DNA from: Chloroflexota bacterium
GTDB taxonomy: Bacteria; Chloroflexota; UBA11872; VXNJ01
NCBI GenBank assembly: GCA_965261345.1
Contig: OZ253449.1
Span: 2,307,784 to 2,371,783, forward strand
Reading direction: 5' to 3'
DNA length: 64,000 nt
The notes under the pieces were generated by a model. That model saw nothing but the letters and a program-made list of their open reading frames with translations. It had not been told where the DNA came from and did no database searches. Below, in pieces: positions 1 to 64,000 of the stretch (position 1 is the first letter of the stretch; every line of letters begins with the position of its first letter). A program made the position numbers and the translations under genes.

Positions 1-1
1 T

Positions 2-3000
2 AACGACCCGCTTTATGGATGCCAGTGGCACCTTGAAAACCGCGGAAGGGGTGGGGGCAGGACAGGTCAGGACATCAACGTCGAAGATGCCTGGGAGAAC
101 ACAAAAGGCGAAGGCGTTAACGTCTTAATCGTCGACAACGGGCTCGACCCGGATCACGAAGACCTTGTCGAGAACGTCGATGCGAGTCGCAATTTCGACG
201 TGCTCGGCGACGATCGCGTCCTGCGGCCGCAGTTCACCCACGGGACCGCGGTGGCTGGGTTGATCGCCGCCCGCGACAACGACCTGGGCATGCGCGGGGT
301 GGCCCCTCGCGCGAGCCTGTATGCTTACAACGCATTGGCCCAAGGCACCGACGCGGACTTCCTCCAGGCCATGCTGCATGAGCAGGATCAGACTCGGGTT
401 TCCAACAACAGCTGGGGCGCCCGCGAAGGCTCGGGTCTTGATACCGCTCCCTTTATCTGGGAACTGGCGCTTGAACAGGGACTTACGGCCGGGGCGGGCG
501 GCAAGGGAATCGTCTATGTCTTCTTCGGCCGGTAACGGCGGTTCGATCGACTATTCAAATCTTGAGGAATACGTCAATCACTACGGCGTGATCGCCGTCT
601 GCGCGGTCGATGACCGCGGCATACGGACTTCCTATTCAGAATCGGGATCGAATCTGTGGGTGTGCGCCCCCTCGCGCCAGAGCGGCCGGCAGGGAATCGC
701 AACCACCGACAACTACAGTCGCTACCGTGAATCTTTCGGCGGGACATCGGCGTCGGCGCCCCAGGTATCGGGCGTGGCCGCGCTGGTGCTGGCGGCCAAT
801 GACAGACTGACCTGGCGCGACGTCAAGCTAATCCTGGCCTCGTCGGCACGCCAGAACGATCCGTCCAACAGCGACTGGTTGGCGGGTTCTCCCAAGTACC
901 GCACCGAGAACGACTCCTACCGGTTCAATCACCGCTACGGATTCGGGGTGGTCGATGCCGCGGCGGCGGTGGAATTGGCCCTTAACTGGGTGAACCTGCC
1001 CCCGTTCCAGGAAATCACGGCCGTTTCCGGCGATCTGGATCTTGTCATACGCGATTCGCCGCGAGACCCGGTGGAAGTGAAGCTGGCCCTGCCGACCGGC
1101 GTTTCGTTCATCGAATTTGTTGAATTGCAGATCGACTTTTCCCACGAAGCGGTGCGCGATCTCAAAATCGAGCTTGTATCTCCGGCCGGAACGACCTCCG
1201 TGATCGCTCCCGACACCGGAGCTTCCACGATCGGCTGGGATGGGGAGTTTCGCTTCGGGTCGGCCCGCCACCTGGGCGAGGACGCGGCCGGCGAGTGGAC
1301 CCTGCGGATCACCGATCGCCACCGCGTTGACTCTGGTCGGTTGCGCAGCTGGGAGATCATCGCCTACGGTCATCGCCGCGCCCCCGGTCAGCCCACCCCG
1401 ATTGCGGCGGCCGCCCTCGATCAGGCTCTGAGCGTCGATTGGCATGCGCCGGAGTCGGCGCAGCTCTCCGAGGTAACTGGATTCGATCTGCGCTTCATCG
1501 AGACCTCCGCTGACGAGACCATCGATAGCAACTGGACGGTTCGCAGCAGCGTCGCAACGGCAACGCAGTCTCGCTACCGCCTGACGGGACTTAGCAACGG
1601 CACTTCATACGACCTCCAGGCACGGGCGTTCAATTCCGACGGGTCGGGCCCGTGGTCGAAGGCATTCATCGGAATACCTGCGTTGGTTCCAGATATCGCC
1701 TCGATATCCGGCATCACACCCGGCAACCAATTGGCCACCATAACCTGGAGCGCGCCAACCACGCCCGCCGGAGCTCCGATAACTGGATACGATCTTCGTC
1801 ATATCGGGGCGGACAAAGAGCGCCCCGAGGACGGCGACTGGACCACCGTTTCGAACATTTGGTCGAGCGGCGATCTAACTTACTCGGTCTCGGGACTTGA
1901 AAATGGTTTCGAGACCCGATTCCAGGTCCGGGCCCGCAACAGCAACGGCGCCGGCCCCTGGTCGCCGGCCGAATCTTCCAAACCGCGTACCGCCCCGGCG
2001 GCGCCGACAGTCGACCCGGTCACCGGTTACAACACCCGCCTGCAGATCTCATGGTCAGCACCATCAGATGACGGCGGGGCCGAAATCATCGCCTACCATC
2101 TGCGCCGCATCGAGAGCGCTGCCACCGACAAGAGCGATGCCAACTGGACCGGCGTCGACAACATCTGGCGGGCAGGTCCGGGAGGCTTTGCCTATTCACT
2201 CACAGGGCTCGCCAACAGCACCCAGTACGACGTGCAGATTCAAGCTGAAAACGCCTCCGGGCGGGGCGGCTGGTCAGTTGTGCGCAAGGGCACTCCCGGC
2301 AACAAACCGGACGCGCCCGCGATCGATGCGGTATTGGCCGCTAGCGCCAGCCTGACCGTTGCCTGGACTGCTGCATCCGCGGGAGGGACCGCCAACCGCT
2401 ACGATCTGCGTTACAAACAGAGCTCCGACCCAGATTTACCGTCTTCATGGACCACCGCAAGTTCGATCTGGACAACCGGGTCGGGAACGCTGGAATACGA
2501 GCTCACCCGGCTGGAGAACGGCACTTCCTATGACATCCAGGTGCGCGGCGGCAATTCCTCCGGTGCTGGGCCTTGGTCGTCCTCGGCCAGTGCCATCCCA
2601 CAGGGCGTTCCCGGAGCACCAGACCTCGACAACGTGGTGCCCGGAACGCGGCAACTCACGGCCTCCTGGAAACGACCCGACAGCGATGGCGGGTCGGAGA
2701 TCGCCTCGTATGATCTGCGGCACAAGAAAAGCGCTGATCCCGACGAACCTGCTTCCTGGACAGAGGTATTGATGGTTTGGAGCACCGGTGCGGTAGCACT
2801 CGAATACGAAATCACCGCCTTAGAGAACGGTACTTCCTACGACGTCCAGGTGCGTGCCGTCAACGCAATCGCTCCGGGACCGTGGTCGATTTCCGAATCC
2901 AAGATCCCTGGTGATGCGCTCGGCCCGCCACTAAACGTAGTTGGGAAGGCGCAGCAACGGGCGCTCGAGATCAGCTGGGGCGCACCGGCGGGAGCATCCG

Positions 3001-5588
3001 GGGTCATCACCTGGGAGGTTCGCCACATACAGAGCGATGCCACCGACCGCGCCGACGAGAACTGGGAGAGCGATGGCCAGCTGATCCGGTCGGCGCCATA
3101 CCGCCACATGATCTCCGATCTTTTGCCGGCGACCAACTACGACGTTCAGGTCCGCGCCTTCAATGCCAATGGGGCGGGGCAATGGTCAGCTGTGGCCAGC
3201 GGCAGGCCCTACGATCCGCCGGGACGGCCCGGTTTGGCACCGCTGGTACTCGAGTCACAGGCGGTTACGATCCATTGGACCAGGCCCGTTGATGACGGCG
3301 GCGCCGACATTACCGGTTACGACCTGCAGCACTGGCGGGGCGATGCGCCCAGCGCGAATGTGAACTGGAACCTTCGATCCAGCATCTGGCAGGTGACCAG
3401 GGATTCGAAAACGAGTTTCCGGCTGGGCGGATTGCGTAACGGCAGCCGCTACTGGGTCCGATTGAGGGCGGTAAACGCCGCCGGCGAGGGATCTTGGTCG
3501 AGTGCCCGATACGGGGTTCCACGAACGGTCCCTGGTCCACCGCCCAAACCCGGCGTGCAGCCGGGTCAGTGGGCGCTCGAGATCAATTGGACCGAGCCGC
3601 GCGATGACGGCGGGGCAAAGGTCACTGCCTACGACCTGCGTCGCAAGCAGTCAAGCGCACCGGACGAGCCCCAGTCCTGGACGGACGTTTTCGACATCTG
3701 GACCACCGGGTCCGGGGATCTGGAATACACACTCGGCGGCCTTGACAACGGCACCTCGTATGACATCCAGGTCCGGGCGGTCAATCCGGCCGGCCCTGGC
3801 ACCTGGTCGGTGACTGGAAAGGGCATCCCCCGCACCACCCCGGGGCGACCGGCGATTACCGCGGTTGAAGCGGTCCACCAGAGCCTGGAAATTGGATGGA
3901 CGTCGCCGCTAGATAGCGGCGGTAACGAGATCTCCGCCTACGACGTTCGTCGCAAGCGGACTCTGGATCCTGACGTTCCGGCCTCCTGGAACGAAATTTT
4001 AGGCGTGTGGAAGAGCGGTGAATCAACAGATCTCACGTATCAGGTGGGCGGGCTCGTCAACGGCACCGAATACGACGTGCAGGTACGTGCGGTCAACGAC
4101 GCCGGCGCCGGGACATGGTCGCTGAGCGATAGCGGCACCCCTGTCACCGTGCCGGGAGCGCCGGCGATCGTGTCGGTAGAGCCTTTTGACCAATCGCTGG
4201 AATTTAGTTGGTTACGACCTACATTTGACGGTTTTGCCGGCATCGACTCGTACGACCTGCGCCACAAGAAGAGCAGGGATCCGGACCTCCCGCGCTTCTG
4301 GACCGAAGCGATCGGGATCAGAACCGGATCCGGTCGGCTCGAGTACACGCTTACCGAACTTGCCAACGGGACAGCCTACGACCTGCAGGTGCGTGCGGTC
4401 AACGACGCCGGCGCCGGGGGCTGGTCGGCGACCCGCGCAGGCACGCCCCGGACTGCTCCCGATCCACCCAGCATCTCATCGGTGACCCCGGGAGATAGGT
4501 CGCTAACGGTCCGCTGGCAGGCGCCGCCCCAAAACGGGGGCGCGGAAATCACGTCTTATGACCTGCGCAGCAAGCGCAGTCAGGACCCGGACGTTCCATC
4601 TTCCTGGATAGAGGAACTCGAAAAATGGACTACCGGCGCCGGCGCGCTCGAGTTCACGCTTACTCAACTTGCCAACGGCACTCTTTACGACGTCCAGGTG
4701 CGGGCAGAAAACAGCGCCGGCGGGTCGGGCTGGTCCGGGACCGCGCCGGGCACACCCGTCGGAGTGCCGTTGGCGCCGGCGATCACCAACCTGGCCGCCG
4801 AGGACCGGACGCTTACCGTTGCCTGGGACCCGCCGAGCGACCTGGGCGGGAACACCCTTGAGGGTTATTCGATTCGCTACAAGGCAAGCAGCGCCCCCGA
4901 CACCAACCGCAGCTGGACCGATTTGATCGATGCCTGGCGGACCGGCACGGCACTGGAGTATTCGATCGATCAACTGCAAAACGGCAGATCCTATGACGTG
5001 CAGGTTCGCGTCGAAACCGACGCCGATCCCGGACCCTGGTCGCATCTGCGCAGCGCCACCCCCAGGACCGTGCCGCCGGCCCCCCAAGTCCAAAGCCTGG
5101 ATCCACTCGACCGCTCACTTTTAGTCAAATGGCAGGCCCCGTCCGGGAACGGTGGAGCCGAAATAACCGCCTACGACATCCGGTACAAACGCCAATCCGA
5201 TCCCGATCAGCCCGGTTCCTGGGCGGAAATCGAAGGTATTTGGCAGACTGGCGGCAGGGCGTCGGAATATATCCTTTCGCCGGGTTCTGGGTTGACCAAC
5301 GGCACCGCCTACGACGTCCGGCTGCGGGCGGTCAATATCGCCGGATCTGGGCCCTGGTCGGGATCGGCGCCCGGCACACCGGCGGCGCTACCGCAGGCCC
5401 CGGTTCCGATCGCGGCCAAGCCCGGTCGGGGATCGCTGGAGTTGAGTTGGAATCCACCGGCCAGCGATGGCGGCAGCGAGATCATCGCCTATGACCTGCG
5501 CCACAAGAGGAGCAGCAGCCCCGACACCGACTCCTCCTGGACCCTGTTCGATCGGGTCTGGGAGATGGGCGACGGGGCGCTCGAACAC
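2..5588 (+). pseudogene. Secreted S8 (subtilisin/kexin-like) serine protease with P-domain and tandem FN3 repeats. The 5' end is off-window, there is a frameshift near nt 521-530, and the 3' end is severed by an IS256-family insertion.
   Basis: Frame 2 from nt 2 reads NDPLYGCQWHLEN..VNVLIVDNGLDPDHEDL (Asp box) and HGTAVAGLIAA (His box), then stops at 533-535. Frame 3 continues SAGNGGS..GTSASAPQVSGVAALV (Ser box), followed by a P-domain-like WTLRITDRH..WEIIAYG. Removing one base in ttcttcggcc (521-530) restores VYVFSAGNGG. After that come 13 complete ~95-aa units, each ending NGTxYDVQVRAxNxxGxGxWS. Confidence 0.85.
1381..5588 (+). repeat. Tandem array of ~285-300-bp coding repeats (fibronectin type III modules). 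There are 13 complete units plus the first half of a 14th.
   Basis: The protein motif W..P...GG..I..Y.LR....D.....W......W..G...EY.L..L.NGT.YDVQVRA.N..G.G.WS recurs 14 times. The 14th unit resumes at 7340 after the IS. Confidence 0.85.
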
Positions 5589-7339
5589 GATCACGTCCCC
5601 TGGAGTGGTGTAAGAGCACCCGCTTGATCAACTAAGCCAACGCGATGACAAAGGGCCATCGTGTAAACCTCTACGGAGTCAATTCACTTACTTCGTCGAG
5701 GAACCATCGATGGCCCAACTTGATTATCAGACCTTGCTTGCCCTTATCGCCAAGCAAGGGTTTGACAGCAGCGAATTCGTCCGCAGCGCCGTACGGCACG
5801 CCTACCAGGAACTTATTGACGCCGGCCTGGCCGAAAACATCGGCGCCCAACCGCACGAGCGCAACGGCGAGCGTCGCAATCGGCTTTGGCGGCTCGCGCA
5901 AGCGCACCCTCTCCACCCGGGCGGGCGACATCGAGATTGCCCTGCCCAAGCTGCGCCAAGGCAGCTACTACCCCGAGTTCTTGGAGCGGCGGCGGCGCAT
6001 CGACCAGGCCCTCTACGGCGTCATCATGACCGCCTACAGCAAGGGCGTCTCCACCCGCAAGGTCGACAAGCTGGTGGAGGCGATGGGAGTAAACGCCGGG
6101 ATCTCCAGGTCCGAGGTGTCAAGGATCTGCAAAGGCATCGACGAGCTGGTCAATGCCTTCCGCGAACGCGATCTCGCGCATACGACCTTCCCGTACCTCT
6201 ATCTCGACGCCACCTACGTAAAAGCCCGAAACGCGCATGCGGTAAGGTCGCGGGCGGTGGGCATAGCAATGGCCATAAACGAGAACGGCCATCGCGAGCT
6301 GCTGGGGCTTGCAATCGGCCACAGCGAAGCGCAGGGCTTCTGGGAGGACTTGATCGCCTCCCTGGTAACGCGCGGTCTATCCGGCGTGCGGCTGGTGATC
6401 TCCGATGGGAACCAAGCCATCGGCAACGCGGTGACAAAGCTTATTCCCGAGGCCGCCTGGCAGACGTGCAGGACACACTTTGGGCGCAATCTTCTGCCAA
6501 GGGTCAGAAGCGGCGACCGCGGGCTGGTGGCAGCCGGACTGGCGTCGCTGTTTGGGCAGGCTGACAAGCAGAGCGCCATGGACGCCTTCGGAGATTTCGC
6601 CGATCGCTTAGAGCGCAAGTATCCGGAACTGTCCACGATCCTCGAGGACTCCGAGATCGCCCTGACTGCCTACACCGCCTTCCCGCCTTCGCACTGGCGC
6701 AAGATCTGGTCCACCAATCCCCTAGAGCGCGTTATGGGCGAGCTAAAGCGCCGCACCCGGGTAGTACAGCTCTTCCCCGACGATGACTCGGTCCTGCGCC
6801 TTATCGGAGCGGTCCTAATTGAGCAGAACGACGAATGGCTCGCATCCGAGCGCCGCTATATGTCCAGGCACTCGATGGCCTTAATCGGCCAACCCCCATC
6901 TCCGGGAGAGAGGCAGTCCCCGCTGGCATTGCCGGCGGGGTAGCAACCGCCGCCGGGGGCCGTAGCGCCCTCCAGGGAAATGGAAGGTCGTGCGCCCGGC
7001 TTGGCGCTAGCTGGGCCTAAATAAGGATCACTAGCGTCGAATTGGGCCGACTTTCCCAACAAACCCGGCCCGGTGAGCCCGAATGCGAGCCGTTACGGGC
7101 CGGGGCCGGCCTTCGGACCCATGGAAGCCCATATGACCGCGACCGCGCCATGGTCGCAACTGGCAAAATGATGGACGCCTTACCGGCAGTCGCCGTCACA
7201 GCCAAGGACTCGAAACTCCCCCAGCAAGCCCCAGCAACCATCTGCCGGCCCTGCCGGCAGCTGCAACTCTGCAGAGTTGCAGCTGCCGAACCCCTAAACG
7301 TAGAGGACGGCTTAGTTACACCACACCGTGGGACACGTC
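5589..7339 (+). mobile_element. IS256-family insertion sequence (1751 bp) inserted in the last FN3 repeat.
   Basis: A 9-bp direct repeat CTCGAACAC sits at 5580-5588 and 7340-7348. The imperfect terminal inverted repeats are gatcacgtcccctggagtggtgtaa (5589-) and the reverse complement of ttacaccacaccgtgggacacgtc (-7339). Excising the IS plus one repeat copy (1760 bp) restores the host frame ..GDGALEH|TQSLAGSTSFNVQLRAVN. Confidence 0.85.
5710..6943 (+). pseudogene. IS256-family (Mutator-type) transposase, split by a single-base frameshift near nt 5881.
   Basis: The N-terminus in frame 1 reads ..QELIDAGLAENIGAQPHERNGERRN. The rest in frame 2 reads GFGGSRKRTLSTRAGDIEIALPKLRQGSYYPEFLERRRR..GVSTRKVDKLVEAMG..FPYLYLDATYVKAR..LVISDGNQAI..WQTCRTHFGRN..HWRKIWSTNPLERVMGELKRRTRVVQLFP. 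Dropping the c at 5881 gives the family-typical ..RRNGFGGSRKR.. Confidence 0.85.
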
Positions 7340-8254
7340 CTCGAACACACTCAGTCATTGGCCGGCAGCACATCGTTTAACGTGCAATTGCGTGCCGTCA
7401 ACGCTGTCGGACCCGGGCCCTGGTCGGGTTCAATCACCGCCACAACCGGTGCCCGTGGTGGTGGTGGAGGTGGAGGTGGTGGCCGGCGTCCGCCTGAACC
7501 GGTCCTCCCGTCGATCGAATACACCCTCAAGGTGCTAGATAACCGCTTCGAGAAAGCACCGGGCAACCTCGACCTCCAACACAACATCCCCGACCTGGAG
7601 GTAACCCTCCCCAACGGGGAGGTGGTAACGGCCGATTTCCTGGGTCACTTCCTGGAAACTGGTGAGCTAACCCGCTGGGGCTATCCCACCTCTGAGGTCC
7701 TGGTACTAGAGGATGGGACCCTGACCCAGTTCTACCAGCGCGGGGTGGTGGACTTCCACAACCTTGGATCCGGCTGGGTGGTGGAACGCCGCCTGGCCTG
7801 GGACTACGTCGGCGGTGGCGCCGGCGGATCGCCCGACCAGGGCGTAGAACCCGGAGTTACCAATCCCCACCCGGGCACCCTCCTGGGTCCCTGGGGCCAC
7901 AAGGTCTCTGACTTTGCCATCGATGGAACCCAGATCGGCTTTGCCGGCTTCTTTAATTCCCTGGGCGGAGTTGGCGCCTTCGGTTTGCCCAAGACCGATG
8001 CCCGGGAGGATACCGGAGACCTGGGCACCTTAAGGGAACCAGACAAGACCCTGGGCTTTATCCGGCAGTACTTCCAGGCGGCAATCTTCCAGTTCAATGC
8101 GGCCGGTGCCATCGAAATTACCCTGCTGGGCGATACCCTGCGCGGCGTTCTGGTGCCCAACTTTGCCGAGCATCCCCCATTTACCAGGGCAGAGCAACTG
8201 GTACGGGTGCAGGCATTTAAGCCCTACGCAATCCCGCAACTGGCCGACGCCTGA
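7340..8254 (+). pseudogene. 3' portion of the S8-FN3 protein: the end of FN3 repeat 14, a Gly9 linker, and a C-terminal domain with LGFP-like (putative cell-wall-binding) repeats.
   Basis: The sequence reads LEHTQSLAGSTSFNVQLRAVNAVGPGPWS, then GGGGGGGGG (7457-7483), then repeats such as RWGYPTSEVLVLEDGTLTQFYQRGVV and FGLPKTDARED..FIRQYFQAAIFQF. The LGFP assignment is by eye only. Confidence 0.7.
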
Positions 8255-8502
8255 GGAGGTTCGCAAAAATCGCTGGCGTGGCCGATTCGTCGCCGCTTGG
8301 CGCCGGGGTACCGGCCGTGCAACGATTGCAACGAACGCGGATTTTGGGCAATAGACGTCGTTTTGACCGATGCCGGCCAAACACATGGCCCCGGTCCGGT
8401 CCAGACCCGGCTTTCGCGGCTGAGTCGTGATCTCGATTGCATGCCGAATTTACGCCACTGCGGGCCCCATAGACAGGGTCGGGCAGTGGCAAGAGCCGAT
8501 CT

Positions 8503-8700
8503 TCAACCCCTACCGGATGCGATCACCAGGCTTGATACCCGGTGGTGGGCAATGGCCAGCTCGTAGAAATTTTTCACCTGGTGCTTGTGGGCAGGATTTG
8601 TGCGTTTATCTATCAGACGCCACATGGTGTTGCGCCGTTTTCCAACCCGCCCAATCATCGCGACCCGTGCGGCGCGGAATACAGCGACGATCCCCATGTA
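8503..8700 (-). pseudogene. Possible C-terminal remnant of an IS5-family (IS427-like) transposase.
   Basis: GKRRNTMWRLIDKRTNPAHKHQVKNFYELAIAHHRVSSLV resembles the family C-terminus (Y.QRN.IERFFNKLK.FRRIATRYDK.A.NF.A.V.LA). No upstream catalytic region is present. Confidence 0.3.
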
Positions 8701-8934
8701 CCGGCAATTTGGCGGGCCGGCAGTCAAGCTTTGGTTTGCGCCAACAAATTCAATCTGAAAACAGGTCCTCCGCGGACCGGCGGGGGGACTGAGAAAGCAT
8801 TGTTCACGGTCACTTAAAGGTTTTTTTCCGTCACCAAGGGCCCACCGGCGAATGAGGCGGGTTCGCACGTTTTCTGACGGTATTCGCAATTGGCCTCATT
8901 TGGTAACCCCGGGGCGGATCAATGAGTCGAATCG

Positions 8935-9252
8935 CTATTTCCACGCGGCGTCAATTGGCCAAATATTGCTGCTGCCCAGGGCCGCGCCCTCAATGCCATC
9001 GATTATGATGTCGGCGGTAGCATCGCGGAATTTGATGAAGTGGGGCGTTTCCAAATGGGCCTGGAAGGCGGCCTCGTCATCATACACCTCATAGAGCCAG
9101 ACGCGATTTTCGTCGCCTGCATCTCGGATTACATCGAAGCGTCGGCAGCCCGGCTCATTGTTTACTGACCCCGTGGAGTCCGCAATGATTGCCTCAATGA
9201 ACTGATCCGTGCAGCCCGGTTTGATCTGGATGGGTGCGAGTATCACGTACAT
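8935..9252 (-). CDS. Antibiotic-biosynthesis-monooxygenase (ABM) domain protein (YgiN-like putative quinol monooxygenase).
   Basis: A 105-aa ORF reading MYVILAPIQIKPG..FIEAI..NEPGCRRFDV..DENRVWLYEVYDDEAAFQAHLETPHFIKF. This is the typical ferredoxin-like ABM pattern. Confidence 0.75.
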   Translation of the reverse strand: MYVILAPIQIKPGCTDQFIEAIIADSTGSVNNEPGCRRFDVIRDAGDENRVWLYEVYDDEAAFQAHLETPHFIKFRDATADIIIDGIEGAALGSSNIWPIDAAWK

Positions 9253-9716
9253 CGGTTAATTTCCTTTCGCAAGTTGGGCCGTTGGCCCAGTCTTGGGTTT
9301 CCCTGGCCAAGCGTGGACTCCGGGATATCGATGACCTAATGGCGCAAAGATCTCACCGGTGAGGGATCACCGCATTAAACCTACACAAGTCATCGCTTTT
9401 CTGGGTTCGGACATGTTTCTACCAAAACTGACCCGCATTTTTGCGACAACGATTGAACACCATTTCTGGACGTTGCAACGGCTCAGTCGAAGGAAGTATG
9501 GCGCTGGAATTACCCTTCGCACAGACAGTGCTGGCCACCGCCCCCAGGTTTGGACTTGAGGCCTCGCGTACCGGGGTGTTCGAAGCTGCTGGCCGGCGCT
9601 GGGGTGATTCCGCGCTCTCCCAGTCCGGCTCGCGGCGGGGTATGATTCACGTCTGGCAATTAATCCTGTTCGCTCCCTTAAACCGCAAGGACTGACAGAA
9701 GAAAGCAGGGACCGCA

Positions 9717-10190
9717 ATGGCAATCACACTAAAAGCGGGCGATGCAGCTCCGGATTTCGAGCTCACCGATCAGGACGGAAATCTGCATTCGCTTGGCAAA
9801 TACTGGGGAAGCACGGTCGTCCTCTACTTTTACCCCCGCGACGACACACCAGGTTGCACGACGCAGGCCTGTTCATTCCGAGATGCGCATGATGAAATCG
9901 CCGCTGAGGATGCGGTCGTGCTTGGAGTCTCCGTCGACGACGCGGATTCGCACCAGCGCTTCCGTGAGAGCCATGGACTCCCATTCCCGCTGCTAGTCGA
10001 CGAAGAGGCGATGGTCGCCAAAAGGTACGGCTCCTGGGGTGAGAAAGTACTTTACGGTCGTCGGTTCGTGGGAATGACGCGTTCAACTTTCATAATCGGC
10101 CCCGATGGTCGACTGACCAAGGTGTGGAAACGGGCCCGCGCGGCAGAGCACGGCGAAGCGGTGCTCAAGGCCATCCGCGCGTCCGCTTAA
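9717..10190 (+). CDS. bcp: Thioredoxin-dependent peroxiredoxin Bcp.
   Basis: AGDAAPDFELTDQDG..VVLYFYPRDDTPGCTTQACSFRD contains the peroxidatic Cys motif PxxxTxxC. The 157-aa length is typical. Confidence 0.9.
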   Translation: MAITLKAGDAAPDFELTDQDGNLHSLGKYWGSTVVLYFYPRDDTPGCTTQACSFRDAHDEIAAEDAVVLGVSVDDADSHQRFRESHGLPFPLLVDEEAMVAKRYGSWGEKVLYGRRFVGMTRSTFIIGPDGRLTKVWKRARAAEHGEAVLKAIRASA

Positions 10191-10405
10191 TTGGAGGGGC
10201 AACTCGGCTCCACGAACGTTCAATAGGCACAAACGGCCGTACGCTGCGGACCGCGCGCCGCCGCCCACCATCCAGTGATCGTTATTGGCGATAGTTCCGT
10301 CTAAGAGTTTGCCGATGGAGCAAGAAGCCGTTTTGACTACGAAATGTTGTTCGCGGACATTGAGAAGTGCCCGCCGGCGGACATGTATCTCTGCACATAG
10401 GTGGC

Positions 10406-10437
10406 CAACAAACTGCCCATGCGTGGGCAGTTTGTTG
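10406..10437. repeat. Perfect 14-bp-stem / 4-nt-loop palindrome inside the istB-distal end of the IS21 element.
   Basis: caacaaactgccca tgcg tgggcagtttgttg. Each arm matches the GGGCAGTTT motif found near the other IS end. It could be a transposase-binding repeat pair or a terminator. Confidence 0.6.
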
Positions 10438-10867
10438 AAGGCGCCGCGACCGGCCTGATTTCTCTAATTGGACGCCCTGCCGCAGGCTGATCCGAACACC
10501 TCCTCTCCGGCGGCGGCGTCAGTTGTTCCTACCCCGATTTTGGCCAAAGCTGCCCGCCACAAACCGGTTTGCGCCAAGGGTCCGGGGTCACAACCGCCCG
10601 TCAGAACCGCTGTATGGGCCTCCTGGCGGCCATGCTTTTTGCAGATGTTGTCTATATCGACTGAATTGGGGGCCGCATGGCGTCAATCGGCCCGCAGCGG
10701 CGGGGGCGCTTTTCCCGCATTCGATTTCCGGGCGGGCAGGTTGAGGCGGCCTGCCGTGGCGCAGACCGTCCAATTTGCCCGCATGCACGGCAGCGGCCCG
10801 GATCCGGTATTGGACGGGGCCGCTGCAATCGTTACCGCGACGAGCATTTCATCACTTCGGGCAAGGG

Positions 10868-11635
10868 TTATCCGGTCAGCGGCGCCACTCCTTGCCCGGC
10901 CATCGCCTGGGTTAAGCGAATGCTCTCACCCGAGGTCGGGTGGGCATGGGCGTGGTGGAGTAGTCTGTCCACGGTCGCATTGGCCAGTGATTTGGGCAGG
11001 ATCTCGTCAAAGCCCGACGGATGCAAGTTCGAGGAGACGGCCACCGAGCGCCGTTCGTAGGCGGCGTCAACTACCCGGAAGAACGCCTCGGCGGTCTCCT
11101 GGCCTACCGGCAGCAGCCCGATGTCGTCGATGACGATCAGGTCCGCCTTCAAAAGCTTTCTTACCGCCCTGCCGACCGAGTCATCGACCCGGTGGCGCTT
11201 GACCAGCTGTCCCAGCTCTTCCAGCGCGAACCAGGACACCCGGTAGCCGCGCTCTACCGCCAGTTGGCCGAGAGCCTCCAGGAAATGGGACTTGCCGGTA
11301 CCGGACGGACCGTATAGGACCACGTTCTCTTTGCGTTCTATCCATTCCAGGGTCATAAGCGATCGCCGGGTGGGTTCGGGGATCGAGGAGAGCTCGCCGT
11401 CCCAGCTGTCAAGCGTCTTCCCTGAGGGAAACCCGGCCGCCTTGCGGCGCAGCTCCCGCGACGAGGCCGCCCTCCCGGCGATCTCCTCGTCCAGGAGCGC
11501 CTTCAGCGCCTCGGCCGGATCCCAGCGCTGCGACTTTGCGGTCCTAAGCAGCTCCGGGGCGGCCTTTCGCATGTGCGGCAGGCGCAGGGTGCGCAGCTGG
11601 CCCACCACCTCGTCGATTACCTGTGGGGGCCTCAT
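10868..11635 (-). CDS. istB: IS21-family helper ATPase IstB.
   Basis: Walker A LYGPSGTGKSHFLEALG and Walker B LIVIDDIGLLP, followed by AFFRVVDAAYERRSVAVSSNLHPSGFDEI. It overlaps the istA stop by 4 nt. Confidence 0.9.
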   Translation of the reverse strand: MRPPQVIDEVVGQLRTLRLPHMRKAAPELLRTAKSQRWDPAEALKALLDEEIAGRAASSRELRRKAAGFPSGKTLDSWDGELSSIPEPTRRSLMTLEWIERKENVVLYGPSGTGKSHFLEALGQLAVERGYRVSWFALEELGQLVKRHRVDDSVGRAVRKLLKADLIVIDDIGLLPVGQETAEAFFRVVDAAYERRSVAVSSNLHPSGFDEILPKSLANATVDRLLHHAHAHPTSGESIRLTQAMAGQGVAPLTG

Positions 11636-13122
11636 CGGTCGCCTCCGGTTGCGCCGAAGTCCTGCCAGCGGCCGGTGCCGTCCTGCAGGAACGAGTCCTC
11701 GGACGCCTGGTACAGCGGTCCGCTCGAGGCGGCGGCGATGGAGGCGATGTCGCCGAAGCCGAAGCGCCCCACCTCCGACGCCACCCCCAGGGCGGCATCG
11801 ATTGCCTCACAGCCGTCAAGGCGCGAGAGTTCGACTATCTCCTCGAGCTTCTCCTTCAGCCGGGCGGCACCGGCCGCGCAGGCGGCCCTGAGCCATACCG
11901 CCGCGCCGGGGCCGATGGCCAGGAACTCCTTCTCTACCTGGTTGCGCGGCCTTGGCCGGCGTGCCAGCGGTCCCGACGGAGTCTTCGGATAATGGCTATC
12001 GACAACTACCCGCTGCCCGCGGCCGACCTTCCGGTGTCGGGCCACCTCGATGACGCCGTGATCGGTCTCGGCGCTCACGATCACCATAGCGCCGCGTTCG
12101 CGCACCCAGACGATCTCCTCGCTATAGATGTGCGGCACCGAGTACCAGGCCGATCGCCAGGCCACCAGGGAGGTGTCGGAGACGGTGCGGGTCTTGCCCA
12201 GGGCGACGCTGAAGACGCGGTTGGGCAGAGGGTGCAGGGAATCACGTTCGATTGCGAGCATTTCCATCGGGGGGCGTTTGGTGATCGAGTGCTCACGGGT
12301 GTTAACGCGCCGCATGAATTCATCGCAGGCGTCGGCCAGCTCGTTCCAGGACGAGTACTCCGGCAACAGGTTGTGATCGGTGGGGACAAGATCGGCCTTG
12401 GCGATTTTCACGGTCGCCTCGGAACCGCCCTTCGTGGCCGGATCCGCTATCTGGCAGGTGGCGATCGCGCAGCCGTGGAAGCGCCCGAACTTGACCATCA
12501 GCGGGTGTCTGACGGCGATGCTGGCCACGAATTCTTTGGAGACGGTCTTCTCGTTGTCGGTGAGCCAGTTGGAGGGCACGCCGCCGAACCAGGACTGGGC
12601 CTCGGCGAGGCAGCCGATCAGGGTCTCCAGTCGGCGGTCCCGGGTCGGCAGTACCACCCGGTACCTTGACCAGGACAGCCAGACGCAGAAGAGGTTGCTC
12701 GCCTCCCTGTTTACCGGCGGCCCCTTGGCCCAGTCCCACTGCGCCCACTTGCCCGGTTCGGTTATCCAGGGCCGAAATACCCGGCGGTTTTGCTTTTTGT
12801 AGGCCTGCTTGGCTTTTGCCACCGCCCGGCGGGTGGTGCGTTCAGAGCCCGTGTAACCCAGCTTCATGAGTCGTTGGTGGCACTTGTCGGCCCTTATCCG
12901 GCCGCGCGATTGTTGCACCAGGTCGTCGATAAGGGGGCGGTGGGGGTCGATGAGCGATAACCGGGGCCGGCGCACCGGTTCTCCCAATTGGCCCAGCGCG
13001 CGCTTTTGCACGTAGCTGGCCACGGTGTGGTGCGAGCAGCCGCATTCTTGGGCCGTGGCCCTAAGTGAAAGGGTGCGATCGTAGACCTTGAGAATCCGCA
13101 TTACTTCCTCCGAAGATTTCAT
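11632..13122 (-). CDS. istA: IS21-family transposase IstA.
   Basis: N-terminal HTH (LSLRATAQECGCSHHTVASYV), then the DDE region ..GKWAQWDW..LFCVWLSWSRYRVV..WLTDNEKTV... The 496-aa length is typical of IstA. Confidence 0.9.
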   Translation of the reverse strand: MKSSEEVMRILKVYDRTLSLRATAQECGCSHHTVASYVQKRALGQLGEPVRRPRLSLIDPHRPLIDDLVQQSRGRIRADKCHQRLMKLGYTGSERTTRRAVAKAKQAYKKQNRRVFRPWITEPGKWAQWDWAKGPPVNREASNLFCVWLSWSRYRVVLPTRDRRLETLIGCLAEAQSWFGGVPSNWLTDNEKTVSKEFVASIAVRHPLMVKFGRFHGCAIATCQIADPATKGGSEATVKIAKADLVPTDHNLLPEYSSWNELADACDEFMRRVNTREHSITKRPPMEMLAIERDSLHPLPNRVFSVALGKTRTVSDTSLVAWRSAWYSVPHIYSEEIVWVRERGAMVIVSAETDHGVIEVARHRKVGRGQRVVVDSHYPKTPSGPLARRPRPRNQVEKEFLAIGPGAAVWLRAACAAGAARLKEKLEEIVELSRLDGCEAIDAALGVASEVGRFGFGDIASIAAASSGPLYQASEDSFLQDGTGRWQDFGATGGDR

Positions 13123-13459
13123 ATGGCGATTCCGGTTGCCGCTGGAGTTGAGAAACCAGCTAAGTCAAACCGGGGCAGCCTCCGCCGGGGGCCCGTCAGG
13201 GTTTCCGGCGGGTTACTAGATCAGCGAGAAATCAGGTCGATTAACGGTTCCTTCGTGGTCGCTTTTGGGCAGTTTTACGTGGCCGCAGGATCGTTAGGGC
13301 GGGCAATTCCGTGGCCGCCAATGGGCGATCTTTCGTGTCCGCCCACAAATGTTCTAGATGCGGCCATCGTCAGGCTGCGTAGGTTGATCGATTGCGGATG
13401 GAAATGCGCAGTTACACGTTGACCGGCAGCGCCCGCTGGCGAGGTAGTGCCAAGATACG

Positions 13460-14275
13460 CTAGGTCGCTTGCGCCAGGCAGCCCCGGATGTAGCGGGCGG
13501 TCTCCCGCAGCGTTTGATCGCGTGGCTCGGCAACACTGCACTCCAGCGCTCCGTAGCCCTCGTAACCGATGTCGCGCAGCGCCCGGAAGCCGCTGACAAA
13601 ATCAGTGTGCCCGCGTCCGGGGACCTGGCGATTGCTGTCGGCAAGGTGAATATGCCGTACGTGTCGCGCGGATCCTGTCAGGCTGGCTGCGATATCGGCT
13701 TCCTCAACGTTCATGTGGAAAAAGTCGGCCACCAGCTTCAAGCCGGGACTCCCCACCTCATCGCAGATCGATGCCGCTTCGGCCAGGTTTTGAGGGAAGT
13801 TGGATTCATAGCGGACCAGCGGCTCGATCAGGATGCACACGCCCAAGTCAACCGCCTCCTGCGCCAGCGGTCGCATGATCGCTACCAGCAATTCGCGTTG
13901 TAGCTGCTCGGTTGTGGCGTAGGGCTCAAGGCTAGGGATCCGAGGATCACGGTTAAACAGCGGGACCACAACACAGCCGATTGCTCCGATGCTGGCGGCT
14001 AGGTTGAGCACCTGGCGGAGCTGCTGGACTGCGGCCTTGCGATTGGCCTGATCGCGGTGGACGAACTGGGCGCTGGTCCCGCCACAAATCGTGCTCGCCT
14101 GGATCGGACTATCGGCCAGGGTGGACTTGATCTCGTCCACGCGCGAGGGCAATCGGCCGTCGAAGCCGGTCACCTCCACGCCGTCGTAGCCCCACGTGAC
14201 CAGATTGGCCAGTCGATCAGCGAACGTATTGCCGGGTACTAAGTGTTCCTGACAGGACAGCTTCATCGTTGGCAC
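13460..14275 (-). CDS. Sugar phosphate isomerase/epimerase (xylose-isomerase-like TIM barrel).
   Basis: GYDGVEV.., ..LIEPL..YESNF, and HIHLADSN..PGRGHTDF..L..IGYEGYGALE are typical metal-ligand segments of the AP-endonuclease-2/TIM family. Confidence 0.75.
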   Translation of the reverse strand: MPTMKLSCQEHLVPGNTFADRLANLVTWGYDGVEVTGFDGRLPSRVDEIKSTLADSPIQASTICGGTSAQFVHRDQANRKAAVQQLRQVLNLAASIGAIGCVVVPLFNRDPRIPSLEPYATTEQLQRELLVAIMRPLAQEAVDLGVCILIEPLVRYESNFPQNLAEAASICDEVGSPGLKLVADFFHMNVEEADIAASLTGSARHVRHIHLADSNRQVPGRGHTDFVSGFRALRDIGYEGYGALECSVAEPRDQTLRETARYIRGCLAQAT

Positions 14276-14554
14276 CGCTCTGGGTTAGGTCGCAATTATT
14301 GTCCGGCAATTTCTGGCGTCGCTCGCGGCAAATCCATCGGCATGCGCCGCTGTCATCGCATACGCTGGCAATTGACTCTGCTCACCGGAGATTAACGCGC
14401 TCCGGGTAGCAGCACTCCCTGAGTTGGTTCAGGATCATTCGCAGGCCAAGCGGGCGAGGGCGCAAGGAAGTTCTCGCGCCGTCCGGTGCAGGGTTTTGCG
14501 ATGGGCTTGTATATACCCCTAGGATTAATTGCCCTGTCGAAATTTAGCGGTTAC

Positions 14555-15298
14555 ATGAAAAAAATCAACGATACCCTGGTCAAAGATGCGGTTCGGCAGG
14601 CGTACGGCCAACTGGCGCGCCAATCTGATGCCTCACCAGACAAATGCTGTGAGCCGGCACCGTCGCGCCTCTACTGCGGGGGCGAAACCGAGGGACTTCC
14701 CGATGGCACCATTGCGGCTTCAGCCGGGTGCGGGAACCCGCACGCGATTGGAACCCTGCGCGAAGGGGAAACGGTGGTCGACTTCGGCAGCGGCGGCGGA
14801 ATCGACTGCTTCATTGCAGCCCGCGCGGTGGGTCCCCGCGGCCGCGTGGTCGGCATTGACATGACCGCCGACATGGTTGATCTGGCCCGCAAAGGCGCCA
14901 ACGAGGCCGGTCTGGAAAATGTCGAATTCCACCTCGCCGAGATGGAGGCCACGCCGCTGGCGGATGCCTCCGTGGATGCGATCATCACCAACTGCGTAAT
15001 CAATCTGGCCCCTGACAAGGACCGGGTTTTCGCCGAGGCCTTCCGCATCCTTCGGCCCGGCGGTCGACTGATGATCTCCGACCTGGTGCGGACCAGCGAG
15101 GATCCGGCCGATGCGGCCGGATCGCTCGACGACTGGGTCTCCTGCCTTGCCGGAACCGAGCCGCGCGAGGTCTACCTGCGGCGGATTCGTAACGCCGGTT
15201 TCGAGCCGGTGGAGGTAATGGCTGCTGAACCCTGGCGCAGCGAGCGCTGGCACGGAACGCTGGAGAGCGCCAGCATCATCGCTGGCAAACCCGAATAA
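14555..15298 (+). CDS. arsM: Arsenite S-adenosylmethionine methyltransferase-like protein.
   Basis: VRQAYGQLA..CC..GCGNP..GETVVDFGSGGGIDCF (SAM motif I) ..ITNCVINLAPDKDRVF..WVSCLAG. The cysteine pattern is typical of ArsM. The ATG at 14555 was chosen over the upstream GTG at 14486. Confidence 0.7.
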   Translation: MKKINDTLVKDAVRQAYGQLARQSDASPDKCCEPAPSRLYCGGETEGLPDGTIAASAGCGNPHAIGTLREGETVVDFGSGGGIDCFIAARAVGPRGRVVGIDMTADMVDLARKGANEAGLENVEFHLAEMEATPLADASVDAIITNCVINLAPDKDRVFAEAFRILRPGGRLMISDLVRTSEDPADAAGSLDDWVSCLAGTEPREVYLRRIRNAGFEPVEVMAAEPWRSERWHGTLESASIIAGKPE

Positions 15299-17022
15299 TA
15301 GCGGCCCCAAGGCGTGGGCGGCAATAACGACCGGAGTGCCGAGGCTTACTTTGCCGATGCAGATGAAGTCGACCGACAACCCTTCGCGCCAGGCATGCTG
15401 CGACCCATAGGGCTCCTCGCCGGCCAGGAGCAGCCCGCGCCCGTGGCGCTGATTGGTGGTCCGGGGAAGGTCGTTGGCACGAAGTTTTCGGTATCAAGCG
15501 GGCCGGAGAGCTCAGCCCGCAGCCGTGCAACGCCGCTGCCATCAAAAACCGAGAAGGACGCGCGCCGGGAAATCCCCAGCCGGTCCAGATCGGAATCGGA
15601 GAGCGCCAACCCCAGGCCGGGTTGTTTCACCAACAGGATGGCCGGCATTCCCACCCGCGCGATTAGGTCGGCGATCAATTGATCGGGCTCGGCAAGCTGC
15701 CGCGGGCCGTCGACCAGGAAAAGGGCCAGGTCGGCCCGGCCTCGCCGAGCGCGCGCTCGGTGCGCGCGATTCGCTCAGACTCGGTTGCCCCGGGCCCGGA
15801 CCTTACCTCGGCGGTATCAGATAGCACCACCATCAGGCCGTCGTCGTGAGTGGTTCCTCCAGGGCATCGCGGGTGTCCCGGCCTCGACGATAGCGATCGC
15901 AAGGTTGCGTCCCAACAGCAGATTCATGGTCGAATATTTGCCGGCGTCGGGGGCGTCCACCAATGCTTTGCGCAGACCTGCGCCCAGCAGTTGGCCGGTA
16001 TCTGACCTCGCCGAAGCGGCGGCGACCTCAGTCTGCGCCGTCGCCAGCATCTCCCTCCTAATCGTCTCGTGCGTAAGCGACGAGACATCGTCTTCGGCCA
16101 AATCGATCTCGGCCTCCAGCGGTGCGCGCGGGTCGATCAGCCGTCTCGGGATTGCGTGCACCCGACCTGTCGACGATCCGCCCAACAGCGCGCGCCTACT
16201 TTTGCGAGAGGTAATTGGGCGCGGCCACCATGTCGGGCACCGCCCCGGGGCGGACCAGATCAAGGCGCCCGCTCAAAATAGCGTGCACCGTAATTTCACT
16301 CGGTTCGGCCGGCCAGCGAGATGATCGAAATATGCGGGTGCGGCGCCGACGTCGTGGTCGAACTGGAAGGCAAGCCGGGTGGACTGAAACTGGCTGCTGA
16401 CATGCTGCTGCGCTGGCGCGCGGCGTCTCTCCAAAGGAAATGATCGTGACCAATCGTCTCCCGCTGGATCGCATCGGCGATTGCGGCGTTGTTGTCCCGG
16501 GCGCCTGAGCGTTGGCCAGGAAACGCTCCCGAGGGTCGCGGCGGTCCCGATTCCATTTATCTTGACAATTTCGGTAAAGAATCGAGCCGAGCGCTGATTG
16601 CAATCAACCCGCACGCACGCCACGGGGTGGCGGCGCTGGTAGATCATGCCCAGGAGGCACCGCAAATACGCCGCGCCCAGGCTATTGCCGGGCGCCAGCG
16701 CGTACCGCCCAGCATTCTGAGTCCGGTGCTTGGCTTCGCAGGTGCGGTCCGGGCTCGTGCGCTCGCGGCGCCAACGGCGGCTACCAGCTGGCGGTCGCCT
16801 CCACCGGTTTAACCCTCGATCGAATCCTCTTCTAGCTAGGCATGGAACCGCCCGGGAACGGTTGCATCGGCATGGAAAAGGCCGAACAGACGGCGCTGGT
16901 GGCGATGCCCCGAACCAACCTGGCCGACCTGGCGCTGCAGAGTGCCAGCGACGTTGCCGGCTGCCAAATCTAGTCGGGCGCCGCTCGGAAGAGAGCGGGG
17001 TCAACCCAGCGACGATCAGCTT

Positions 17023-17757
17023 TTAAGGGTAAGCCTGCACCGCCGGGGTGATCACCAGCTCCGGGATCGCTGCACGCGGGTGCAACGTCGCGACAAACAG
17101 CGCCGCGTCGGCCACATCCTCGGGTTGGAGCATGAGCGCCCGGCTTTCGGAAGAGGGAACGATCGACCTTTTCTCCAGAAACGGCGTATCCACTTCGCCC
17201 GGATTGATGACGCAGCATCTAATGCCGTTTGCCCCTTCCTCCAGGTGACCGGTCAGACTCAGTGCGCGAACGCCATGTTTGCTGGCCCCGTAAGCAGCTC
17301 CAGTGACCACCGATGCACGAAGTCCCCCGACCGAAGAAACCGTTATTACCACGCCGTCCCCACGTTCGCGCATACCAGGCAGAACCGCCTGCATCAGGTA
17401 AAACGGCGCATTCAGATTCACCCGCACGACGGCGTCAAAGTCCTCGCGGCTAACTTTGGCGAGCGCGCGGTCGGTCACGTTGATTCCGGCATTGTTGACC
17501 AGGATGTCGATTTGCGGCAATCGATCGATCGCCCAGGCGACTAAGCCGTCGACCGCGCTTGCATCACCTATGTCGGCGGGGTAGGGATGCAGCCGCCGGC
17601 CGACCGTGTCGGCGCTAGCTTTCGCCCGTTCCAGTTTTTGGGGCGTTCGCCCGACCGTGACGACCTCGGCACCCTCACTTGCAAATAGCCGAGCCACGGC
17701 TTGGCCGATTCCGCTCCCCGCGCCGGTCACGATCACGCCCTTCCCTTCAAGTTTCAT
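17023..17757 (-). CDS. Short-chain dehydrogenase/reductase (SDR) family oxidoreductase.
   Basis: MKLEGKGVIVTGAGSGIGQAVA (TGxxxGxG), NNAG, and YGASKHGV (YxxxK). The internal ATG at 17757 was chosen over the track ORF start at 17943. Confidence 0.85.
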   Translation of the reverse strand: MKLEGKGVIVTGAGSGIGQAVARLFASEGAEVVTVGRTPQKLERAKASADTVGRRLHPYPADIGDASAVDGLVAWAIDRLPQIDILVNNAGINVTDRALAKVSREDFDAVVRVNLNAPFYLMQAVLPGMRERGDGVVITVSSVGGLRASVVTGAAYGASKHGVRALSLTGHLEEGANGIRCCVINPGEVDTPFLEKRSIVPSSESRALMLQPEDVADAALFVATLHPRAAIPELVITPAVQAYP

Positions 17758-17886
17758 CGCTCTGCTTTCAATAGGCTCATTTGGCAATATAACCCCGTAT
17801 CTTGGCCGCCGCGGACTCCGTCCAAACCGTCCGCCTAGAGCATCCTGCCCGCCGCGCGCTGCGGCGGCGTATATCGCCTGCGAGAT

Positions 17887-18130
17887 TTGGTGGTTCGCGA
17901 CCGGGAGGCCGGCGGCGGGGCGCTGATCGATATCGGCATGCACATCTTGGGCCTGACCATGTGGCCGATGGGATCCCCCAAACCGGTGAGGCTCGACCTT
18001 CGATTACTTCGGCCGTCGCGACGACATCTACAACCCCTCTGGCCCGCACTACCACGCCGAATTCGATGTTGAAAAATCGGCGTTGCCTGCATCAAATTCG
18101 ATAACGGAAACGGCAAAAGCATTGGAAAGG
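17887..18130 (+). pseudogene. Remnant of the C-terminal domain of a Gfo/Idh/MocA-family oxidoreductase. It is frameshifted and has no N-terminal Rossmann part.
   Basis: GGGALIDIGMHILGLTMWPMGSPKPV in one frame and ..ACIKFDNGNGKSIG in another. There is not enough upstream space for the NAD domain. Confidence 0.35.
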
Positions 18131-18685
18131 GTTGAGCAGGCGGTGCGGCTCGAAAGCGTCGCGGGCCCGTACCATCGCCCCCAACGGCGACCAACTTCTT
18201 CGTTGCCGGGCCGCCGCGTGGCTGAGCTTTGCCGGACCGGTGCAATTTTGGTTTGGCCCTGCGTTTCGCGGGGACAATCCAGCGCCAACGCGTGCGGCCA
18301 GGCCGATGCGCGAGCGAATGTTTCGGCGTCGGTGCGCCACTACCGACGGTGCTGGCAAACCAGGCTTGGGCGGCGTTCTGGCAGGAGGCGTCGCGACTGC
18401 AACCCGATTGTCAGTCCGACGATGCGGCCGTGGCGGCAATTGTGCTGCCGCAGCTATTCGAGCTTTTGTAGGCCGGGTTCGAGCGCTGGCCCGGGACCCA
18501 GTACGAGTTCGTCGATTGGCGCCGGATCGAGTACGGCTGGGCGCCCGTGGCCCTCACCGCGGCCGAGAGCCCGCGCACGTTCGCAACGGATCGGGCAGCT
18601 CGCGAATCCGACGCCCGGCGACATTTTCAGCAAATTAGCATCGATATTTTCAACCGCGCCCGATAGGAAGGGCATCGTTGGTCGG

Positions 18686-19249
18686 TCAGCGCCAGCGCCG
18701 TCGGTGCGCCCAGCCTAGCCCGGCGCAACCGATGATGGAAATCGATGCGGCCAGGAAATTGAACAGGATGTCAACCGGATCAAAAACGCGGTAGGGAATT
18801 ACCAACTGGATCGCCTCGTCTAAGGTGCCGGTCGCGCTGGTAATTGATAGCGCCAGTAACCACGGCCAGCGCACCTGCCGACCCTGTGCCACCCGTTCGG
18901 ACAGCGCGGCGTAAACAAAAGTTCCCAACACGCCGTATTCGATCAGGTGTGAACGTTCCACCAATACCGCGGTTCTGAGGAATAGCAGCAAGAAGACTGC
19001 AATGGCGCCGATCGCGATGACAATCTTGAGCCCATTGGGTTGGGAAACAAGCCCCTGGGTGATTACGGTCGCGGCAACCAATGCCATCCCGGCCAGGAAC
19101 AATAGGATCGACGCCGGTCCGAGCAGTCCATGAGCCTGTAGCGCAGCGGCCAGTTCTCCCGCAACCGGCAACGATCCGAAGATCGCCACCACCACTGCCA
19201 GAACCCAAAGCCACAGTTGCCGTTCGCGCCCCGATGAGAAGCACCACAT
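18686..19249 (-). CDS. VanZ-like integral membrane protein.
   Basis: About 5 hydrophobic segments and the C-terminal signature GTLDEAIQLVIPYRVFDPVDILFNFLAASISI. Confidence 0.65.
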   Translation of the reverse strand: MWCFSSGRERQLWLWVLAVVVAIFGSLPVAGELAAALQAHGLLGPASILLFLAGMALVAATVITQGLVSQPNGLKIVIAIGAIAVFLLLFLRTAVLVERSHLIEYGVLGTFVYAALSERVAQGRQVRWPWLLALSITSATGTLDEAIQLVIPYRVFDPVDILFNFLAASISIIGCAGLGWAHRRRWR

Positions 19250-19986
19250 ACCCTACGGCCGAGCCTCGAAGGGATTGCTTTTTGGGTGGAAATTCATCTC
19301 CGCGCTCCGAACGCGCCGCATAGGTGCGAGTGGCGTGGTTACCAATTACAAACATTGGCCGTAGCCATCGCTTCCAACAACATCGCTTGGGTGATCAACG
19401 ACTTCTAGATTTGCCGGCCCCGTTGCCTCATCGAGAAATTTAATTGAGATTTGCGACTACATTTTTTGGCCCCAATTCGCGCGAATTGGGGCACGATGTC
19501 CCGTCACGCCCGTTTGCCGCTCCGAAAATGAGCCCTTTTGCCATCACTGCTACGTGCGGTGCTGCTTTGGTCCGATGCTGCCGGGGTGATCATCCAATAG
19601 CACTTGCAGGTTCAATGTTCCGCTGGCGTCGGGATGATCCCGCAGGTAGGTAAGCACGTTAGGCCAGACGTGTTCTAAGGGATCGGGGCAGGTCGCCACA
19701 ACCAACGGCGCTTTGGTTTCAGCCGTGGCGTGGGATCGGCATCGCCTTTGCGCCAGAGATGGGTGAGTTTGGCAAGGAATCGCACAAGGTCGTCCCTTTA
19801 GGCCTAGTTGCGTTTTTCGGAGGACGCCAGGGTGGACTGGACATGGCGGATTTGGTGCAGGGGGAAAGCGGGTCCAGGTTGTGTCCCAATAGCTATGCAA
19901 AAAGCAGGCCCGTAAAAAGAAGCGGGCCACGGCGTCTCCTTAAATTCTTGAGTTAGCACAACTCGGAGCCTTAAGGGAGGCAACCA

Positions 19987-21191
19987 GTGACCCGATTGAA
20001 GAATAACCACAACGCTATTGACTGGCGCCAAGAGCTCAAAAGTGATCCCGAGCTCTTCCGCGGCATCATCCACCAGACCGTCCAGGAGATCGGAGGAAGC
20101 CGAGATGGACGAGGCGTTGGGAGCCGGTAAGAGTGAGCGTACCGCTGGCCGTCGCGGCTACCGGAGCGGCTACTACGGCCGCGGACTTATCACCCGGGTG
20201 GGCAAGATCAGACTCAGGGTGCTGACAGGACCGCCAGGGACGCTTTAGCACCGAGATCTTTAAAGCGCTACCAGCGCAGTGAAAAAGCCTTGGTGAGCGC
20301 CCTGGCTAAAGATGTACGTCCAGGGGGTTTCGACCAGGAAAGTGAAAGGCCATTACCGAAGAGCTGTGTGGTCACGCATTCTGAAGCCTCCAACATCTCC
20401 CGGATTAACAAGCAGCTAGATGCCGCTCTGGAAATTGCCCGAGCGCCCACTGGAGGCCAACTATCCCTACCTGATCCTTGATGCCCGCTACGAAAAGGTA
20501 CGCGAGGAGGGAGTCATCCGGTCCCAGGCGGTCCAGATCGCCATCGGCATCAACTGGGAGGGCAGACGCTCGGTACTGGCAGTCGAGCTGGTAAACCGTG
20601 AGAGTAAGAGCAGCTGGCGCGACTTTCTGTCCCGGATGCGCGATCGCGGCCTCAGCGCCGTGCAGTTTGTCGTTACCGATAACCACGCCGGACTAAAGCA
20701 GGCGATCGCCGAGTACTTACCCGAAGCCATCTGGCAACGCTGCTATGTCCACTTCCTGCGCAATGCGCGCGACTACCTGCCGCGAAGGGCCGATGACGAC
20801 TGTCTCCAAGAACTTCGCTGGCTCTACGATCGGCGCGATCTCTCCGAGGCCCGTCGGGACCTCTTAGCCTGGCTGGGCAAATGGCAGGGCCGCTATCCCA
20901 GGCTCTGCGACTGGGTAGAGAGCGGCATTGAGGAGACTTTCAGCTTTTACCGTCTGCCGCGGCAGCACTACAAGCACCTTAAATCCACCAACATGCTGGA
21001 GCGGTTAAACGAGGAGATAAAGCGCCGGACGCACGTGGTGCGGATCTTTCTTGGGTCGTGCGAGTTGCCTGCGCTTGGTCAGGGCGCTTGCGGTCGAACA
21101 GCACGAGAACTGGATTGAGGCCAGCCGCTACCTGAACATGGCATTCCTGAAAGAGCAACGCAGAGAACTGGAGTTGATCGTTACCGCCTAA
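19987..21191 (+). pseudogene. Second, heavily decayed IS256-family transposase gene (at least 5 frameshifts).
   Basis: An RBS aagggagg (19973-19980) precedes a GTG at 19987. Family segments are scattered over all three frames: EAEMDEALGAGKSERTAGRRGYRSGYYGRGLITRVGKIRLRV, DRQGRFSTEIF, RYQRSEKALVSALA, SNISRINKQLDAALE, YPYLILDARYEKVREEGVIRSQAVQIAIGI..VTDNHAGLKQAI..WQRCYVHFLRN..STNMLERLNEEIKRRTHVVRIF, SCLRLVRALAVEQHENWIEASRYLNM. Confidence 0.8.
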
Positions 21192-21370
21192 ATTTCAGCG
21201 AACAATCAAGCTAAATTCGATAAGGTGACGCCAAAGCTAATTGCAGAACTTTCGGCACATAACTCGGGTCCAGTTTGGAGCGGGCCTCGCGCAATCATTC
21301 CTTTACTGGCAACGGGAGGCCAGGATCATCCAGCAGCCGCTGGCAGGGAGTTTGGGGGCGGTCGTAGTGC

Positions 21371-21961
21371 TCAAGCGTCTTGACCCCCTAGCGCTTTGGC
21401 GAGCAGTTTGAAGGACGGTTGGAAGAAGTTGGTGTAGAGACCTACCAGGGCAAACAACGTGGTCCGAGTTTTCCCGGCGATGTAACCGGCAAAGCGTTCA
21501 TCGCCAACAAATCGTAGGATCGGCCGGCCCGACGGCCGGTTACCCGGCACGCTGTACGACTGGTGATCGTTGTAATCCAGCCGGTATACGATGGGCGTTA
21601 TCCGAGCTTCAAACCTGATTGTGCCCGTATTCGCGGTTGATTCAGATTACCTCTTGGCTTGCCGGAGCGGGGCTTGGCCAAATCGTTCTCCAGCGGTAGG
21701 AACGGGCCTGTTGTTCAAAGGTGTAATCCCCGTCGGGGATGACCGCTTTGCTATCGCAATATCTGCAAAAACAAGGCAATGTTCGGCGCGAATTCGGCTG
21801 GATACCATCATGCGAACATCGACGTCGATAGGGTCGGGGTCCCGTCCAAGGCGGAAAAAGGAACGCTCGACCCTGCCGGGCAAACGCTTCCCGGTTAAAT
21901 TTGCCAATTGCCGCCGAAAGTAATGCAAGAAGAGGTGGTAAATGAAAGTGCTCGATTTCAT
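21371..21961 (-). pseudogene. Hypothetical ORF interrupted by an in-frame TAA (21647-21649). Function unknown.
   Basis: The same frame reads MKSSTFIYHLFLHYF..GQAPLRQAKR*SESTANTGTIRFEARITPIVYRLDYNDHQSYSVPGNRP..LYTNFFQPSFKLLAKALGGQDA*. I recognised no family. Confidence 0.2.
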
Positions 21962-22877
21962 CCGGGCCAGGGTTGGCAGAGGACGTGACGGTGCAGAAAC
22001 TAAGCATTTTTCTTGGGTGGAGGGTCGCGGCGATGCTCTTGCTAGCCGCTTCCTACGGCGTGACCGTATATGCAGATCTCGATGATGGAGTCCGCGCACC
22101 GCTGGCTGCAGTTGTAGCAGCAGCCGCGGTAATAGCAGCCAACGAGCGCAGCGAGCATTCCAAAGTAACCGAATTGGGTTTGCATCGATTGCATCGATTG
22201 CATCCCTTGGCGCAGGGTGGTTCTGGCTATGCGATGCGACCGGTGGAAATCCGGACAGATTGGGCGTCGCAGTTGCCATTGCAATTGCCGTGGTCGTAAT
22301 TGGCGCGTCGATCCGAATATTTTCCACTTGGCCAAACCGGGACGTCTCCTTAGCAAAATGCGAACATTTCGGTTTGGCGTTCGCGACTAATCCATCGGTT
22401 ACGCCATATTTAGCGTTTCCCGGCCAATGGGTCGTGCCTGGCCTTTCGGTGAATTGGAATCGAACGCGATCGGTGGCGCCTTAGGAGTGATTTGCGGGCG
22501 GGCGGCCCCAATAGCGGGTTAATTTTGGTCGCAATGGGTGGATTGGCTCAAGCTTCTCTCCAGTCCGAGCGGCTGGCAAGTTTTTTATAAGGGTCCTGCC
22601 GATGAATCACCCGATACGGGTTGCAAAATGAAGTGGACATAACCGCGAATTTGCTCAATGCTCACCATCGATCAGCAGCCCGCCGGTCAGGCTTGCCGCA
22701 AGCGTGCATACGACGTCACACCGCTTTCCCGCATTTCGGCATACATCAGCTAACGGTTCCCTAAATCGGATCCTTACACTCTGAACGGCGCTCTCTACAT
22801 CGGTGCCGGAATCGGCCCTTTTCTCAGCGCTGACGCCATCCGAAATGGACCTGGCCATCGGTTGTCGCGGAATCGTT

Positions 22878-24350
22878 CTACGGCTGTGCGAATTGGGCCG
22901 CTTCAGCGCCAGCGATACGCCCGAAGACCGCGCCCGCCATCATTCCTCCGCCGGATGGATAGTTCCAAGCCCAGAGGCCACCGACCATCTCGCCAGCGGC
23001 GTAGAGGCCGGGGATGGCCCGGCCCAAGTTGTGCACCACCTCGCCCTGAGCTGCGATTTGGAGGCCGCCGTAGCAGAAGGTCATGCCGCAAGTGACTGCA
23101 AAGCCCTCGAATGGGGCCAGGTCAAGCGGGAGTGCCCAGTTGCGGCGTGGCGGAGTGATGCCTACCGCCTCCTTGCCGTCGGGACGAAATGCATTGAACT
23201 CTCCGCGCTGTACGGCGCCGTTGTACTCCTTCACCGTTGCTACGAACGCGGTCACCTCCCGAATGCCGAGCTGTTGTCCTAGCCCTTCCAGCGTGTTGGA
23301 CGCAACCCGCGTGGCCATTTCGTATCGCTGGAGGAGGCCAAGGTTACGGTGCTTGGCGTCGAATATCTGAAAGGCCTTGGCCTCCGGTTGGGCCAGAATC
23401 GCGCGCCCGGTCTTGGCGTAGGTAAGCCCCCGCCAGGTCTCGCCCTCATCTACGAACCGGCGGCCATCCAGATTCACCATGACCGAGTAGGGGTAGGCGT
23501 ATCGACTCCAGAAGTCGCCGGCGACGCCTGGGCCGGGAAGGTCGCAGTGCGGGCGGTTCAAGTCCTGCGGCGAGGCGTGGCAGGTGGACCAGGAGCCGTA
23601 TGGCAGGGCGCCGATGTCCATTGCCATGGTCAGGCCATCACCGGTGTTATATGGAACGCCGCGCAGTTTTACTGTTTCCCATTCAGGACCCAGGTAGCGG
23701 GAACGCATCTCGGGACTGGATTCGAAGCTGCCACAGGCCAGCACCACCGCCTTGGCCTGGTAGGTACGGAGGCCGTCGGGCGTCAGAACCCGGACTCCGG
23801 TAACGTGTCCCTGGTCGTTCTGGATGAGCTCAGTGGCTTGGGAATCGTAATGGATCTGGATCCCCAATCGCTCACCCGCGGCGAACCACCGCTCGAGCAG
23901 GTTGTAACCCCCACCGGCAAAGGAGACCACGTTAGCGGCGAGCGGATTGCGATAACTGGGCTCCCACTCATGGCCGTGGCTTCGCATCCACTGGACGGTG
24001 GGGAAGGCTCGATTTACGAGGGTCTCTGCCAAGGCCCTGTCGCTTTGCCCTTCCGTCACCATCATGATGTCGTCCCAATACTCTTGCCGGCTGTAGCTGG
24101 TAACCCGGCTGGCCATTTTTCGGAGCTCGTCTCCCGAAACGTCTGGCAGTAGAGGAACGAGGTCTTCCATCCCGCCGAAAGGGAACCGCATCTGGATCGT
24201 CAGGGCACTGTTGCCGCCGCGGTGGGCCCTGGGCGCCTTCTCCAGTACGACTACGTCGGCGCCGCGCTCTCGAGCCGCTACCGCCGCCGCCATGGCGGCA
24301 TTACCTGCACCGACTACAACTACCTGCGTGCGAATCTCGCGGTCAGCCAT
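22878..24350 (-). CDS. FAD-dependent oxidoreductase, tricarballylate dehydrogenase (TcuA)-like / fumarate-reductase-flavoprotein-like.
   Basis: The N-terminal dinucleotide fold is QVVVVGAGNAAMAAAVAARERGADVVVLEK, with GGNS nearby and the C-terminal PGLYAAGEMVGG. The ATG at 24350 was chosen. Confidence 0.75.
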   Translation of the reverse strand: MADREIRTQVVVVGAGNAAMAAAVAARERGADVVVLEKAPRAHRGGNSALTIQMRFPFGGMEDLVPLLPDVSGDELRKMASRVTSYSRQEYWDDIMMVTEGQSDRALAETLVNRAFPTVQWMRSHGHEWEPSYRNPLAANVVSFAGGGYNLLERWFAAGERLGIQIHYDSQATELIQNDQGHVTGVRVLTPDGLRTYQAKAVVLACGSFESSPEMRSRYLGPEWETVKLRGVPYNTGDGLTMAMDIGALPYGSWSTCHASPQDLNRPHCDLPGPGVAGDFWSRYAYPYSVMVNLDGRRFVDEGETWRGLTYAKTGRAILAQPEAKAFQIFDAKHRNLGLLQRYEMATRVASNTLEGLGQQLGIREVTAFVATVKEYNGAVQRGEFNAFRPDGKEAVGITPPRRNWALPLDLAPFEGFAVTCGMTFCYGGLQIAAQGEVVHNLGRAIPGLYAAGEMVGGLWAWNYPSGGGMMAGAVFGRIAGAEAAQFAQP

Positions 24351-24771
24351 CGGCCGCTCCAACAGGGAATCGGGATGTTCGACCACCAGGTCGCATCACC
24401 AGCCCGACCGACGGCAATTTGGGGGCGGCGTCGCAAATCAAATAAATCAGGGAACGAGCGCAATCGTTTTCGGATTTTGGGGCATCTGGCGAATATCGGC
24501 GGGAGGTGGAGTTGAGTAGCTCTTTTTTCGCTGACAACATACTGGAATTAGACAAACTGCGCGGCTTGCAAAAGTGGTTTTCCTGGTGGCGCGTCACTTC
24601 GACTCTCCTAGTACCGCCACCTCTGGCGACACTAGGGCTATTGTGGCTCTCGGGCCGCCATATTTCCCTGTAGGCGCTTCGCCTAGCTTGGAGCCCAACG
24701 GTAACATCTCAATCCAGATCCCGGAGCCCTCACGCCCCCGGCAGGCCCGGAACGGAACCGTTCAATCGGCC

Positions 24772-24777
24772 AAGGAG
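24772..24777 (+). promoter_or_regulatory. Shine-Dalgarno-like AAGGAG, 9 nt upstream of the ATG at 24787.
   Basis: caAGGAGcggctaactATG. Confidence 0.5.
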
Positions 24778-24786
24778 CGGCTAACT

Positions 24787-26469
24787 ATGTCCAAACCCAA
24801 CAGCATCACCGGCAGTCACCTCATTGCCCGTGCCCTAAAGCAGGAGGGCGTAAAGAACGTCTTCACGCTGGCGGGAGACCACATCCTTCCCGTTATAGAT
24901 GTCATGGAGGATGAAGACTTCCGCTTCATCGATACGCGCCACGAGCAAGCCGCCGTTCATATGGCGGATGCCTGGGCACGGATGACCGGTCAGATTGGGG
25001 TGAGTATGGTCACTACCCCCGGTCACGCCAACGCGCTCCCAGGGCTGGTCCACGCAATGGCCACAGAGGCACCCGTCCTGCACATCAGCGGCTCGGACAA
25101 GCTGTCCGATTACGACCGGGGCATGATGCAGGAGATTGACCAAGTAGGCATGGCCAAGGCAACAACCAAGGCGGCATGGTTGGTACGTGACGCTCACCGT
25201 CTACCCGAATACATCTCCATGGCCATCAGAACGGCCTTCTCCGGGCGACGGGGGCCAGTGCACCTCACCATCCCAATTGACGTGCAGGAGACTGTGGTTG
25301 ACGACCAAGCGGTTCGCTATCCCGGCTCAAACGAGTCGCGTCCCACCGGCCCGTCAGTGGCCAGCGCAAAACAGGTAGAAGCGGCGGTGCGCTTGCTACA
25401 CCAAGCGGAGCGACCGCTGGTGGTGGCCGCCAACCCCGCCGGCTATGAGGATTCCAACAGCGAGGTGTTGCAACGGTTCCTGGAGGTGACTCGCCTTCCG
25501 CTAATGACGGAAGGTACAGCCCGGGGGATCGTTCCTGACAATCACCCATATTGCTTTGGGATCTTCGACCTGGGCCTAAATCAGGCTGCGCCCCTGCTGC
25601 GGGAAGCGGATGTGGTGCTATTTCTAGGGAAGAAGCTGGACTATTCGATTGGCTATGCCCAACCTCCGGTGGTGGCAGCCGACGCGAGCACCATCCAGGT
25701 GGATCCTTCGCCCGCCGAAATCGGACGCAACCGCGGAGTGACCATCGGTATCGCCGGCGACATTGCCGGAGTCGTGGAACAGTTTTCCCAGGAAGCGTCC
25801 TCATTCCCCTGGAGCGACGGGCCATGGATCCAGCGCCTGCGGGCAAAACGTGAGAAGCAGGCCGATTGGGTGGCCTCCAAGGCGGTACCGGAATCACCGC
25901 TGCATCCGCTTTTCGTGCATCAGACTCTGGGCGAACTCCTGGGGCCTGACGATGTGGTGGTCTTCGATGGTGGCGACTACTGCCACTTTGGGAAGCTCTA
26001 TTTTCCGGCCCGTCCCAGAAGCTGGTGGTCGCTGCCTGACCTGGGGATGCTTGGATCGGCCGTGCCCACGGCCATCACCGCCAAGCTGGCGCGACCCAAC
26101 GCCCGAGTTGCCTTGGTGTCCGGCGACGGCAGCTTTGGATTCAACGGCATGGAGTTCGATACGGCCGTTCGCCACGGCCTAGATATCGTGGCTGTCTTAG
26201 GAAACGATTCAGCATGGGGAATAGACCGGCAGATCCAGCTTGCCGCATACGGGAGGGCTGTGGCCACCGACCTGCTCCCATCGCGCTACGACCAGGTGGT
26301 GCAGGGGCTAGGCGGTCACGGCGAATTCGTACAGCGTCCCGAAGAGCTTCGCCCTGCCCTGGAGCGTTCTTTCGCCGCGCGAAAACCGGCCCTCGTCAAC
26401 GTGCTAACCCAACGCGTGTCCAGTCCAAGGGGAGAACGGGCAATCGCCCGACGCAAAGCTGGCGGCTGA
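24787..26469 (+). CDS. Thiamine-pyrophosphate-dependent enzyme (acetolactate synthase / oxalyl-CoA decarboxylase family).
   Basis: The N-terminal Pyr domain reads VFTLAGDHILPVID..HEQAAVHMADAWARMTG. The C-terminal TPP motif reads GDGSFGFNGMEFDTAVRH..NDSAWG. Confidence 0.85.
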   Translation: MSKPNSITGSHLIARALKQEGVKNVFTLAGDHILPVIDVMEDEDFRFIDTRHEQAAVHMADAWARMTGQIGVSMVTTPGHANALPGLVHAMATEAPVLHISGSDKLSDYDRGMMQEIDQVGMAKATTKAAWLVRDAHRLPEYISMAIRTAFSGRRGPVHLTIPIDVQETVVDDQAVRYPGSNESRPTGPSVASAKQVEAAVRLLHQAERPLVVAANPAGYEDSNSEVLQRFLEVTRLPLMTEGTARGIVPDNHPYCFGIFDLGLNQAAPLLREADVVLFLGKKLDYSIGYAQPPVVAADASTIQVDPSPAEIGRNRGVTIGIAGDIAGVVEQFSQEASSFPWSDGPWIQRLRAKREKQADWVASKAVPESPLHPLFVHQTLGELLGPDDVVVFDGGDYCHFGKLYFPARPRSWWSLPDLGMLGSAVPTAITAKLARPNARVALVSGDGSFGFNGMEFDTAVRHGLDIVAVLGNDSAWGIDRQIQLAAYGRAVATDLLPSRYDQVVQGLGGHGEFVQRPEELRPALERSFAARKPALVNVLTQRVSSPRGERAIARRKAGG

Positions 26470-26568
26470 GTTCTATTGGGGAAAGCATTGTCAACGGCAC
26501 GTAGTCGAATGAGCCAATGTGAACAGCGAATCCCGATTCTGCCGGGATTACGAGCGCATTGTTGCGAC

Positions 26569-27120
26569 TCAAGTGTTGCGACTGACATTCACTGAAGGCG
26601 CCGCGTTGGTCGCGCCATTCTCAAACCTTGCTCGAAAGGGTGCCGTCAGACCATTGGACAAAGGGCCGGCCAGCGGCCCGCGATGAACGGCGCGTGCGTC
26701 TCGGAAATCGAGCACTGCGCGCCGCAGCACCGGCTCGCCCAGACCGTGGCAGCCGGCACCACTTGAGCTCATGATTGGAATCCGGGCGGTCGGCCACAAA
26801 GACTTTGCCGCAAGGCGAGGAGGGTGCCGCCGGCGAGCGTTCCGAAGCATTTGGTCGGCGTTCCCGCAACGATCAACGGATCCTGGTGGCGCGGCGTCGT
26901 AGGACGACCCGAGCCCGTGTATCATGCCAGGCGGAACCCGGGATGCCCTCGGAAGTTGAACTAATGCCAATTGCACGATCGCTTTCTGGCCCAGAAATGC
27001 GGCACCGGCAAAACCACCCTCGCTACCGCCCTCTAACCGAGATTTAAGGACGTTGACGTCCCGGTAGATCTGGTCGATCTCATTGCTCCATGTGAGCGCT
27101 TCGCCGCGGGGCACAAGGTT
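26569..27120 (-). pseudogene. Possible amidase-signature-family remnant, truncated at both ends.
   Basis: LEGGSEGGFAGAAFLG..ASRVPPGMIHGLGSSYD resembles the GGSSGGSAAAVA..GSIRIPA..GL.G.KP. signature, but with Ser-to-Glu and other substitutions. The flanks are far shorter than the ~470 aa of the family. Confidence 0.3.
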
Positions 27121-27273
27121 TGGCCGTCCCCATACGTGGGCGCTGCCAGCAGCGCTATTACGGATATGCCGGTATTGATACTGCGCCGCAATCCGAAGCG
27201 ACCGCTCTGGCCGCGGCCCGTTCTGTCGACCTGGATCTGGCCTGCGCCGCATTGGGGCGAGACGATCCGAACC

Positions 27274-27891
27274 CTATTTGCTGGAACGGCTTCCATTGTT
27301 TGTCTTCGATCTGACCACCGAATCTACTTCGCAATACGCAGCGGGCGAGGCGAGCAACTTCAACCGGGACAATGCGACCGTCTTCTGGAACCCGAAGTGT
27401 TTGTATAACTCCCTGGTCGACAGCACGTAGAACTCCCATTGCGCCAAGTCCATTGGATCGACGGTAGCTTTGTCCTTGTGCGCCATGATCGCAAATACGT
27501 AGACGTCCGCTTGCCGCCGGGACTCGGTTTCAAAGTCGCCGCTCTCCGGATCCCAAGCCAAGGTTTCGGGAATCCGAAATGAAATTGATGAGAGCCGATC
27601 TTGAGCCCAGCTTTGGACATAACTAGCGGACTTGACCTCGAGCCTGATCCCGGCCGGCGTTGTGATGTCGAACGTCGCCCATGGATCGCGGATTCCAGCG
27701 CCCGATCCACCCACGGCTCGGTCCACGATGTACTCGGCTAGGACACCCCTAATAGTGTTGTTTACAAGGTCGGACGCCGACCACCGCCAGAAGTCCAGGA
27801 GGTCGAACCTCGAGGCGGAGCTGCCGGCATGAAATTCTTCGGAACCAGTCTTCCTTAATACTTCCAGTTTCGGGAACTTGCTTTCCGGCAT
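27274..27891 (-). CDS. Hypothetical protein with a PD-(D/E)XK nuclease-like motif.
   Basis: A 205-aa ORF reading GVLAEYIV..WATFDITTPAGIRLEVKSASY (a D-x9-E-V-K arrangement), followed by QADVYVFAIM... No partner gene is adjacent. Confidence 0.45.
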   Translation of the reverse strand: MPESKFPKLEVLRKTGSEEFHAGSSASRFDLLDFWRWSASDLVNNTIRGVLAEYIVDRAVGGSGAGIRDPWATFDITTPAGIRLEVKSASYVQSWAQDRLSSISFRIPETLAWDPESGDFETESRRQADVYVFAIMAHKDKATVDPMDLAQWEFYVLSTRELYKHFGFQKTVALSRLKLLASPAAYCEVDSVVRSKTNNGSRSSK

Positions 27892-28336
27892 CGATTTCTC
27901 ACCAATTCAGCGCGCGCGGACAAGATTGCGGCACGGAACTACTGCCATCCCAGGGCCGGGTACACCCCTCGCCGGGAATGTCGTGGTCCGTTTGCGTTCG
28001 GAGGCCGCGAGTCCATGTTCTCGTAAGGCTCGACTGACCATGGTCGCTAACTTAAGGGTCCCGGTTGAGATTGATGACGGTGGCTCAGCAGCAAGACGAG
28101 CGATCGGACCGCGCTCACGGCCGGTAGCACGGTAGATTGCCGTTCGGCCTCAATTGCAATCTGAGATCGGGCGGAAAGGTCGATTGCCTTGGTGCCAAAA
28201 AGCCCGGAATTCGGCCATGGCCTTGTCTACGGCCATCGACATCGCTCACTGGAGAATTGCGAGCGCGGACTGCAATCAAGATTGCGGGATGTGCCCGCGA
28301 ACGGCTTGAAGGAAGAAGGAGCGACGGAGGGAAGAA

Positions 28337-29239
28337 ATGAGGCCCGTGCTGATTGACTGCGACCCCGGCACCGACGACGCGCTTGCGATCTGTATGGCCC
28401 TAAACTCTCGCGCCCTCGATGTAGTTGGATTTACGACCGTGGGCGGAAATGCCGCAATCGACGATACAACTAGCAACGCGCTGTCATTGCTCGAGACCCT
28501 GGGCCGGGCCGAATTGCCGGTATGGAGAGGCGCCGACCGACCGCTGGTTGGGGAGTTCACTTTCGCCTACGAGTTCCACGGCAAAGGGGGTATGGGTATC
28601 CAACTGGAGCCGCCCGCAACCCGCGTGCGTACTGAACCTGCCGTCGACGCGATCATCGCCGCGGTAAGGGCGCGTCCAGGCAAGCTGACACTGATCGCCC
28701 TGGGCCCTCTGACCAACATCGCGTTGGCCCTCCGCCGCCGGCCCGCACTAGCGTCCGAGGTCGCAGAAATCATCGTGATGGGCGGGGCGCTGCAAGTGTC
28801 GGGAAACATCACCGAGCATGCTGAATTCAACATCTACAACGATCCGACGGCTGCAGCCGTCGTATTCGGCAGTGGGGCGCCGGTCAAACTGTTGGGCCTC
28901 GACGTGACCTCCAAAGTGGCCATTCCCCGATCTGAAGACCTGTGGATACAAGATGGATCAAAGACGGCGGTGCTGGCCAGGCGAATCCTTCAATCGTGGT
29001 TTGAGAGTCACTCCGGCGCCGACCAGTACAGCCTGCACGACCCGTTAACTGTCGCCGCGGCAATTGACCCGACTTTGCTCGCTTATCGGCCGAGCACAGT
29101 CGCTGTGGATACTCGGCACGGCACCACCCGAGGAAAGACCACGCCTTCTTATGGACACGGCCCCGTCCACGCCGCCCTTGGCGTCGATTCCGACCACGCG
29201 CGATTGCAGATCGAAGGCCTCATCCGCCATCAAGAATGA
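28337..29239 (+). CDS. Inosine/uridine-preferring nucleoside hydrolase family protein.
   Basis: The N-terminal Ca-binding fingerprint VLIDCDPGTDDALAI, plus LTNIALAL and HDPL. Confidence 0.9.
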   Translation: MRPVLIDCDPGTDDALAICMALNSRALDVVGFTTVGGNAAIDDTTSNALSLLETLGRAELPVWRGADRPLVGEFTFAYEFHGKGGMGIQLEPPATRVRTEPAVDAIIAAVRARPGKLTLIALGPLTNIALALRRRPALASEVAEIIVMGGALQVSGNITEHAEFNIYNDPTAAAVVFGSGAPVKLLGLDVTSKVAIPRSEDLWIQDGSKTAVLARRILQSWFESHSGADQYSLHDPLTVAAAIDPTLLAYRPSTVAVDTRHGTTRGKTTPSYGHGPVHAALGVDSDHARLQIEGLIRHQE

Positions 29240-29514
29240 CGGCCGGTGACGCGGGCTGGAAGGCCTCCGGTCGACGCACCCGATTGCCGGTGGTGGTCCG
29301 CGCTGCCAGCTGGCAGCGCACTGGCCTTAGCGCCGAGCACCCGTATCCGGCCAGGGATGGCGGTGAACCGTTGCAGATTGGCGATCGGATTGAACTGATT
29401 CCGCACCACCCCGGCAGCACCGTCCCTTTGAATCGGACTATCTACGCCTGCCGCGACGGCCAGGTGGTCGAAGAATGGCCGATCGCATACCTGCCGGTGC
29501 GCTCCAGTAATTAA
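29236..29514 (+). pseudogene. C-terminal fragment of a D-serine dehydratase-like / D-threonine aldolase-type PLP enzyme.
   Basis: PLQIGDRIELIPHHPGSTVPLNRTIYACRDGQVVEEWPIA matches the family C-terminal beta-domain. The ~300 N-terminal residues are absent. Confidence 0.3.
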
Positions 29515-29682
29515 CGCCGGATTGGGCCAGGAAAGAATCGCCCTTACAGGTGCGTCATCAACGCAATCAGGTGCGGCAAGATCGCCACAATCCGCACCGG
29601 GACATACTTGGCGGTTCCGGCCTCCGACAGCGTGCGACGGCGCCAATCCCAGGGCCGATTGATTACTTGAAACCGCAATCCC

Positions 29683-30102
29683 ATGGCTGAAAACAAAACC
29701 CACAAGACCGGAGCCAATGTTGAAGAGTTTCTGGCCGCGGTCGAGAACCGGCGGCGGCGCGAGGACGCATTCGCTCTCTTGGCGATGATGCGGGACATAA
29801 CCGGGTTGGAACCGGAAATGTGGGGACCGAGCATCATCGGATTCGGCGATCGCCACTACCGGTACGAATCGGGTCGCGAGGGCGATATATTCCTGACTGG
29901 TTTTTCGCCGCGCAAGCAAAACATGACCCTTTACATCATGGACGGACTCGAAGGCCAGGAAACCCTCCTGGGCCGGCTTGGAAAGCACCGCACGAGCGTA
30001 GCTTGTCTTTACATAAATAAATTGGCAGATGTTGACACCGATGTGCTGCGGCAATTGGCAAAGGTGTCGTTCGAACGCGCCAAGTCGACCGGGCAACCTT
30101 AG
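29683..30102 (+). CDS. DUF1801 (YdhG-like) domain protein.
   Basis: VEEFLAAVEN..RREDAFALLAMMRDITGLEPEMWGPSIIGFG..YRYESGREGD..GFSPRKQNMTLYI. Confidence 0.7.
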   Translation: MAENKTHKTGANVEEFLAAVENRRRREDAFALLAMMRDITGLEPEMWGPSIIGFGDRHYRYESGREGDIFLTGFSPRKQNMTLYIMDGLEGQETLLGRLGKHRTSVACLYINKLADVDTDVLRQLAKVSFERAKSTGQP

Positions 30103-30183
30103 CCGCCCGCCCGCCCGCACTACCCCCTTTACAGCGGTCGATCCAAGCCCCGATCGATGAACCGACGCCGATCTGGGCCCGAA

Positions 30184-30956
30184 TTATTGCGCCGTGTAGC
30201 CGCTGTCCATCATCAGCGGTGCGCCGGTGGCGAGGAAAGATACATTCGAAGCCAGAAATGGAACCGCGCAGGCGATTTCCTCGCGTTTTCCAAGCCTGCC
30301 GATCGGGCACATTTTGTAAGGGTCGCGTACCCTTCCAAGTCGCTGGTGACTTCGACCGTTCGGTTCGATTCGACATAACCTAGGCAGATGCAAGAAACCC
30401 GAATGTTTTGCTGGCATAGGCAAAGGCCAGATTGCTGGTGAACCACAGGGCCGCGCCCTTGGACGATAGATAGGGATCGAATCCGCCCAACAGGCTCGGA
30501 ATATCCGCCCGTCGCCCACCGCGGCGATGATCGAGGCCAGGTTGATGATCGAGTCGCAGCCCATGCGCTGCATAAGCGGAACGGCGCGCCAGCTATCCAG
30601 GCAAGTGCGCTTTGAATTGATTTCCAACACCGGGTCGCAGATCTCCTCCGGATTGGCTTCGGGCCCGGCTGCGTTGCGGGAGACACTCAGGCGTTGCCGA
30701 CCAACTTCGAATTTTCCGTAGGCGTCCAGTACGGCGTCGATTATGGCCTTGGCGTCGCTGTTGCGGCATACGTCCCCGATTGCAGCTGCCGCCCCGCCCC
30801 GGTGAGTAAAACCTGGGCCACAGTCTCCCGGGTTTCATCCGCGCTTAGTTCCGCGACGCCGACGCGGGCGTTATCGAGGGCAAAAAGCAGCGAGGTTGCG
30901 CGGCCGATTCATGATCCGGCGCGGGTCACTACGGCGACCTAGTTCTTGAGCCTCAT
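30184..30956 (-). pseudogene. SDR-family oxidoreductase pseudogene, with in-frame stops and several frameshifts.
   Basis: Reading from the ATG (30954-30956) gives MRLKN*VAVVTRAGS*IGRATSLLFA, so the TGxxxGxG motif carries a TAG and a TGA. Later family segments lie in three frames (DSIINLASI.., IRVSCICLGYVESN, CPIGRLGKREEIACAVPFLASNVSFLATGAPLMMDSGYTAQ*). Confidence 0.75.
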
Positions 30957-31066
30957 GCATCCTCCCGCAGGCAGGCACCTTCGCCGCTGCGAATCATGGC
31001 AGCGCGCGGGCCCAAATCCCACCACTCGGGCGGCGGCGGTCAATTTGTGGAGATAGGCGCCTGTTG

Positions 31067-32230
31067 CTAGCGCAACCCCTTCGGGGCCAGGTCGCCAATC
31101 GAACTTGCCAAATCGTCGGAGGATTCCTGGCCGATCTTACGTGCCGTCGGCGGCAGCGGTGTGTCGAACTGGTAATCCGGATCTTGCTGCTGGCGATCCC
31201 AGACGTAGAGCATCTCCCGCCAGGTGCCGATCAATGTGCGTGGCGCGGGCATGTCGTCGGCTATCGCCCGGTGCAGTTTTTTCAGGTTGTAGCACGGGAC
31301 CCCGGCGTACATGTGATGTTCGCAGTGCCAATTCATTCGCCAATAGAGGAACTCGAGGATCGGGATCAGGGTCATCGAGCGGACGCTCTTGCGAAAGTCG
31401 GGCGTCTTATCCATGAGGCCGCAGTGTTGGGGCAAGCCGACAGCATATTGCGCCCAGTTGGCGATGAAGGGAAAAAACGTAAGTATCAGCGGCAGCACCC
31501 ATTGCCCGGTGAGGACGGCCGCCACCAGGATCAGGCTGTGGAAGACCAGCTGGATCCGGGCCCAGCGAATGGACTTGCGGTGCTCGACTGGCTGGTCGGC
31601 GTGAACCGCGCGCAGCCACTCGATGGCTGGAATTTCGGCCGGGCCGTCATAACCCCGGGCCGTGCGAACGGTCTGCACGATCGTGGAAATGAGTCCGCCC
31701 TTCCCGAAAGTGCGTCCGGGTTGTGAGAACACGTTTACCGTAAACAGCTGCAGCAGAAACGTCTTGCCGACGGTCGGTTTTAGTGGCAGCAGCACCTCGC
31801 GATCGCCCGCCGGATGCAGCGTGTAACGGTGGTGGAAGGTATGGCTGGTGTTGTAGTCGTAGGGGTCGTACCAGCCCAATAGGCAAAAGACGTGATTGAA
31901 AAAACCATTGAGCCATTTGGTCCTAAACACTGACCCGTGACCAAGCTCATGCGGTGCAACGCCAATGAAAAAGCTCCCTATCGTGCCATGGGCAAACAGC
32001 GCCACGACCAACCCGATCCAGATCTGCTGCCACCAGAAAAAATAGGTCAGCGCGCCGGAGAGGGCAAAAAGACCCAGGTGTCCGCCGGCCTGCAGCCAGC
32101 CCTGAAGGTCGCTGCGGCGCGAGATTTCCTTAAGGACGGTACGGTCAATCGGAGATCGGTACCATTCGATCCGCAGGCTCTTGCGCACATCGGCCAGCGG
32201 CCGGTAATCCGAATCAGCTGCTTGGCTCAT
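31067..32230 (-). CDS. Membrane fatty-acid desaturase family protein.
   Basis: Three His boxes: HELGHGS, HTFHHRY and HCEHHMY. Hydrophobic segments are also present. Confidence 0.9.
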   Translation of the reverse strand: MSQAADSDYRPLADVRKSLRIEWYRSPIDRTVLKEISRRSDLQGWLQAGGHLGLFALSGALTYFFWWQQIWIGLVVALFAHGTIGSFFIGVAPHELGHGSVFRTKWLNGFFNHVFCLLGWYDPYDYNTSHTFHHRYTLHPAGDREVLLPLKPTVGKTFLLQLFTVNVFSQPGRTFGKGGLISTIVQTVRTARGYDGPAEIPAIEWLRAVHADQPVEHRKSIRWARIQLVFHSLILVAAVLTGQWVLPLILTFFPFIANWAQYAVGLPQHCGLMDKTPDFRKSVRSMTLIPILEFLYWRMNWHCEHHMYAGVPCYNLKKLHRAIADDMPAPRTLIGTWREMLYVWDRQQQDPDYQFDTPLPPTARKIGQESSDDLASSIGDLAPKGLR

Positions 32231-32745
32231 ATTCGGTCCAGTTCAATTCCGATCTGATCGCGGTGCCATCGCCCTTAAGGTCCGGCTTACCCCGCGTCCG
32301 GGTTAATACTCCTGATTTTCAGTCAGGAATCTGCCGGCTCAGTTCCTTAAATATATCGCTCGCGGGATTGGGTTTTGCGGCGTTGGGAATCGATTACATG
32401 GGTCGGCCAATACCGTCGGTCGGCCTTCTAAGGACCCTCGGCCGTTAAACACCTCCGGTCGGCCCGGGAGGCGACGAAGTCACCCAAGCGACATTTGGGT
32501 CCCTTTCAGCGGCCCATCGAACACATTTCAGCAGGCGGGCAAAGCTACTCGACATAATTGGCATTATGTTTCATAGCCGGTGTTGTTCGGGTTAAAGTCC
32601 GCACCCCTCACGGATCAAATCACCCTATGTGCATGCCTGCACCTTGACGAAATTCAGCCGGAAATGCCAACTTTTAATTGCGCGGCCATATGGTCCGCTG
32701 GGCCGACTGCGGGTTGGCGCCGTAGCGGCAAGGCCGGGCAAGAAC

Positions 32746-33525
32746 CTATGCGGCTGGGAATTGGCCGACCGGGAAGACGTCATTTATAAGCAAGGAGTTT
32801 TGATTCGGGCAGTTCGGAAGCCAGGTTCGCCGCCATTCGGCCTTTGGAATATGCATCAATAGTTCATCGGCGGACCAGACCTCCGCCTCCAGCTCGTATC
32901 GACGGTGACGGCTGATCGAAACGCCGTCGCCGGGCAACTCAAAACTGATTGGAAACGTCCCAACACCCAGCAGAGTCGTTTCAGTCACGACCGTGCGGGC
33001 ATCCGGGTCTGAAACGTCCACCAGCCGAATGCGTAACTGAGCATCGCTAGGTAGAGATTGACCCGCCATTCCCAAATGGATCATCCCGGGTAAGGACTCG
33101 ATACACCGGTCGTTTGGGTCGATTGAGACCACGAGCACATCGGTGTTGGTCGGTGCACCGCGCGTTATTACCGGGTGGACGGTGTCATTCACATACAGTA
33201 GCTCCTCTCCGAGCCTCACCTCGGCCTGCAGCGAATACTGGGCACCAGGGCGAACCTCACGAGGGTCATACGCAATCTGGAACCAGGTTGGCAATTGGCT
33301 TGCGCCGCGGATGACGTCACGCCCAAGCTCCACCGACGACGCGTCGGCGAGCGACGTATCGCGGAGCGATACGACCACAGTTGCACCGCGTGGCAGTTCG
33401 ATATCTCTATAAAACCGAACATGGCCTGCCACCGATCCGTCTCCCAACTGGTTGCACGCGAGGGTTAAGAACGCGGAGACCAAAAGCAACGCCGCTCCAA
33501 GACATAGTGCCCGTAAAGGAGTCAT
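32746..33525 (-). CDS. Putative lipoprotein with duplicated YbaY/YscW-like domains.
   Basis: Signal peptide plus lipobox MTPLRALCLGAALLLVSAFLTLAC. Two similar halves follow (VRFYRDIELPRGATVVVSLRDTSLADASS.. and AQLRIRLVDVSDPDART..). The ATG at 33525 was chosen. Confidence 0.55.
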   Translation of the reverse strand: MTPLRALCLGAALLLVSAFLTLACNQLGDGSVAGHVRFYRDIELPRGATVVVSLRDTSLADASSVELGRDVIRGASQLPTWFQIAYDPREVRPGAQYSLQAEVRLGEELLYVNDTVHPVITRGAPTNTDVLVVSIDPNDRCIESLPGMIHLGMAGQSLPSDAQLRIRLVDVSDPDARTVVTETTLLGVGTFPISFELPGDGVSISRHRRYELEAEVWSADELLMHIPKAEWRRTWLPNCPNQNSLLINDVFPVGQFPAA

Positions 33526-34346
33526 CTTTTTCGATTCAATATGGTCATAGATGGTTTTGCAGCCCATTCTGCAAAAACCGTATCTTCAGCCGCATTCGGT
33601 TACCCGTTACTGCCCGCAACCGAATTCGCATAGCTCACCAAAGCAGTCGCTTGGCGCGTTGATTTAAGGAATGCGATTTGAGCTACTTCCGGTCGCAGGC
33701 CGAAGCTTTCATGCCGGCATTCTTGCAGGCATTCCCGCGGGTGGCTGTGATCGCCCGGGTACTTCTGACCCACCTCCGCCGCTGGCGAGGGGGCCGCAGC
33801 GGCGATGTTGGCGGGCCAGTTTCTGCGCACCCGGGTACTTAAGTCCGACTGACATTCCCATCGACCTGCCGGCCATCAGCGATCGCTCTGGATTGGGAGA
33901 TAGGAGTTCAATTTGAGTCCGACACGCCTCGCCCGCACTCGATCCAAACGGGAAAGGGACGGTTGCCGCCGCGGCCCAGCAGTGCCGATCTGACCGATGC
34001 GCTCAGGTTCGACTCCGACTGTTAGCGGCTCTACCGGCCGCTCATATTCATCGACGGCGGGCCGGCTGGGCTCGTTGTGGCGACAACTGCCGACCGCGAC
34101 GACTTCGCAACGCTGGTCTTCGAGGAGAAGCTGCCGGAATTGCGGTATCGTCGCTTATGGCGAAGAGGGGAACGCAGTCAACAGAGCCGAGGCGGATTTC
34201 GGTATTGTGGTGGCGCCAAGGCATCCGAGAGCCTTCACACCGGTGGAACCGAAATAGCGAGCATTTTGCAAAATTTGCTCCCCGTGGTTCGAGCCCACAG
34301 TTCGCTGCAGTCGCTCGAACTCTTCAAAGATCAGGCTGGAACCGAC

Positions 34347-34844
34347 TCAGCAAATAGTTGAGTAGGCGTCCGGTTCAAATATGCCGTTGGCAAGCTGAAT
34401 TTCGCGGACGTAGCAGATGATATCCTCCACGTCATCCGGAGAGACGCCAGCGACGGGAGGCATGTCGCCGAAGGACCAGTGGTGTTGCTTCGTTCCCTGG
34501 CTGACCGCGTTGCGAATGCTGAAGTCCGAGTGATGGCCGGGATGATAAACGCTGTCGATTAGAGTCGGGCCCAGATTGGTCCCGGCAGCGCCCACTCCGT
34601 GGCAGACCGAGCAGTTGACATTGAACACTTCTTCGCCTGCCCGAGCCGTGTCGGACAAGACATACCCTTCCCTCAAAGCCTGTTCAGGCCCGTTCGAATC
34701 GGCAATATCGTACCCGGAGGTGCTCCCATCACCACATCCAGTCATCAAGAGCAGGACGAAGGATGCGACGAGGACATGGATCAGGAGCCTTCCAACTGAT
34801 ATTTGGCTTCTGGTCACTAACGGAGATTCCCATCGTTGAGGCAT
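34347..34844 (-). CDS. c-type cytochrome (probable lipoprotein).
   Basis: Heme-binding CSVCH, a distal ..FGDMPP.. (Met ligand region), and an N-terminal hydrophobic segment ending LLLMTGC. An alternative upstream start exists at 35021. Confidence 0.75.
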   Translation of the reverse strand: MPQRWESPLVTRSQISVGRLLIHVLVASFVLLLMTGCGDGSTSGYDIADSNGPEQALREGYVLSDTARAGEEVFNVNCSVCHGVGAAGTNLGPTLIDSVYHPGHHSDFSIRNAVSQGTKQHHWSFGDMPPVAGVSPDDVEDIICYVREIQLANGIFEPDAYSTIC

Positions 34845-35057
34845 CCACCGAGCATCCGCAAATCTTCGGATGGCCCAGCTGTGATCGCCGGATTGCAATT
34901 GACCCGTCCGGGTCGTATATTTTCCGCTCGGTTTCCCGCCGATGATGGTCTCATCCATTGGTGAGCGGTAATGGAAAGCAAAATTCAATTTCCAGCGGCC
35001 GCGGCAGCTTTTCGGGCTCAATCGAGCCGCTACCGGCCGATCCAGTCTGCCCGGGCG

Positions 35058-35918
35058 CTATCCCAATTTGCTTTTGAGAAACCCGATCACACGGTCGGCA
35101 ACCCACTCGGACTCGAATTCGCCGCCGCCGTGCCCTGAGCCTTTGAGCAGGTGAAATTCAGCGGTGTCTGGGCCGAATTTGCCCTTTAATGCTTCATGTA
35201 ACCGCACTGATTGCGGCGCCCCGATCAGCCGATCGCTGTCGCCGTGCATGATCAGGAACGGCGGTGCCGAATTGGCTTGTTCAAGGAATGAGAGGGGGCT
35301 TGCCTGATAGGCCAATGTGGGGTTTTCGTCGACCACTGCACCGATCAGGTCAGATTCAGGAGACCCGGCCTCGCCGTTCGGCGGTGATCCCCGCTCAACA
35401 CCGGTTAGGCCGATGTCATGGTCCATGTGTTCAAAGTGGATCGGACCGAACCAGTCCACCACCGCATGAATTCGCAGGGTCGGGTTATCGGATAAGGCGA
35501 TCCCCATCATTGCCGACAGGTGACCGCCGGCTGATGAACCGAACGCGGCTATCCGATCGCTATCAAATCCGTAGCGGTCAGCGTTTTCGCGTATGAACCT
35601 GCTCACATTGGTCAGGTCTTCAAGTTGGGCCGGCCAGACTGCTTGCTGACTGAGTCGGTAGTTGATGCTAACGATCGCCATTCCTGCATCCAGCAGGCGC
35701 CTTGCCAGCTTGGGTTCCCGCTTGTCCCCCAACCGAAATGCACCGCCGTGAATCCAAACGACGACCGGGTACCCACCACCTTCGCCATCCGGCAAATAGA
35801 TATCGCACACATTCCGGAGCGCGATGTCCGAATACGCGACATTGATGTGCGTCGGCGCGGGATGGCCGCTGGCGTCATGCGGCGAATCTACTGTCCGCAA
35901 TTCTTGCTCCGCACTCAT
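35058..35918 (-). CDS. Alpha/beta hydrolase (esterase/lipase, fold-3 type).
   Basis: Oxyanion VVVWIHGGAFRLGD, nucleophile elbow GSSAGGH, and a C-terminal HGDSD..GSGHG. Confidence 0.85.
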   Translation of the reverse strand: MSAEQELRTVDSPHDASGHPAPTHINVAYSDIALRNVCDIYLPDGEGGGYPVVVWIHGGAFRLGDKREPKLARRLLDAGMAIVSINYRLSQQAVWPAQLEDLTNVSRFIRENADRYGFDSDRIAAFGSSAGGHLSAMMGIALSDNPTLRIHAVVDWFGPIHFEHMDHDIGLTGVERGSPPNGEAGSPESDLIGAVVDENPTLAYQASPLSFLEQANSAPPFLIMHGDSDRLIGAPQSVRLHEALKGKFGPDTAEFHLLKGSGHGGGEFESEWVADRVIGFLKSKLG

Positions 35919-36179
35919 CTCCGGCAGTCCGAATCTGAAGATTTGTTCACATTAGATCCTGCCCGGTGACTTCGAACGCGCCTTAGGGAACGCGCCCAAA
36001 TCGAACGGCGGCCTGCGATTAATCTCCTGGGCACGCTGCGCGCGCGTTGGAACGGGCACCAAATTGCCGTCAATTGGCAGAGCAACGATTGCGCCGAGAC
36101 CGCATGTCCGCTTCAAGCAACACGATCCGATATTTGGGAATTTCAACTGCCCACGCCCCAGGGGTTCTGGGCCGATGCG

Positions 36180-36236
36180 GGATGTATTCCTCTACCGGCA
36201 ACAGCACGACGCGCACCCAAATGTCTACGGGCAGCA
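36180..36236 (-). repeat. Degenerate copy of the last ~17 codons of the M16 peptidase gene. The partner copy is at 39519-39576.
   Basis: There is a 23-nt identical core tattcctctaccggcaacagcac (36185-36207 = 39525-39547). The remainder differs by 5 substitutions and 1 indel. The minus strand reads LLPVDIWVRVVLLPVEE here, against LPVDIYVRVVLLPVEE* at the real gene end. Confidence 0.8.
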
Positions 36237-36615
36237 GGTTGCGGTCGTGCGCCGATTGGTGGCCGATCTGGACATTCCGATCCGGATCGTGGCCGTTCCC
36301 ACCGTGCGCCAAGGACGGGGCTGGCGCTGGACGCCCGCAACACCCACCTTTCCCTCGCCCAGCGGGCGGCGGCGCCTGACGCCTACCGCGCTGTTGGCAA
36401 CCCGGAACCGGTTCGGGAACCAACTTTTGTCGGCCGCCGGACTGGCGGGCTTCTGCCGCGGACTGCTTGAGGCCCAACCGGCGATCGCTGCCATCGATTA
36501 CGTGGCCACCGTTGATCCCGACACGATGGATCCGTGGGAAAGCGGGCCCTGCATGCTGGCGGTGGCGGTTCGAATCGGCAGTGTGCGCCTGATCGACAAC
36601 CGGATCCTGAACTGA
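36228..36615 (+). pseudogene. panC: Pantoate--beta-alanine ligase (panC) 3' remnant. It is 5'-truncated and frameshifted.
   Basis: QQVAVVRRLVADLDIPIRIVAVPTVR (one frame), GLALDARNTHLSLAQRAAAP (a second frame), then IDYVATVDPDTMDP..MLAVAVRIGSVRLIDNRILN* (the first frame again). The N-terminal ~150 aa of PanC are absent. Confidence 0.6.
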
Positions 36616-36746
36616 GCACCGGTCGGTCGCTGCTAACTTGACCGGGCCGACCTTAGGATTTGGCAATTGGACTAGGGCAGCGCCGACCCTGCAGATTGCG
36701 ATCGCACCCGGGCGGCGGCTGTGTGCCGCGGAGAGTGTGAACGCCG

Positions 36747-37916
36747 ATGATTACAAGGTTTGGTACCCTCTACGCCGGGCACGTCGATTTGGACGATATC
36801 GGATTGGCCGGCGTTCCGGTCAATGAACGCTGGCTGTCCGATGAACGCCTGGCCGGCGTTTTTGGCAAGACCGAGGCGATCGCCACGGTAATGGACGAGG
36901 TCGGCTACGACACTCTTTGGCTGGCCGAGCACCATTTCCAGCGCGAAGGCTACGAGTGCATCCCCAATCTGCTGCTGCTCGGCGTGCATCTGGCGCACCT
37001 GACCAAAAAGATCAAGATCGGCTGCGGCTTCAACGTCGCCCCGATGTGGAATCCGCTGCGTTTGGCCGAAGACTACGCCACCGCCGACATCCTCACCGGC
37101 GGGCGGGTCATCTTTGGAGTGGGGCGCGGCTATCACACCCGCGAGGTCGAATCCTTCGGCGCCCCGATGCTGGACCAGGATGTCAATCGCGACTTGTTCG
37201 AGGAACAGGTCGACATAGTCTTTAAGGCATTCAACAATCGCGCCTTTTCCCACCACGGCAAGGCCTACACGATTCCGCCGCGGGTCCCCTATCGTGGCTA
37301 CGAGTTAGAGGAGATCACGCTGGTGCCGCGACCGCGCACGCTGCCGGTTGAGTGCTACCAGCCGCTGGTGAGCGCCAGCCAGCGCGGGATGGACTTTATG
37401 GTCAAGCACGGGATCAAGGGCATGGTCGGCGGCGGGGCCGCGTCCGGTGGGGCGTCCGACAAAGTCGTACGGGCGTGGCGCGAAACGTTGGCCCGGGCCG
37501 GTCGCGAGACCGAGCTGGGCGCCGACCTGATCATCGGGTTCTCCTTGCATCTGGCCGATACCGAGGAAAAGGCGATTGCCGAGGCGACCAAGTTCTTCGA
37601 GGAGGACATGAAGATGTTTGCCCCGCTGGGGTTCGCCCGGGCTACCCCGGAGCAGTTGGCGGCGCTGGAAGACCCGGCGCTGATCGCTAAAACTCCGCTG
37701 CCGACGATTCGCGACGGCATCGAACGCGGTTCTTGGCTGTGCGGACCTCCAGAAATGGTCGCCGAAAAACTCATGGCCGCCCAGGATCTCTATCCCGGCC
37801 TCACGCAGATAAATATCGGCTCAGTAGTTGGTACGCCCAAGGACGTGATCCTCGAGCAGCTGCGCTGGTTCGGCAACGAGGTAATGCCCGAATTCAAGGC
37901 CCAGGCCAGCTCCTAG
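36747..37916 (+). CDS. LLM-class (luciferase-like) flavin-dependent oxidoreductase.
   Basis: GYDTLWLAEHHFQREGYECIPN..KIKIGCGFNVAPMWNPLRLAEDYATADILTGGRVIFGVGRGYH. Confidence 0.9.
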   Translation: MITRFGTLYAGHVDLDDIGLAGVPVNERWLSDERLAGVFGKTEAIATVMDEVGYDTLWLAEHHFQREGYECIPNLLLLGVHLAHLTKKIKIGCGFNVAPMWNPLRLAEDYATADILTGGRVIFGVGRGYHTREVESFGAPMLDQDVNRDLFEEQVDIVFKAFNNRAFSHHGKAYTIPPRVPYRGYELEEITLVPRPRTLPVECYQPLVSASQRGMDFMVKHGIKGMVGGGAASGGASDKVVRAWRETLARAGRETELGADLIIGFSLHLADTEEKAIAEATKFFEEDMKMFAPLGFARATPEQLAALEDPALIAKTPLPTIRDGIERGSWLCGPPEMVAEKLMAAQDLYPGLTQINIGSVVGTPKDVILEQLRWFGNEVMPEFKAQASS

Positions 37917-37918
37917 GC

Positions 37919-39042
37919 TGTCCTATTTCCGAGTACCTGCGACAGGTGAGCGCCTAATTTCGTAGGGGTCACTTAAGGCATCCTGCTGTGTTACCACACG
38001 CAGCTAAGGATTCCCGCTGTGACCCCCGAGGACACGATATACCGCTACCGCCTGCGCACTCTGGCATTGGCCAGGGAAATCGGCAGTGTAAGGGCCGCCT
38101 GCCGGGTGATGGGCATCCATCACTCGACCTATTACCGCTGGAAGTCGCAGGCCGACCGCTTCGGGGTTGACATCCTGCGACCGCGGGAGCGCCGCCGTCC
38201 GCAGATGCCGAATTCAATCTCGCTGTTGATCGAGCAGCGCATCCTGGCGTTCTCAATCGGCAATCCCGGTCTTGGTCCTGCACGGATAGCGGCCGAACTG
38301 GCCCGGCAGAAATGGGGCGGGCTAAGGGTCTCACCCTCCGGCATCTGGAGGGTGCTAAAGCGCCATGGGCTAAACACCAGGTCCAAGCGTCTGGCATTGG
38401 TGGCCGGCTATGCCGCCCCGCCCGGGCCGCAGCCACTCGAACCTGAACCCGAGCGCCACCTGGATGTTGATTACCCCGGGCAGCTGGTGCAGCTGGACTG
38501 CTTCCATATCGGAAGACTCTCCGGCACCAGAGGGACCCTGTGGCAGTACACCGCCATTGACGTGGCCTCATCCTTCGTCTGGGCCGAACTGCACACCAGT
38601 CCGCGCAATCCCTCGGCCCGATGGACATCGCGGCTGGCCCGAAGGGTGGCTAAGGACCTGGCCGCCAGGGGCTGGAAGCTGAAAGCTGTCATGACCGACA
38701 ACGGCTCCGAGTTCCGATCACACCAGTTCAGGGAGATGGTTGCCGCCCTTAGCGCCCGCCAGAAGTTCATTCATGCCGGAAGGCCCCAGACCAACGGTTG
38801 CGTCGAACGGGTCCAAGGGACCATCCTTCAGGAGTGCTGGAAGCCGGCCTTTGCCCGTTACCTGGTCCCCAAGCAAACTGGATTAAGACGCGAGTTGAAC
38901 CGTTATCTGCGCTACTACAACCGCGATCGCGCTCACACCGGCAGGTGGAACCTGGGCAGGACCCCCGAAGCGGTCATCGGCAAGGGCAGAATCTATGCTT
39001 GAGAAACAGCGGGATGTGTCGCTAGATCTCCGAAACGGGACA
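37919..39042 (+). mobile_element. IS481-family insertion sequence (1124 bp), inserted 2 bp after the LLM stop codon.
   Basis: The inverted repeats are TGTCCTATTTCCGAGTACCTGCGACA (37919-) and the reverse complement of TGTCGCTAGATCTCCGAAACGGGACA (-39042). An exact 8-bp direct repeat TCCTAGGC sits at 37911-37918 and 39043-39050, and it contains CTAG. Confidence 0.85.
38019..39002 (+). CDS. IS481-family transposase (rve integrase core).
   Basis: HTH (SVRAACRVMGIHHSTYYRW) and the DDE core (VQLDCFHIG..WQYTAIDVASSF..VMTDNGSEFRS..RPQTNGCVERVQGTI..YNRDRAHTG). Confidence 0.9.
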   Translation: MTPEDTIYRYRLRTLALAREIGSVRAACRVMGIHHSTYYRWKSQADRFGVDILRPRERRRPQMPNSISLLIEQRILAFSIGNPGLGPARIAAELARQKWGGLRVSPSGIWRVLKRHGLNTRSKRLALVAGYAAPPGPQPLEPEPERHLDVDYPGQLVQLDCFHIGRLSGTRGTLWQYTAIDVASSFVWAELHTSPRNPSARWTSRLARRVAKDLAARGWKLKAVMTDNGSEFRSHQFREMVAALSARQKFIHAGRPQTNGCVERVQGTILQECWKPAFARYLVPKQTGLRRELNRYLRYYNRDRAHTGRWNLGRTPEAVIGKGRIYA

Positions 39043-39523
39043 TCCTAGGCGCGCGGCCCTTGCCAGTCCCTGGGCCTGGAACGGGCACGCCTGGGCTATC
39101 GAGCCCTTAAAGAATGAGACCACCGCGCCGGCCAACAGCAGGAACCCGGTGCCGGTGTAGAGCAGGTTCATGCCCGCCAGGAACGCCGACCCAGCCCCGC
39201 TGTCAGCACTGGAATCGACCGTGGCTGAGGTCGGGAGCAAACCCCATCGCCGCCATCATGCCGACGCTCTGAGTGATCGGGGCGCCGTTGATCAATGCCA
39301 GCGGAGTCGATTCAGAGACCCGCGAAATCGTATACATTCCGGCAGCGGTGCGCCGTCACCCAACCCTCCAAACGGCGTGCGCCCTCGACCGGACGCCCGA
39401 TTCCCGCAAATAGAGCGGTCAACGTTGGTTCCGGGACTGAATGTCTACCTCAGAATGCACGATCTCGACGTCTTGGAATCGCCAGTCAATCGCAGCAGCG
39501 GGCCTCTAAACGCAATCTGGATG

Positions 39524-42500
39524 CTATTCCTCTACCGGCAACAGCACTACACGCACATAAATGTCGACGGGCAGCACGCGTAGAGCAACGGCCTCAATCT
39601 CAGAAATCGTCACCGCTTCCAAACGCTCCTCGAATTCGCCAAATTGCGAGACTGGCTCTTCTCGTTGCGACGCATTCAGGATCTGTCTCAGCCAATAGCC
39701 GTTTTCGCGCAACTGTTCCTCGCGCGAGGAGAGGAATTGCTCCTTGACCGTATCCAGGTACTCCATTTCACCGCCGGCGCGCAGCCACGCGATCTCCTCC
39801 AGCACAACCGCAAGCAATTCATCGGTGCGCGTGGGATCACTTCCAAAAACGATTGATACCTGGTATTCGGGATCGGGCAAGCGGCTGCGGCTCGCGTTTA
39901 CCTGAACGCTGTAAGTTCCGCCGAGGTCTTCACGAACTCTCTCGCGCAGTCGAATCCCCAGCATCTCGCCCGCAACAGAGAGCGCCAGCGCTTCCTGTCG
40001 GCTAAATTCGGCCTTGCCAGCGAACACCAGCACCGTTGCGGCGCGCGGTTCAATACCGCTGCGGACGACATGGTCCTCCAGTCCGGTCGGCGGGTCGATC
40101 CCGACATCGCGCCACTGCTCGACATCGCCTATGGAAGGAAGGCTTGCCAGGTACGTTTCCGTAAGCGAACGCAAGTTATCCCAATCGAAGGCGCCCACGA
40201 ATACAAACGTCGAATCACCCAGATTTTGGAATCGGTCAGAATACACCGATTCCACCCGGCCGGCATCCAGCTCGGCAAGCGTTTCCACCGTCAGTGGACG
40301 CTCCCGAAAGTGGCTTTGGCTGAGCACGGTGCCAACTCTGTCAAATAGAACCGAGTCGGGGTCGGCGGCGCGGGCTTCGGCAACGCTTTGCAGGCTCGCT
40401 TCGTATCTGGAAAAGTAGGCTGGATCCAGTCGCGGCTGAGTCGCGTAGAGAGTTATCAATTGGAAAAGGGTTTCAAGATCCTGCGGCGAGGCGCCGCCAC
40501 TGAATCCCTCGAACAGCTCCCCGATGTAGGGGGACACCGAAACTCTTTTGCCGGCCAGCAGCTTGTCGAGCGCGACACTGTCGTGCAGGCCAACTCCGCT
40601 GCCGGAAACTATCGCGTCCGCGTATTGCGCCGACACATGGTCATCATCGTCCACCAGCGAGTGTCCGCCGGGGCTATAGGAGCTAAACGCCACTTCATCG
40701 TTACGGAAGTCGGTTTGCTTGGCGATAACCGTGATGCCGTTGGATAACGTCCACCGCACCGCATCGATAGATTCGAGTTGCTCTTCCTTGGTTATGCTTC
40801 CTGGGACTGGCGGGTTCGCCAGCAACGGAATGTCGTCGAGGGAGTCCTCAAAGGGGTCAAGGTCAAGCGTGCTGCCGGCTTGGATCTGCGTTAGTAAAGT
40901 CGTGGCCAATTCGCCATCGGTGATGGAGCCTTCAGTCACGGGGCGAACAACCAGGAGTGCCGTATCTTCAAGTTGGGTCCAGGATTCTTTGAGCGCGTCG
41001 AAGTCCGCAAGGTCGATCTGGGGCAGCAGTTCCTGGTACAACTCCCACTCGGCCGCGATTCCCGGCGCCGGTATGCCGCTGAGGAAATGGACCGTGTATT
41101 CATCGGCCAGGCTTGCCGACGGAATCTGGTCGCGTTGCTTGTACGCACTTTCAACCGCCCGCAGAAGCGTGATCTTCTCGCGCGCCAATTCGGTGTCGGT
41201 AAAACCGTGCAAGCGAACTCGGTGCATCTCTTCGAGCACCGCCTCCAGACCCCGCTCAACCCCATCCTGCTCGACCCACCCCGAAAACGTCAGGATGTCC
41301 AGGGATTCCACGAACGGTAATCGTCCCGCCCCCGCCTGCAGGTAAGGCGGATCCACCACCTGGGCCCGCTCGAACAGGCGTGCATTGAGCATCATGAAGG
41401 CCAGTTGTTCCACCACGTAACGTTTAAAGGACACTAGGCCCTGACCGCTGTCGGGGCGCAGCTTTCGGATCAAGATGAACTGGGTGCCGGGCGATTCGGG
41501 ATCGGTGAAAACTTCGATCTGCGGAATATCGTGGCTGGGAACATCAATTCGAGGCCGGTCGGTAGGGCCCCCGACCGCGGCGCGATCCTGGCTGGCCTGC
41601 CCCTCCGGCGGCGGCGCAAAGTGCTGCTCAATCTTGCTTTTGATTACAGCAGGGTCAAAGTCTCCAACTGCGATGAGCGCCATCTGATCAGGCCTGTACC
41701 AGCGTTCGTAGTAATCGCGCAACCTTTGGACGGGCGCAGTTTCAATGACCGATGTCAAACCAATCGGGGCGCGCTGAGCATAGCGCGAGGAACCAAATAG
41801 CAGCATTAAAAAGTTGTCTTGGATGCGTGAAGAAAAGCCCTGGCTCAGTCGCCACTCTTCCAGGACCACGCCCCGCTCCAATTCGACCTCCTCCGGTTCA
41901 AAGGCAATTGCGAAGGCCCAATCGCTCAGGATCTGAAACGCGGTCTCGGTGATCTCGGGGTCATAGGTCGGAATCTCAATCCAGAAAAGGGTGTCGTCAA
42001 AGCCGGTGCGGGCGTTGATGTCGGGGCCGAAGGTGCCGCCGACGGATTCAAGGTACTCGACGATTTCCTGCTTGGCGAAGCGCTCCGTCCCGTTGAACGC
42101 CATGTGCTCGACGAAGTGAGCCAGTCCGCGCTGGTCCTCGTCTTCGTGAACCGAACCGCCTTTGACGACAAGGAGAAACTCGGCCCTTTCACGTGGTTCC
42201 ACGTTTTTTTTGATGTAGTAGGAAACGCCATTGGAAAGGGTGCCACGGACGACGGTGGGGTCAAATGGGAGGGGTGGGCCCACCTCGAGCTCCGGGACGA
42301 TTACGGAGGCGGGTGTCGGGCTCGGTGCGGGTTCGGGCTGGACCGGAGCTGGAGTCGGACTCGCCGTCGGCGCAGGAGTTGCCGGTGCGGCGGTTGCGGT
42401 GGGCGCCGGACTTGCAGTCGGCGTGGGCGAGGGTGTCGAATCCGGTTCCGGATCGCAGGCGACCAAGGCAATCAGCACGAGCACGGACAGAATTGCGGCC

Positions 42501-42535
42501 AATGCCGACTTTAGATTCGCCCCGGTTGGATTCAT
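39524..42535 (-). CDS. M16-family (pitrilysin/insulinase-like) zinc metallopeptidase, a double-unit 1003-aa lipoprotein.
   Basis: Signal peptide plus lipobox LVLIALVAC, a Pro/Thr/Ala-rich linker, and the inverted zinc motif HFVEHMAFNGT (HxxEH). The second M16 unit lies in the C-terminal half. Confidence 0.9.
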   Translation of the reverse strand: MNPTGANLKSALAAILSVLVLIALVACDPEPDSTPSPTPTASPAPTATAAPATPAPTASPTPAPVQPEPAPSPTPASVIVPELEVGPPLPFDPTVVRGTLSNGVSYYIKKNVEPRERAEFLLVVKGGSVHEDEDQRGLAHFVEHMAFNGTERFAKQEIVEYLESVGGTFGPDINARTGFDDTLFWIEIPTYDPEITETAFQILSDWAFAIAFEPEEVELERGVVLEEWRLSQGFSSRIQDNFLMLLFGSSRYAQRAPIGLTSVIETAPVQRLRDYYERWYRPDQMALIAVGDFDPAVIKSKIEQHFAPPPEGQASQDRAAVGGPTDRPRIDVPSHDIPQIEVFTDPESPGTQFILIRKLRPDSGQGLVSFKRYVVEQLAFMMLNARLFERAQVVDPPYLQAGAGRLPFVESLDILTFSGWVEQDGVERGLEAVLEEMHRVRLHGFTDTELAREKITLLRAVESAYKQRDQIPSASLADEYTVHFLSGIPAPGIAAEWELYQELLPQIDLADFDALKESWTQLEDTALLVVRPVTEGSITDGELATTLLTQIQAGSTLDLDPFEDSLDDIPLLANPPVPGSITKEEQLESIDAVRWTLSNGITVIAKQTDFRNDEVAFSSYSPGGHSLVDDDDHVSAQYADAIVSGSGVGLHDSVALDKLLAGKRVSVSPYIGELFEGFSGGASPQDLETLFQLITLYATQPRLDPAYFSRYEASLQSVAEARAADPDSVLFDRVGTVLSQSHFRERPLTVETLAELDAGRVESVYSDRFQNLGDSTFVFVGAFDWDNLRSLTETYLASLPSIGDVEQWRDVGIDPPTGLEDHVVRSGIEPRAATVLVFAGKAEFSRQEALALSVAGEMLGIRLRERVREDLGGTYSVQVNASRSRLPDPEYQVSIVFGSDPTRTDELLAVVLEEIAWLRAGGEMEYLDTVKEQFLSSREEQLRENGYWLRQILNASQREEPVSQFGEFEERLEAVTISEIEAVALRVLPVDIYVRVVLLPVEE

Positions 42536-43123
42536 GCCTTGTCCTTATTGCCGCAATTCCGGGACGAGGTTAATTCATTTCCAATTCGAAACGGCAGCGG
42601 ATCGAGGGCGAACACGCCAACAGTCCATTGCAGACCCGCCGCGATCCGTGGCGTCAATTAGGAAACAATTCCCGATTGGCAAAATGCCCAGTCGGCGGGC
42701 AACAGCGAACGCGGCCTTCCGAACAATTCCACTTCGAGATCGATGATACGCCGGGCATTGGACCCGTTCATGGGGTAACTCAGGCATCGGCACGCACCTT
42801 CGCGCCCGCGCCGGTTGGATCGCACTAGTGTTCAGCGATGAACTGCGCCGTCCGCTGGGTCAGATTCGGCCCGGTTTCGGCCCGTTCCAACCGCCAATCG
42901 GTCAAGGCCAATCCTGCGTCTGCTGCCCATGCCGTGCCGGATCCAGATTTGCTGGCCCGCAATCTGAAGAGCCCGGATTTTTCGGTCAACAGCACTCACC
43001 AGGCGAGGCCGTATCCCTCTTCGGTCCAGCGGGCATGGATCGCATTCCTTTCCAGGCCAGGACCCATGTCACCAATACCAGGACGCCCAAGGCTGACATT
43101 GAAAATCGTTAGCTGAATTCAAG

Positions 43124-43306
43124 TCAGATATTCAGATCAAGTGGAGGAATGGTTTGGGCATGGCAACGAGGCCATTCAGGGCATGCATCGCCCGACCCTG
43201 TCACCCAGACAACGCCACCGAAAGCTACATGCGTAATCGCCACGGCAAGTCCCAACAGCGAGACGGTGTGGTGCCAGGACAGTTTGGCAGTCAATGACCC
43301 AGCCAT
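43124..43306 (-). pseudogene. N-terminal fragment of heme A synthase (CtaA/COX15-like).
   Basis: A 60-aa ORF reading SLLGLAVAITHVAFGGVVWVTGSGDACPEWPRCHAQ, matching the family GG.VR.TGSG..CP.WP.C. The remaining ~250 aa are absent. Confidence 0.35.
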
Positions 43307-43725
43307 TCTGCTTTGGGTTGGCCCTATCGGAACGCCGAGTTGCTACCGAGACAGACGAATCCAGGGATCGGTGATCGCGGTGGCGGTGATGATTCGCCGG
43401 CCCCGAGCCGCATCAGCGTAGCCTGCGGGCCCGATTCGCCCGCGACCAGCCGGGGGCGAAAGCTGCTTCGAATCGCCGGATTCGTAGGCCCCGGCAGATG
43501 CAGCGGCCCCTTTTCTTACGCGGTGCCAGCGGCAGGGTGTCTCTTTCCGAGCGCCCCGTGGCATATTCATCAATCAAGAAAATTAACTGCAAGCGGGAAT
43601 TGACGATTGCGCCGGTTGTAGCAAACTCCGGTTTGTAGCGTACTGGCAACGGCCGCCTTCACACCGGCGCCGTCACGTGATCGATCTCTGCCTTCAAATA
43701 ACCAGGCAGGTAAGGAGGCCTCCCA

Positions 43726-44652
43726 ATGCCTGAGCGCAAGGTGCTGCTGACCGGCGCAACCGGATACGTTGCATCCCAACTTCTTCCCGCGTTTCGTGAG
43801 AAGTACGACTTGTCATTGGTTGACGTTCGCGGGACCGATCGAGAGGGCCGGGAAGTAGCGGACGTCGCCATCTCCGATCTCAGCGCCCCAGACCTGGGGA
43901 CGTACGCCCATCTATTCAAGGGCCAGGACTCGGTGGTTCACTTCGCACACATGCGCCGACGGGGAATTCCACTGGACGACTTCTATGATGAGCAATTCAA
44001 CGTGGCGATGGCTTACAACGTATTTAGATCGGCTTACGACGCAGGGGTGCGTCGGGTGGTGATGGCCAGTTCCAACCACGCCGCCGATTGGTACGAGCAC
44101 GCGCTGATTCACGATCGCAAATTGGAGAATCTGGACCCGTACGACTTGCCTCTTTCCGACAACTTCTACGGATGGGCCAAGGCGACGTACGAGCACATCG
44201 GATTTTTATTTGCTTCCGGAGTTTTCGGGAGAAAATTGGAAGTGGTGATGGTTCGAATAGGCGCACCGCGGGAGATTCGCCTACAGAATTTCCCTGGCAA
44301 CCCGAAGGCTTATAGGCGCGATTTGGGCGCTTACCTTAGTCGCAGGGACTTGTCGCAGCTGTTCACCAAAGCCGTGGAGACGCCGTCAATCGAAAACGAG
44401 CACGGCGTACCCTGGTTGGTGGTCTACGGGATAAGCAATAACACCCGCGCTTTCTGGTCCCTAACGAGCGCGCGAAAGTTTCTCGGGTATTCCCCCGAGG
44501 ACGATTCCGAAGTCAAATACGCTGACGACATTCGTAGTTTTCTAACCGGGCCCGACGGGAATCGAGAGCCGGGAAGAGTTGGCGGACGGATAGGGTCCGT
44601 CGATTTCCCTGATGCCAATTTCATTCCACGCAGGCCACCAGCGGACGGCTGA
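43726..44652 (+). CDS. NAD-dependent epimerase/dehydratase family protein (uronate-dehydrogenase-like).
   Basis: VLLTGATGYVASQL (Rossmann), VMASSNHA, and YGWAKATYE (YxxxK). Confidence 0.8.
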   Translation: MPERKVLLTGATGYVASQLLPAFREKYDLSLVDVRGTDREGREVADVAISDLSAPDLGTYAHLFKGQDSVVHFAHMRRRGIPLDDFYDEQFNVAMAYNVFRSAYDAGVRRVVMASSNHAADWYEHALIHDRKLENLDPYDLPLSDNFYGWAKATYEHIGFLFASGVFGRKLEVVMVRIGAPREIRLQNFPGNPKAYRRDLGAYLSRRDLSQLFTKAVETPSIENEHGVPWLVVYGISNNTRAFWSLTSARKFLGYSPEDDSEVKYADDIRSFLTGPDGNREPGRVGGRIGSVDFPDANFIPRRPPADG

Positions 44653-44956
44653 CGATTCGCCCCGCCTTCAGCGCCATCCAGTGGCTCAAAGGGAGCACTC
44701 GTCCGAAATTAGCGCCGAGCGCCGGATCGCCCAGCTTTCAAAGAAGCCAACCGGAGTCCTCTGCTGAAACCGAGTTGAGCGTCATCCCATCGTGAAACCC
44801 TTCGCGCCACAGGGCGGTCGCCCCTCCCTCGGCCGTTAAACCGATAGAAAAGCGATGGTTGGGAGAGCACCTGGCCCGGGCGGCTAAATTCGCGGATTCC
44901 TGGCCGGACCCCAATCGCGGAGGTTTGTTGTTGGGCAGCTCAGGGTTTTCGGCGCC

Positions 44957-45844
44957 TTACCCAGGCACGCTAGTGGTGGGCGGTCTGAAATGATGGTCCT
45001 TGCGGGCGGGGTATTGACGGGCGTGGAACTCGTCACTCCACTCGGTCAGCCTGGTCACTGCTTCTTCGAAAAGTAGCTTCCCTTTCTTTACGGAGGCCAG
45101 CTCGGGGGACCCGCACACGCCTGTTTCCGTGTAAGTGCTCGTCCAGCTTGTTACGGCGACAGGCCCGAAACCGAACAAATCCACCGACTCGAATTTGGAT
45201 CCCTGGGCGTTGGTCCACGTCTGATGGTTTTTGGCCAGGTCCATTCGCACCATCGATTCGTCAATACCCAGTGCGAGTGAAGTTTCCAACTCGCAGGCGT
45301 GAGCGCAGCCACCGGGAAAATGCGACTCCCTCCACGTGGCAGCAAAATCTGGATCCACCGTGACAAGCGACCACCAACTCGTTAACGACACGACGGCGTC
45401 GGTTTCGATCATTACCCGCCGAGCGGCAAGATCCAATGGCGGCACGTTGGAGCCGTGACCATTGACCACTATCACCTTCTTGAACCCATGATGGACGACG
45501 CTCTTGATAACGTCTACGACATAACGGATGAACGTTTCGTGGTGGACCGTGATGCTGCCCGGGAAGTCCATCACGTGAGTTGTGTACCCATAGGGGATTG
45601 CCGGCATCGCCAGCAGCCTGTCTGGCCTCCGTCGTGCGGCCTCGTCGGCCACTGAGTCGGCCGACCAGAGGTCCATCTTTATCGGCAGGTGCGGACCGTG
45701 TTGTTCGACCGTTCCCACCGGCAGTATCGGTATCAAACCTTTCTCGACCGCCTCGTTTACCTCCGGCCAGGTCAAGTTTTCGAATCTGTGCCAATTGCTC
45801 ACGACTTTTCGCTCCGAGGCTATGGGGTTGTCAGTCGAGCGCAC
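44957..45844 (-). CDS. Creatininase-family amidohydrolase.
   Basis: ILPVGTVEQHGPHLPIKMD..VIVVNGHGSN..CHACELETS. Confidence 0.85.
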   Translation of the reverse strand: MRSTDNPIASERKVVSNWHRFENLTWPEVNEAVEKGLIPILPVGTVEQHGPHLPIKMDLWSADSVADEAARRRPDRLLAMPAIPYGYTTHVMDFPGSITVHHETFIRYVVDVIKSVVHHGFKKVIVVNGHGSNVPPLDLAARRVMIETDAVVSLTSWWSLVTVDPDFAATWRESHFPGGCAHACELETSLALGIDESMVRMDLAKNHQTWTNAQGSKFESVDLFGFGPVAVTSWTSTYTETGVCGSPELASVKKGKLLFEEAVTRLTEWSDEFHARQYPARKDHHFRPPTTSVPG

Positions 45845-46501
45845 GCCGGCTCGATGCTGCCACCCTCGGAGCGTACTACGCCGCTTATGCGTGGCAACGC
45901 CGGATGAAGCGGGCGGCCTTCTTACGCGCTAGGCCACGCGGCTCGGCGACTCTGCACCAAAGACAATGCGAAGGTTTTTATGGTTGTTTCCGCGTTGGAC
46001 TGGGTGAGCGGCGTCGCGGAGGACGGCGAATCGATCGTAGTATTCGCTCGCGGCGAATGGTCGTGGGAGCTCAGATTTACCTTGGGTGGGTCCGACGTTT
46101 ACATTTCGAAAATGGTGGCAGAGGCAACATCGCTGGAACAGTACTTCCTAGACGTTTCGGGTGATGATCCCGGTCCGTCAATGCCGTCTACGGCGTGTGC
46201 CTATTTTGTCTAGCGAATGCCACTCGACATAATTACCAATTGTTTCGATGTTGACTCGCCCGCAAATGCCAGGTTCGTCGATCCCGCGGGAGATTTCCAC
46301 ACTACGCTCTCCCGTATTTGCCTAGTCCGCATCGATCGCTGGTATTGCCCCAGAACTGTCCATGTCATCAGTAAATCCGACGCGCATTTATGCCTGAGAG
46401 GAGGCCGGATTTGACGCGCACTCGTGGTTGGTTAGCAGGCGAGTTGGCTGCCTTGGTTCCCTCGAGTTCAGTGCTGTGGACTGGTCTCCTTCCAATCGCG
46501 A

Positions 46502-47596
46502 TCAGTGATCCCGAGTGGGCCGAGACAGAAGCTCTTTAATGTAGACATCTTGCTTCGAATAAGGAATCTCGATCTGTTCGCTTGCGAAGCGACGGTAGAC
46601 CTCCGTGTTAAGGGAATCAGTAACTCGGCCTCGCAGAACTGGTTCTTCGACCCAGGCCAATAGCTCTAGCTCCAGGCCCGAAGGCCCAAAAGAGCGAAAT
46701 CGCACGCGCGCCTCGGGATCGTCACACACTTCTTGTTGGCTATTGGCGGCATCGAGGAGTACCTGCTTGACATGATCGATATCGCTACCGTAGGCGGTCG
46801 CAACGCGAATCCGAATCCGTGCTTTTTTGTGGGGCCCGCCGGTCTCGTTGGTCACCTTGATGTTCCCCATGACGCCGTTGGGAATCGTGACTTCAACGTC
46901 ATCGCGAGTAAGAACGCGTGTGCTCCGCAATCCGATATGAGTTACCTGTCCCCGTTCTCCCGAATCCAGGACGATGTAGTCGCCAAGGCGGTACGGAGCA
47001 TCAATCAAGATGAGGACTCCGGCGAAAAAATTCGCAACTGTGTCTCTTGCGCCGAAACCGACCGCAATGCCTATGATTCCCGCCGAGGCCAGCCACGCTG
47101 TGATGTCGAGATTCCACAGGAGGAAGAGGATGTAGGCTGCAAATACCACAAGCAGCACATTGTTCACATTGCGGAATAGAGGGACAGTGCGCTCGTCGAG
47201 GTACCGAAACCGACCCTTTTCGTGACTCAGAACTTCCAGGATCAAATGATTTAGACGAATTGCGAGCCCTAGACCCACCACCACCGCAATCGTTCCAAAA
47301 ACTCCGTAGGTAATAGTTCGGAGTAAACCCTCCAAACGCAAGAGGCTTGACGCAACGACAAAACCACCCACCAGTACAAAGAGGAAAAGCGGGCGATGCA
47401 GAATGCCCACTAGGCGATCGTCGAAATCGCTTTCAGTCTGACGCGCCCAACGTAACAGCAGCCTGGTAACGACCCAATCAGTGATCCAAGCAATAAATAC
47501 GCTCAGGATTACAACTGCGGCCGCCTGGATACGAGGATCAACCGCCACCGTTCCGAGTCCCGCAAACTTGTCGAACATAGCCTCTAAACCCTGCAT
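46502..47596 (-). CDS. Small-conductance mechanosensitive channel (MscS family).
   Basis: Several N-terminal TM helices, then GIAVGFGARDTVANFFAGVLILIDAPYRLGDYIV..GQVTHIGLRSTRVLTRDDVEVTIPNG. Confidence 0.9.
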   Translation of the reverse strand: MQGLEAMFDKFAGLGTVAVDPRIQAAAVVILSVFIAWITDWVVTRLLLRWARQTESDFDDRLVGILHRPLFLFVLVGGFVVASSLLRLEGLLRTITYGVFGTIAVVVGLGLAIRLNHLILEVLSHEKGRFRYLDERTVPLFRNVNNVLLVVFAAYILFLLWNLDITAWLASAGIIGIAVGFGARDTVANFFAGVLILIDAPYRLGDYIVLDSGERGQVTHIGLRSTRVLTRDDVEVTIPNGVMGNIKVTNETGGPHKKARIRIRVATAYGSDIDHVKQVLLDAANSQQEVCDDPEARVRFRSFGPSGLELELLAWVEEPVLRGRVTDSLNTEVYRRFASEQIEIPYSKQDVYIKELLSRPTRDH

Positions 47597-48166
47597 TCAC
47601 CGCCTCCCGAATTTTGCGGCAGGCACGAGTAGCACGGACCCGCATCGGGCAAATGCCGCGATGTAGCCAAGCGCCAAAAGGCTCGATCAGACCGCCTGCT
47701 TCTGGACCGATGCGGAAACGACGGATGCTGCTGCCTATCACATCGCCCATCGCGCCGTTGCAATTGAATTTTGCACGCCAAGTTGCCGCACCGGCACCGT
47801 GAAGATCAAAAGTGGTTAGGCTGAAACTGATCTAATCATTTGGCGCACGCATGGCCAGCGTGACCCGCGCTTTTCGGTCTAATAGTCAAATGGCCGGTTT
47901 GGTACGATTCCGCAATTTAATAACGATGGCACACCGCTCTAGGCGCTTCGCCGTTCGGGAGTTTTGCCGCTCAATGAACGATCAGAATCGGTGTTTACAT
48001 AATTACCATTATGTCTAACCCTCGTTACCAAAGTCCACTTGACCTCCGCCTTTTTAAATTCCCGTGCTCCTGGACAACGACCCTCGGCGCACGTTAACTC
48101 GGTTAACCAAGGGCGCTCGAAATCAATTCTCAAATTAGAGTATTAGATCGTGACCACTTTGAATTC

Positions 48167-48805
48167 GTGCCCGCAATGCGATCTCTAAGCGAAAGTGATC
48201 ACCTCACCTCGAGTTTGGAGGCCGCGACCCAGGGGACCTACGGAACGATCCTGGCCGATCCCCCGTGGAGGTTCAATAACCGCACAGGGAAAGTCGCTCC
48301 TGAATACAAGAGGCTGAATCGCTATTCGTCATTGGCGATTGAGGAAATAAGCGCATTGCCTATACAGGATTTCGCGGCCGACGATTCCCATCTGTATTTG
48401 TGGGTTCCCAACGCACTGCTTGACGCGGGTCTGGCAGTAATGAGCAAATGGGGCTTCAAATACAAAACGAACATCGTCTGGCAAAAGGTCGGGAGTGACG
48501 GCGAACCGGATCGGCGTGGTGTCGGTTTTTATTTTCGAAACGTTACGGAATTGGTGCTCTTTGGGGTTCGCGGTTCGAAACGCACTCTGCCTCCGGCAAG
48601 GCGCCAAATCAACTTAGTAAAAAGCCGTCGACGAGAACACTCCAGAAAACCCGATGAGCTTTATGAAATCGCCGAGCAGTGTAGTCCGGGCCCGTATTTG
48701 GAATTGTTTGCGCGTCATTGCCGGGAGGGATGGTCGCAATGGGGTGATCAACTCAAAGCTACATCTGAGTTTTCCGATTCGGCGAGTCGGGTCACGCCGC
48801 TGTGA
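48167..48805 (+). CDS. MT-A70-family (DPPW) N6-adenine DNA methyltransferase.
   Basis: YGTILADPPWRFNN (catalytic DPPW), ..SHLYLWVPN..WGFKY.TNIVWQK, ..RREHSRKPDELYEIAE. Size is 212 aa. Confidence 0.85.
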   Translation: MPAMRSLSESDHLTSSLEAATQGTYGTILADPPWRFNNRTGKVAPEYKRLNRYSSLAIEEISALPIQDFAADDSHLYLWVPNALLDAGLAVMSKWGFKYKTNIVWQKVGSDGEPDRRGVGFYFRNVTELVLFGVRGSKRTLPPARRQINLVKSRRREHSRKPDELYEIAEQCSPGPYLELFARHCREGWSQWGDQLKATSEFSDSASRVTPL

Positions 48806-48873
48806 CTGTCGGCACTTGGTGAAAGTCGGGTTCGAGGGAAAAGAAAATGCGACCGTGAAGACTCGAGTGCCGT

Positions 48874-51180
48874 GTGGAAATTGATTCTGCTGCCGACGGC
48901 AACAACGGACTCGTTTCGGGAGAAGCCATCGCGGGCGCAATGCGAGGGCGAAAACTCCCATATGTAGAAAAAACGGTTCCATTCTCTGATCAAGACAGGC
49001 ACTTATCGGTTGGATGGGTTGTTGTAAGGACCAACAAATCTTCAGTCAGGATACGGAAAGACAAAAAGCACGACGAACGACTCGAAGATGACGTTTGGGT
49101 AACACTAGCGTCGGCAGGATTTGACGAGTTAAATGCGGACCGCCGTTTCTTTATTCCGATTGGTGACCCCGGAAGTCGTGTTCCGCCAAAGCAGATAGAT
49201 GTGATTGCAATAGACAGCGATTCAGTATTGGTTGTCGAGTGCAAATCGTCGGAAAAACCGAAATATCGAAGCCTGCAAAAGGATTTGAATGAAACACGAG
49301 CTTTGCAGCAGAGTATTCGTGATTGGGTCAATGCCCGGTACGAAGACCGCCGAAGGGTCTGCTTCCTTTACGTCACGCGAAACATCAGATGGAGCGCTGG
49401 AGACCGTGCAAGAGCGGAATCTAACCAAATAGAAATATTGCGCGACTGGCAAATACCCTACTACAAGCTGCTGGCGGACATTGTTGGTCCCGCCGCCCGT
49501 CATCAATTGCAAGCTGATTTGTTTGCTGATTCGCCGATTCAAGGGTTGAAAGCATCCGTTCCCGCGTTGATGGGCACGTTTGGGGAGACGCGTTTTTATC
49601 AATTCGCAATCGAGCCCGAAAAGTTGTTGAAGCTGGCCTATGTTTCACACCGAACAAAAATCGATGCGGAGGCAATCGGAACATACCAAAGATTGCTTAA
49701 GAAAACACGCCTCAAGCAGATTGCCGCCCACATTGACGAAGCAAGCACCAACAGCATTTTTCCGACAAATATCGTAGTGAATTTCAGAAAAACTCGCGGA
49801 CTTCGCTTTGACAGAGCCGGGCCACGGGGCAATAGCCCAACCGTGTTGGGCACCTTACACCTGCCAAACGTTTATAAGAGTGCCTGGGTCATTGATGGGC
49901 AACACCGGTTATTCGGTTTTGCGCAAAGCCAACGTTCCGACAAAGGAAAAGTACCCGTACTTGCTTTCGAGGGATTGGATCCGGAAAAAGAAGTCAAGAT
50001 GTTCGTTGAAATCAACAACAAGCAAGTAAAGGTCCCTCGGAGCTTATTGATTCAGCTCGAGCCAGAATTGCGTTCAGACGAAGCAGACTTGTCCCAAAAA
50101 CTGCGAAATCTGCATGTTGAATTGGCATTGGCTTTAGCGAACGATGACGATTCACCGTTGTTCGGAAGAGTTATCACGTCTGATTGGGACCAAGACGCGA
50201 CTAGCAAAACCGTTAGTCTTCCGCAGATGGTCACTGGTTTGCGATCCAGCCAATTGGTCGGATCGGTCCGAAACGATTATGTTGATCCTGGCCCACTTTG
50301 GACGGGATTTGAGGCAACTAAACGCCGAGCACTCGCGACCATAACCCTTTATCTGAATTTATTTGCGACGGGGGCAGAGGATCACTGGGAACGCGGGCGG
50401 AACGAAGGCGGGTTCCTTTGTACCAATTTGGGGTTTAACGCCCTATTGAGGCTTTTGAAAGGGATATTGGATTTTCAAAATCACGCCAATCAAGGCATCG
50501 ATTACCAACAATTCACGCCCGACGAGATCGTCAATTCACTGGCCAAGTACGTGCCACCAATCATCGATTGGTTCAATCTCAGATTCGACTCGGAAAACTC
50601 TAGGTTCCGTGGTCGGTTTGGAAGTGGCGCACCGAAGATTTACGCGTTGGACATGATGGCGTTAATTCACAACAAATACGGCGATTTTGACACTGCGGAG
50701 TTGCAAGAACACATTCGTGCTGGGGGTGCTGAAAGAGTTGCCGATGCAATTCGGCTGGTAGGCGAGATTGAAGATTGCATACGGGCTGTGACGTTGTCAG
50801 TGCTGAAAGGTGAATTCGGCGGCGATGGAGACCGATGGTGGCGCGAAGGAGTGCCTGGGCCAATTCGTGTGTCGGCTGCGAGTAGGGCTGAGGTAAGCGC
50901 GGACGGTGGCAAACGGGAAGTATTTATCTCGCTAATTGAGTACAAAAAAATTGCTGAACAACCGAAATTGTGGCGCAAATTTCAGCCACTATGGACGATG
51001 GACGCAGATTTGAGATCAAAGGCTGAACGATTGCACTGGATGGACACGTTGAATGGCGTGAGGAACAAAGTTGTTCACTCTGGCAGACGACACATCGCCG
51101 ATGAAGAAATCAGTTTCCTGTGGGACGTTTGGGAGTTTGTGGATCGAGTTTCAACATCGTTGGAGAATTCGAAATCATGA
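48874..51180 (+). CDS. Large fusion protein: an N-terminal PD-(D/E)XK-like nuclease, a central DGQHR (ParB/DndB-like) domain, and a C-terminal HEPN-like domain.
   Basis: IDVIAIDSDSVLVVECKSS (D..ExK, ~49200-49250), WVIDGQHRLFGFAQ (DGQHR at 49894-49908) with FVEINNKQVKV downstream, and a C-terminal LNGVRNKVVHSG (Rx4H at 51061-51078). It lies 68 nt downstream of the MTase on the same strand. The start is uncertain (GTG 48874 or ATG 48940). Confidence 0.65.
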   Translation: MEIDSAADGNNGLVSGEAIAGAMRGRKLPYVEKTVPFSDQDRHLSVGWVVVRTNKSSVRIRKDKKHDERLEDDVWVTLASAGFDELNADRRFFIPIGDPGSRVPPKQIDVIAIDSDSVLVVECKSSEKPKYRSLQKDLNETRALQQSIRDWVNARYEDRRRVCFLYVTRNIRWSAGDRARAESNQIEILRDWQIPYYKLLADIVGPAARHQLQADLFADSPIQGLKASVPALMGTFGETRFYQFAIEPEKLLKLAYVSHRTKIDAEAIGTYQRLLKKTRLKQIAAHIDEASTNSIFPTNIVVNFRKTRGLRFDRAGPRGNSPTVLGTLHLPNVYKSAWVIDGQHRLFGFAQSQRSDKGKVPVLAFEGLDPEKEVKMFVEINNKQVKVPRSLLIQLEPELRSDEADLSQKLRNLHVELALALANDDDSPLFGRVITSDWDQDATSKTVSLPQMVTGLRSSQLVGSVRNDYVDPGPLWTGFEATKRRALATITLYLNLFATGAEDHWERGRNEGGFLCTNLGFNALLRLLKGILDFQNHANQGIDYQQFTPDEIVNSLAKYVPPIIDWFNLRFDSENSRFRGRFGSGAPKIYALDMMALIHNKYGDFDTAELQEHIRAGGAERVADAIRLVGEIEDCIRAVTLSVLKGEFGGDGDRWWREGVPGPIRVSAASRAEVSADGGKREVFISLIEYKKIAEQPKLWRKFQPLWTMDADLRSKAERLHWMDTLNGVRNKVVHSGRRHIADEEISFLWDVWEFVDRVSTSLENSKS

Positions 51181-51485
51181 CTATTCGATGTCGAATTGCG
51201 CAAGCCGTCGAGACGCCCACTAGTAATTGAGTCGCCAGAAGTACTGTAGTGCAGGAGGCCTCAAATACGCCAGATTTTGGCAAAAAAATAAGAAATTAAA
51301 GCTGCATTTGGTTTCGCCGTGATACGGTCAGCGATTCCGATTCAGCGCGCCGGTTTGATTGGGGTTGACGCGGAACGGGAGCCCTAGTTGCGGCCCTTCA
51401 ACTGATGGCAGGGATTGCCAAGGGGTCCTGAACCGATTCTTTAAATCGCCGGGTCCGAGCCAAATTGAATTTTGGGATGAACTTT

Positions 51486-52320
51486 GATTGACCGACCGCC
51501 TGCCTATTCAATTCGCATTCTTTTCCTACATGGTGAATCGAATGGCGTTCGAATCATCGAAAAATCCAACTGGAGAAGGCAAAGAGTAGCATTCCCACGA
51601 TCACACGTACGGATCGCGCGCGCGATCCCGATGAGATAGATCGAGCCGGCATTTACGTTCTCTGAAGTGATTCCGAAGGCGAAGAGGGATTGCCGGTGGC
51701 ATTTATCGTCCAAGGCGATGGCAAAAAACAACGCTTAGGCACGCATTCAAGATTCAAGGATTCACGGAATTGCGGGATTGCGTTATCGAGCCGTGACCAA
51801 CACTTGAACCCGGCTCGCGTTGGGTACCTTGAATCTTGGCTCCTCGAACTTACACAGGAACTAAACAGAGCGAGTTGGACAATTCCAACTTCCCATCTCT
51901 CACGTCAATGGGACAAACCGATGCCGCCGAAACGGAGTTGTTTTCGGCAGATGTATTGCTTTGTCTACTCGCATTTGGGGTGAACTGTTTTGTCCGACCT
52001 GAAGATCGGTGTCAATCTCCACCACCATTAGTCCACATCTGTCGCCGCTCAGCGACTTTGTCAGTCCAACTGTCCAGCAATTGTGTTGATTGTCAAGTCT
52101 GAGCGGATGGGTTTGGATGGTGGCTAGTCGAGGGGATTTCATCGACGGCAACTGTCCACACTTTGCGGCGATCAGTCCACTAACGTATTCGCTCGCAATC
52201 TCACCGTGTGCTCTTGAGGTAGTCGCTGCCCGCAACTCTTCGGGGATCATGCTCACGGCAAGGCTCCGCCAGGGCCGTCGCTCCGGGCGATGGTGCTCCG
52301 GAGCGGTCAGCAGCAGCTGC
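51486..52320 (+). pseudogene. Decayed GIY-YIG / DUF4357-like gene (frameshifts plus an in-frame stop). Its 3' end abuts IS110.
   Basis: Segments lie in different frames: YSIRILFLHGESNGVRIIEKSNW..VAFPRS; DEIDRAGIYVL*SDSEG..VAFIVQGDGKKQRL.TH..KD..NPARVGYLESWLLELTQE; ELDNSNFPSLTSM.QTDAAETELFSADVLLCLLAFGV; ..FAAISPLTYSLAISPCALEVVAARNSSG. The family assignment is from memory of the conserved pattern. Confidence 0.4.
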
Positions 52321-52322
52321 GC

Positions 52323-53908
<1,586 letters not shown>

Positions 53909-53924
53909 GCGTTCTATGTCTGTC

Positions 53925-55027
53925 TATCTGGGGGACTTCCACGTCGGTGTGTTCGATCACCTCCGCCCTGGCGCCGGCGTAGCTGGGGCGCTGCTTTGAG
54001 GGCAGGAGCTGAATGCCCTGCCACTTGTACCTGACGGTGTTATCACGGGCGACCCGGCGGGAGTGTCTAAAGCAGAGCACTCCGTCAAGGTCGATGTCGG
54101 GATCTGGGTGGCGGAAGACGTTCTGCGGTTGGGCTGGTGCCACCGCGAACTGCTGGTTGAAGCGCTCTACGAACCGGGAGAGCAGGTAATTGGCGGCGGC
54201 AATGCTCCTTGCCCCATCCAGGCGCAGCTTAAGTCACCAGGCGATCCTGGAAGGTTCCGCAGGCACGTTCGACTCTCCCTTTTGCCTGTGGTGAGCTGGC
54301 AAATATCAGCCGTATCCCCAGCTGCCCCATCGCCCGCGCGAATTGGGTCGCGCCCTCGGCCTTTGCCGGTTCGGCAGAGCGCAACGAGGGCACGAATACG
54401 CTGTGACGATCACTGTAGAGCGCCAACGGGATGCCGTGATCTCTGATCAGGTCGCTTAGCAACTCAAAGTAGCCGCAGGCATCCTCATCGGGCCAGAAAG
54501 CGCGCCGCCAACACCTTGCCGGTGGCATCATCTATGGCCAGGTGCAGGGTAAACAGGGGAAAGTCATCACCCAGCCAGCGGTGATGGCTGCCGTCAATCT
54601 GGACCAGCATCCCTTCGGAGGGCATACGCTCCCTTCTTACCCGGTGGCGGGGCGGGCGCCGGCGCCGCGGGCTTCTGATTCCGGCCGCCGCCAGGATCCG
54701 GCGAAGGGTCTGCCGACCGATCTCGATTCCCTCCCTCTCGCAGAGCAGCTGGGCTAGGTGGGTGTGATTTACATCCTGGTAACGGGTCTGGGCCAGTGCG
54801 ATCACCCTGGCGGCGACATCCGGTGGAGTTGCGTTCCCCGGCCGGCGGCCGCGGTTGCCGTGACTTAAGGCTTGCTCGCCGCGGCTGCGGTAAGCGGCCA
54901 GCAATCGATAGAACTGGCGGCCGCTGAGGCCGAGCAGGGTCGCCGCCTGCTGGGAATCGATCTGCCTGGCAAGGAAGCAATCAAGGATTTGCCGGCGTGC
55001 TGGCGGGAACTGCTCGACCAATGTCAT
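53925..55027 (-). pseudogene. ISNCY-family-like DDE (rve) transposase, split over three frames.
   Basis: HTH (QQAATLLGLSGRQFYRLL..LSHGNRGRRPGN), MLVQIDGSHHRWLGD..TLHLAIDDATGKV (frame a), GYFELL..GIPLALYSDRHSVF..TQFARAMGQLGIRLIFASSPQAKGRVERACGTFQDRLV (frame b), and VFRHPDPDIDLDGVLCFRHSRRVARDNTVRY (frame c). Confidence 0.6.
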
Positions 55028-55300
55028 GGGTCCCTACTGTTGAAGAAAAGACTGACATTTTCCTTGAGCAGTTAACCACTGACGGAATCGCTGAGCAATA
55101 ACACATTGACAAGCGAATGGTCTTGAAGGAAAACAGCACTTCAGAGGGCTTGCCTGGAGAATCTTTCGAGAACTCAACACGATTGCCTAGGTCAAAAATT
55201 GGCAATTCGGGATTCTGAATCAAGTCAGTTGTTTCACCCCGGTTGCGCGCGAGAACTACCCACCGGACCAAGCAATTCAGTTCCTTAAGGACTTTCGTTT

Positions 55301-56242
55301 ATGGCTTCGTTTCCAGACAAATGCCCGCTTTGGGGACCTGAATTCTCTGCACGGGTTTCAGCGCGTAGTAGACAAGGTCGAATCGATGTTGAATCGCCCC
55401 GAACAGGGGGGTGCTTCTGCTCAGACAAGGATGTGTTAAGCAATTTGCATGAGTTGAGCAAACGAGAAAAAGCAAAACTAACGACTTGGCTCATCGAAAG
55501 GAGGAGGCAAGGAGAAGATTGGCCGCGGATTACTCAAGATGTAATCGACGCGGTGGCGCGAACAAACCCGTTGCCTGTTTACACCCGGGCTGATCGTTTG
55601 CTGCAGCATTTGAGCGAAATTACTACCGAATTTGGAATGCCATTGTCGGCACCGTTTAAACCGTACGTGGCCCATGCGATCTCAGAGTCAACTAGTGATC
55701 GCGAAGTTGGATTTCTTCGCGATTTTCTCGCCGATCGCGGCTGGATATTGGACAAACCTGGTTGGTCGGGCATGGATACAGCGCTTAAAGTCGACGGCTT
55801 GGCTCGGGTGGAACAATTGACCGTCAACGCAGATTCTCCCCAGGCGTTTGTAGCAATGTGGATAGATTCGTCATTGGACAGCGCATATGTCGATGGATTC
55901 AAGCCCGCAATTGAGGATTGCGGTTACGTGGCGATGAGGATTGACCAAAAGCCCGATGTCGACAAATTAGACGATGAAATCATCGCTGAGATACGGCGTT
56001 CGCGATTTGTCGTGGCTGATTTGTCTCAAGACAATAAAGGCGCGCGCGGAAGCGTTTATTTTGAAGCCGGGTTCGCAATGGGAACGGGTTTACCAGTTAT
56101 CTTTACTTGTCATAAAGAATGGGACGACGATTTTCATTTTGACATTCGACAGTACGCGCACATTGTGTGGGACTCGTCGGACAATCTCCGAAAATCGTTA
56201 AGTGCCCGAATCTCGGCACGACCGCGATGGGCCCGGTATTGA
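55301..56242 (+). CDS. Orphan protein with a C-terminal nucleoside-2-deoxyribosyltransferase-like / TIR-like Rossmannoid domain.
   Basis: The C-terminal ~130 aa read QAFVAMWIDSSLDSAYVDGFKPAIEDCGYVAMRID..DDEIIAEIRRSRFVVADLSQDN..SVYFEAGFAMGTGLPVIFTC..FHFDIRQY. I recognised nothing in the N-terminal ~170 aa (possibly a Cys-containing/wHTH region). Confidence 0.45.
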   Translation: MASFPDKCPLWGPEFSARVSARSRQGRIDVESPRTGGCFCSDKDVLSNLHELSKREKAKLTTWLIERRRQGEDWPRITQDVIDAVARTNPLPVYTRADRLLQHLSEITTEFGMPLSAPFKPYVAHAISESTSDREVGFLRDFLADRGWILDKPGWSGMDTALKVDGLARVEQLTVNADSPQAFVAMWIDSSLDSAYVDGFKPAIEDCGYVAMRIDQKPDVDKLDDEIIAEIRRSRFVVADLSQDNKGARGSVYFEAGFAMGTGLPVIFTCHKEWDDDFHFDIRQYAHIVWDSSDNLRKSLSARISARPRWARY

Positions 56243-57177
56243 TGGGTGAGTGACCTTTTCGCAATGACGGATCGGGCCCGGCCGGGTATGTCGGCACCGC
56301 TCTTCTCTACCGATTCCAATTCATCCACCCACTGTTACCTGCTAAAGGAGGCGTTTCCGCATCGCCACGTGAGGGATGTCCGTTGATGATGGCCATCAGA
56401 GATCGGACAGAGACGGACATCAGTTAGTGGATAGGCAAGTGACGATGTCAATAGACTTTGCCGCTCAAACTGTCCAGCGAACAGAAGCTAGTGGCCACCC
56501 ACACCCGCGGACTTAAACGTCAGTTAGAGGGGCCCGCATGGGTTCTGCAGCAGACCCCTATATAGACATAGGTTCTCTTCTGGAATTAAGCGACGTTTGA
56601 GTAATGTCACCCGGGCCGAAGCGAAGTCTTAATTCAGCAGGGGGCTGTTACTAGTTTGCTGCGTGCTGATCAATTGCCGACGGAGCCAAGCCGTCTGGCG
56701 ACCGAGCCGCCGCAGAACCGGATACGCCGCGAGGGGGCCATCATCCGGCAAGAATTAGGCGAGCCCGTTCACTGACATTTTTGCTGGACCGTTGGACTGA
56801 CAAAGTCGCCGAGCAACGACACGGAAGTGGGGATTTTCATTTCGCCGGGATTTCTGATTGGACTAAATATTCAATTAACTGTTGGCTATGCACAAGGGGT
56901 AACCGGAGTTGCCCGAAGCGGTGGTCGACTGCGAAACGATCCGATCGGCCGATCTTAATGCGAATGGTACCCGAGCGCAATGGCATCAACGGAAGCGTTA
57001 AGGCATTGCGCTCATTGGTCGACTGGACTCGGTCTCCGGATTTCGAATCTGTAGCGGAATTGGGTTTCGCCCGATAGTTGTAACTTGCCGTTTAACGCCC
57101 TACTGCGTGGAGACAATAACCTAAGCCTGCCCATTGTGGTCCCGGCCTTGAAATGCCCTCCCTAGGCCGCTTTCGGG

Positions 57178-57330
57178 TTACCAAACCCTCTGGTAGTAAA
57201 CGGTCTGACCGGGGCCGCATTGACCGCAAGGCGGCAGTCGATCACTGTCGTCGTCGAGGGTTACTTGCCATGTGGTGCACGTAGTGCAGCGATAAGTGCC
57301 TTTGCCAGGTTTTGATCCAATGGGGTACAA
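57178..57330 (-). CDS. Small (50-aa) zinc-ribbon protein. It is absent from the ORF track (too short, TTG start).
   Basis: ggagg, 6 nt, then TTG. The translation is (M)YPIGSKPGKGTYRCTTCTTWQVTLDDDSDRLPPCGQCGPGQTVYYQRVW*, with two CxxC pairs 19 residues apart. Confidence 0.35.
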   Translation of the reverse strand: MYPIGSKPGKGTYRCTTCTTWQVTLDDDSDRLPPCGQCGPGQTVYYQRVW

Positions 57331-57551
57331 ATGAGTCCTCCAAGATGAATATTGGGTAACAAATAAATGTCACGTTTGGGTGCTAACGCCGTCGCATCTA
57401 AAACGGAATCCGCGTTCGCTCTGCGCTTCAGTCCTCCTTCTTTGGCCGCGGTGGTGAAAACGGATTGGCAGTGAGTGCGATTGCGTTAACATGATAATAG
57501 CACGGGCACGTGGCGACTTTGAAATTGGGCACGGTCTAGTGAGGGTGGAAA

Positions 57552-58148
57552 GTGCAAATATCAACCATTGCCGATATTAAGCCAGGATTGTCAACGTCTG
57601 GAAGGGCGGCAGGCAGCCGCCGTGGCGACTGGGAGCTCCGCATCGTAGAAAGCGCCGACATAGTTGAGGACTGTTTGCAACTCAGCGGGCTCCGCAAAAT
57701 AATGGTCGTGCGCAGCACGCGGGCCGAAAAGCACCTCCTTAAGCCATTTGACTTGCTCGTAACTGCACGCTCCCCGGCGGTAAAGGTCGCATTGGTCCCG
57801 CCTGGCGTAACTCGGACTGTCGCGTCATCGACTTTGCTCGTCCTGCGCACTCCTGACCCGGGTTCCGGATTGGCGCACTTCCTCTGGTTCTACCTCTCAT
57901 CGACGCACGGTCGGGCTCAGATAGCGGCCAGATTCACGAAAACATTTTTGCCGGCGCTATCGGCGAAAGCGCTCGGTGAATTGAGAATTCGGTTGCCTGG
58001 GCTCATTGAACTTCAACGCTTGGCCGACCTGATTGATGCGGCCGAAATCTCGCGCATTACAGCAATTGAGGCCGCGCGCATCAGACATGGCGTGATTCGC
58101 GATGCTGTCATCGGCGCGATCACGGCGCCGGCCTATGAAAGGTGTTAA
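57552..58148 (+). CDS. hsdS: Half-size type I restriction specificity subunit (a single TRD plus one conserved helix).
   Basis: 198 aa with a GTG start. ..IADIKPG.., FDLLVTARSP.VKVALV, SSTLLVLR..FLWFYLSS..G, and LGELRIRLPGLIELQRLADLIDAAE match the Methylase_S layout. Its stop at 58146-58148 lies 2 nt before the hsdM ATG. Confidence 0.6.
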   Translation: MQISTIADIKPGLSTSGRAAGSRRGDWELRIVESADIVEDCLQLSGLRKIMVVRSTRAEKHLLKPFDLLVTARSPAVKVALVPPGVTRTVASSTLLVLRTPDPGSGLAHFLWFYLSSTHGRAQIAARFTKTFLPALSAKALGELRIRLPGLIELQRLADLIDAAEISRITAIEAARIRHGVIRDAVIGAITAPAYERC

Positions 58149-58150
58149 CC

Positions 58151-59683
58151 ATGCCGCTTGAAAACAAGGAATTGGAATCAAAACTCTGGGGAGCCGCCGA
58201 CATCCTCAGAGGCCAGATCGACTCCAGCGACTACAAAAACTACATCTTCTCGATGCTTTTCTTAAAGCGGCTTAGCGACCGCTTCACCGAGGAGGTCGAG
58301 CGTGCCGTCGCCGACGGCCAGCCCCGTCAAGTGGCCTTGCTCGACCCCGATGAGCACGAGTTCTACGTTCCACCCGAAGCCCGTTGGAGTGAGATCGTCA
58401 GTCAGGCGATGAACCTCGGCGAGGTCGTCAACCGAGCCAGCGCCGAAATCGAGGAAGCCAACGCACCCCGGCTCGACGGCGTCCTGCGTAACACGAACTG
58501 GAATGACGAGTCCAAACTCGGCAACCCTATCAGTCGCGACCGAATAATCAGTAGACTACTGCGGCATTTCGATGCCCTTGACTTGAGCGACGCGAACCTG
58601 ACAAGTGAGGGTGCCCACGGCGCCGTCAACGTATTGGGCGATGCCTATGAGTACCTAATTAACAAATTTGCCGATGATGCCGGCAAGAAGGGCGGCGAGT
58701 TTTACACTCCCCGATCGGTAGTTGGTTTGATCGTGGAACTGCTGGAACCAACCGAAGGCATGCGCATATGCGATCCCACCGCCGGGTCTGCGGGCATGCT
58801 TATTTACGCAGCTCAGTACGTCGCCAAGCAAGGCGGCAATTCGCGGAATCTGGTGCTGCACGGTCAAGAACGCAACCTCGGAACGCTCGCCATCGGCAAG
58901 CTGAACCTGTTGTTGCACAGTCTGCGCTCCGCCCGTTTCGAGGGCGGTGATGTCATCTTGGACCCGCAGTTACGGGACCAGGACGGTCGCCTGTTTTCCT
59001 ATGACCGCGTCATCGCCAATCCGCCCTTCAGCCTAAAGGAGTGGGGGCGCGATTTTGCCCCCAACGACCCCCATCACCGTTTCGACCGTTTCGGCGCGAT
59101 TCCGCCGAAAACCAGGGGAGACCTCGCATTCCTCCAGCACATGCTCGCTGTTACCAACGCGGATGGGATGGTAGGAGTGGTGATGCCGCACGGCATCCTC
59201 TTTAGAGTTGGTACAGAGGGCACGATCCGCAAGGGCATCGTCCAGGCCGACCTGTTTGAGGCAGTCATCGGGTTAGCGCCCAATCTTTTCTATGGCGCCA
59301 GCATCCCTGTCGCCGTCTGCATCCTCAACAAAAGCAAACCCCCCGAGCGGCGTGGGAAGGTCCTATTCATCGACGCTGCTCAACCAGATTACTTCCGCTC
59401 GGGCAAGGCGCAGAACCACCTTGATCAGGCACACGTGGCGAGCATCGTCGAGGCGTTTCGCACCTTTAAAGAAATCGAGCGCTTTGCGCATGTGGCGGAC
59501 CTCGCGGAGATCGCCGCCAACGACCACAACCTGAACATCAGTCGCTATGTCGACACCACCGAGCCGGTCGAGGTCATAAGCGTCAAGGACGCACTGGCGC
59601 AGCTCCGCGAGGCGGAGCGGAAGCGTGACGAGGCGGCTGCCCACATGGACGAGTTGCTTGCGGAGCTGGGCTATGGCCGGTAG
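58151..59683 (+). CDS. hsdM: Type I restriction-modification system methyltransferase subunit HsdM.
   Basis: N-terminal HsdM_N (LWGAADILRGQIDSSDYKNYIFSMLFLKRLSD), SAM motif CDPTAGSAGML, and catalytic VIANPPFSLKEW. Confidence 0.95.
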   Translation: MPLENKELESKLWGAADILRGQIDSSDYKNYIFSMLFLKRLSDRFTEEVERAVADGQPRQVALLDPDEHEFYVPPEARWSEIVSQAMNLGEVVNRASAEIEEANAPRLDGVLRNTNWNDESKLGNPISRDRIISRLLRHFDALDLSDANLTSEGAHGAVNVLGDAYEYLINKFADDAGKKGGEFYTPRSVVGLIVELLEPTEGMRICDPTAGSAGMLIYAAQYVAKQGGNSRNLVLHGQERNLGTLAIGKLNLLLHSLRSARFEGGDVILDPQLRDQDGRLFSYDRVIANPPFSLKEWGRDFAPNDPHHRFDRFGAIPPKTRGDLAFLQHMLAVTNADGMVGVVMPHGILFRVGTEGTIRKGIVQADLFEAVIGLAPNLFYGASIPVAVCILNKSKPPERRGKVLFIDAAQPDYFRSGKAQNHLDQAHVASIVEAFRTFKEIERFAHVADLAEIAANDHNLNISRYVDTTEPVEVISVKDALAQLREAERKRDEAAAHMDELLAELGYGR

Positions 59684-60142
59684 CGAGGGCATGGCCCTCC
59701 CCGCCGGTTGGGAAATCGTACGTTTGGGGGATGTGGCAGAGGTGGTGATGGGTCAGTCTCCGCCAGGGGAAGCAGTACTTGATTGGGACGGTGAATCTAC
59801 CGAGGATGATGGGCTACCGTTTATTCAGGGCAATGCTGAATTTGGAAGTAAATCTCCCCAACCGCTGAAATGGTGCGTCGATCCATCGAAAGTAGTTGAC
59901 TCCGCCGACTTGTTGATCAGTGTGAGGGCGCCCGTGGGTCAAACAAATCGAGCTGATCAGCTACTCGCCATTGGCCGGGGCCTTGCCGGAATCCGATTCA
60001 CCGGCGCGTATCAACCCTTCGGTTGGCATGTCCTTAACCATGCCAAACGAGATTTTGAACGTGTTGCTCAGGGAAGCACATTCGGGGCGATAGGCGGCAC
60101 GGAACTTCGATCTCTTTCGCTGGCACTTCCACCCCTACCTGA
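59673..60142 (+). pseudogene. hsdS: Full-length hsdS, 5' part (TRD1). It is interrupted by an IS3-family element.
   Basis: The ATG overlaps the hsdM end by 11 nt. The sequence reads LPAGWEIVRLGDVAEVVMGQSPPG.. up to ..ELRSLSLALPPLP, where the IS begins. Confidence 0.85.
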
Positions 60143-60210
60143 TGACGTGGACCCTTCTATTGGTACCAGGACGAATGTGATTAATCTGGTTCCATAAGAA
60201 AGGGACATTC

Positions 60211-60489
60211 ATGGCGAAAAGAAAGTACTCGCCCGAACAGATCATTCACAAGCTCCGCTCGATTGAGCTGGTTGTCGCGCAAGGCAAGACCGTGTTCGAG
60301 GCCTGCCGCGAGGTGGGCATCAACCCCCAGACCTATTACCGCTGGCGCTCCCGCTACGGCGGCATGACCATCAGCGAAGCCAAGGAGAACAAGCGCCTGC
60401 GCGAGGAGAACACCCGCCTCAAGCAGGCCGTGGCCGATCTGACTCTGGACGTACAGATCTTGAAAGAGGCGGCCTCGGGAAATTGGTAA
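60211..60489 (+). CDS. IS3-family transposase OrfA (HTH / leucine zipper).
   Basis: MAKRKYSPEQII..ACREVGINPQTYYRWRSRY..ENKRLREENTRLKQAVADLTLDVQILKE. Confidence 0.9.
   Translation: MAKRKYSPEQIIHKLRSIELVVAQGKTVFEACREVGINPQTYYRWRSRYGGMTISEAKENKRLREENTRLKQAVADLTLDVQILKEAASGNW
60477..60483 (+). promoter_or_regulatory. Candidate -1 programmed-frameshift heptamer G_GGA_AAT at the orfA/orfB overlap.
   Basis: orfB is in the -1 frame relative to orfA. The X_XXY_YYZ pattern sits in the orfA zero frame (tcg gga aat tgg taa), 4 nt before the orfA stop codon. It is not the classical A_AAA_AAG. Confidence 0.3.
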
Positions 60490-61337
60490 GCCCGGAGCGC
60501 CGACGTCGATGCGTCAAGCACATTCGGGCTAAATACAAAACATCAGAAAGAAGAACCTGTCAGGTATTGGGGCAGCCGCGGCGGACCCAGCGCTATGTGC
60601 CCAGACCCGATCCCGAAAACGACAATCTCACCGCCGAGATAAAGACCCTCTCCCTGCGTCATCCACGCTACGGCTACAAGCGCATCACCGCGCTGCTTAA
60701 GAGCTCAGGCTGGAATGTCAACCGCAAGCGGGTGCTGCGCATCTGGCGCCGGGAGGGCCTTAAGATCCCCGTTCGGCAGATCAAGCGCTCCCGCCTCTGG
60801 CTGGATGGGGAGCGCAGCATCCGACTGCGGTCCCTTCATCGCAACCACGTCTGGGCTTATGACTTCGCCTATGCGAGAACCGACGATGGCCGACCACTGC
60901 GGATCTTAGTCGTCGTTGATGAATTCACGCGCGAGGCGCTCTCGCTAACGGTCAACCGCACCTTCACTTCCAGGGACGTCATCGGGGTCATCTCAGGCCT
61001 CATGCTCACCCATGGCATCCCTGGTCACATCCGCTCTGACAACGGACCCGAATTCACCGCCAGGGCAATAAGGAACTGGTTATCGCAGAACGCAATTAAG
61101 ACCTCCTACATCAAGCCGGGGGCGCCCTGGGAGAATGGCTATGCTGAGAGCTTCATCGGCAAGCTCCGCGACGAGCTGCTGGACCGGGAGATATTTTTCA
61201 ATCTGGCCGAAGCCAAGGTGCTAATGGATGGCTATCGGCGGGAATACAATACCGTCCGGCCGCACAGCGCCCTTAGCTACCGGCCGCCAATTCAACCGAT
61301 CTTAAGATCGGTTGAAACCCAAGCAAATGTCGCATGA
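60483..61337 (+). CDS. IS3-family transposase OrfB (DDE integrase core).
   Basis: HVWAYDFAYARTDDGRPLRILVVVDEFTREAL..IRSDNGPEFTA..PGAPWENGYAESFIGKLRDELL..YNTVRPHSALSYRPP. Confidence 0.9.
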   Translation: MVSPERRRRCVKHIRAKYKTSERRTCQVLGQPRRTQRYVPRPDPENDNLTAEIKTLSLRHPRYGYKRITALLKSSGWNVNRKRVLRIWRREGLKIPVRQIKRSRLWLDGERSIRLRSLHRNHVWAYDFAYARTDDGRPLRILVVVDEFTREALSLTVNRTFTSRDVIGVISGLMLTHGIPGHIRSDNGPEFTARAIRNWLSQNAIKTSYIKPGAPWENGYAESFIGKLRDELLDREIFFNLAEAKVLMDGYRREYNTVRPHSALSYRPPIQPILRSVETQANVA

Positions 61338-61366
61338 AGCTTGGTACCAAGAATGGGTACCCGTCA

Positions 61367-62157
61367 CTGAGCAACGCGCTATCGCTTCCGTGCTTGACTC
61401 CATCGACAAGGCCATCGAGTGCACTGAGGATGTCATCGCCGCAACTGAGCGGCTGCGCGAGTCCCTGCTCCACGAGTTGCTCGCGCGTGGCCTCCCTGGT
61501 TGGCGCACAGAATGGCGCGAGGTTCCGGGGTTTGGGCCCGTCCCTGACGGCTGGAAGGTCGTACGGTTGGGAGATGTCGCAGAAGTTGTAGGAGGCGGAA
61601 CGCCATCTCGGGCCAAGTTTGAGTACTGGGGTGGTGATACACCGTGGGTTGTACCATCGGAAATCACGGCATTGTCTGGACGTTATTTGTCTACAACGCG
61701 TGAGTCAATTTCGGTATATGGGTCTAGGGCCGCTCGCCTACGAATGATTCCCGCCGGCTCAGTCCTCCTTACCAGCAGGGCGACTATTGGCGCAACGGCG
61801 ATCAACACGGTTCCTGTTGCCACCAATCAGGGTTTTCAGAGTCTGATTCCTGGCGATAAGATTTCCGGACTATGGCTCTATTACGTCGCAACCTCCTTGA
61901 AACGGGAGTTGGAAAAAAGGGCCGCGGGGAGCACATTTCGTGAGGTTTCTCGTGAGAGCGTCCGCTCAATTCGCATCGCCCTTCCATCGCGAGTTGAACA
62001 GAAGGCAATTGCGGCGGTGTTGGGTAGCGTGGACGCCACGATCGAAGAAGCGCAGGAGAAATTAAGAAAGCTGAATTTGTTAAAAATTTCGGCGGCCGAA
62101 TCGCTCTTAGCAGGGCGGATTCGGTGCAGTATCAAGGACAAAATTGGACAACAATAA
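61367..62157 (+). pseudogene. hsdS: Full-length hsdS, 3' part (central conserved region, TRD2, C-terminal conserved region).
   Basis: EQRAIASVLDSIDKAIE..LLHELLARG..WKVVRLGDVAEVVGGGTPSR..PWVVPSEI..TNQGFQSL..IRIALPSRVEQKAIAAVLGSVDATIEE. The frame matches the 5' part once the IS is removed. Confidence 0.85.
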
Positions 62158-63076
62158 AACGATTGAAATTCGCGCAAGCGATTTGCCAATTGCCCTGTAT
62201 CTGAATCAACGGGTGACCTTTGACCTGCTCGCCGTCATGGAGGGTGGTTTCGCGCGCGTGACGACAGTTCAGGAATCGTCGTCACGCGCAAAGCACTCCG
62301 GTGTCGAAGGGAGCGTTGGGCTCGGCACTAGCAATCCATTCGCCTTTCTCGGGTTCACATTCGGGGCACAGGGACACCGTGACACGGCGACCGCTTCTGG
62401 CGGTGTGACAACCGAGGAACTTGTTCACACTCCAACATCATTGTTCGCCAGACTTCGCCAGGAACTGATGCGCAGGGGTCTTGTCAGGACAATTGAAAAT
62501 GAGAGCGCTGACTTTGATACAGTCGCGCCTGGGGAATTTGTCGAGTTTCGAGCGGTATTACGCCGGTCGCCGTTAGTCGATGTTCTCGATACGTTTCAGC
62601 AGTTCGTCCCGATGATGGCCGTTTTCGACGGCGCTAAAGATTCGCCGCGAAAAGGCGGCCGGAAACAGCGGGGCGATAGGAGGAAAAATCTAGATCGAAC
62701 CGCACAGATGCTCCAGCAGATCGCGGCAATTCGCGACGCTGTTTCCGCGGATGGGTCCCAGGACCTTATTGCGGAGTGTGGCGTGAATCGATTTGTCTTG
62801 GCTACGGAAGAGGCATTCTTCGTCGATCCATCAATGAACGATGTCATTGATGGCACCTTCCGAGTATTCGGAAAAATCACGCGGGTTGTGCCTAAAAATG
62901 CCCCTGAGGGGATAAGCCTTTTCCGCAAGTCCGCTATCGGCAACTTTGGAGGCATTGTTTCGGAGTTGGGCTCGTCCCTCGCCTCGCTCGGAGACGTAGG
63001 TTTCACTGGTCAGAAAGTCGAGACGCAGATACCTGCACCGACCCTCCAGGTGATCCCGATCGGAATCTTCGCCTAA
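62144..63076 (+). CDS. Hypothetical 310-aa protein embedded between hsdS and hsdR. No domain recognised.
   Basis: The ATG overlaps the hsdS end by 14 nt, and the stop lies 5 nt before the proposed hsdR start. The sequence begins ..LYLNQRVTFDLLAVMEGGFARV.., has a basic low-complexity centre GAKDSPRKGGRKQRGDRRKNLDR, and ends ..LQVIPIGIFA. I saw no P-loop, HEPN Rx4-6H or PD-(D/E)XK motif. Confidence 0.5.
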   Translation: MDNNKTIEIRASDLPIALYLNQRVTFDLLAVMEGGFARVTTVQESSSRAKHSGVEGSVGLGTSNPFAFLGFTFGAQGHRDTATASGGVTTEELVHTPTSLFARLRQELMRRGLVRTIENESADFDTVAPGEFVEFRAVLRRSPLVDVLDTFQQFVPMMAVFDGAKDSPRKGGRKQRGDRRKNLDRTAQMLQQIAAIRDAVSADGSQDLIAECGVNRFVLATEEAFFVDPSMNDVIDGTFRVFGKITRVVPKNAPEGISLFRKSAIGNFGGIVSELGSSLASLGDVGFTGQKVETQIPAPTLQVIPIGIFA

Positions 63077-63081
63077 CCCCC

Positions 63082-64000
63082 TTGACCTCCCCAGCCAAGC
63101 TCAACGAGCTCACCCTCGCTGAAAAACCCGCGCGCCAGTTGTTGGAGCGCCTCGGTTGGACCTACATAGACCGCGAGACGCTGGCGGCGGAGCGCGACGA
63201 CGAACGAAACGTGTTCCTCTACGAGCGGTTGACGTCTGCGCTCATGCGCCTCAACGAGTGGATGACCAAGGACCAGGCGCAGCGCGTCATCTTCAATCTC
63301 CAGCACTTGAATGGAATTGGGCTCGCGCGCAACCAGGCCATCCACACCTATCTCTCTCACGGCATGCCGCTCACTGTCGACCGTGGCGGCCGGCAGGAGA
63401 CGCCCACCGTTCGGTTCTTCGATTTCGACCACCCGGAACCGGGAGTCGGACTCAATGAATACGTGGTTACCACGCAGTTCCGTGTGCGGCGCAGCACCGA
63501 GCGCGGCGCCCCGCGAACCAGCGAGGACGACTCCCGCGTCGTCAAGCCAGACATTGTGCTGTTCGTGAACGGCATCCCCCTCGTGGTGCTGGAGGCGAAG
63601 TCACCTACGCTGTTTGACGTGTGGAAACAACAAGCCGTCAAGCAGTTGCACCGCTACCAGGAGGCCGAATCGGAATGGCACGGCACCGGCGCCCCCGAGC
63701 TTTTTGAGACGAACCTCATGTGCGTCGCACTCTGCGGCGCCGATGCTGCATTCGGCTCCCTCGGCGCGCCCGAGAACACCTACGCCGGCTGGAAGTCGAT
63801 CGACCCGTTCACGGAGATGGAATTCGAGCGTCGCTTCGGCACACCACCCCAGGGCCAGGCGCGGCTCATCACGGGGCTGCTAAATCCGACGACGCTCCTC
63901 GATATCCTGCGTGACTTTGTTATCTTCGAGCACGAGCGCGGGCGGCTGGTGAAGAAGCTGCCCCGCTACCAGCAGTACCGCGCGGTTCGCCACGCCCTCG
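63082..64000 (+). CDS. hsdR: Type I restriction enzyme endonuclease/translocase subunit HsdR (N-terminal part; continues off-window).
   Basis: An open frame with no stop to the window end. AEKPARQLLERLGWTYID.., the nuclease motif KPDIVLFVNGIPLVVLEAKS (D..EAK), and ..AVKQLHRYQ... The TTG start at 63082 is tentative. Confidence 0.85.
   Translation, partial: MTSPAKLNELTLAEKPARQLLERLGWTYIDRETLAAERDDERNVFLYERLTSALMRLNEWMTKDQAQRVIFNLQHLNGIGLARNQAIHTYLSHGMPLTVDRGGRQETPTVRFFDFDHPEPGVGLNEYVVTTQFRVRRSTERGAPRTSEDDSRVVKPDIVLFVNGIPLVVLEAKSPTLFDVWKQQAVKQLHRYQEAESEWHGTGAPELFETNLMCVALCGADAAFGSLGAPENTYAGWKSIDPFTEMEFERRFGTPPQGQARLITGLLNPTTLLDILRDFVIFEHERGRLVKKLPRYQQYRAVRHAL

Follow-up and report, generated by a model that had tools for sequence, protein, structure and literature searches.

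The gene pair and its setting

The locus studied here holds two neighbouring genes, one for a small DNA methylase and one for a large fusion protein. The question that it raises is whether the pair is a defence module in its own right and, if so, how such a module would work. Gene 1 (48167..48805, + strand, GTG start) encodes an MT-A70 family DNA methyltransferase of 212 aa, and gene 2 (48874..51180, + strand, GTG start) a DGQHR-domain fusion of 768 aa, the predicted restriction/effector subunit. The initial annotation had described two co-directional genes 68 nt apart; both ORFs are present and the spacing, as read from the sequence (48806..48873, +), is exact. We looked for a terminator-like site in this spacer and found none, which together with the gaps of −3 to 107 nt seen between the corresponding genes in relatives is consistent with one operon. 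As gene 1 matches a Pfam family and gene 2 matches TIGR03187, with more than 100 full-length homologues, we regard both as real genes.

The gene pair has a G+C content of 50.3%, as compared to 58.0% in the left flank (40000-47600) and 59.5% in the whole window, i.e. the 64,000-nt stretch of DNA that was analyzed. This bears out the earlier remark that the pair is AT-richer than its flanks, and of the two spot counts given in its support the one of 47/60 at 4381-4440 is correct, while that of 25/60 at 49021-49080 is in fact 26/60, a trivial difference. Besides the pair, this low-GC island contains IS elements, a TIR-like effector and a type I restriction-modification (R-M) system. The gene pair sits in a defence island.

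Gene 1 belongs to the MT-A70 methylases

The assignment of gene 1 to the MT-A70/DPPW family was confirmed by a match to Pfam PF05063 well above the gathering score (106.7 bits vs. 23.9, E 1.6e-30). The match spans residues 25-195 and the full length of the profile (positions 1-172 of 172), and the DPPW catalytic motif is found at residues 31-34 (nt 48257-48268). A match to the PADLOC MTase_II model PDLC03221 was also obtained (1.5e-81). The subfamily is matched by 465 phage records and 192 plasmid records. Among the plasmid genes that are 62-66% identical to gene 1 we inspected eight close homologues; BglII/BstYI type II restriction endonucleases (REases) adjoin four of them, and the other four have no classical REase beside them. 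Judged by sequence, gene 1 is predicted to be a genuine type II R-M methylase, and the neighbours of its close plasmid homologues suggest that the REase slot is occupied here by the DGQHR fusion.

Gene 2 joins PD-(D/E)XK, DGQHR and probable HEPN domains

Homologues of gene 2 are numerous (2303 at E<=1e-3, with more than 100 of full length, ~760 aa) and the family spans at least 526 GTDB species, bacterial and archaeal. Our literature search found neither an experimental study of this family nor a named system. The protein was modelled with AlphaFold2 (mean pLDDT 84.9), and residue conservation was counted across 78 family members, in which all three motif sets of gene 2 show little or no variation; the alignment suggests strong purifying selection on the catalytic residues of each domain. 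The three domains that had been proposed for the large ORF are all supported, and the motifs listed for the pair (DPPW, IDVIAIDSDSVLVVECKSS, DGQHR and RNKVVH) are all present exactly in the translations. The protein begins with a small alpha/beta domain, delimited by the secondary structure of the model (48874..49068, +; residues ~1-65). The family search gave no match for this domain; W48, R59 and K64 are conserved in it, as invariant columns of alignment A1.

The PD-(D/E)XK nuclease domain follows (49069..49488, +; residues ~66-205), with E71, D109, D114 and E122-C-K124; IDVIAIDSDSVLVVECKSS corresponds to residues 108-126. The model is confident in this region (pLDDT ~84-94) and the top Foldseek matches are PD-(D/E)XK domains, with probabilities up to 1.00. 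The best match is Cdn1 (9u49, E 1.3e-3), and others are VC1899 (1xmx), Can2, Card1, Hjc, McrC and AF1548 (1y88, rmsd 3.3 Å over 114 columns). Pfam gave weak matches below the gathering thresholds for Hjc (17.8 bits vs. 21.1), NERD (14.3 vs. 22.1) and Card1_endonuc (12.5 vs. 26.4), and Hjc is matched by 13 of 24 relatives. The residue set is highly conserved: E122 is present in 78/78 members, and E71 and D109 are each present in all but one (77/78). Position 124 is a lysine in all 11 MT-A70-linked members, the window protein included, and the canonical ExK lysine is present in 37/38 methylase-linked members. In the clade that is linked to a radical-SAM gene this lysine is replaced, the triplet reading ECT in 27/30, and D109 and E122 are retained even there, as is the HEPN domain. 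The REase-like alpha/beta fold and the conserved E...D...ExK set thus uphold the nuclease assignment.

The central DGQHR domain (49555..50493, +; residues ~228-540), which is ParB/sulfiredoxin-like and related to DndB and DpdB, is the firmest of the three. TIGR03187 matches residues 231-531 with 159.3 bits, against a cutoff of 58.85 (1.6e-46), and Pfam DndB gives 53.8 bits (2.1e-14). The DGQHR motif itself lies at residues 341-345 (nt 49894-49908), and the motifs Q272-R273, D341-R345 and F377...N381 show no variation across 78/78 members. A DndB-like protein showed ATP and GTP binding in a 2025 screen (10.1101/2025.10.10.680097).

The C-terminus of gene 2 (50671..51177, +; residues ~600-768) forms an all-helical, probably Swt1-like HEPN domain. 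Its Rx4H motif, RNKVVH, corresponds to residues 730-735 (nt 51061-51078), and R730 and H735 are kept in 76/78 members each. The window protein gave no direct match to Pfam PF18731 (HEPN_Swt1). The family is matched by 11/24 full-length relatives below the gathering score (best E 1.4e-5) and by 7/10 other carriers of the C-terminal module, a module that taken alone accounts for 1770 representative clusters. In addition, a profile built from the C-terminal region finds P0249 (E 1e-28), which itself scores 31.5 bits against HEPN_Swt1, above the gathering score of 27.5, so that the link to gene 2 is transitive. The region also matches PADLOC PDC-M34B (1.4e-5). Its model is all-helical (pLDDT 87.7), and the top Foldseek matches are HEPN proteins, 4nqf (E 0.35) and Csx1-Crn2, which are not significant (E 0.35-0.84, probability <=0.51). 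The HEPN assignment accordingly stands on the conserved Rx4H motif and the transitive Pfam link. A 2013 survey describes HEPN domains mostly as RNases of abortive-infection or toxin systems and records their repeated fusion to the nucleases of R-M systems, as opposed to the methylases (PMC3710099).

Partner genes and clades

We compared the gene neighbourhoods of 80 related loci from GTDB species. The initial annotation had staked its proposal in advance on co-localisation with a methyltransferase, and this pairing is conserved. In 10/80 loci the large gene is directly preceded by MT-A70, without exception in the same orientation, and a Dam-type (Dam/D12) methylase, unrelated to MT-A70, adjoins it in 28/80, mostly with overlapping stop and start codons. 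One or the other is adjacent in 38/80 loci, including all 10 loci that belong to the window's clade or carry its kind of methylase. That one partner family is served by two methylase classes is a classic R-M signature. The flanking genes outside the pair are not conserved, which indicates that the pair travels as a module, and the partner type tracks the clades of the large protein, which indicates co-evolution as a unit.

In ~32 of the loci (~40%) the place of the methylase is taken by a cassette of a radical-SAM protein and a GHKL ATPase, in part with a short DGQHR protein, and ~10/80 loci have no recognisable partner. Members of the family can therefore do without a methylase, and the combination of methylase and DGQHR protein is one of several versions.

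Relation to known systems

The closest parallel on the methylase side is with the plasmid cassettes of MT-A70 and BglII/BstYI genes. They share the methylase subfamily (62-66% identity), are likewise mobile and made of two tightly linked genes, and their REase has a PD-(D/E)XK nuclease core as gene 2 does. In contrast, the partner here is a fusion of 768 aa, in which a DGQHR/ParB-like NTPase-type domain and a HEPN RNase domain are present as well, and its sequence is not similar to BglII/BstYI. Both NTP dependence and cleavage of RNA, as predicted here, would set it apart from type II enzymes.

On the side of the large protein, NTP-dependent restriction is the activity of fusions between a ParB-like NTPase and a nuclease, with GmrSD and SspE as examples. 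GmrSD, BrxU and SspE combine a ParB-like domain (DUF262, DGQQR) with an HNH nuclease (DUF1524) in type IV or phosphorothioate-sensing enzymes, and the QR, DGQ(H/Q)R and FxxxN motifs are common to them and gene 2 (PMC4619093). What they have in common with gene 2 is thus a ParB/Srx-fold domain with a DGQxR motif that is joined to a DNA nuclease, in a defence setting. However, gene 2 belongs to the DGQHR (TIGR03187) branch and not to DUF262, its nuclease is of the PD-(D/E)XK and not the HNH type, and it has an additional HEPN domain. An enzyme of the GmrSD/SspE ParB-HNH type was rejected as neither DUF262, DUF1524 nor HNH was matched in Pfam, NCBIfam or PADLOC. Moreover, pairing with a methylase implies that modification protects the DNA rather than targets it, unlike in GmrSD, BrxU and SspE.

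DndB and DpdB are homologous to the central domain of gene 2 (TIGR03187 159 bits, Pfam DndB 53.8, DpdB model 77.5), but they are proteins of ~350-380 aa without its N-terminal PD-(D/E)XK domain. Neither type is reached at the equivalog level: TIGR04172, a model of dnd-associated DGQHR proteins and not the DndB equivalog itself, gives 87.1 bits against a cutoff of 450, and the DpdB model NF041060 gives 77.5 bits (8.4e-22) against 300. No dnd, ssp or dpd genes adjoin the pair in the window; none, dpdA and dpdC included, was found among the neighbours conserved across the 80 loci, and no dnd genes were identified among the ORFs examined at 43.7-63.1 kb of the window. With scores far below the equivalog cutoffs and no dnd or dpd genes adjacent, we agree with the initial annotation that this is not a canonical phosphorothioation cluster.

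The same annotation had not recognised the architecture as a named system. This is true in so far as we found no such system, but ParB-HEPN and ParB-nuclease fusions do appear in surveys from 2013. Fusions of ParB/DGQHR to PD-(D/E)XK and HEPN domains are catalogued in the relevant entries of Makarova 2013 (PMC3632139), which mentions COG1479/DGQHR fusions, and of Anantharaman 2013 (PMC3710099), whose Table 1 has a Novosphingobium protein, Saro_3948, with ParB and Swt1-like HEPN domains. We found a full-length family member on Novosphingobium aromaticivorans pNL1 (34% identity, 96% coverage), and by gene numbering we infer that this is Saro_3948. It shares the Swt1-like HEPN subfamily with gene 2, and its architecture probably represents the same family. 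The entries concerned are catalogue entries only, in which the PD-(D/E)XK domain, the three partner modules and the clades of the family are not described.

Proposed mechanism and alternatives

Since the closest plasmid relatives of the methylase pair with BglII/BstYI REases, the best reading of the locus is an R-M-like one, and we think it rather probable that the two genes form a self-contained module, acquired horizontally, and function in the manner of an R-M system. Gene 1 would mark the DNA of the host itself, at a specific site and presumably with N6-methyladenine, and gene 2 would act as the 'R' subunit, an NTP-gated DNase with an RNase as back-up. Its central DGQHR domain may be an NTP-dependent DNA-binding switch that inspects the DNA and, on meeting unmodified (foreign) DNA, licenses the N-terminal PD-(D/E)XK domain to cut it. 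The Swt1-like HEPN domain would then cleave RNA, either as a second output of the abortive-infection type or as a back-up after failed restriction, and the pair may in this sense be the R-M/abortive-infection hybrid that had been suggested. We infer which base is methylated and at what site, the gating by NTP, the firing order of the nucleases and a protective phenotype. Palindrome avoidance was not seen in the 64-kb window, a test of little power.

Could gene 2 instead be a regulator or accessory protein like DndB or DpdB, with a DGQHR domain that tunes or targets the methylase and nuclease-like domains that only bind nucleic acid? We consider this unlikely. The central domain is related to both proteins (2.1e-14 and 8.4e-22); DndB, the best-studied DGQHR protein, is an ATP-modulated repressor and not a nuclease (PMC4507180), and DpdB is, according to the summary in PMC12839542, an ATPase required for base insertion. 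The MT-A70 domain takes up residues 25-195 of 212, which leaves little space for a target-recognition domain, and the cassette of the radical-SAM version has a short DGQHR protein of its own. However, equally small MT-A70 homologues work with BglII/BstYI REases, so a DGQHR helper would not be needed, and scores of 87 against 450 and 77.5 against 300 are far from those of equivalogs. Near-invariant catalytic residues in the PD-(D/E)XK and HEPN domains would also be unexpected if these only bind. The conserved HEPN residues are at the same time what lends weight to another reading, equally improbable in our view, of an abortive-infection or addiction (toxin-antitoxin-like) module in which the HEPN RNase is the real effector, DNA cleavage is minor or absent, and a disturbed methylation state or nucleotide pool triggers killing or arrest of the cell. 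It agrees with the usual role of HEPN domains as abortive-infection or toxin RNases in the survey cited above (PMC3710099), and with the proposal in PMC3632139 that ParB/DGQHR-nuclease fusions are programmed cell-death modules tied to DNA modification systems. Loss of the nuclease lysine in the ECT clade (27/30), with HEPN kept, likewise suggests that HEPN is the constant effector. Against this, the E...D...ExK set is complete in the window's own clade, D109 and E122 persist even in the ECT clade, and the close coupling to site-specific DNA methylases suggests that self and non-self are told apart at the level of DNA.

Very unlikely, we believe, is a modification-dependent (type IV-like) enzyme that attacks modified foreign DNA, with the methylase as an unrelated or orphan passenger. 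GmrSD and SspE, fusions of a ParB-like NTPase and a nuclease, do read modified DNA (PMC4619093), the MT-A70 subfamily is common on phages (465 records) and plasmids (192), and half of the eight close plasmid homologues lack an adjoining classical REase. Yet in 38/80 loci a methylase lies next to the large gene and in the same direction, often with an overlap, its class tracks the clades of the large protein, for which chance hitch-hiking is no explanation, and gene 2 has no HNH/DUF1524 or DUF262 signature.

If the R-M-like reading is true, restriction-like enzymes of one very widespread family, present in 526 or more GTDB species of bacteria and archaea, would join DNA cleavage, a ParB-type NTP switch and HEPN RNA cleavage, activities normally split among defence systems. 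The pair would then offer a two-gene model for how ParB-like nucleotide switches read the modification state of DNA, and for how direct immunity is coupled with abortive infection. A more far-reaching idea, which we put forward only tentatively, is that the ~760-aa protein is a universal 'reader-executioner' plugged into interchangeable DNA 'writers', these being MT-A70, Dam, or the cassette of radical SAM, GHKL ATPase and short DGQHR protein. In the window version the NTP-driven ParB-like switch would test for the m6A mark and one polypeptide would fire both DNase and RNase, so that restriction and abortive infection would be combined in a single protein, for which there is no characterised precedent. 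The radical-SAM cassette as a writer would install a DNA modification, and its presence in the methylase's place points concretely to one that is possibly new.

Two of the versions have carriers in culture: the Dam-linked one is found in Stenotrophomonas daejeonensis JCM 16244 and Luteimonas aquatica, and the radical-SAM one in N. aromaticivorans DSM 12444 (pNL1).

The gene pair and its domains

Gene 1 (48167–48805, forward strand, 212 aa) and gene 2 (48874–51180, forward strand, 768 aa) are co-directional and spaced by 68 nt. Translation of the two ORFs confirmed the four motifs quoted in the initial annotation, i.e. DPPW in gene 1, and IDVIAIDSDSVLVVECKSS, DGQHR and RNKVVH in gene 2. The gene 1 product covers the entire Pfam MT-A70 profile with 106.7 bits (cutoff 23.9) and matches a PADLOC model for type II methyltransferases at 1.5e-81. 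Plasmids often carry close relatives (62–66% identity), and the wider family is frequent on phages as well. Eight plasmid homologues were inspected. A type II restriction endonuclease of the BglII/BstYI family directly adjoins four of them (Comamonas, Roseivivax, Xanthomonas and Rhizobium), and in the other four, on actinobacterial plasmids (loci L085, L086, L087 and L089; 62–65% identity), the neighbours are an AAA-family ATPase and a hypothetical protein, possibly another non-canonical partner of the same methylase subfamily. With an endonuclease or an AAA ATPase beside these homologues, the gene 1 subfamily consists of real restriction-modification methylases that change partners. Palindrome avoidance in the 64-kb window (GATC, AGATCT, RGATCY and all 4- and 6-mers) gave no signal, from a sample that is too small to oppose a restriction model.

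An AlphaFold2 model of gene 2, built on 24 family members, reached a mean pLDDT of 84.9. Residues 1–65 form a small α/β domain without family assignment. For the N-terminal domain that follows, the best PDB matches in Foldseek were all PD-(D/E)XK nuclease domains (Cdn1, VC1899, Can2, Card1, AF1548, Hjc and McrC), and AF1548 superposed with an rmsd of 3.3 Å over 114 columns. Pfam matches in this region (Hjc, NERD, Card1) were all below threshold, and in sequence searches of the PDB neither the protein itself nor the profiles of the family and of the C-terminus found more than chance-level hits (KdpB, NfnB, ribosomal proteins). Among 78 aligned relatives E71, D109 and E122 are each kept in 77–78, and together with K124 (nt 49243–49245) they make up the canonical E...D...ExK set.

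The assignment of the DGQHR domain is firm: TIGR03187 matches residues 231–531 with 159.3 bits (cutoff 58.85), and 78/78 relatives keep the motifs QR, DGQHR and FxxxN unchanged. Gene 2 is orthologous to neither DndB nor DpdB, as the equivalog models scored 87 vs a required 450 and 77.5 vs 300. Since these scores fail and dnd, ssp and dpd partner genes are missing, a canonical cluster of any of the three kinds was rejected, and the initial view that this is not a canonical phosphorothioation cluster holds. A GmrSD-type enzyme was also rejected, because gene 2 has neither HNH nor DUF262. With PADLOC 2023 the large protein gave weak matches to DpdB, DndB and PDC-M34B and to no further model.

The C-terminal region consists of helices throughout, and 76/78 relatives retain R730, as do 76/78 for H735. 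The window protein has no direct match to Pfam HEPN; HEPN_Swt1 is matched by 11 of 24 relatives. A profile of residues 580–768 retrieved 1770 representative proteins, and seven of ten sampled carriers of the module match HEPN_Swt1 and nothing else, one of them (P0249, of different architecture) with a score above the gathering threshold. Because Foldseek with the full-length model recovered the nuclease domain alone, with ParB and HEPN missing from the top 50, the C-terminus was modelled separately (pLDDT 87.7). HEPN structures then ranked first, at a non-significant E of 0.35. The C-terminal domain is thus a probable HEPN domain.

A constant large protein with exchangeable partners

Homologues of the large protein are numerous (2303 matches in the protein database, >100 of them full-length at ~760 aa), and relatives are encoded in at least 526 GTDB species of bacteria and archaea. 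In the best 80 loci we called ORFs, clustered the neighbours and identified the clusters with Pfam and NCBIfam. An MT-A70 methylase of the window's kind lies directly upstream on the same strand in 10/80 loci, nine from Chloroflexota and one from Pseudolabrys. Another 28 loci have a Dam/D12-class methylase, where the stop and start codons mostly overlap. In ~32 loci (~40%) the methylase is replaced by an adjoining cassette of a radical-SAM protein (Cx3Cx2C) and a GHKL ATPase, often with a short 356-aa DGQHR protein, and ~10 loci have no recognisable partner or lie on truncated contigs. No conserved flanking genes beyond the partner module were found in the 80 loci. When the large protein is placed in a neighbour-joining tree, partner type tracks its clades. 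The ExK lysine is present (ECK) in 11/11 MT-A70-linked and 26/27 Dam-linked members vs threonine (ECT) in 27/30 radical-SAM-linked ones; thus, the nuclease site differs systematically with the partner. The large protein is the constant element and the DNA-modifying module the variable one.

The radical-SAM cassette is exemplified by pNL1 of Novosphingobium aromaticivorans (L081), where a full-length family member stands beside it. The operon of short DGQHR, radical-SAM and GHKL/HATPase_c_3 ATPase genes spans 9281–13421 in L081 and 9473–13696 in L082, an Agrobacterium plasmid. Neither the radical-SAM nor the GHKL ATPase proteins matched a PADLOC 2023 model. This sister cassette could be an unknown "writer" of DNA modification, and is a good lead towards a new modification. 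A gene pair annotated as PIN-like domain protein and ATP-binding protein adjoins it (L081:13772–16211; L082:3308–6630), possibly as another defence module linked to the cassette.

Parts of this architecture have been catalogued. Makarova et al. (2013, PMC3632139) describe the DGQHR/COG1479 ParB-like core as often fused to HNH, PD-(D/E)xK and HEPN, and Table 1 of Anantharaman et al. (2013, PMC3710099) contains a fusion of Swt1-like HEPN and ParB, Saro_3948. The pNL1 member is probably this protein, judging by gene numbering. In the literature on DGQHR/DndB-like proteins with HEPN, MT-A70 or radical SAM, searches found catalogue-level mentions only, with no experiments and no named system, and therefore the pieces are catalogued and the system as a whole is uncharacterised. 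The initial annotation, which recognised no named system, stands in that no name or experiments were found, but the ParB-HEPN fusion itself was catalogued in 2013.

Proposed mode of action

The most economical interpretation is a system resembling R-M, since one and the same partner is served by methylases of two structurally distinct classes, and the window's subfamily serves ordinary restriction endonucleases elsewhere. We consider it reasonably probable that the methylase marks self DNA and the PD-(D/E)XK domain cuts DNA that is unmarked. The DGQHR domain has its analogues in ParB, GmrSD, SspE and DpdB and in a DndB-like protein shown to bind ATP and GTP (10.1101/2025.10.10.680097); like them, it would work as a DNA clamp or switch that depends on NTP. 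Cleavage of RNA by the HEPN domain would provide a back-up of the abortive-infection type. The location of HEPN on the large protein and not on the methylase matches the rule, stated in the 2013 survey (PMC3710099), that HEPN is fused to restriction subunits rather than to methylases. Domain identities, residue conservation and gene linkage are observations made here; which site is methylated, the gating by NTP, the sequence of events and the resulting phenotype are predictions of this scheme. A tentative candidate for the site, with m6A as the mark, is one containing GATC such as RGATCY, as suggested by the BglII/BstYI enzymes beside close homologues and by the Dam-type partners of sister clades.

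The same data bear on three alternatives. The DGQHR domain and the weak DndB matches are what a DndB-like regulator of modification would show; the nearly invariant acidic nuclease residues point to a catalytic role, and we regard a regulator as unlikely. An addiction or abortive module driven mainly by HEPN, for which the conserved R730 and H735 and the replaced lysine (ECT) of the radical-SAM-linked members speak, appears improbable to the same degree, given the intact E...D...ExK set in the window's own clade. Least probable is a type IV enzyme accompanied by a hitch-hiking methylase; the frequent occurrence of gene 1 relatives on plasmids and phages agrees with it, and the clade-wise distribution of partners and the overlapping Dam-type genes speak for a functional link. 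The R-M-like reading would make the pair a restriction-modification system with an unusual, putative NTPase-DNase-RNase restriction subunit, and not something categorically new. The ORFs, motifs, domain conservation and methylase linkage bear out the initial observation as real and support its interpretation. The family is large and, on this reading, mechanistically unusual. Its fusion has been on record for a decade, and the case made here is comparative throughout.

Genomic setting

The gene pair has a G+C content of 50.3%, as compared to 58.0% in the left flank and 59.5% in the whole window. Low-GC DNA extends over ~47.6–52.3 kb and again over 55.0–57.5 kb, and between them lies a 64%-GC insertion sequence block (52323–55027) with an IS110-family transposase (52323–53669, reverse strand). 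The insertions postdate acquisition of the 50%-GC island. Overlapping ORFs at 53431–55027 resemble fragments of a second insertion sequence, one of them (54485–55027) with transposase-typical HTH domains. Directly 3' of the large gene is a 1.1-kb stretch of 50% GC (51181–52322) that contains no ORF >118 aa, matches nothing in Rfam and resembles none of the neighbours in related loci. This and two more ORF-poor stretches (56243–57551 and 47597–48166) were compared by tblastn with every ORF from the 80 loci to look for a conserved third gene or pseudogene; matches were at chance level, and the module therefore consists of two genes. An Rfam scan of 46–58 kb gave no match, promoter and terminator scans gave no signal exceeding shuffles, and no tRNA, hence no tRNA integration site, was found in the window.

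Further right, a type I R-M locus (57552–62157, forward strand) comprises an hsdS fragment (57552–58148), hsdM (58142–59683) and a split hsdS (59625–60197 and 61312–62157) that is interrupted by an IS3-like transposase ORF (60483–61337); no hsdR was seen from there up to the window end. A 310-aa ORF (62144–63076, forward strand) overlaps the hsdS end and had no match in PADLOC. In the same low-GC island as the gene pair, a 313-aa ORF (55301–56242, forward strand) matches a PADLOC "TIR effector" over residues 170–297 (6.5e-13) and, weakly, Pfam nucleoside 2-deoxyribosyltransferase. It is possibly a further defence gene, without an obvious partner nearby. The insertion sequence block and this TIR-like gene are flanked by a 41-nt inverted repeat (52040–52080/56781–56821, span 4.7 kb) that is 90% complementary and unexpected by chance, with a partial third copy at 56454–56478; it may delimit a composite mobile element or belong to a MITE-like repeat.

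Follow-up and report, generated by a model that had tools for sequence, protein, structure and literature searches.

The gene that separates hsdS from hsdR in a type I restriction-modification (R-M) operon, at 62144..63076 on the + strand of the window (the whole stretch of 64,000 nucleotides of Chloroflexota DNA that was analysed), encodes what is, by profile similarity, a full-length, DolA-like member of the DUF6414 family. The family itself, DUF6414/DolA, is known; new is a longer branch without a partner gene whose members often reside inside type I R-M operons. Such a partner-less DUF6414 variant, often found in these operons, is therefore a plausible candidate for a single-gene phage-defence module, possibly of the abortive-infection or sensor-effector kind. 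The favoured explanation, to which we give about an even chance, is that the DUF6414 protein is a self-contained anti-phage candidate module for which the hsdS-hsdR junction serves as a landing site and the Hsd enzyme is dispensable. The gene would share a transcript with the restriction genes, be translationally coupled to them and move with them.

The open reading frame at 62144-63076 is a real gene and not a chance occurrence. It encodes 310 amino acids from a TTG start, which is consistent with the N-termini of the aligned homologues (n = 48), and ends with a TAA stop at 63074-63076. A Shine-Dalgarno-like AAGGA, read directly from the sequence, is present on the + strand at 62134-62138, 5 nt 5' of the TTG. 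The TAA closing the hsdS frame at 62155-62157 produces a 14-nt overlap with the DUF6414 reading frame, and the hsdR reading frame opens with a TTG at 63082, after a gap of 5 nt from the DUF6414 stop, and gives an HSDR_N match at 6e-35. These features confirmed the slot between hsdS and hsdR, coupled on both sides, that the original prediction had assigned to the gene. Homologues numbered 338 at E ≤ 1e-3 in one search and 1,255 clusters at 50% identity in a second, with full-length conservation across bacteria and archaea; 34 columns were invariant in an alignment of 48 homologues with 42-64% identity to the window protein.

Although the protein had been described as unrecognisable and as belonging to a different, uncharacterised family, a profile search assigned it to Pfam PF19952 (DUF6414), the family of DolA from the validated Dodola system. 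The match scored 100 bits (E = 2.6e-28), aligned residues 15-309 to positions 2-283 of the 283-position model, and was above the curated gathering threshold of 25 bits. At E ≤ 10, DUF6414 was the sole Pfam match, with Methylase_S, N6_Mtase/HsdM_N and HSDR_N/ResIII absent. Dodola is an experimentally verified anti-phage system consisting of DolA and the ClpB-like DolB (Millman et al. 2022). The DolA sequences of B. cereus FM1 (verified) and B. thuringiensis, obtained from the supplement of that study, matched PF19952 over the full model with 78 and 103 bits. In both DolA and the window protein, an N-terminal Y-[LF]-[ND]-x motif is followed colinearly by a flexible G/S-rich loop that has a hydrophobic core, then by an alpha/beta body and, at the C-terminus, a hydrophobic strand; neither carries an enzymatic motif. 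The window protein nevertheless lies in a separate, longer branch (about 300-330 aa), exceeding DolA by about 50-60 residues with an expanded helical hairpin and basic linker, and its direct similarity to DolA is remote. HMM cross-searches between the two branches gave consistent matches of 10-20 bits, and hhalign comparisons with a single DolA sequence and with a DolA family alignment were colinear and weak, the profile-profile alignment spanning 186 columns with a probability of 8%.

No family was assigned to the window protein in a PADLOC scan even at E ≤ 10, the DolA, PDC and HEC models all being unmatched, or in an NCBIfam scan, and a PADLOC scan of five Bacilli members also gave no match. 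Among 91 relatives, weak matches were obtained to the PADLOC DolA model in five (best 4e-3) and to the PDC-M37A model in nine (best 3.9e-5). The window protein is thus linked to verified DolA because the two share the Pfam model and show weak cross-matches, and not through the PADLOC DolA model, which misses the window protein. Dodola also differs in its gene content, since DolB is found beside neither the window gene nor any of 95 relatives. A tblastn search with the B. cereus FM1 and B. thuringiensis DolB queries against the window and these 95 loci returned no adjacent homologue; the two matches in all were to Clp-like genes at distances of 3 kb and 7 kb. Over this set of loci, as judged by sequence similarity, the window branch is without the ClpB-like partner and occurs as a single gene. 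Published anti-phage activity within the family is that of DolA together with DolB only, as the two-gene Dodola, and a literature search on the Dodola mechanism, and on DUF6414 beyond one review, yielded nothing mechanistic. The existence of a large branch of the DolA family without DolB suggests that the core function resides in the DUF6414 protein and that DolB is accessory to it, and a one-gene version would be simpler to study than the two-gene system.

The operon surrounding the gene, with all features on the + strand, begins with a half-size hsdS-like specificity gene (57552..58148) that lies upstream of hsdM and overlaps its start. Its best match among the PADLOC Type I specificity subunit models was 1.7e-11, and one model of 208 positions was covered over 1-185. 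The gene gave no match in a Pfam scan and has homologues at the equivalent position in at least nine related operons. It is followed by hsdM, the type I methyltransferase subunit (58142..59683; HsdM_N 1.7e-26, N6_Mtase 1.6e-92), and by the 5' part of hsdS with the first target-recognition domain (59673..60142; Methylase_S 8.4e-09), whose ATG at 59673 gives an 11-nt overlap with the end of hsdM, identical to that in one related operon (L096). This 5' part is truncated by an IS3-family element (60143..61366) carrying orfA (60211-60489) and orfB (60483-61337), with HTH_Tnp_1, rve and rve_3 matches, and the hsdS reading frame continues into the left end of the element. The terminal inverted repeats are TGACGTGGACCC... 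and ...GGGTACCCGTCA, and a 4-bp CTGA direct repeat is present on both sides (60139-60142 and 61367-61370). In silico excision of the element restored the conserved central HsdS motif LPPLPEQRAIASVLDSIDKAIE. The 3' part of hsdS, with the second target-recognition domain and the C-terminal conserved region (61367..62157; Methylase_S 4.8e-28), precedes the DUF6414 gene, and the 5' part of hsdR (63082..64000; HSDR_N 6.2e-35) extends past the end of the window. This split of hsdS had been overlooked in the original prediction; the hsdS overlapped by the DUF6414 gene is the 3' fragment only.

Related operons share the order half-hsdS, hsdM, hsdS, DUF6414, hsdR and YgjP peptidase. The DUF6414 gene was located within an hsd operon in 12 of 39 loci of a species-dereplicated genome set and in 14 of the 41 loci with at least 3 kb of flanking DNA on each side. 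About one third of evaluable copies thus directly follow hsdS and precede hsdR, a figure that is approximate because retrieval relied on two peptide patterns and many contigs were short. Of the five closest relatives (56-62% identity), four were looked up, and all four are embedded like the window gene. The R-M association that had been proposed is therefore upheld and strong: with enrichment in R-M loci and known or candidate defence genes as co-passengers, homologues are not simply scattered over unrelated contexts.

In the ecoprrI operon, prrC lies between hsdS and hsdR. A PrrC-like guard of a different fold, which would be held silent on HsdM/S/R and released to cause arrest or killing when the enzyme is blocked by an anti-restriction protein of a phage (for example Ocr or ArdA), was the reading suggested by this slot. 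The DUF6414 gene occupies the exact prrC position and is read as co-transcribed, as a candidate second line of defence, and such embedding is repeated in at least five clades. In many operons its start overlaps the hsdS stop, by about 8-23 nt according to ORF calls and by 8 nt in the gene tables for some operons, which would yield co-production with HsdS. Beyond these operons, one copy faces another type I R-M operon in convergent orientation and two adjoin Eco57I-like R-M genes. For PrrC, however, occurrence almost only inside type I R-M operons has been reported, whereas approximately two thirds of DUF6414 copies do not adjoin any hsd gene, and no recurrent neighbour accompanies these. Embedded and solo proteins do not form separate clades but interleave on the tree (solo L002 is 57% identical to the window protein, embedded L001 56%), which argues for an autonomous module over an obligate PrrC-style guard. 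Other passengers often separate the DUF6414 gene from hsdR or from hsdS, and in the window the gene is intact though hsdS is disrupted. The protein differs from PrrC further in having no ABC-type ATPase/P-loop domain, no anticodon-nuclease domain and no sign of R-M-inhibition sensing. The guard reading is weakened by these observations and is considered unlikely; the embedding of DUF6414 lets riding along and guarding in R-M operons be tested directly.

The passengers in DUF6414-bearing hsd operons include HicB/DUF2442 and PIN toxin-antitoxin pairs, AbiJ-like, OLD-like and DUF3800 genes and PDC-S54. In five related operons a PDC-S54 gene immediately precedes the DUF6414 gene. In one clade, a conserved upstream neighbour of 413 aa was considered as a DolB substitute and rejected on being identified as this independent single-gene candidate, which has a PD-(D/E)xK-like motif, and the YgjP-like peptidase after hsdR was dropped as a processor of the DUF6414 protein since it showed no specific link. 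Other copies have CBASS, CHAT, AbiE, Abi_C, STAND, Eco57I-like R-M and a retron-type PRTase among their neighbours. Apart from the hsd genes, clustering of neighbours revealed no partner that recurs, the other copies being single-gene insertions. Several solo copies sit between housekeeping genes with housekeeping neighbours only, and Bacillaceae copies directly follow rlmH, a known island insertion site. The DUF6414 gene diverges faster than its operon partners, with 38-57% identity between related DUF6414-bearing operons and the window compared to 72-85% for hsdM and 62-81% for hsdR. Its GC3 agrees with that of the hsdS 3' part and not with those of hsdM and hsdR. Together with the defence genes in these operons and neighbourhoods, these points were counted for the favoured module.

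A further alternative is that the gene is a neutral or selfish passenger, such as a mobile-element remnant or an addiction-type gene, with R-M operons acting as recombination hot spots. IS elements, integrases and transposases often lie near DUF6414 copies, and the GC3 of the DUF6414 gene and the hsdS 3' part (0.59) is unlike that of hsdM (0.73) and hsdR (0.82). In one locus (L023) the gene is itself disrupted. Against such a passenger stand the full-length conservation and invariant motifs maintained over the 1,255 bacterial and archaeal clusters and the near absence of the family from phage and plasmid collections. An IMG/VR scan gave one contig only, and tblastn found nothing with the window protein in a plasmid collection or with a Lysinibacillus member in plasmid and phage collections. 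In addition, no transposase or integrase was consistently linked to the gene by neighbour clustering. A mere passenger is regarded as highly improbable.

The AlphaFold2 model of the window protein (pLDDT 82, pTM 0.77) indicated two segments of low confidence. The first, residues 48-85 (62285..62398, + strand), is a long flexible loop with the Gly/Phe-rich motif LGxSNxFAxLG, including invariant G61, N64 and F66, for which pLDDT was below 50 in both models despite the conserved sequence. Its counterpart in DolA is a G/S-rich loop. This segment had been passed over in the original prediction and is larger than the basic centre described there. The second, a K/R-rich variable linker at residues 163-185 (62630..62698, + strand; GAKDSPRKGGRKQRGDRRKNLDR), forms the tip of a hairpin made by two long predicted helices (143-164 and 178-200), and model confidence drops there, in agreement with the basic, probably disordered centre that had been anticipated. 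The linker is 18-36 residues long across homologues. The family-wide N-terminal motif DLPxxLYLNQRxxFD (residues 13-27; 62180..62224, + strand), invariant or nearly so in alignments A1 and A2, aligns to VVYFDExSAxDFL of DolA. Pattern searches for Walker A, HEPN Rx4-6H, HNH, PD-(D/E)xK, GIY and HxH motifs in the window protein were empty and Pfam gave DUF6414 only, so that the reported absence of P-loop, HEPN and nuclease motifs was reproduced.

Fold searching, as had been proposed, was performed with the predicted structure by Foldseek (PDB with two models, BFVD with the first model) and returned nothing at E < 0.1, hence no significant PDB match; a profile search of PDB sequences also returned nothing. 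The best Foldseek matches, with both models, were non-significant OB-fold-like domains (E ≥ 0.38, probability ≤ 0.3). Weak but repeated OB-fold matches from two independent models are among the points that favour another reading, in which the protein would take no part in defence itself but would assist or regulate the type I enzyme, acting in assembly, restriction alleviation or nucleic-acid binding through an OB-like barrel and a basic arm. Translational coupling on both sides, the K/R-rich linker of the close subfamily and the acidic protein body (median net charge -12 outside the linker in close homologues) are compatible with such a role. The basic linker is not kept in the wider family, however, a net charge of at least +3 being found in 88% of close homologues and 43% of the wider family. 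The majority of family members have no hsd neighbour, most type I operons are, to our knowledge, without such a gene, and the sole function-tested family member is a defence protein. Taken with the non-significance of the fold matches, these points make an accessory factor very unlikely.

For the favoured self-contained defence module, the DUF6414 domain is pictured as an acidic, beta-rich, cytoplasmic domain whose mobile elements would be the invariant Gly/Phe-rich loop and the basic-tipped helical hairpin. The domain may sense a phage cue, oligomerise and then target the membrane, the conserved loop being the putative working element; this mechanism is the weakest part of the proposal. Membrane action is proposed from the combination of no enzymatic motif, two mobile elements and relatives fused to transmembrane (TM) segments. 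Seven relatives have a conserved hydrophobic extension at the N-terminus, either of a 4TM type (P0168 and P0198) or of a 2TM type (P0155, P0391, P0400, P0405 and P0422), a hint of membrane-level action; TM fusions make up about 1.5% of the proteins fetched. In the window protein itself no TM-like segment is present, the top Kyte-Doolittle 19-residue window being 1.14; at the usual threshold of 1.6 this scale gives many marginal matches inside the globular domain and is informative for strong N-terminal segments only. CBASS effectors of the Cap15 type are 2TM beta-barrel proteins and represent TM-anchored effectors of signalling defence systems. The minority of DUF6414 proteins with 2 or 4 N-terminal TM helices before a beta-rich domain may be analogous in layout, but DUF6414 has no associated cyclase or signal-producing gene and showed no fold similarity in the Foldseek searches, and the window protein has no TM segment. 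The soluble domain in the TM fusions could also be a sensor only, in which case the solo forms would be without an effector. The weak OB-fold matches and the basic linker fit nucleic-acid binding equally well as membrane action.

The weak similarity to DolA, the rarity of TM fusions and the housekeeping-only neighbours of several solo copies were counted against the favoured module. A bolder version of guarding, judged decidedly unlikely, holds that DUF6414 is a new-fold guard made together with HsdS and docked on Hsd, and that an anti-restriction protein would release it so that the loop kills or arrests the cell via the membrane. It would also explain Dodola, with DolB as the releaser. If true, PrrC-like logic would be paired with a wholly different, non-enzymatic effector. 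For the favoured module, the TM-fused relatives and the invariant loop provide specific residues and a specific hypothesis of membrane action.

PDCs were nominated by their embedding in type I R-M operons, or 'guilt-by-embedding' (Payne et al. 2024: HEC, PDC), and the TgvAB genes in a V. cholerae type I R-M system demonstrate that defence by embedded genes need not involve HsdR. The window gene too is a type I R-M-embedded gene without assigned function, but its product matches no PDC or HEC model and is unrelated to the GmrSD-type nucleases. With approximately one third of the window branch embedded, a difference from Dodola, repeated capture at the hsdS-hsdR junction would constitute a further case of guilt-by-embedding. 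Taxonomically, the window branch occurs chiefly in Chloroflexota and further uncultured lineages, rather than in Firmicutes, and is frequent in lineages that have received little study, among them Chloroflexota, archaea and Binatia. Since PADLOC misses this branch, it offers a candidate defence gene for lineages in which few have been annotated.

The ORF at 62144-63076 on the plus strand initiates at a TTG codon, 5 nt downstream of an AAGGA motif, and encodes a 310-aa product. The hsdS-frame stop TAA lies at 62155-62157, resulting in a 14-nt overlap with the ORF, and the ORF stop (63074-63076) is followed after a 5-nt gap by the TTG of an HSDR_N-matching ORF (6e-35). These coordinates bear out the tight coupling described in the original prediction. 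The TTG start agrees with the N-termini of 48 aligned homologues, and 34 columns are invariant across 48 sequences 42-64% identical to the window protein. One search returned 338 homologues, and an exhaustive search returned 1,255 clusters (50% identity, E<=1e-3), including 389 at E<=1e-30. Judged by this conservation, the ORF is a real gene.

The gene had been called unrecognisable, a description that did not hold, as the product covers the full Pfam model PF19952 (DUF6414) with 100 bits. NCBIfam and PADLOC (a defence-model set) scans of the window protein gave no match. Pattern searches of the protein for Walker A, HEPN, HNH, PD-(D/E)xK, GIY and HxH motifs were negative, in agreement with the earlier reading of no P-loop, HEPN or nuclease motif. 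The basic centre noted in that reading corresponds to residues 163-185, a variable-length linker forming the tip of a predicted helical hairpin in an otherwise acidic protein. It is a consistent feature of close homologues only, with a linker net charge of at least +3 in 88% of these versus only 43% of the wider family.

DUF6414 also occurs in the anti-phage system Dodola, which according to a review pairs a protein of this family with a ClpB-like one. The verified DolA of B. cereus FM1 and the B. thuringiensis DolA, taken from the Millman et al. supplement, cover the full PF19952 model with 78 and 103 bits, respectively. In profile-profile comparison the DolA branch and the window branch were colinear over 186 columns with a probability of only 8%, reciprocal HMM searches between the branches gave consistent matches of 10-20 bits, and the PADLOC DolA model matched only 5 of 91 relatives, weakly. 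By these profile comparisons the relationship between the two branches is real but remote. DolA proper is 245-280 aa in length whereas the window branch is about 290-340 aa, the extra length being mainly an expanded helical hairpin and linker. No DolB homologue adjoining the DUF6414 gene was detected by tblastn with two DolB queries in the window and 95 related loci. Identity with Dodola was therefore rejected, since no DolB adjoins the gene and the dedicated DolA model does not match the window protein. One of two sources seems to have interchanged the names DolA and DolB: PMC11514479 (S. thermophilus) describes DolA as a Clp-like hexamer and DolB as a two-domain protein, while the supplement table of bioRxiv 10.1101/2022.05.11.491447 lists DolA as a 256-aa hypothetical protein, which is DUF6414 by Pfam, and DolB as clpB-like. 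No mechanism for Dodola was found in the literature searched. The DUF6414 family is already known; what is new here, from sequence comparison, is a DolA-like branch that lacks the partner and is over-represented in type I R-M operons.

The operon in the window has the order half-hsdS, hsdM, hsdS, DUF6414 gene and hsdR, the last being cut by the window end. The half-size HsdS-like gene (57552-58148, plus strand, 198 aa) lies upstream of hsdM and overlaps its start; it matches PADLOC Specificity_I (1.7e-11) and has no Pfam match. It is kept at the same position in at least nine related operons, which thus have two specificity genes. Placement of the DUF6414 gene in the hsdS-hsdR slot stands, although the original prediction missed an IS3-family element (orfA, orfB; 60143-61366) with terminal inverted repeats inside the central conserved region of hsdS. 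The element is bracketed by a 4-bp CTGA target duplication (60139-60142 and 61367-61370), and its removal in silico restores the central conserved HsdS motif LPPLPEQRAIASVLDSIDKAIE; precise excision would give back the hsdS reading frame. Since the element splits hsdS, the overlapped stop belongs to a 3' fragment only, and because of this insertion the type I system of this genome is probably inactive or altered.

Loci with related DUF6414 genes (L numbers) were collected from species-representative genomes (39), metagenomes (52) and IMG/VR (1), plus exact-protein look-ups; retrieval relied on two peptide patterns, many contigs were short and ORF calling was crude. The suspected association with type I R-M loci was upheld, as copies were embedded in an hsd operon in 12 of 39 genome loci and, among the 41 loci whose flanks extend for 3 kb or more on each side, in 14. 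Of the five closest relatives (56-62% identical), the four that were looked up were all embedded. A type I operon makes up well under 1% of a genome by our own estimate and, if that share holds, the embedded fraction would correspond to an enrichment of the order of a hundred-fold. The position is specific: the gene sits 3' of hsdS, whose stop codon its start usually overlaps, and 5' of hsdR. The only neighbour families in more than 8 loci were HsdM, HsdS, HsdR, half-HsdS and a YgjP-like metallopeptidase. The gene for the latter (242 aa, PF01863) is directly 3' of hsdR in most operons with overlapping or abutting codons (L001, L004, L014, L018, L019, L023, L036, L040-L042, L096 and L097), a position outside view in the window, which stops inside hsdR. 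One more copy faces another type I operon in convergent orientation, and two adjoin Eco57I-like R-M genes. In the L023 operon the DUF6414 gene is split (8574-8903 and 10001-10642) by an insertion of ~1.1 kb containing an oppositely oriented 383-aa ORF.

The same operons carry passengers, namely HicB/DUF2442 and PIN toxin-antitoxin pairs, DUF4062, AbiJ_NTD4/DUF7014, DUF2971 and DUF3800 genes, and an OLD-like ATPase-TOPRIM gene. One clade has a 413-aa gene matching the PADLOC phage-defence candidate PDC-S54 (~400 bits) downstream of hsdS and directly upstream of the DUF6414 gene (L029 1870-3111; L036 8719-9960; L067 6705-7946; L075 1558-2799; L083 3319-4608). Its product has no Pfam match and contains, in its C-terminus, a PD-(D/E)xK-like motif (GKTDICIEF...AECKLWKG).

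Solo copies, those outside hsd operons, are single-gene insertions with no recurring partner by neighbour clustering. Some are near defence or mobile genes (STAND NTPases, retron-type PRTase, UvrD-S24, AbiE, Abi_C, PIN pairs, integrases, transposases) and others are flanked by housekeeping genes. Bacillaceae copies are directly 3' of rlmH; in L038, L073, L074, L079 and L081 (one Psychrobacillus genome and four metagenome contigs) the gene directly follows a conserved yycH-yycI-yycJ-htrA-rlmH block. This rlmH/orfX site is a recognised hot spot for island insertion. The family was essentially absent from phage and plasmid collections.

In a neighbour-joining tree built without bootstrap support, embedded copies were spread over five or more clades with solo copies in between, and solo L002 and embedded L001 are 57% and 56% identical to the window protein. 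Other passengers frequently separate the DUF6414 gene from hsdR or hsdS. A PrrC-like guard role for embedded copies would fit the slot, which is the position of PrrC itself; however, PrrC reportedly occurs almost only as an embedded gene of type I R-M loci, whereas the DUF6414 gene has interleaved solo copies and the window protein has none of PrrC's domains. The window gene likewise fits the class of 'guilt-by-embedding' candidates yet matches none of their models. Because of the interleaved tree, these identities, the inserted passengers and the PrrC contrast, we favour a self-contained module that would have landed repeatedly in the hsdS-hsdR junction, although embedded copies may nonetheless act as guards. 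Within operons, identity is 38-57% for the DUF6414 gene, 72-85% for hsdM and 62-81% for hsdR, the gene diverging faster than hsdM and hsdR and slower than hsdS. Its GC3 in the window (0.59) equals that of the hsdS 3' half (both within 61367-63076), compared with 0.73 for hsdM (58142-59683) and 0.82 for hsdR (63082-63999). This pattern could reflect either joint exchange with the specificity region or the rapid evolution that defence genes typically show; a shared acquisition or exchange of the hsdS 3' half and the DUF6414 gene is possible.

An AlphaFold2 model from a diverse alignment (pLDDT 82, pTM 0.77) predicts an alpha/beta protein built on roughly nine strands. Its long helical hairpin (helices 143-164 and 178-200) carries the basic linker at the tip. 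Residues 48-85 form a 38-residue low-confidence loop between two strands and contain an invariant LGxSNxFAxLG motif. Foldseek searches of PDB with two models and of BFVD with the first gave nothing significant, weak OB-fold matches recurring with both models, and a sequence-profile search of PDB was negative. In seven relatives the same domain is preceded by a conserved hydrophobic extension at the N-terminus, a rare arrangement: four-TM in P0168 and P0198, and two-TM in P0155, P0391, P0400, P0405 and P0422 (L064/L102 8001-9134), the two-TM type opening with a GYLGFLGFLGFLGYL-like glycine-zipper stretch. The gene of one TM-extended relative has an Abi_C gene, a large methylase and an SMC-like ATPase around it. 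The window protein itself lacks any TM-like segment. Tentatively, the DUF6414 domain could sense a phage cue and then oligomerise; its action would be directed at the membrane, and the conserved loop (residues 48-85) would serve as the active element. The protein could just as well bind nucleic acid through an OB-like barrel and its basic arm, consistent with the weak OB-fold matches from both models and the basic linker at the hairpin tip. Dodola contains the unfoldase DolB whereas the window branch lacks it and has an expanded hairpin, and one may speculate that the hairpin stands in for DolB.

Just upstream of the operon are an IS110-family transposase gene (52323-53669, minus strand) and a fragment bearing transposase domains of the helix-turn-helix type (54485-55027, minus strand), which, together with the IS3 element, mark by annotation a region that is rich in mobile elements. 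A 313-aa ORF (55301-56242, plus strand) carries at its C-terminus a domain resembling TIR or nucleoside deoxyribosyltransferase (PADLOC TIR effector, 6.5e-13; Pfam weak) and is possibly a second defence gene of the same island. A 45%-identical counterpart is found on a Caldilineaceae contig (L031 7150-7545, minus strand), ~5 kb from another DUF6414 gene.
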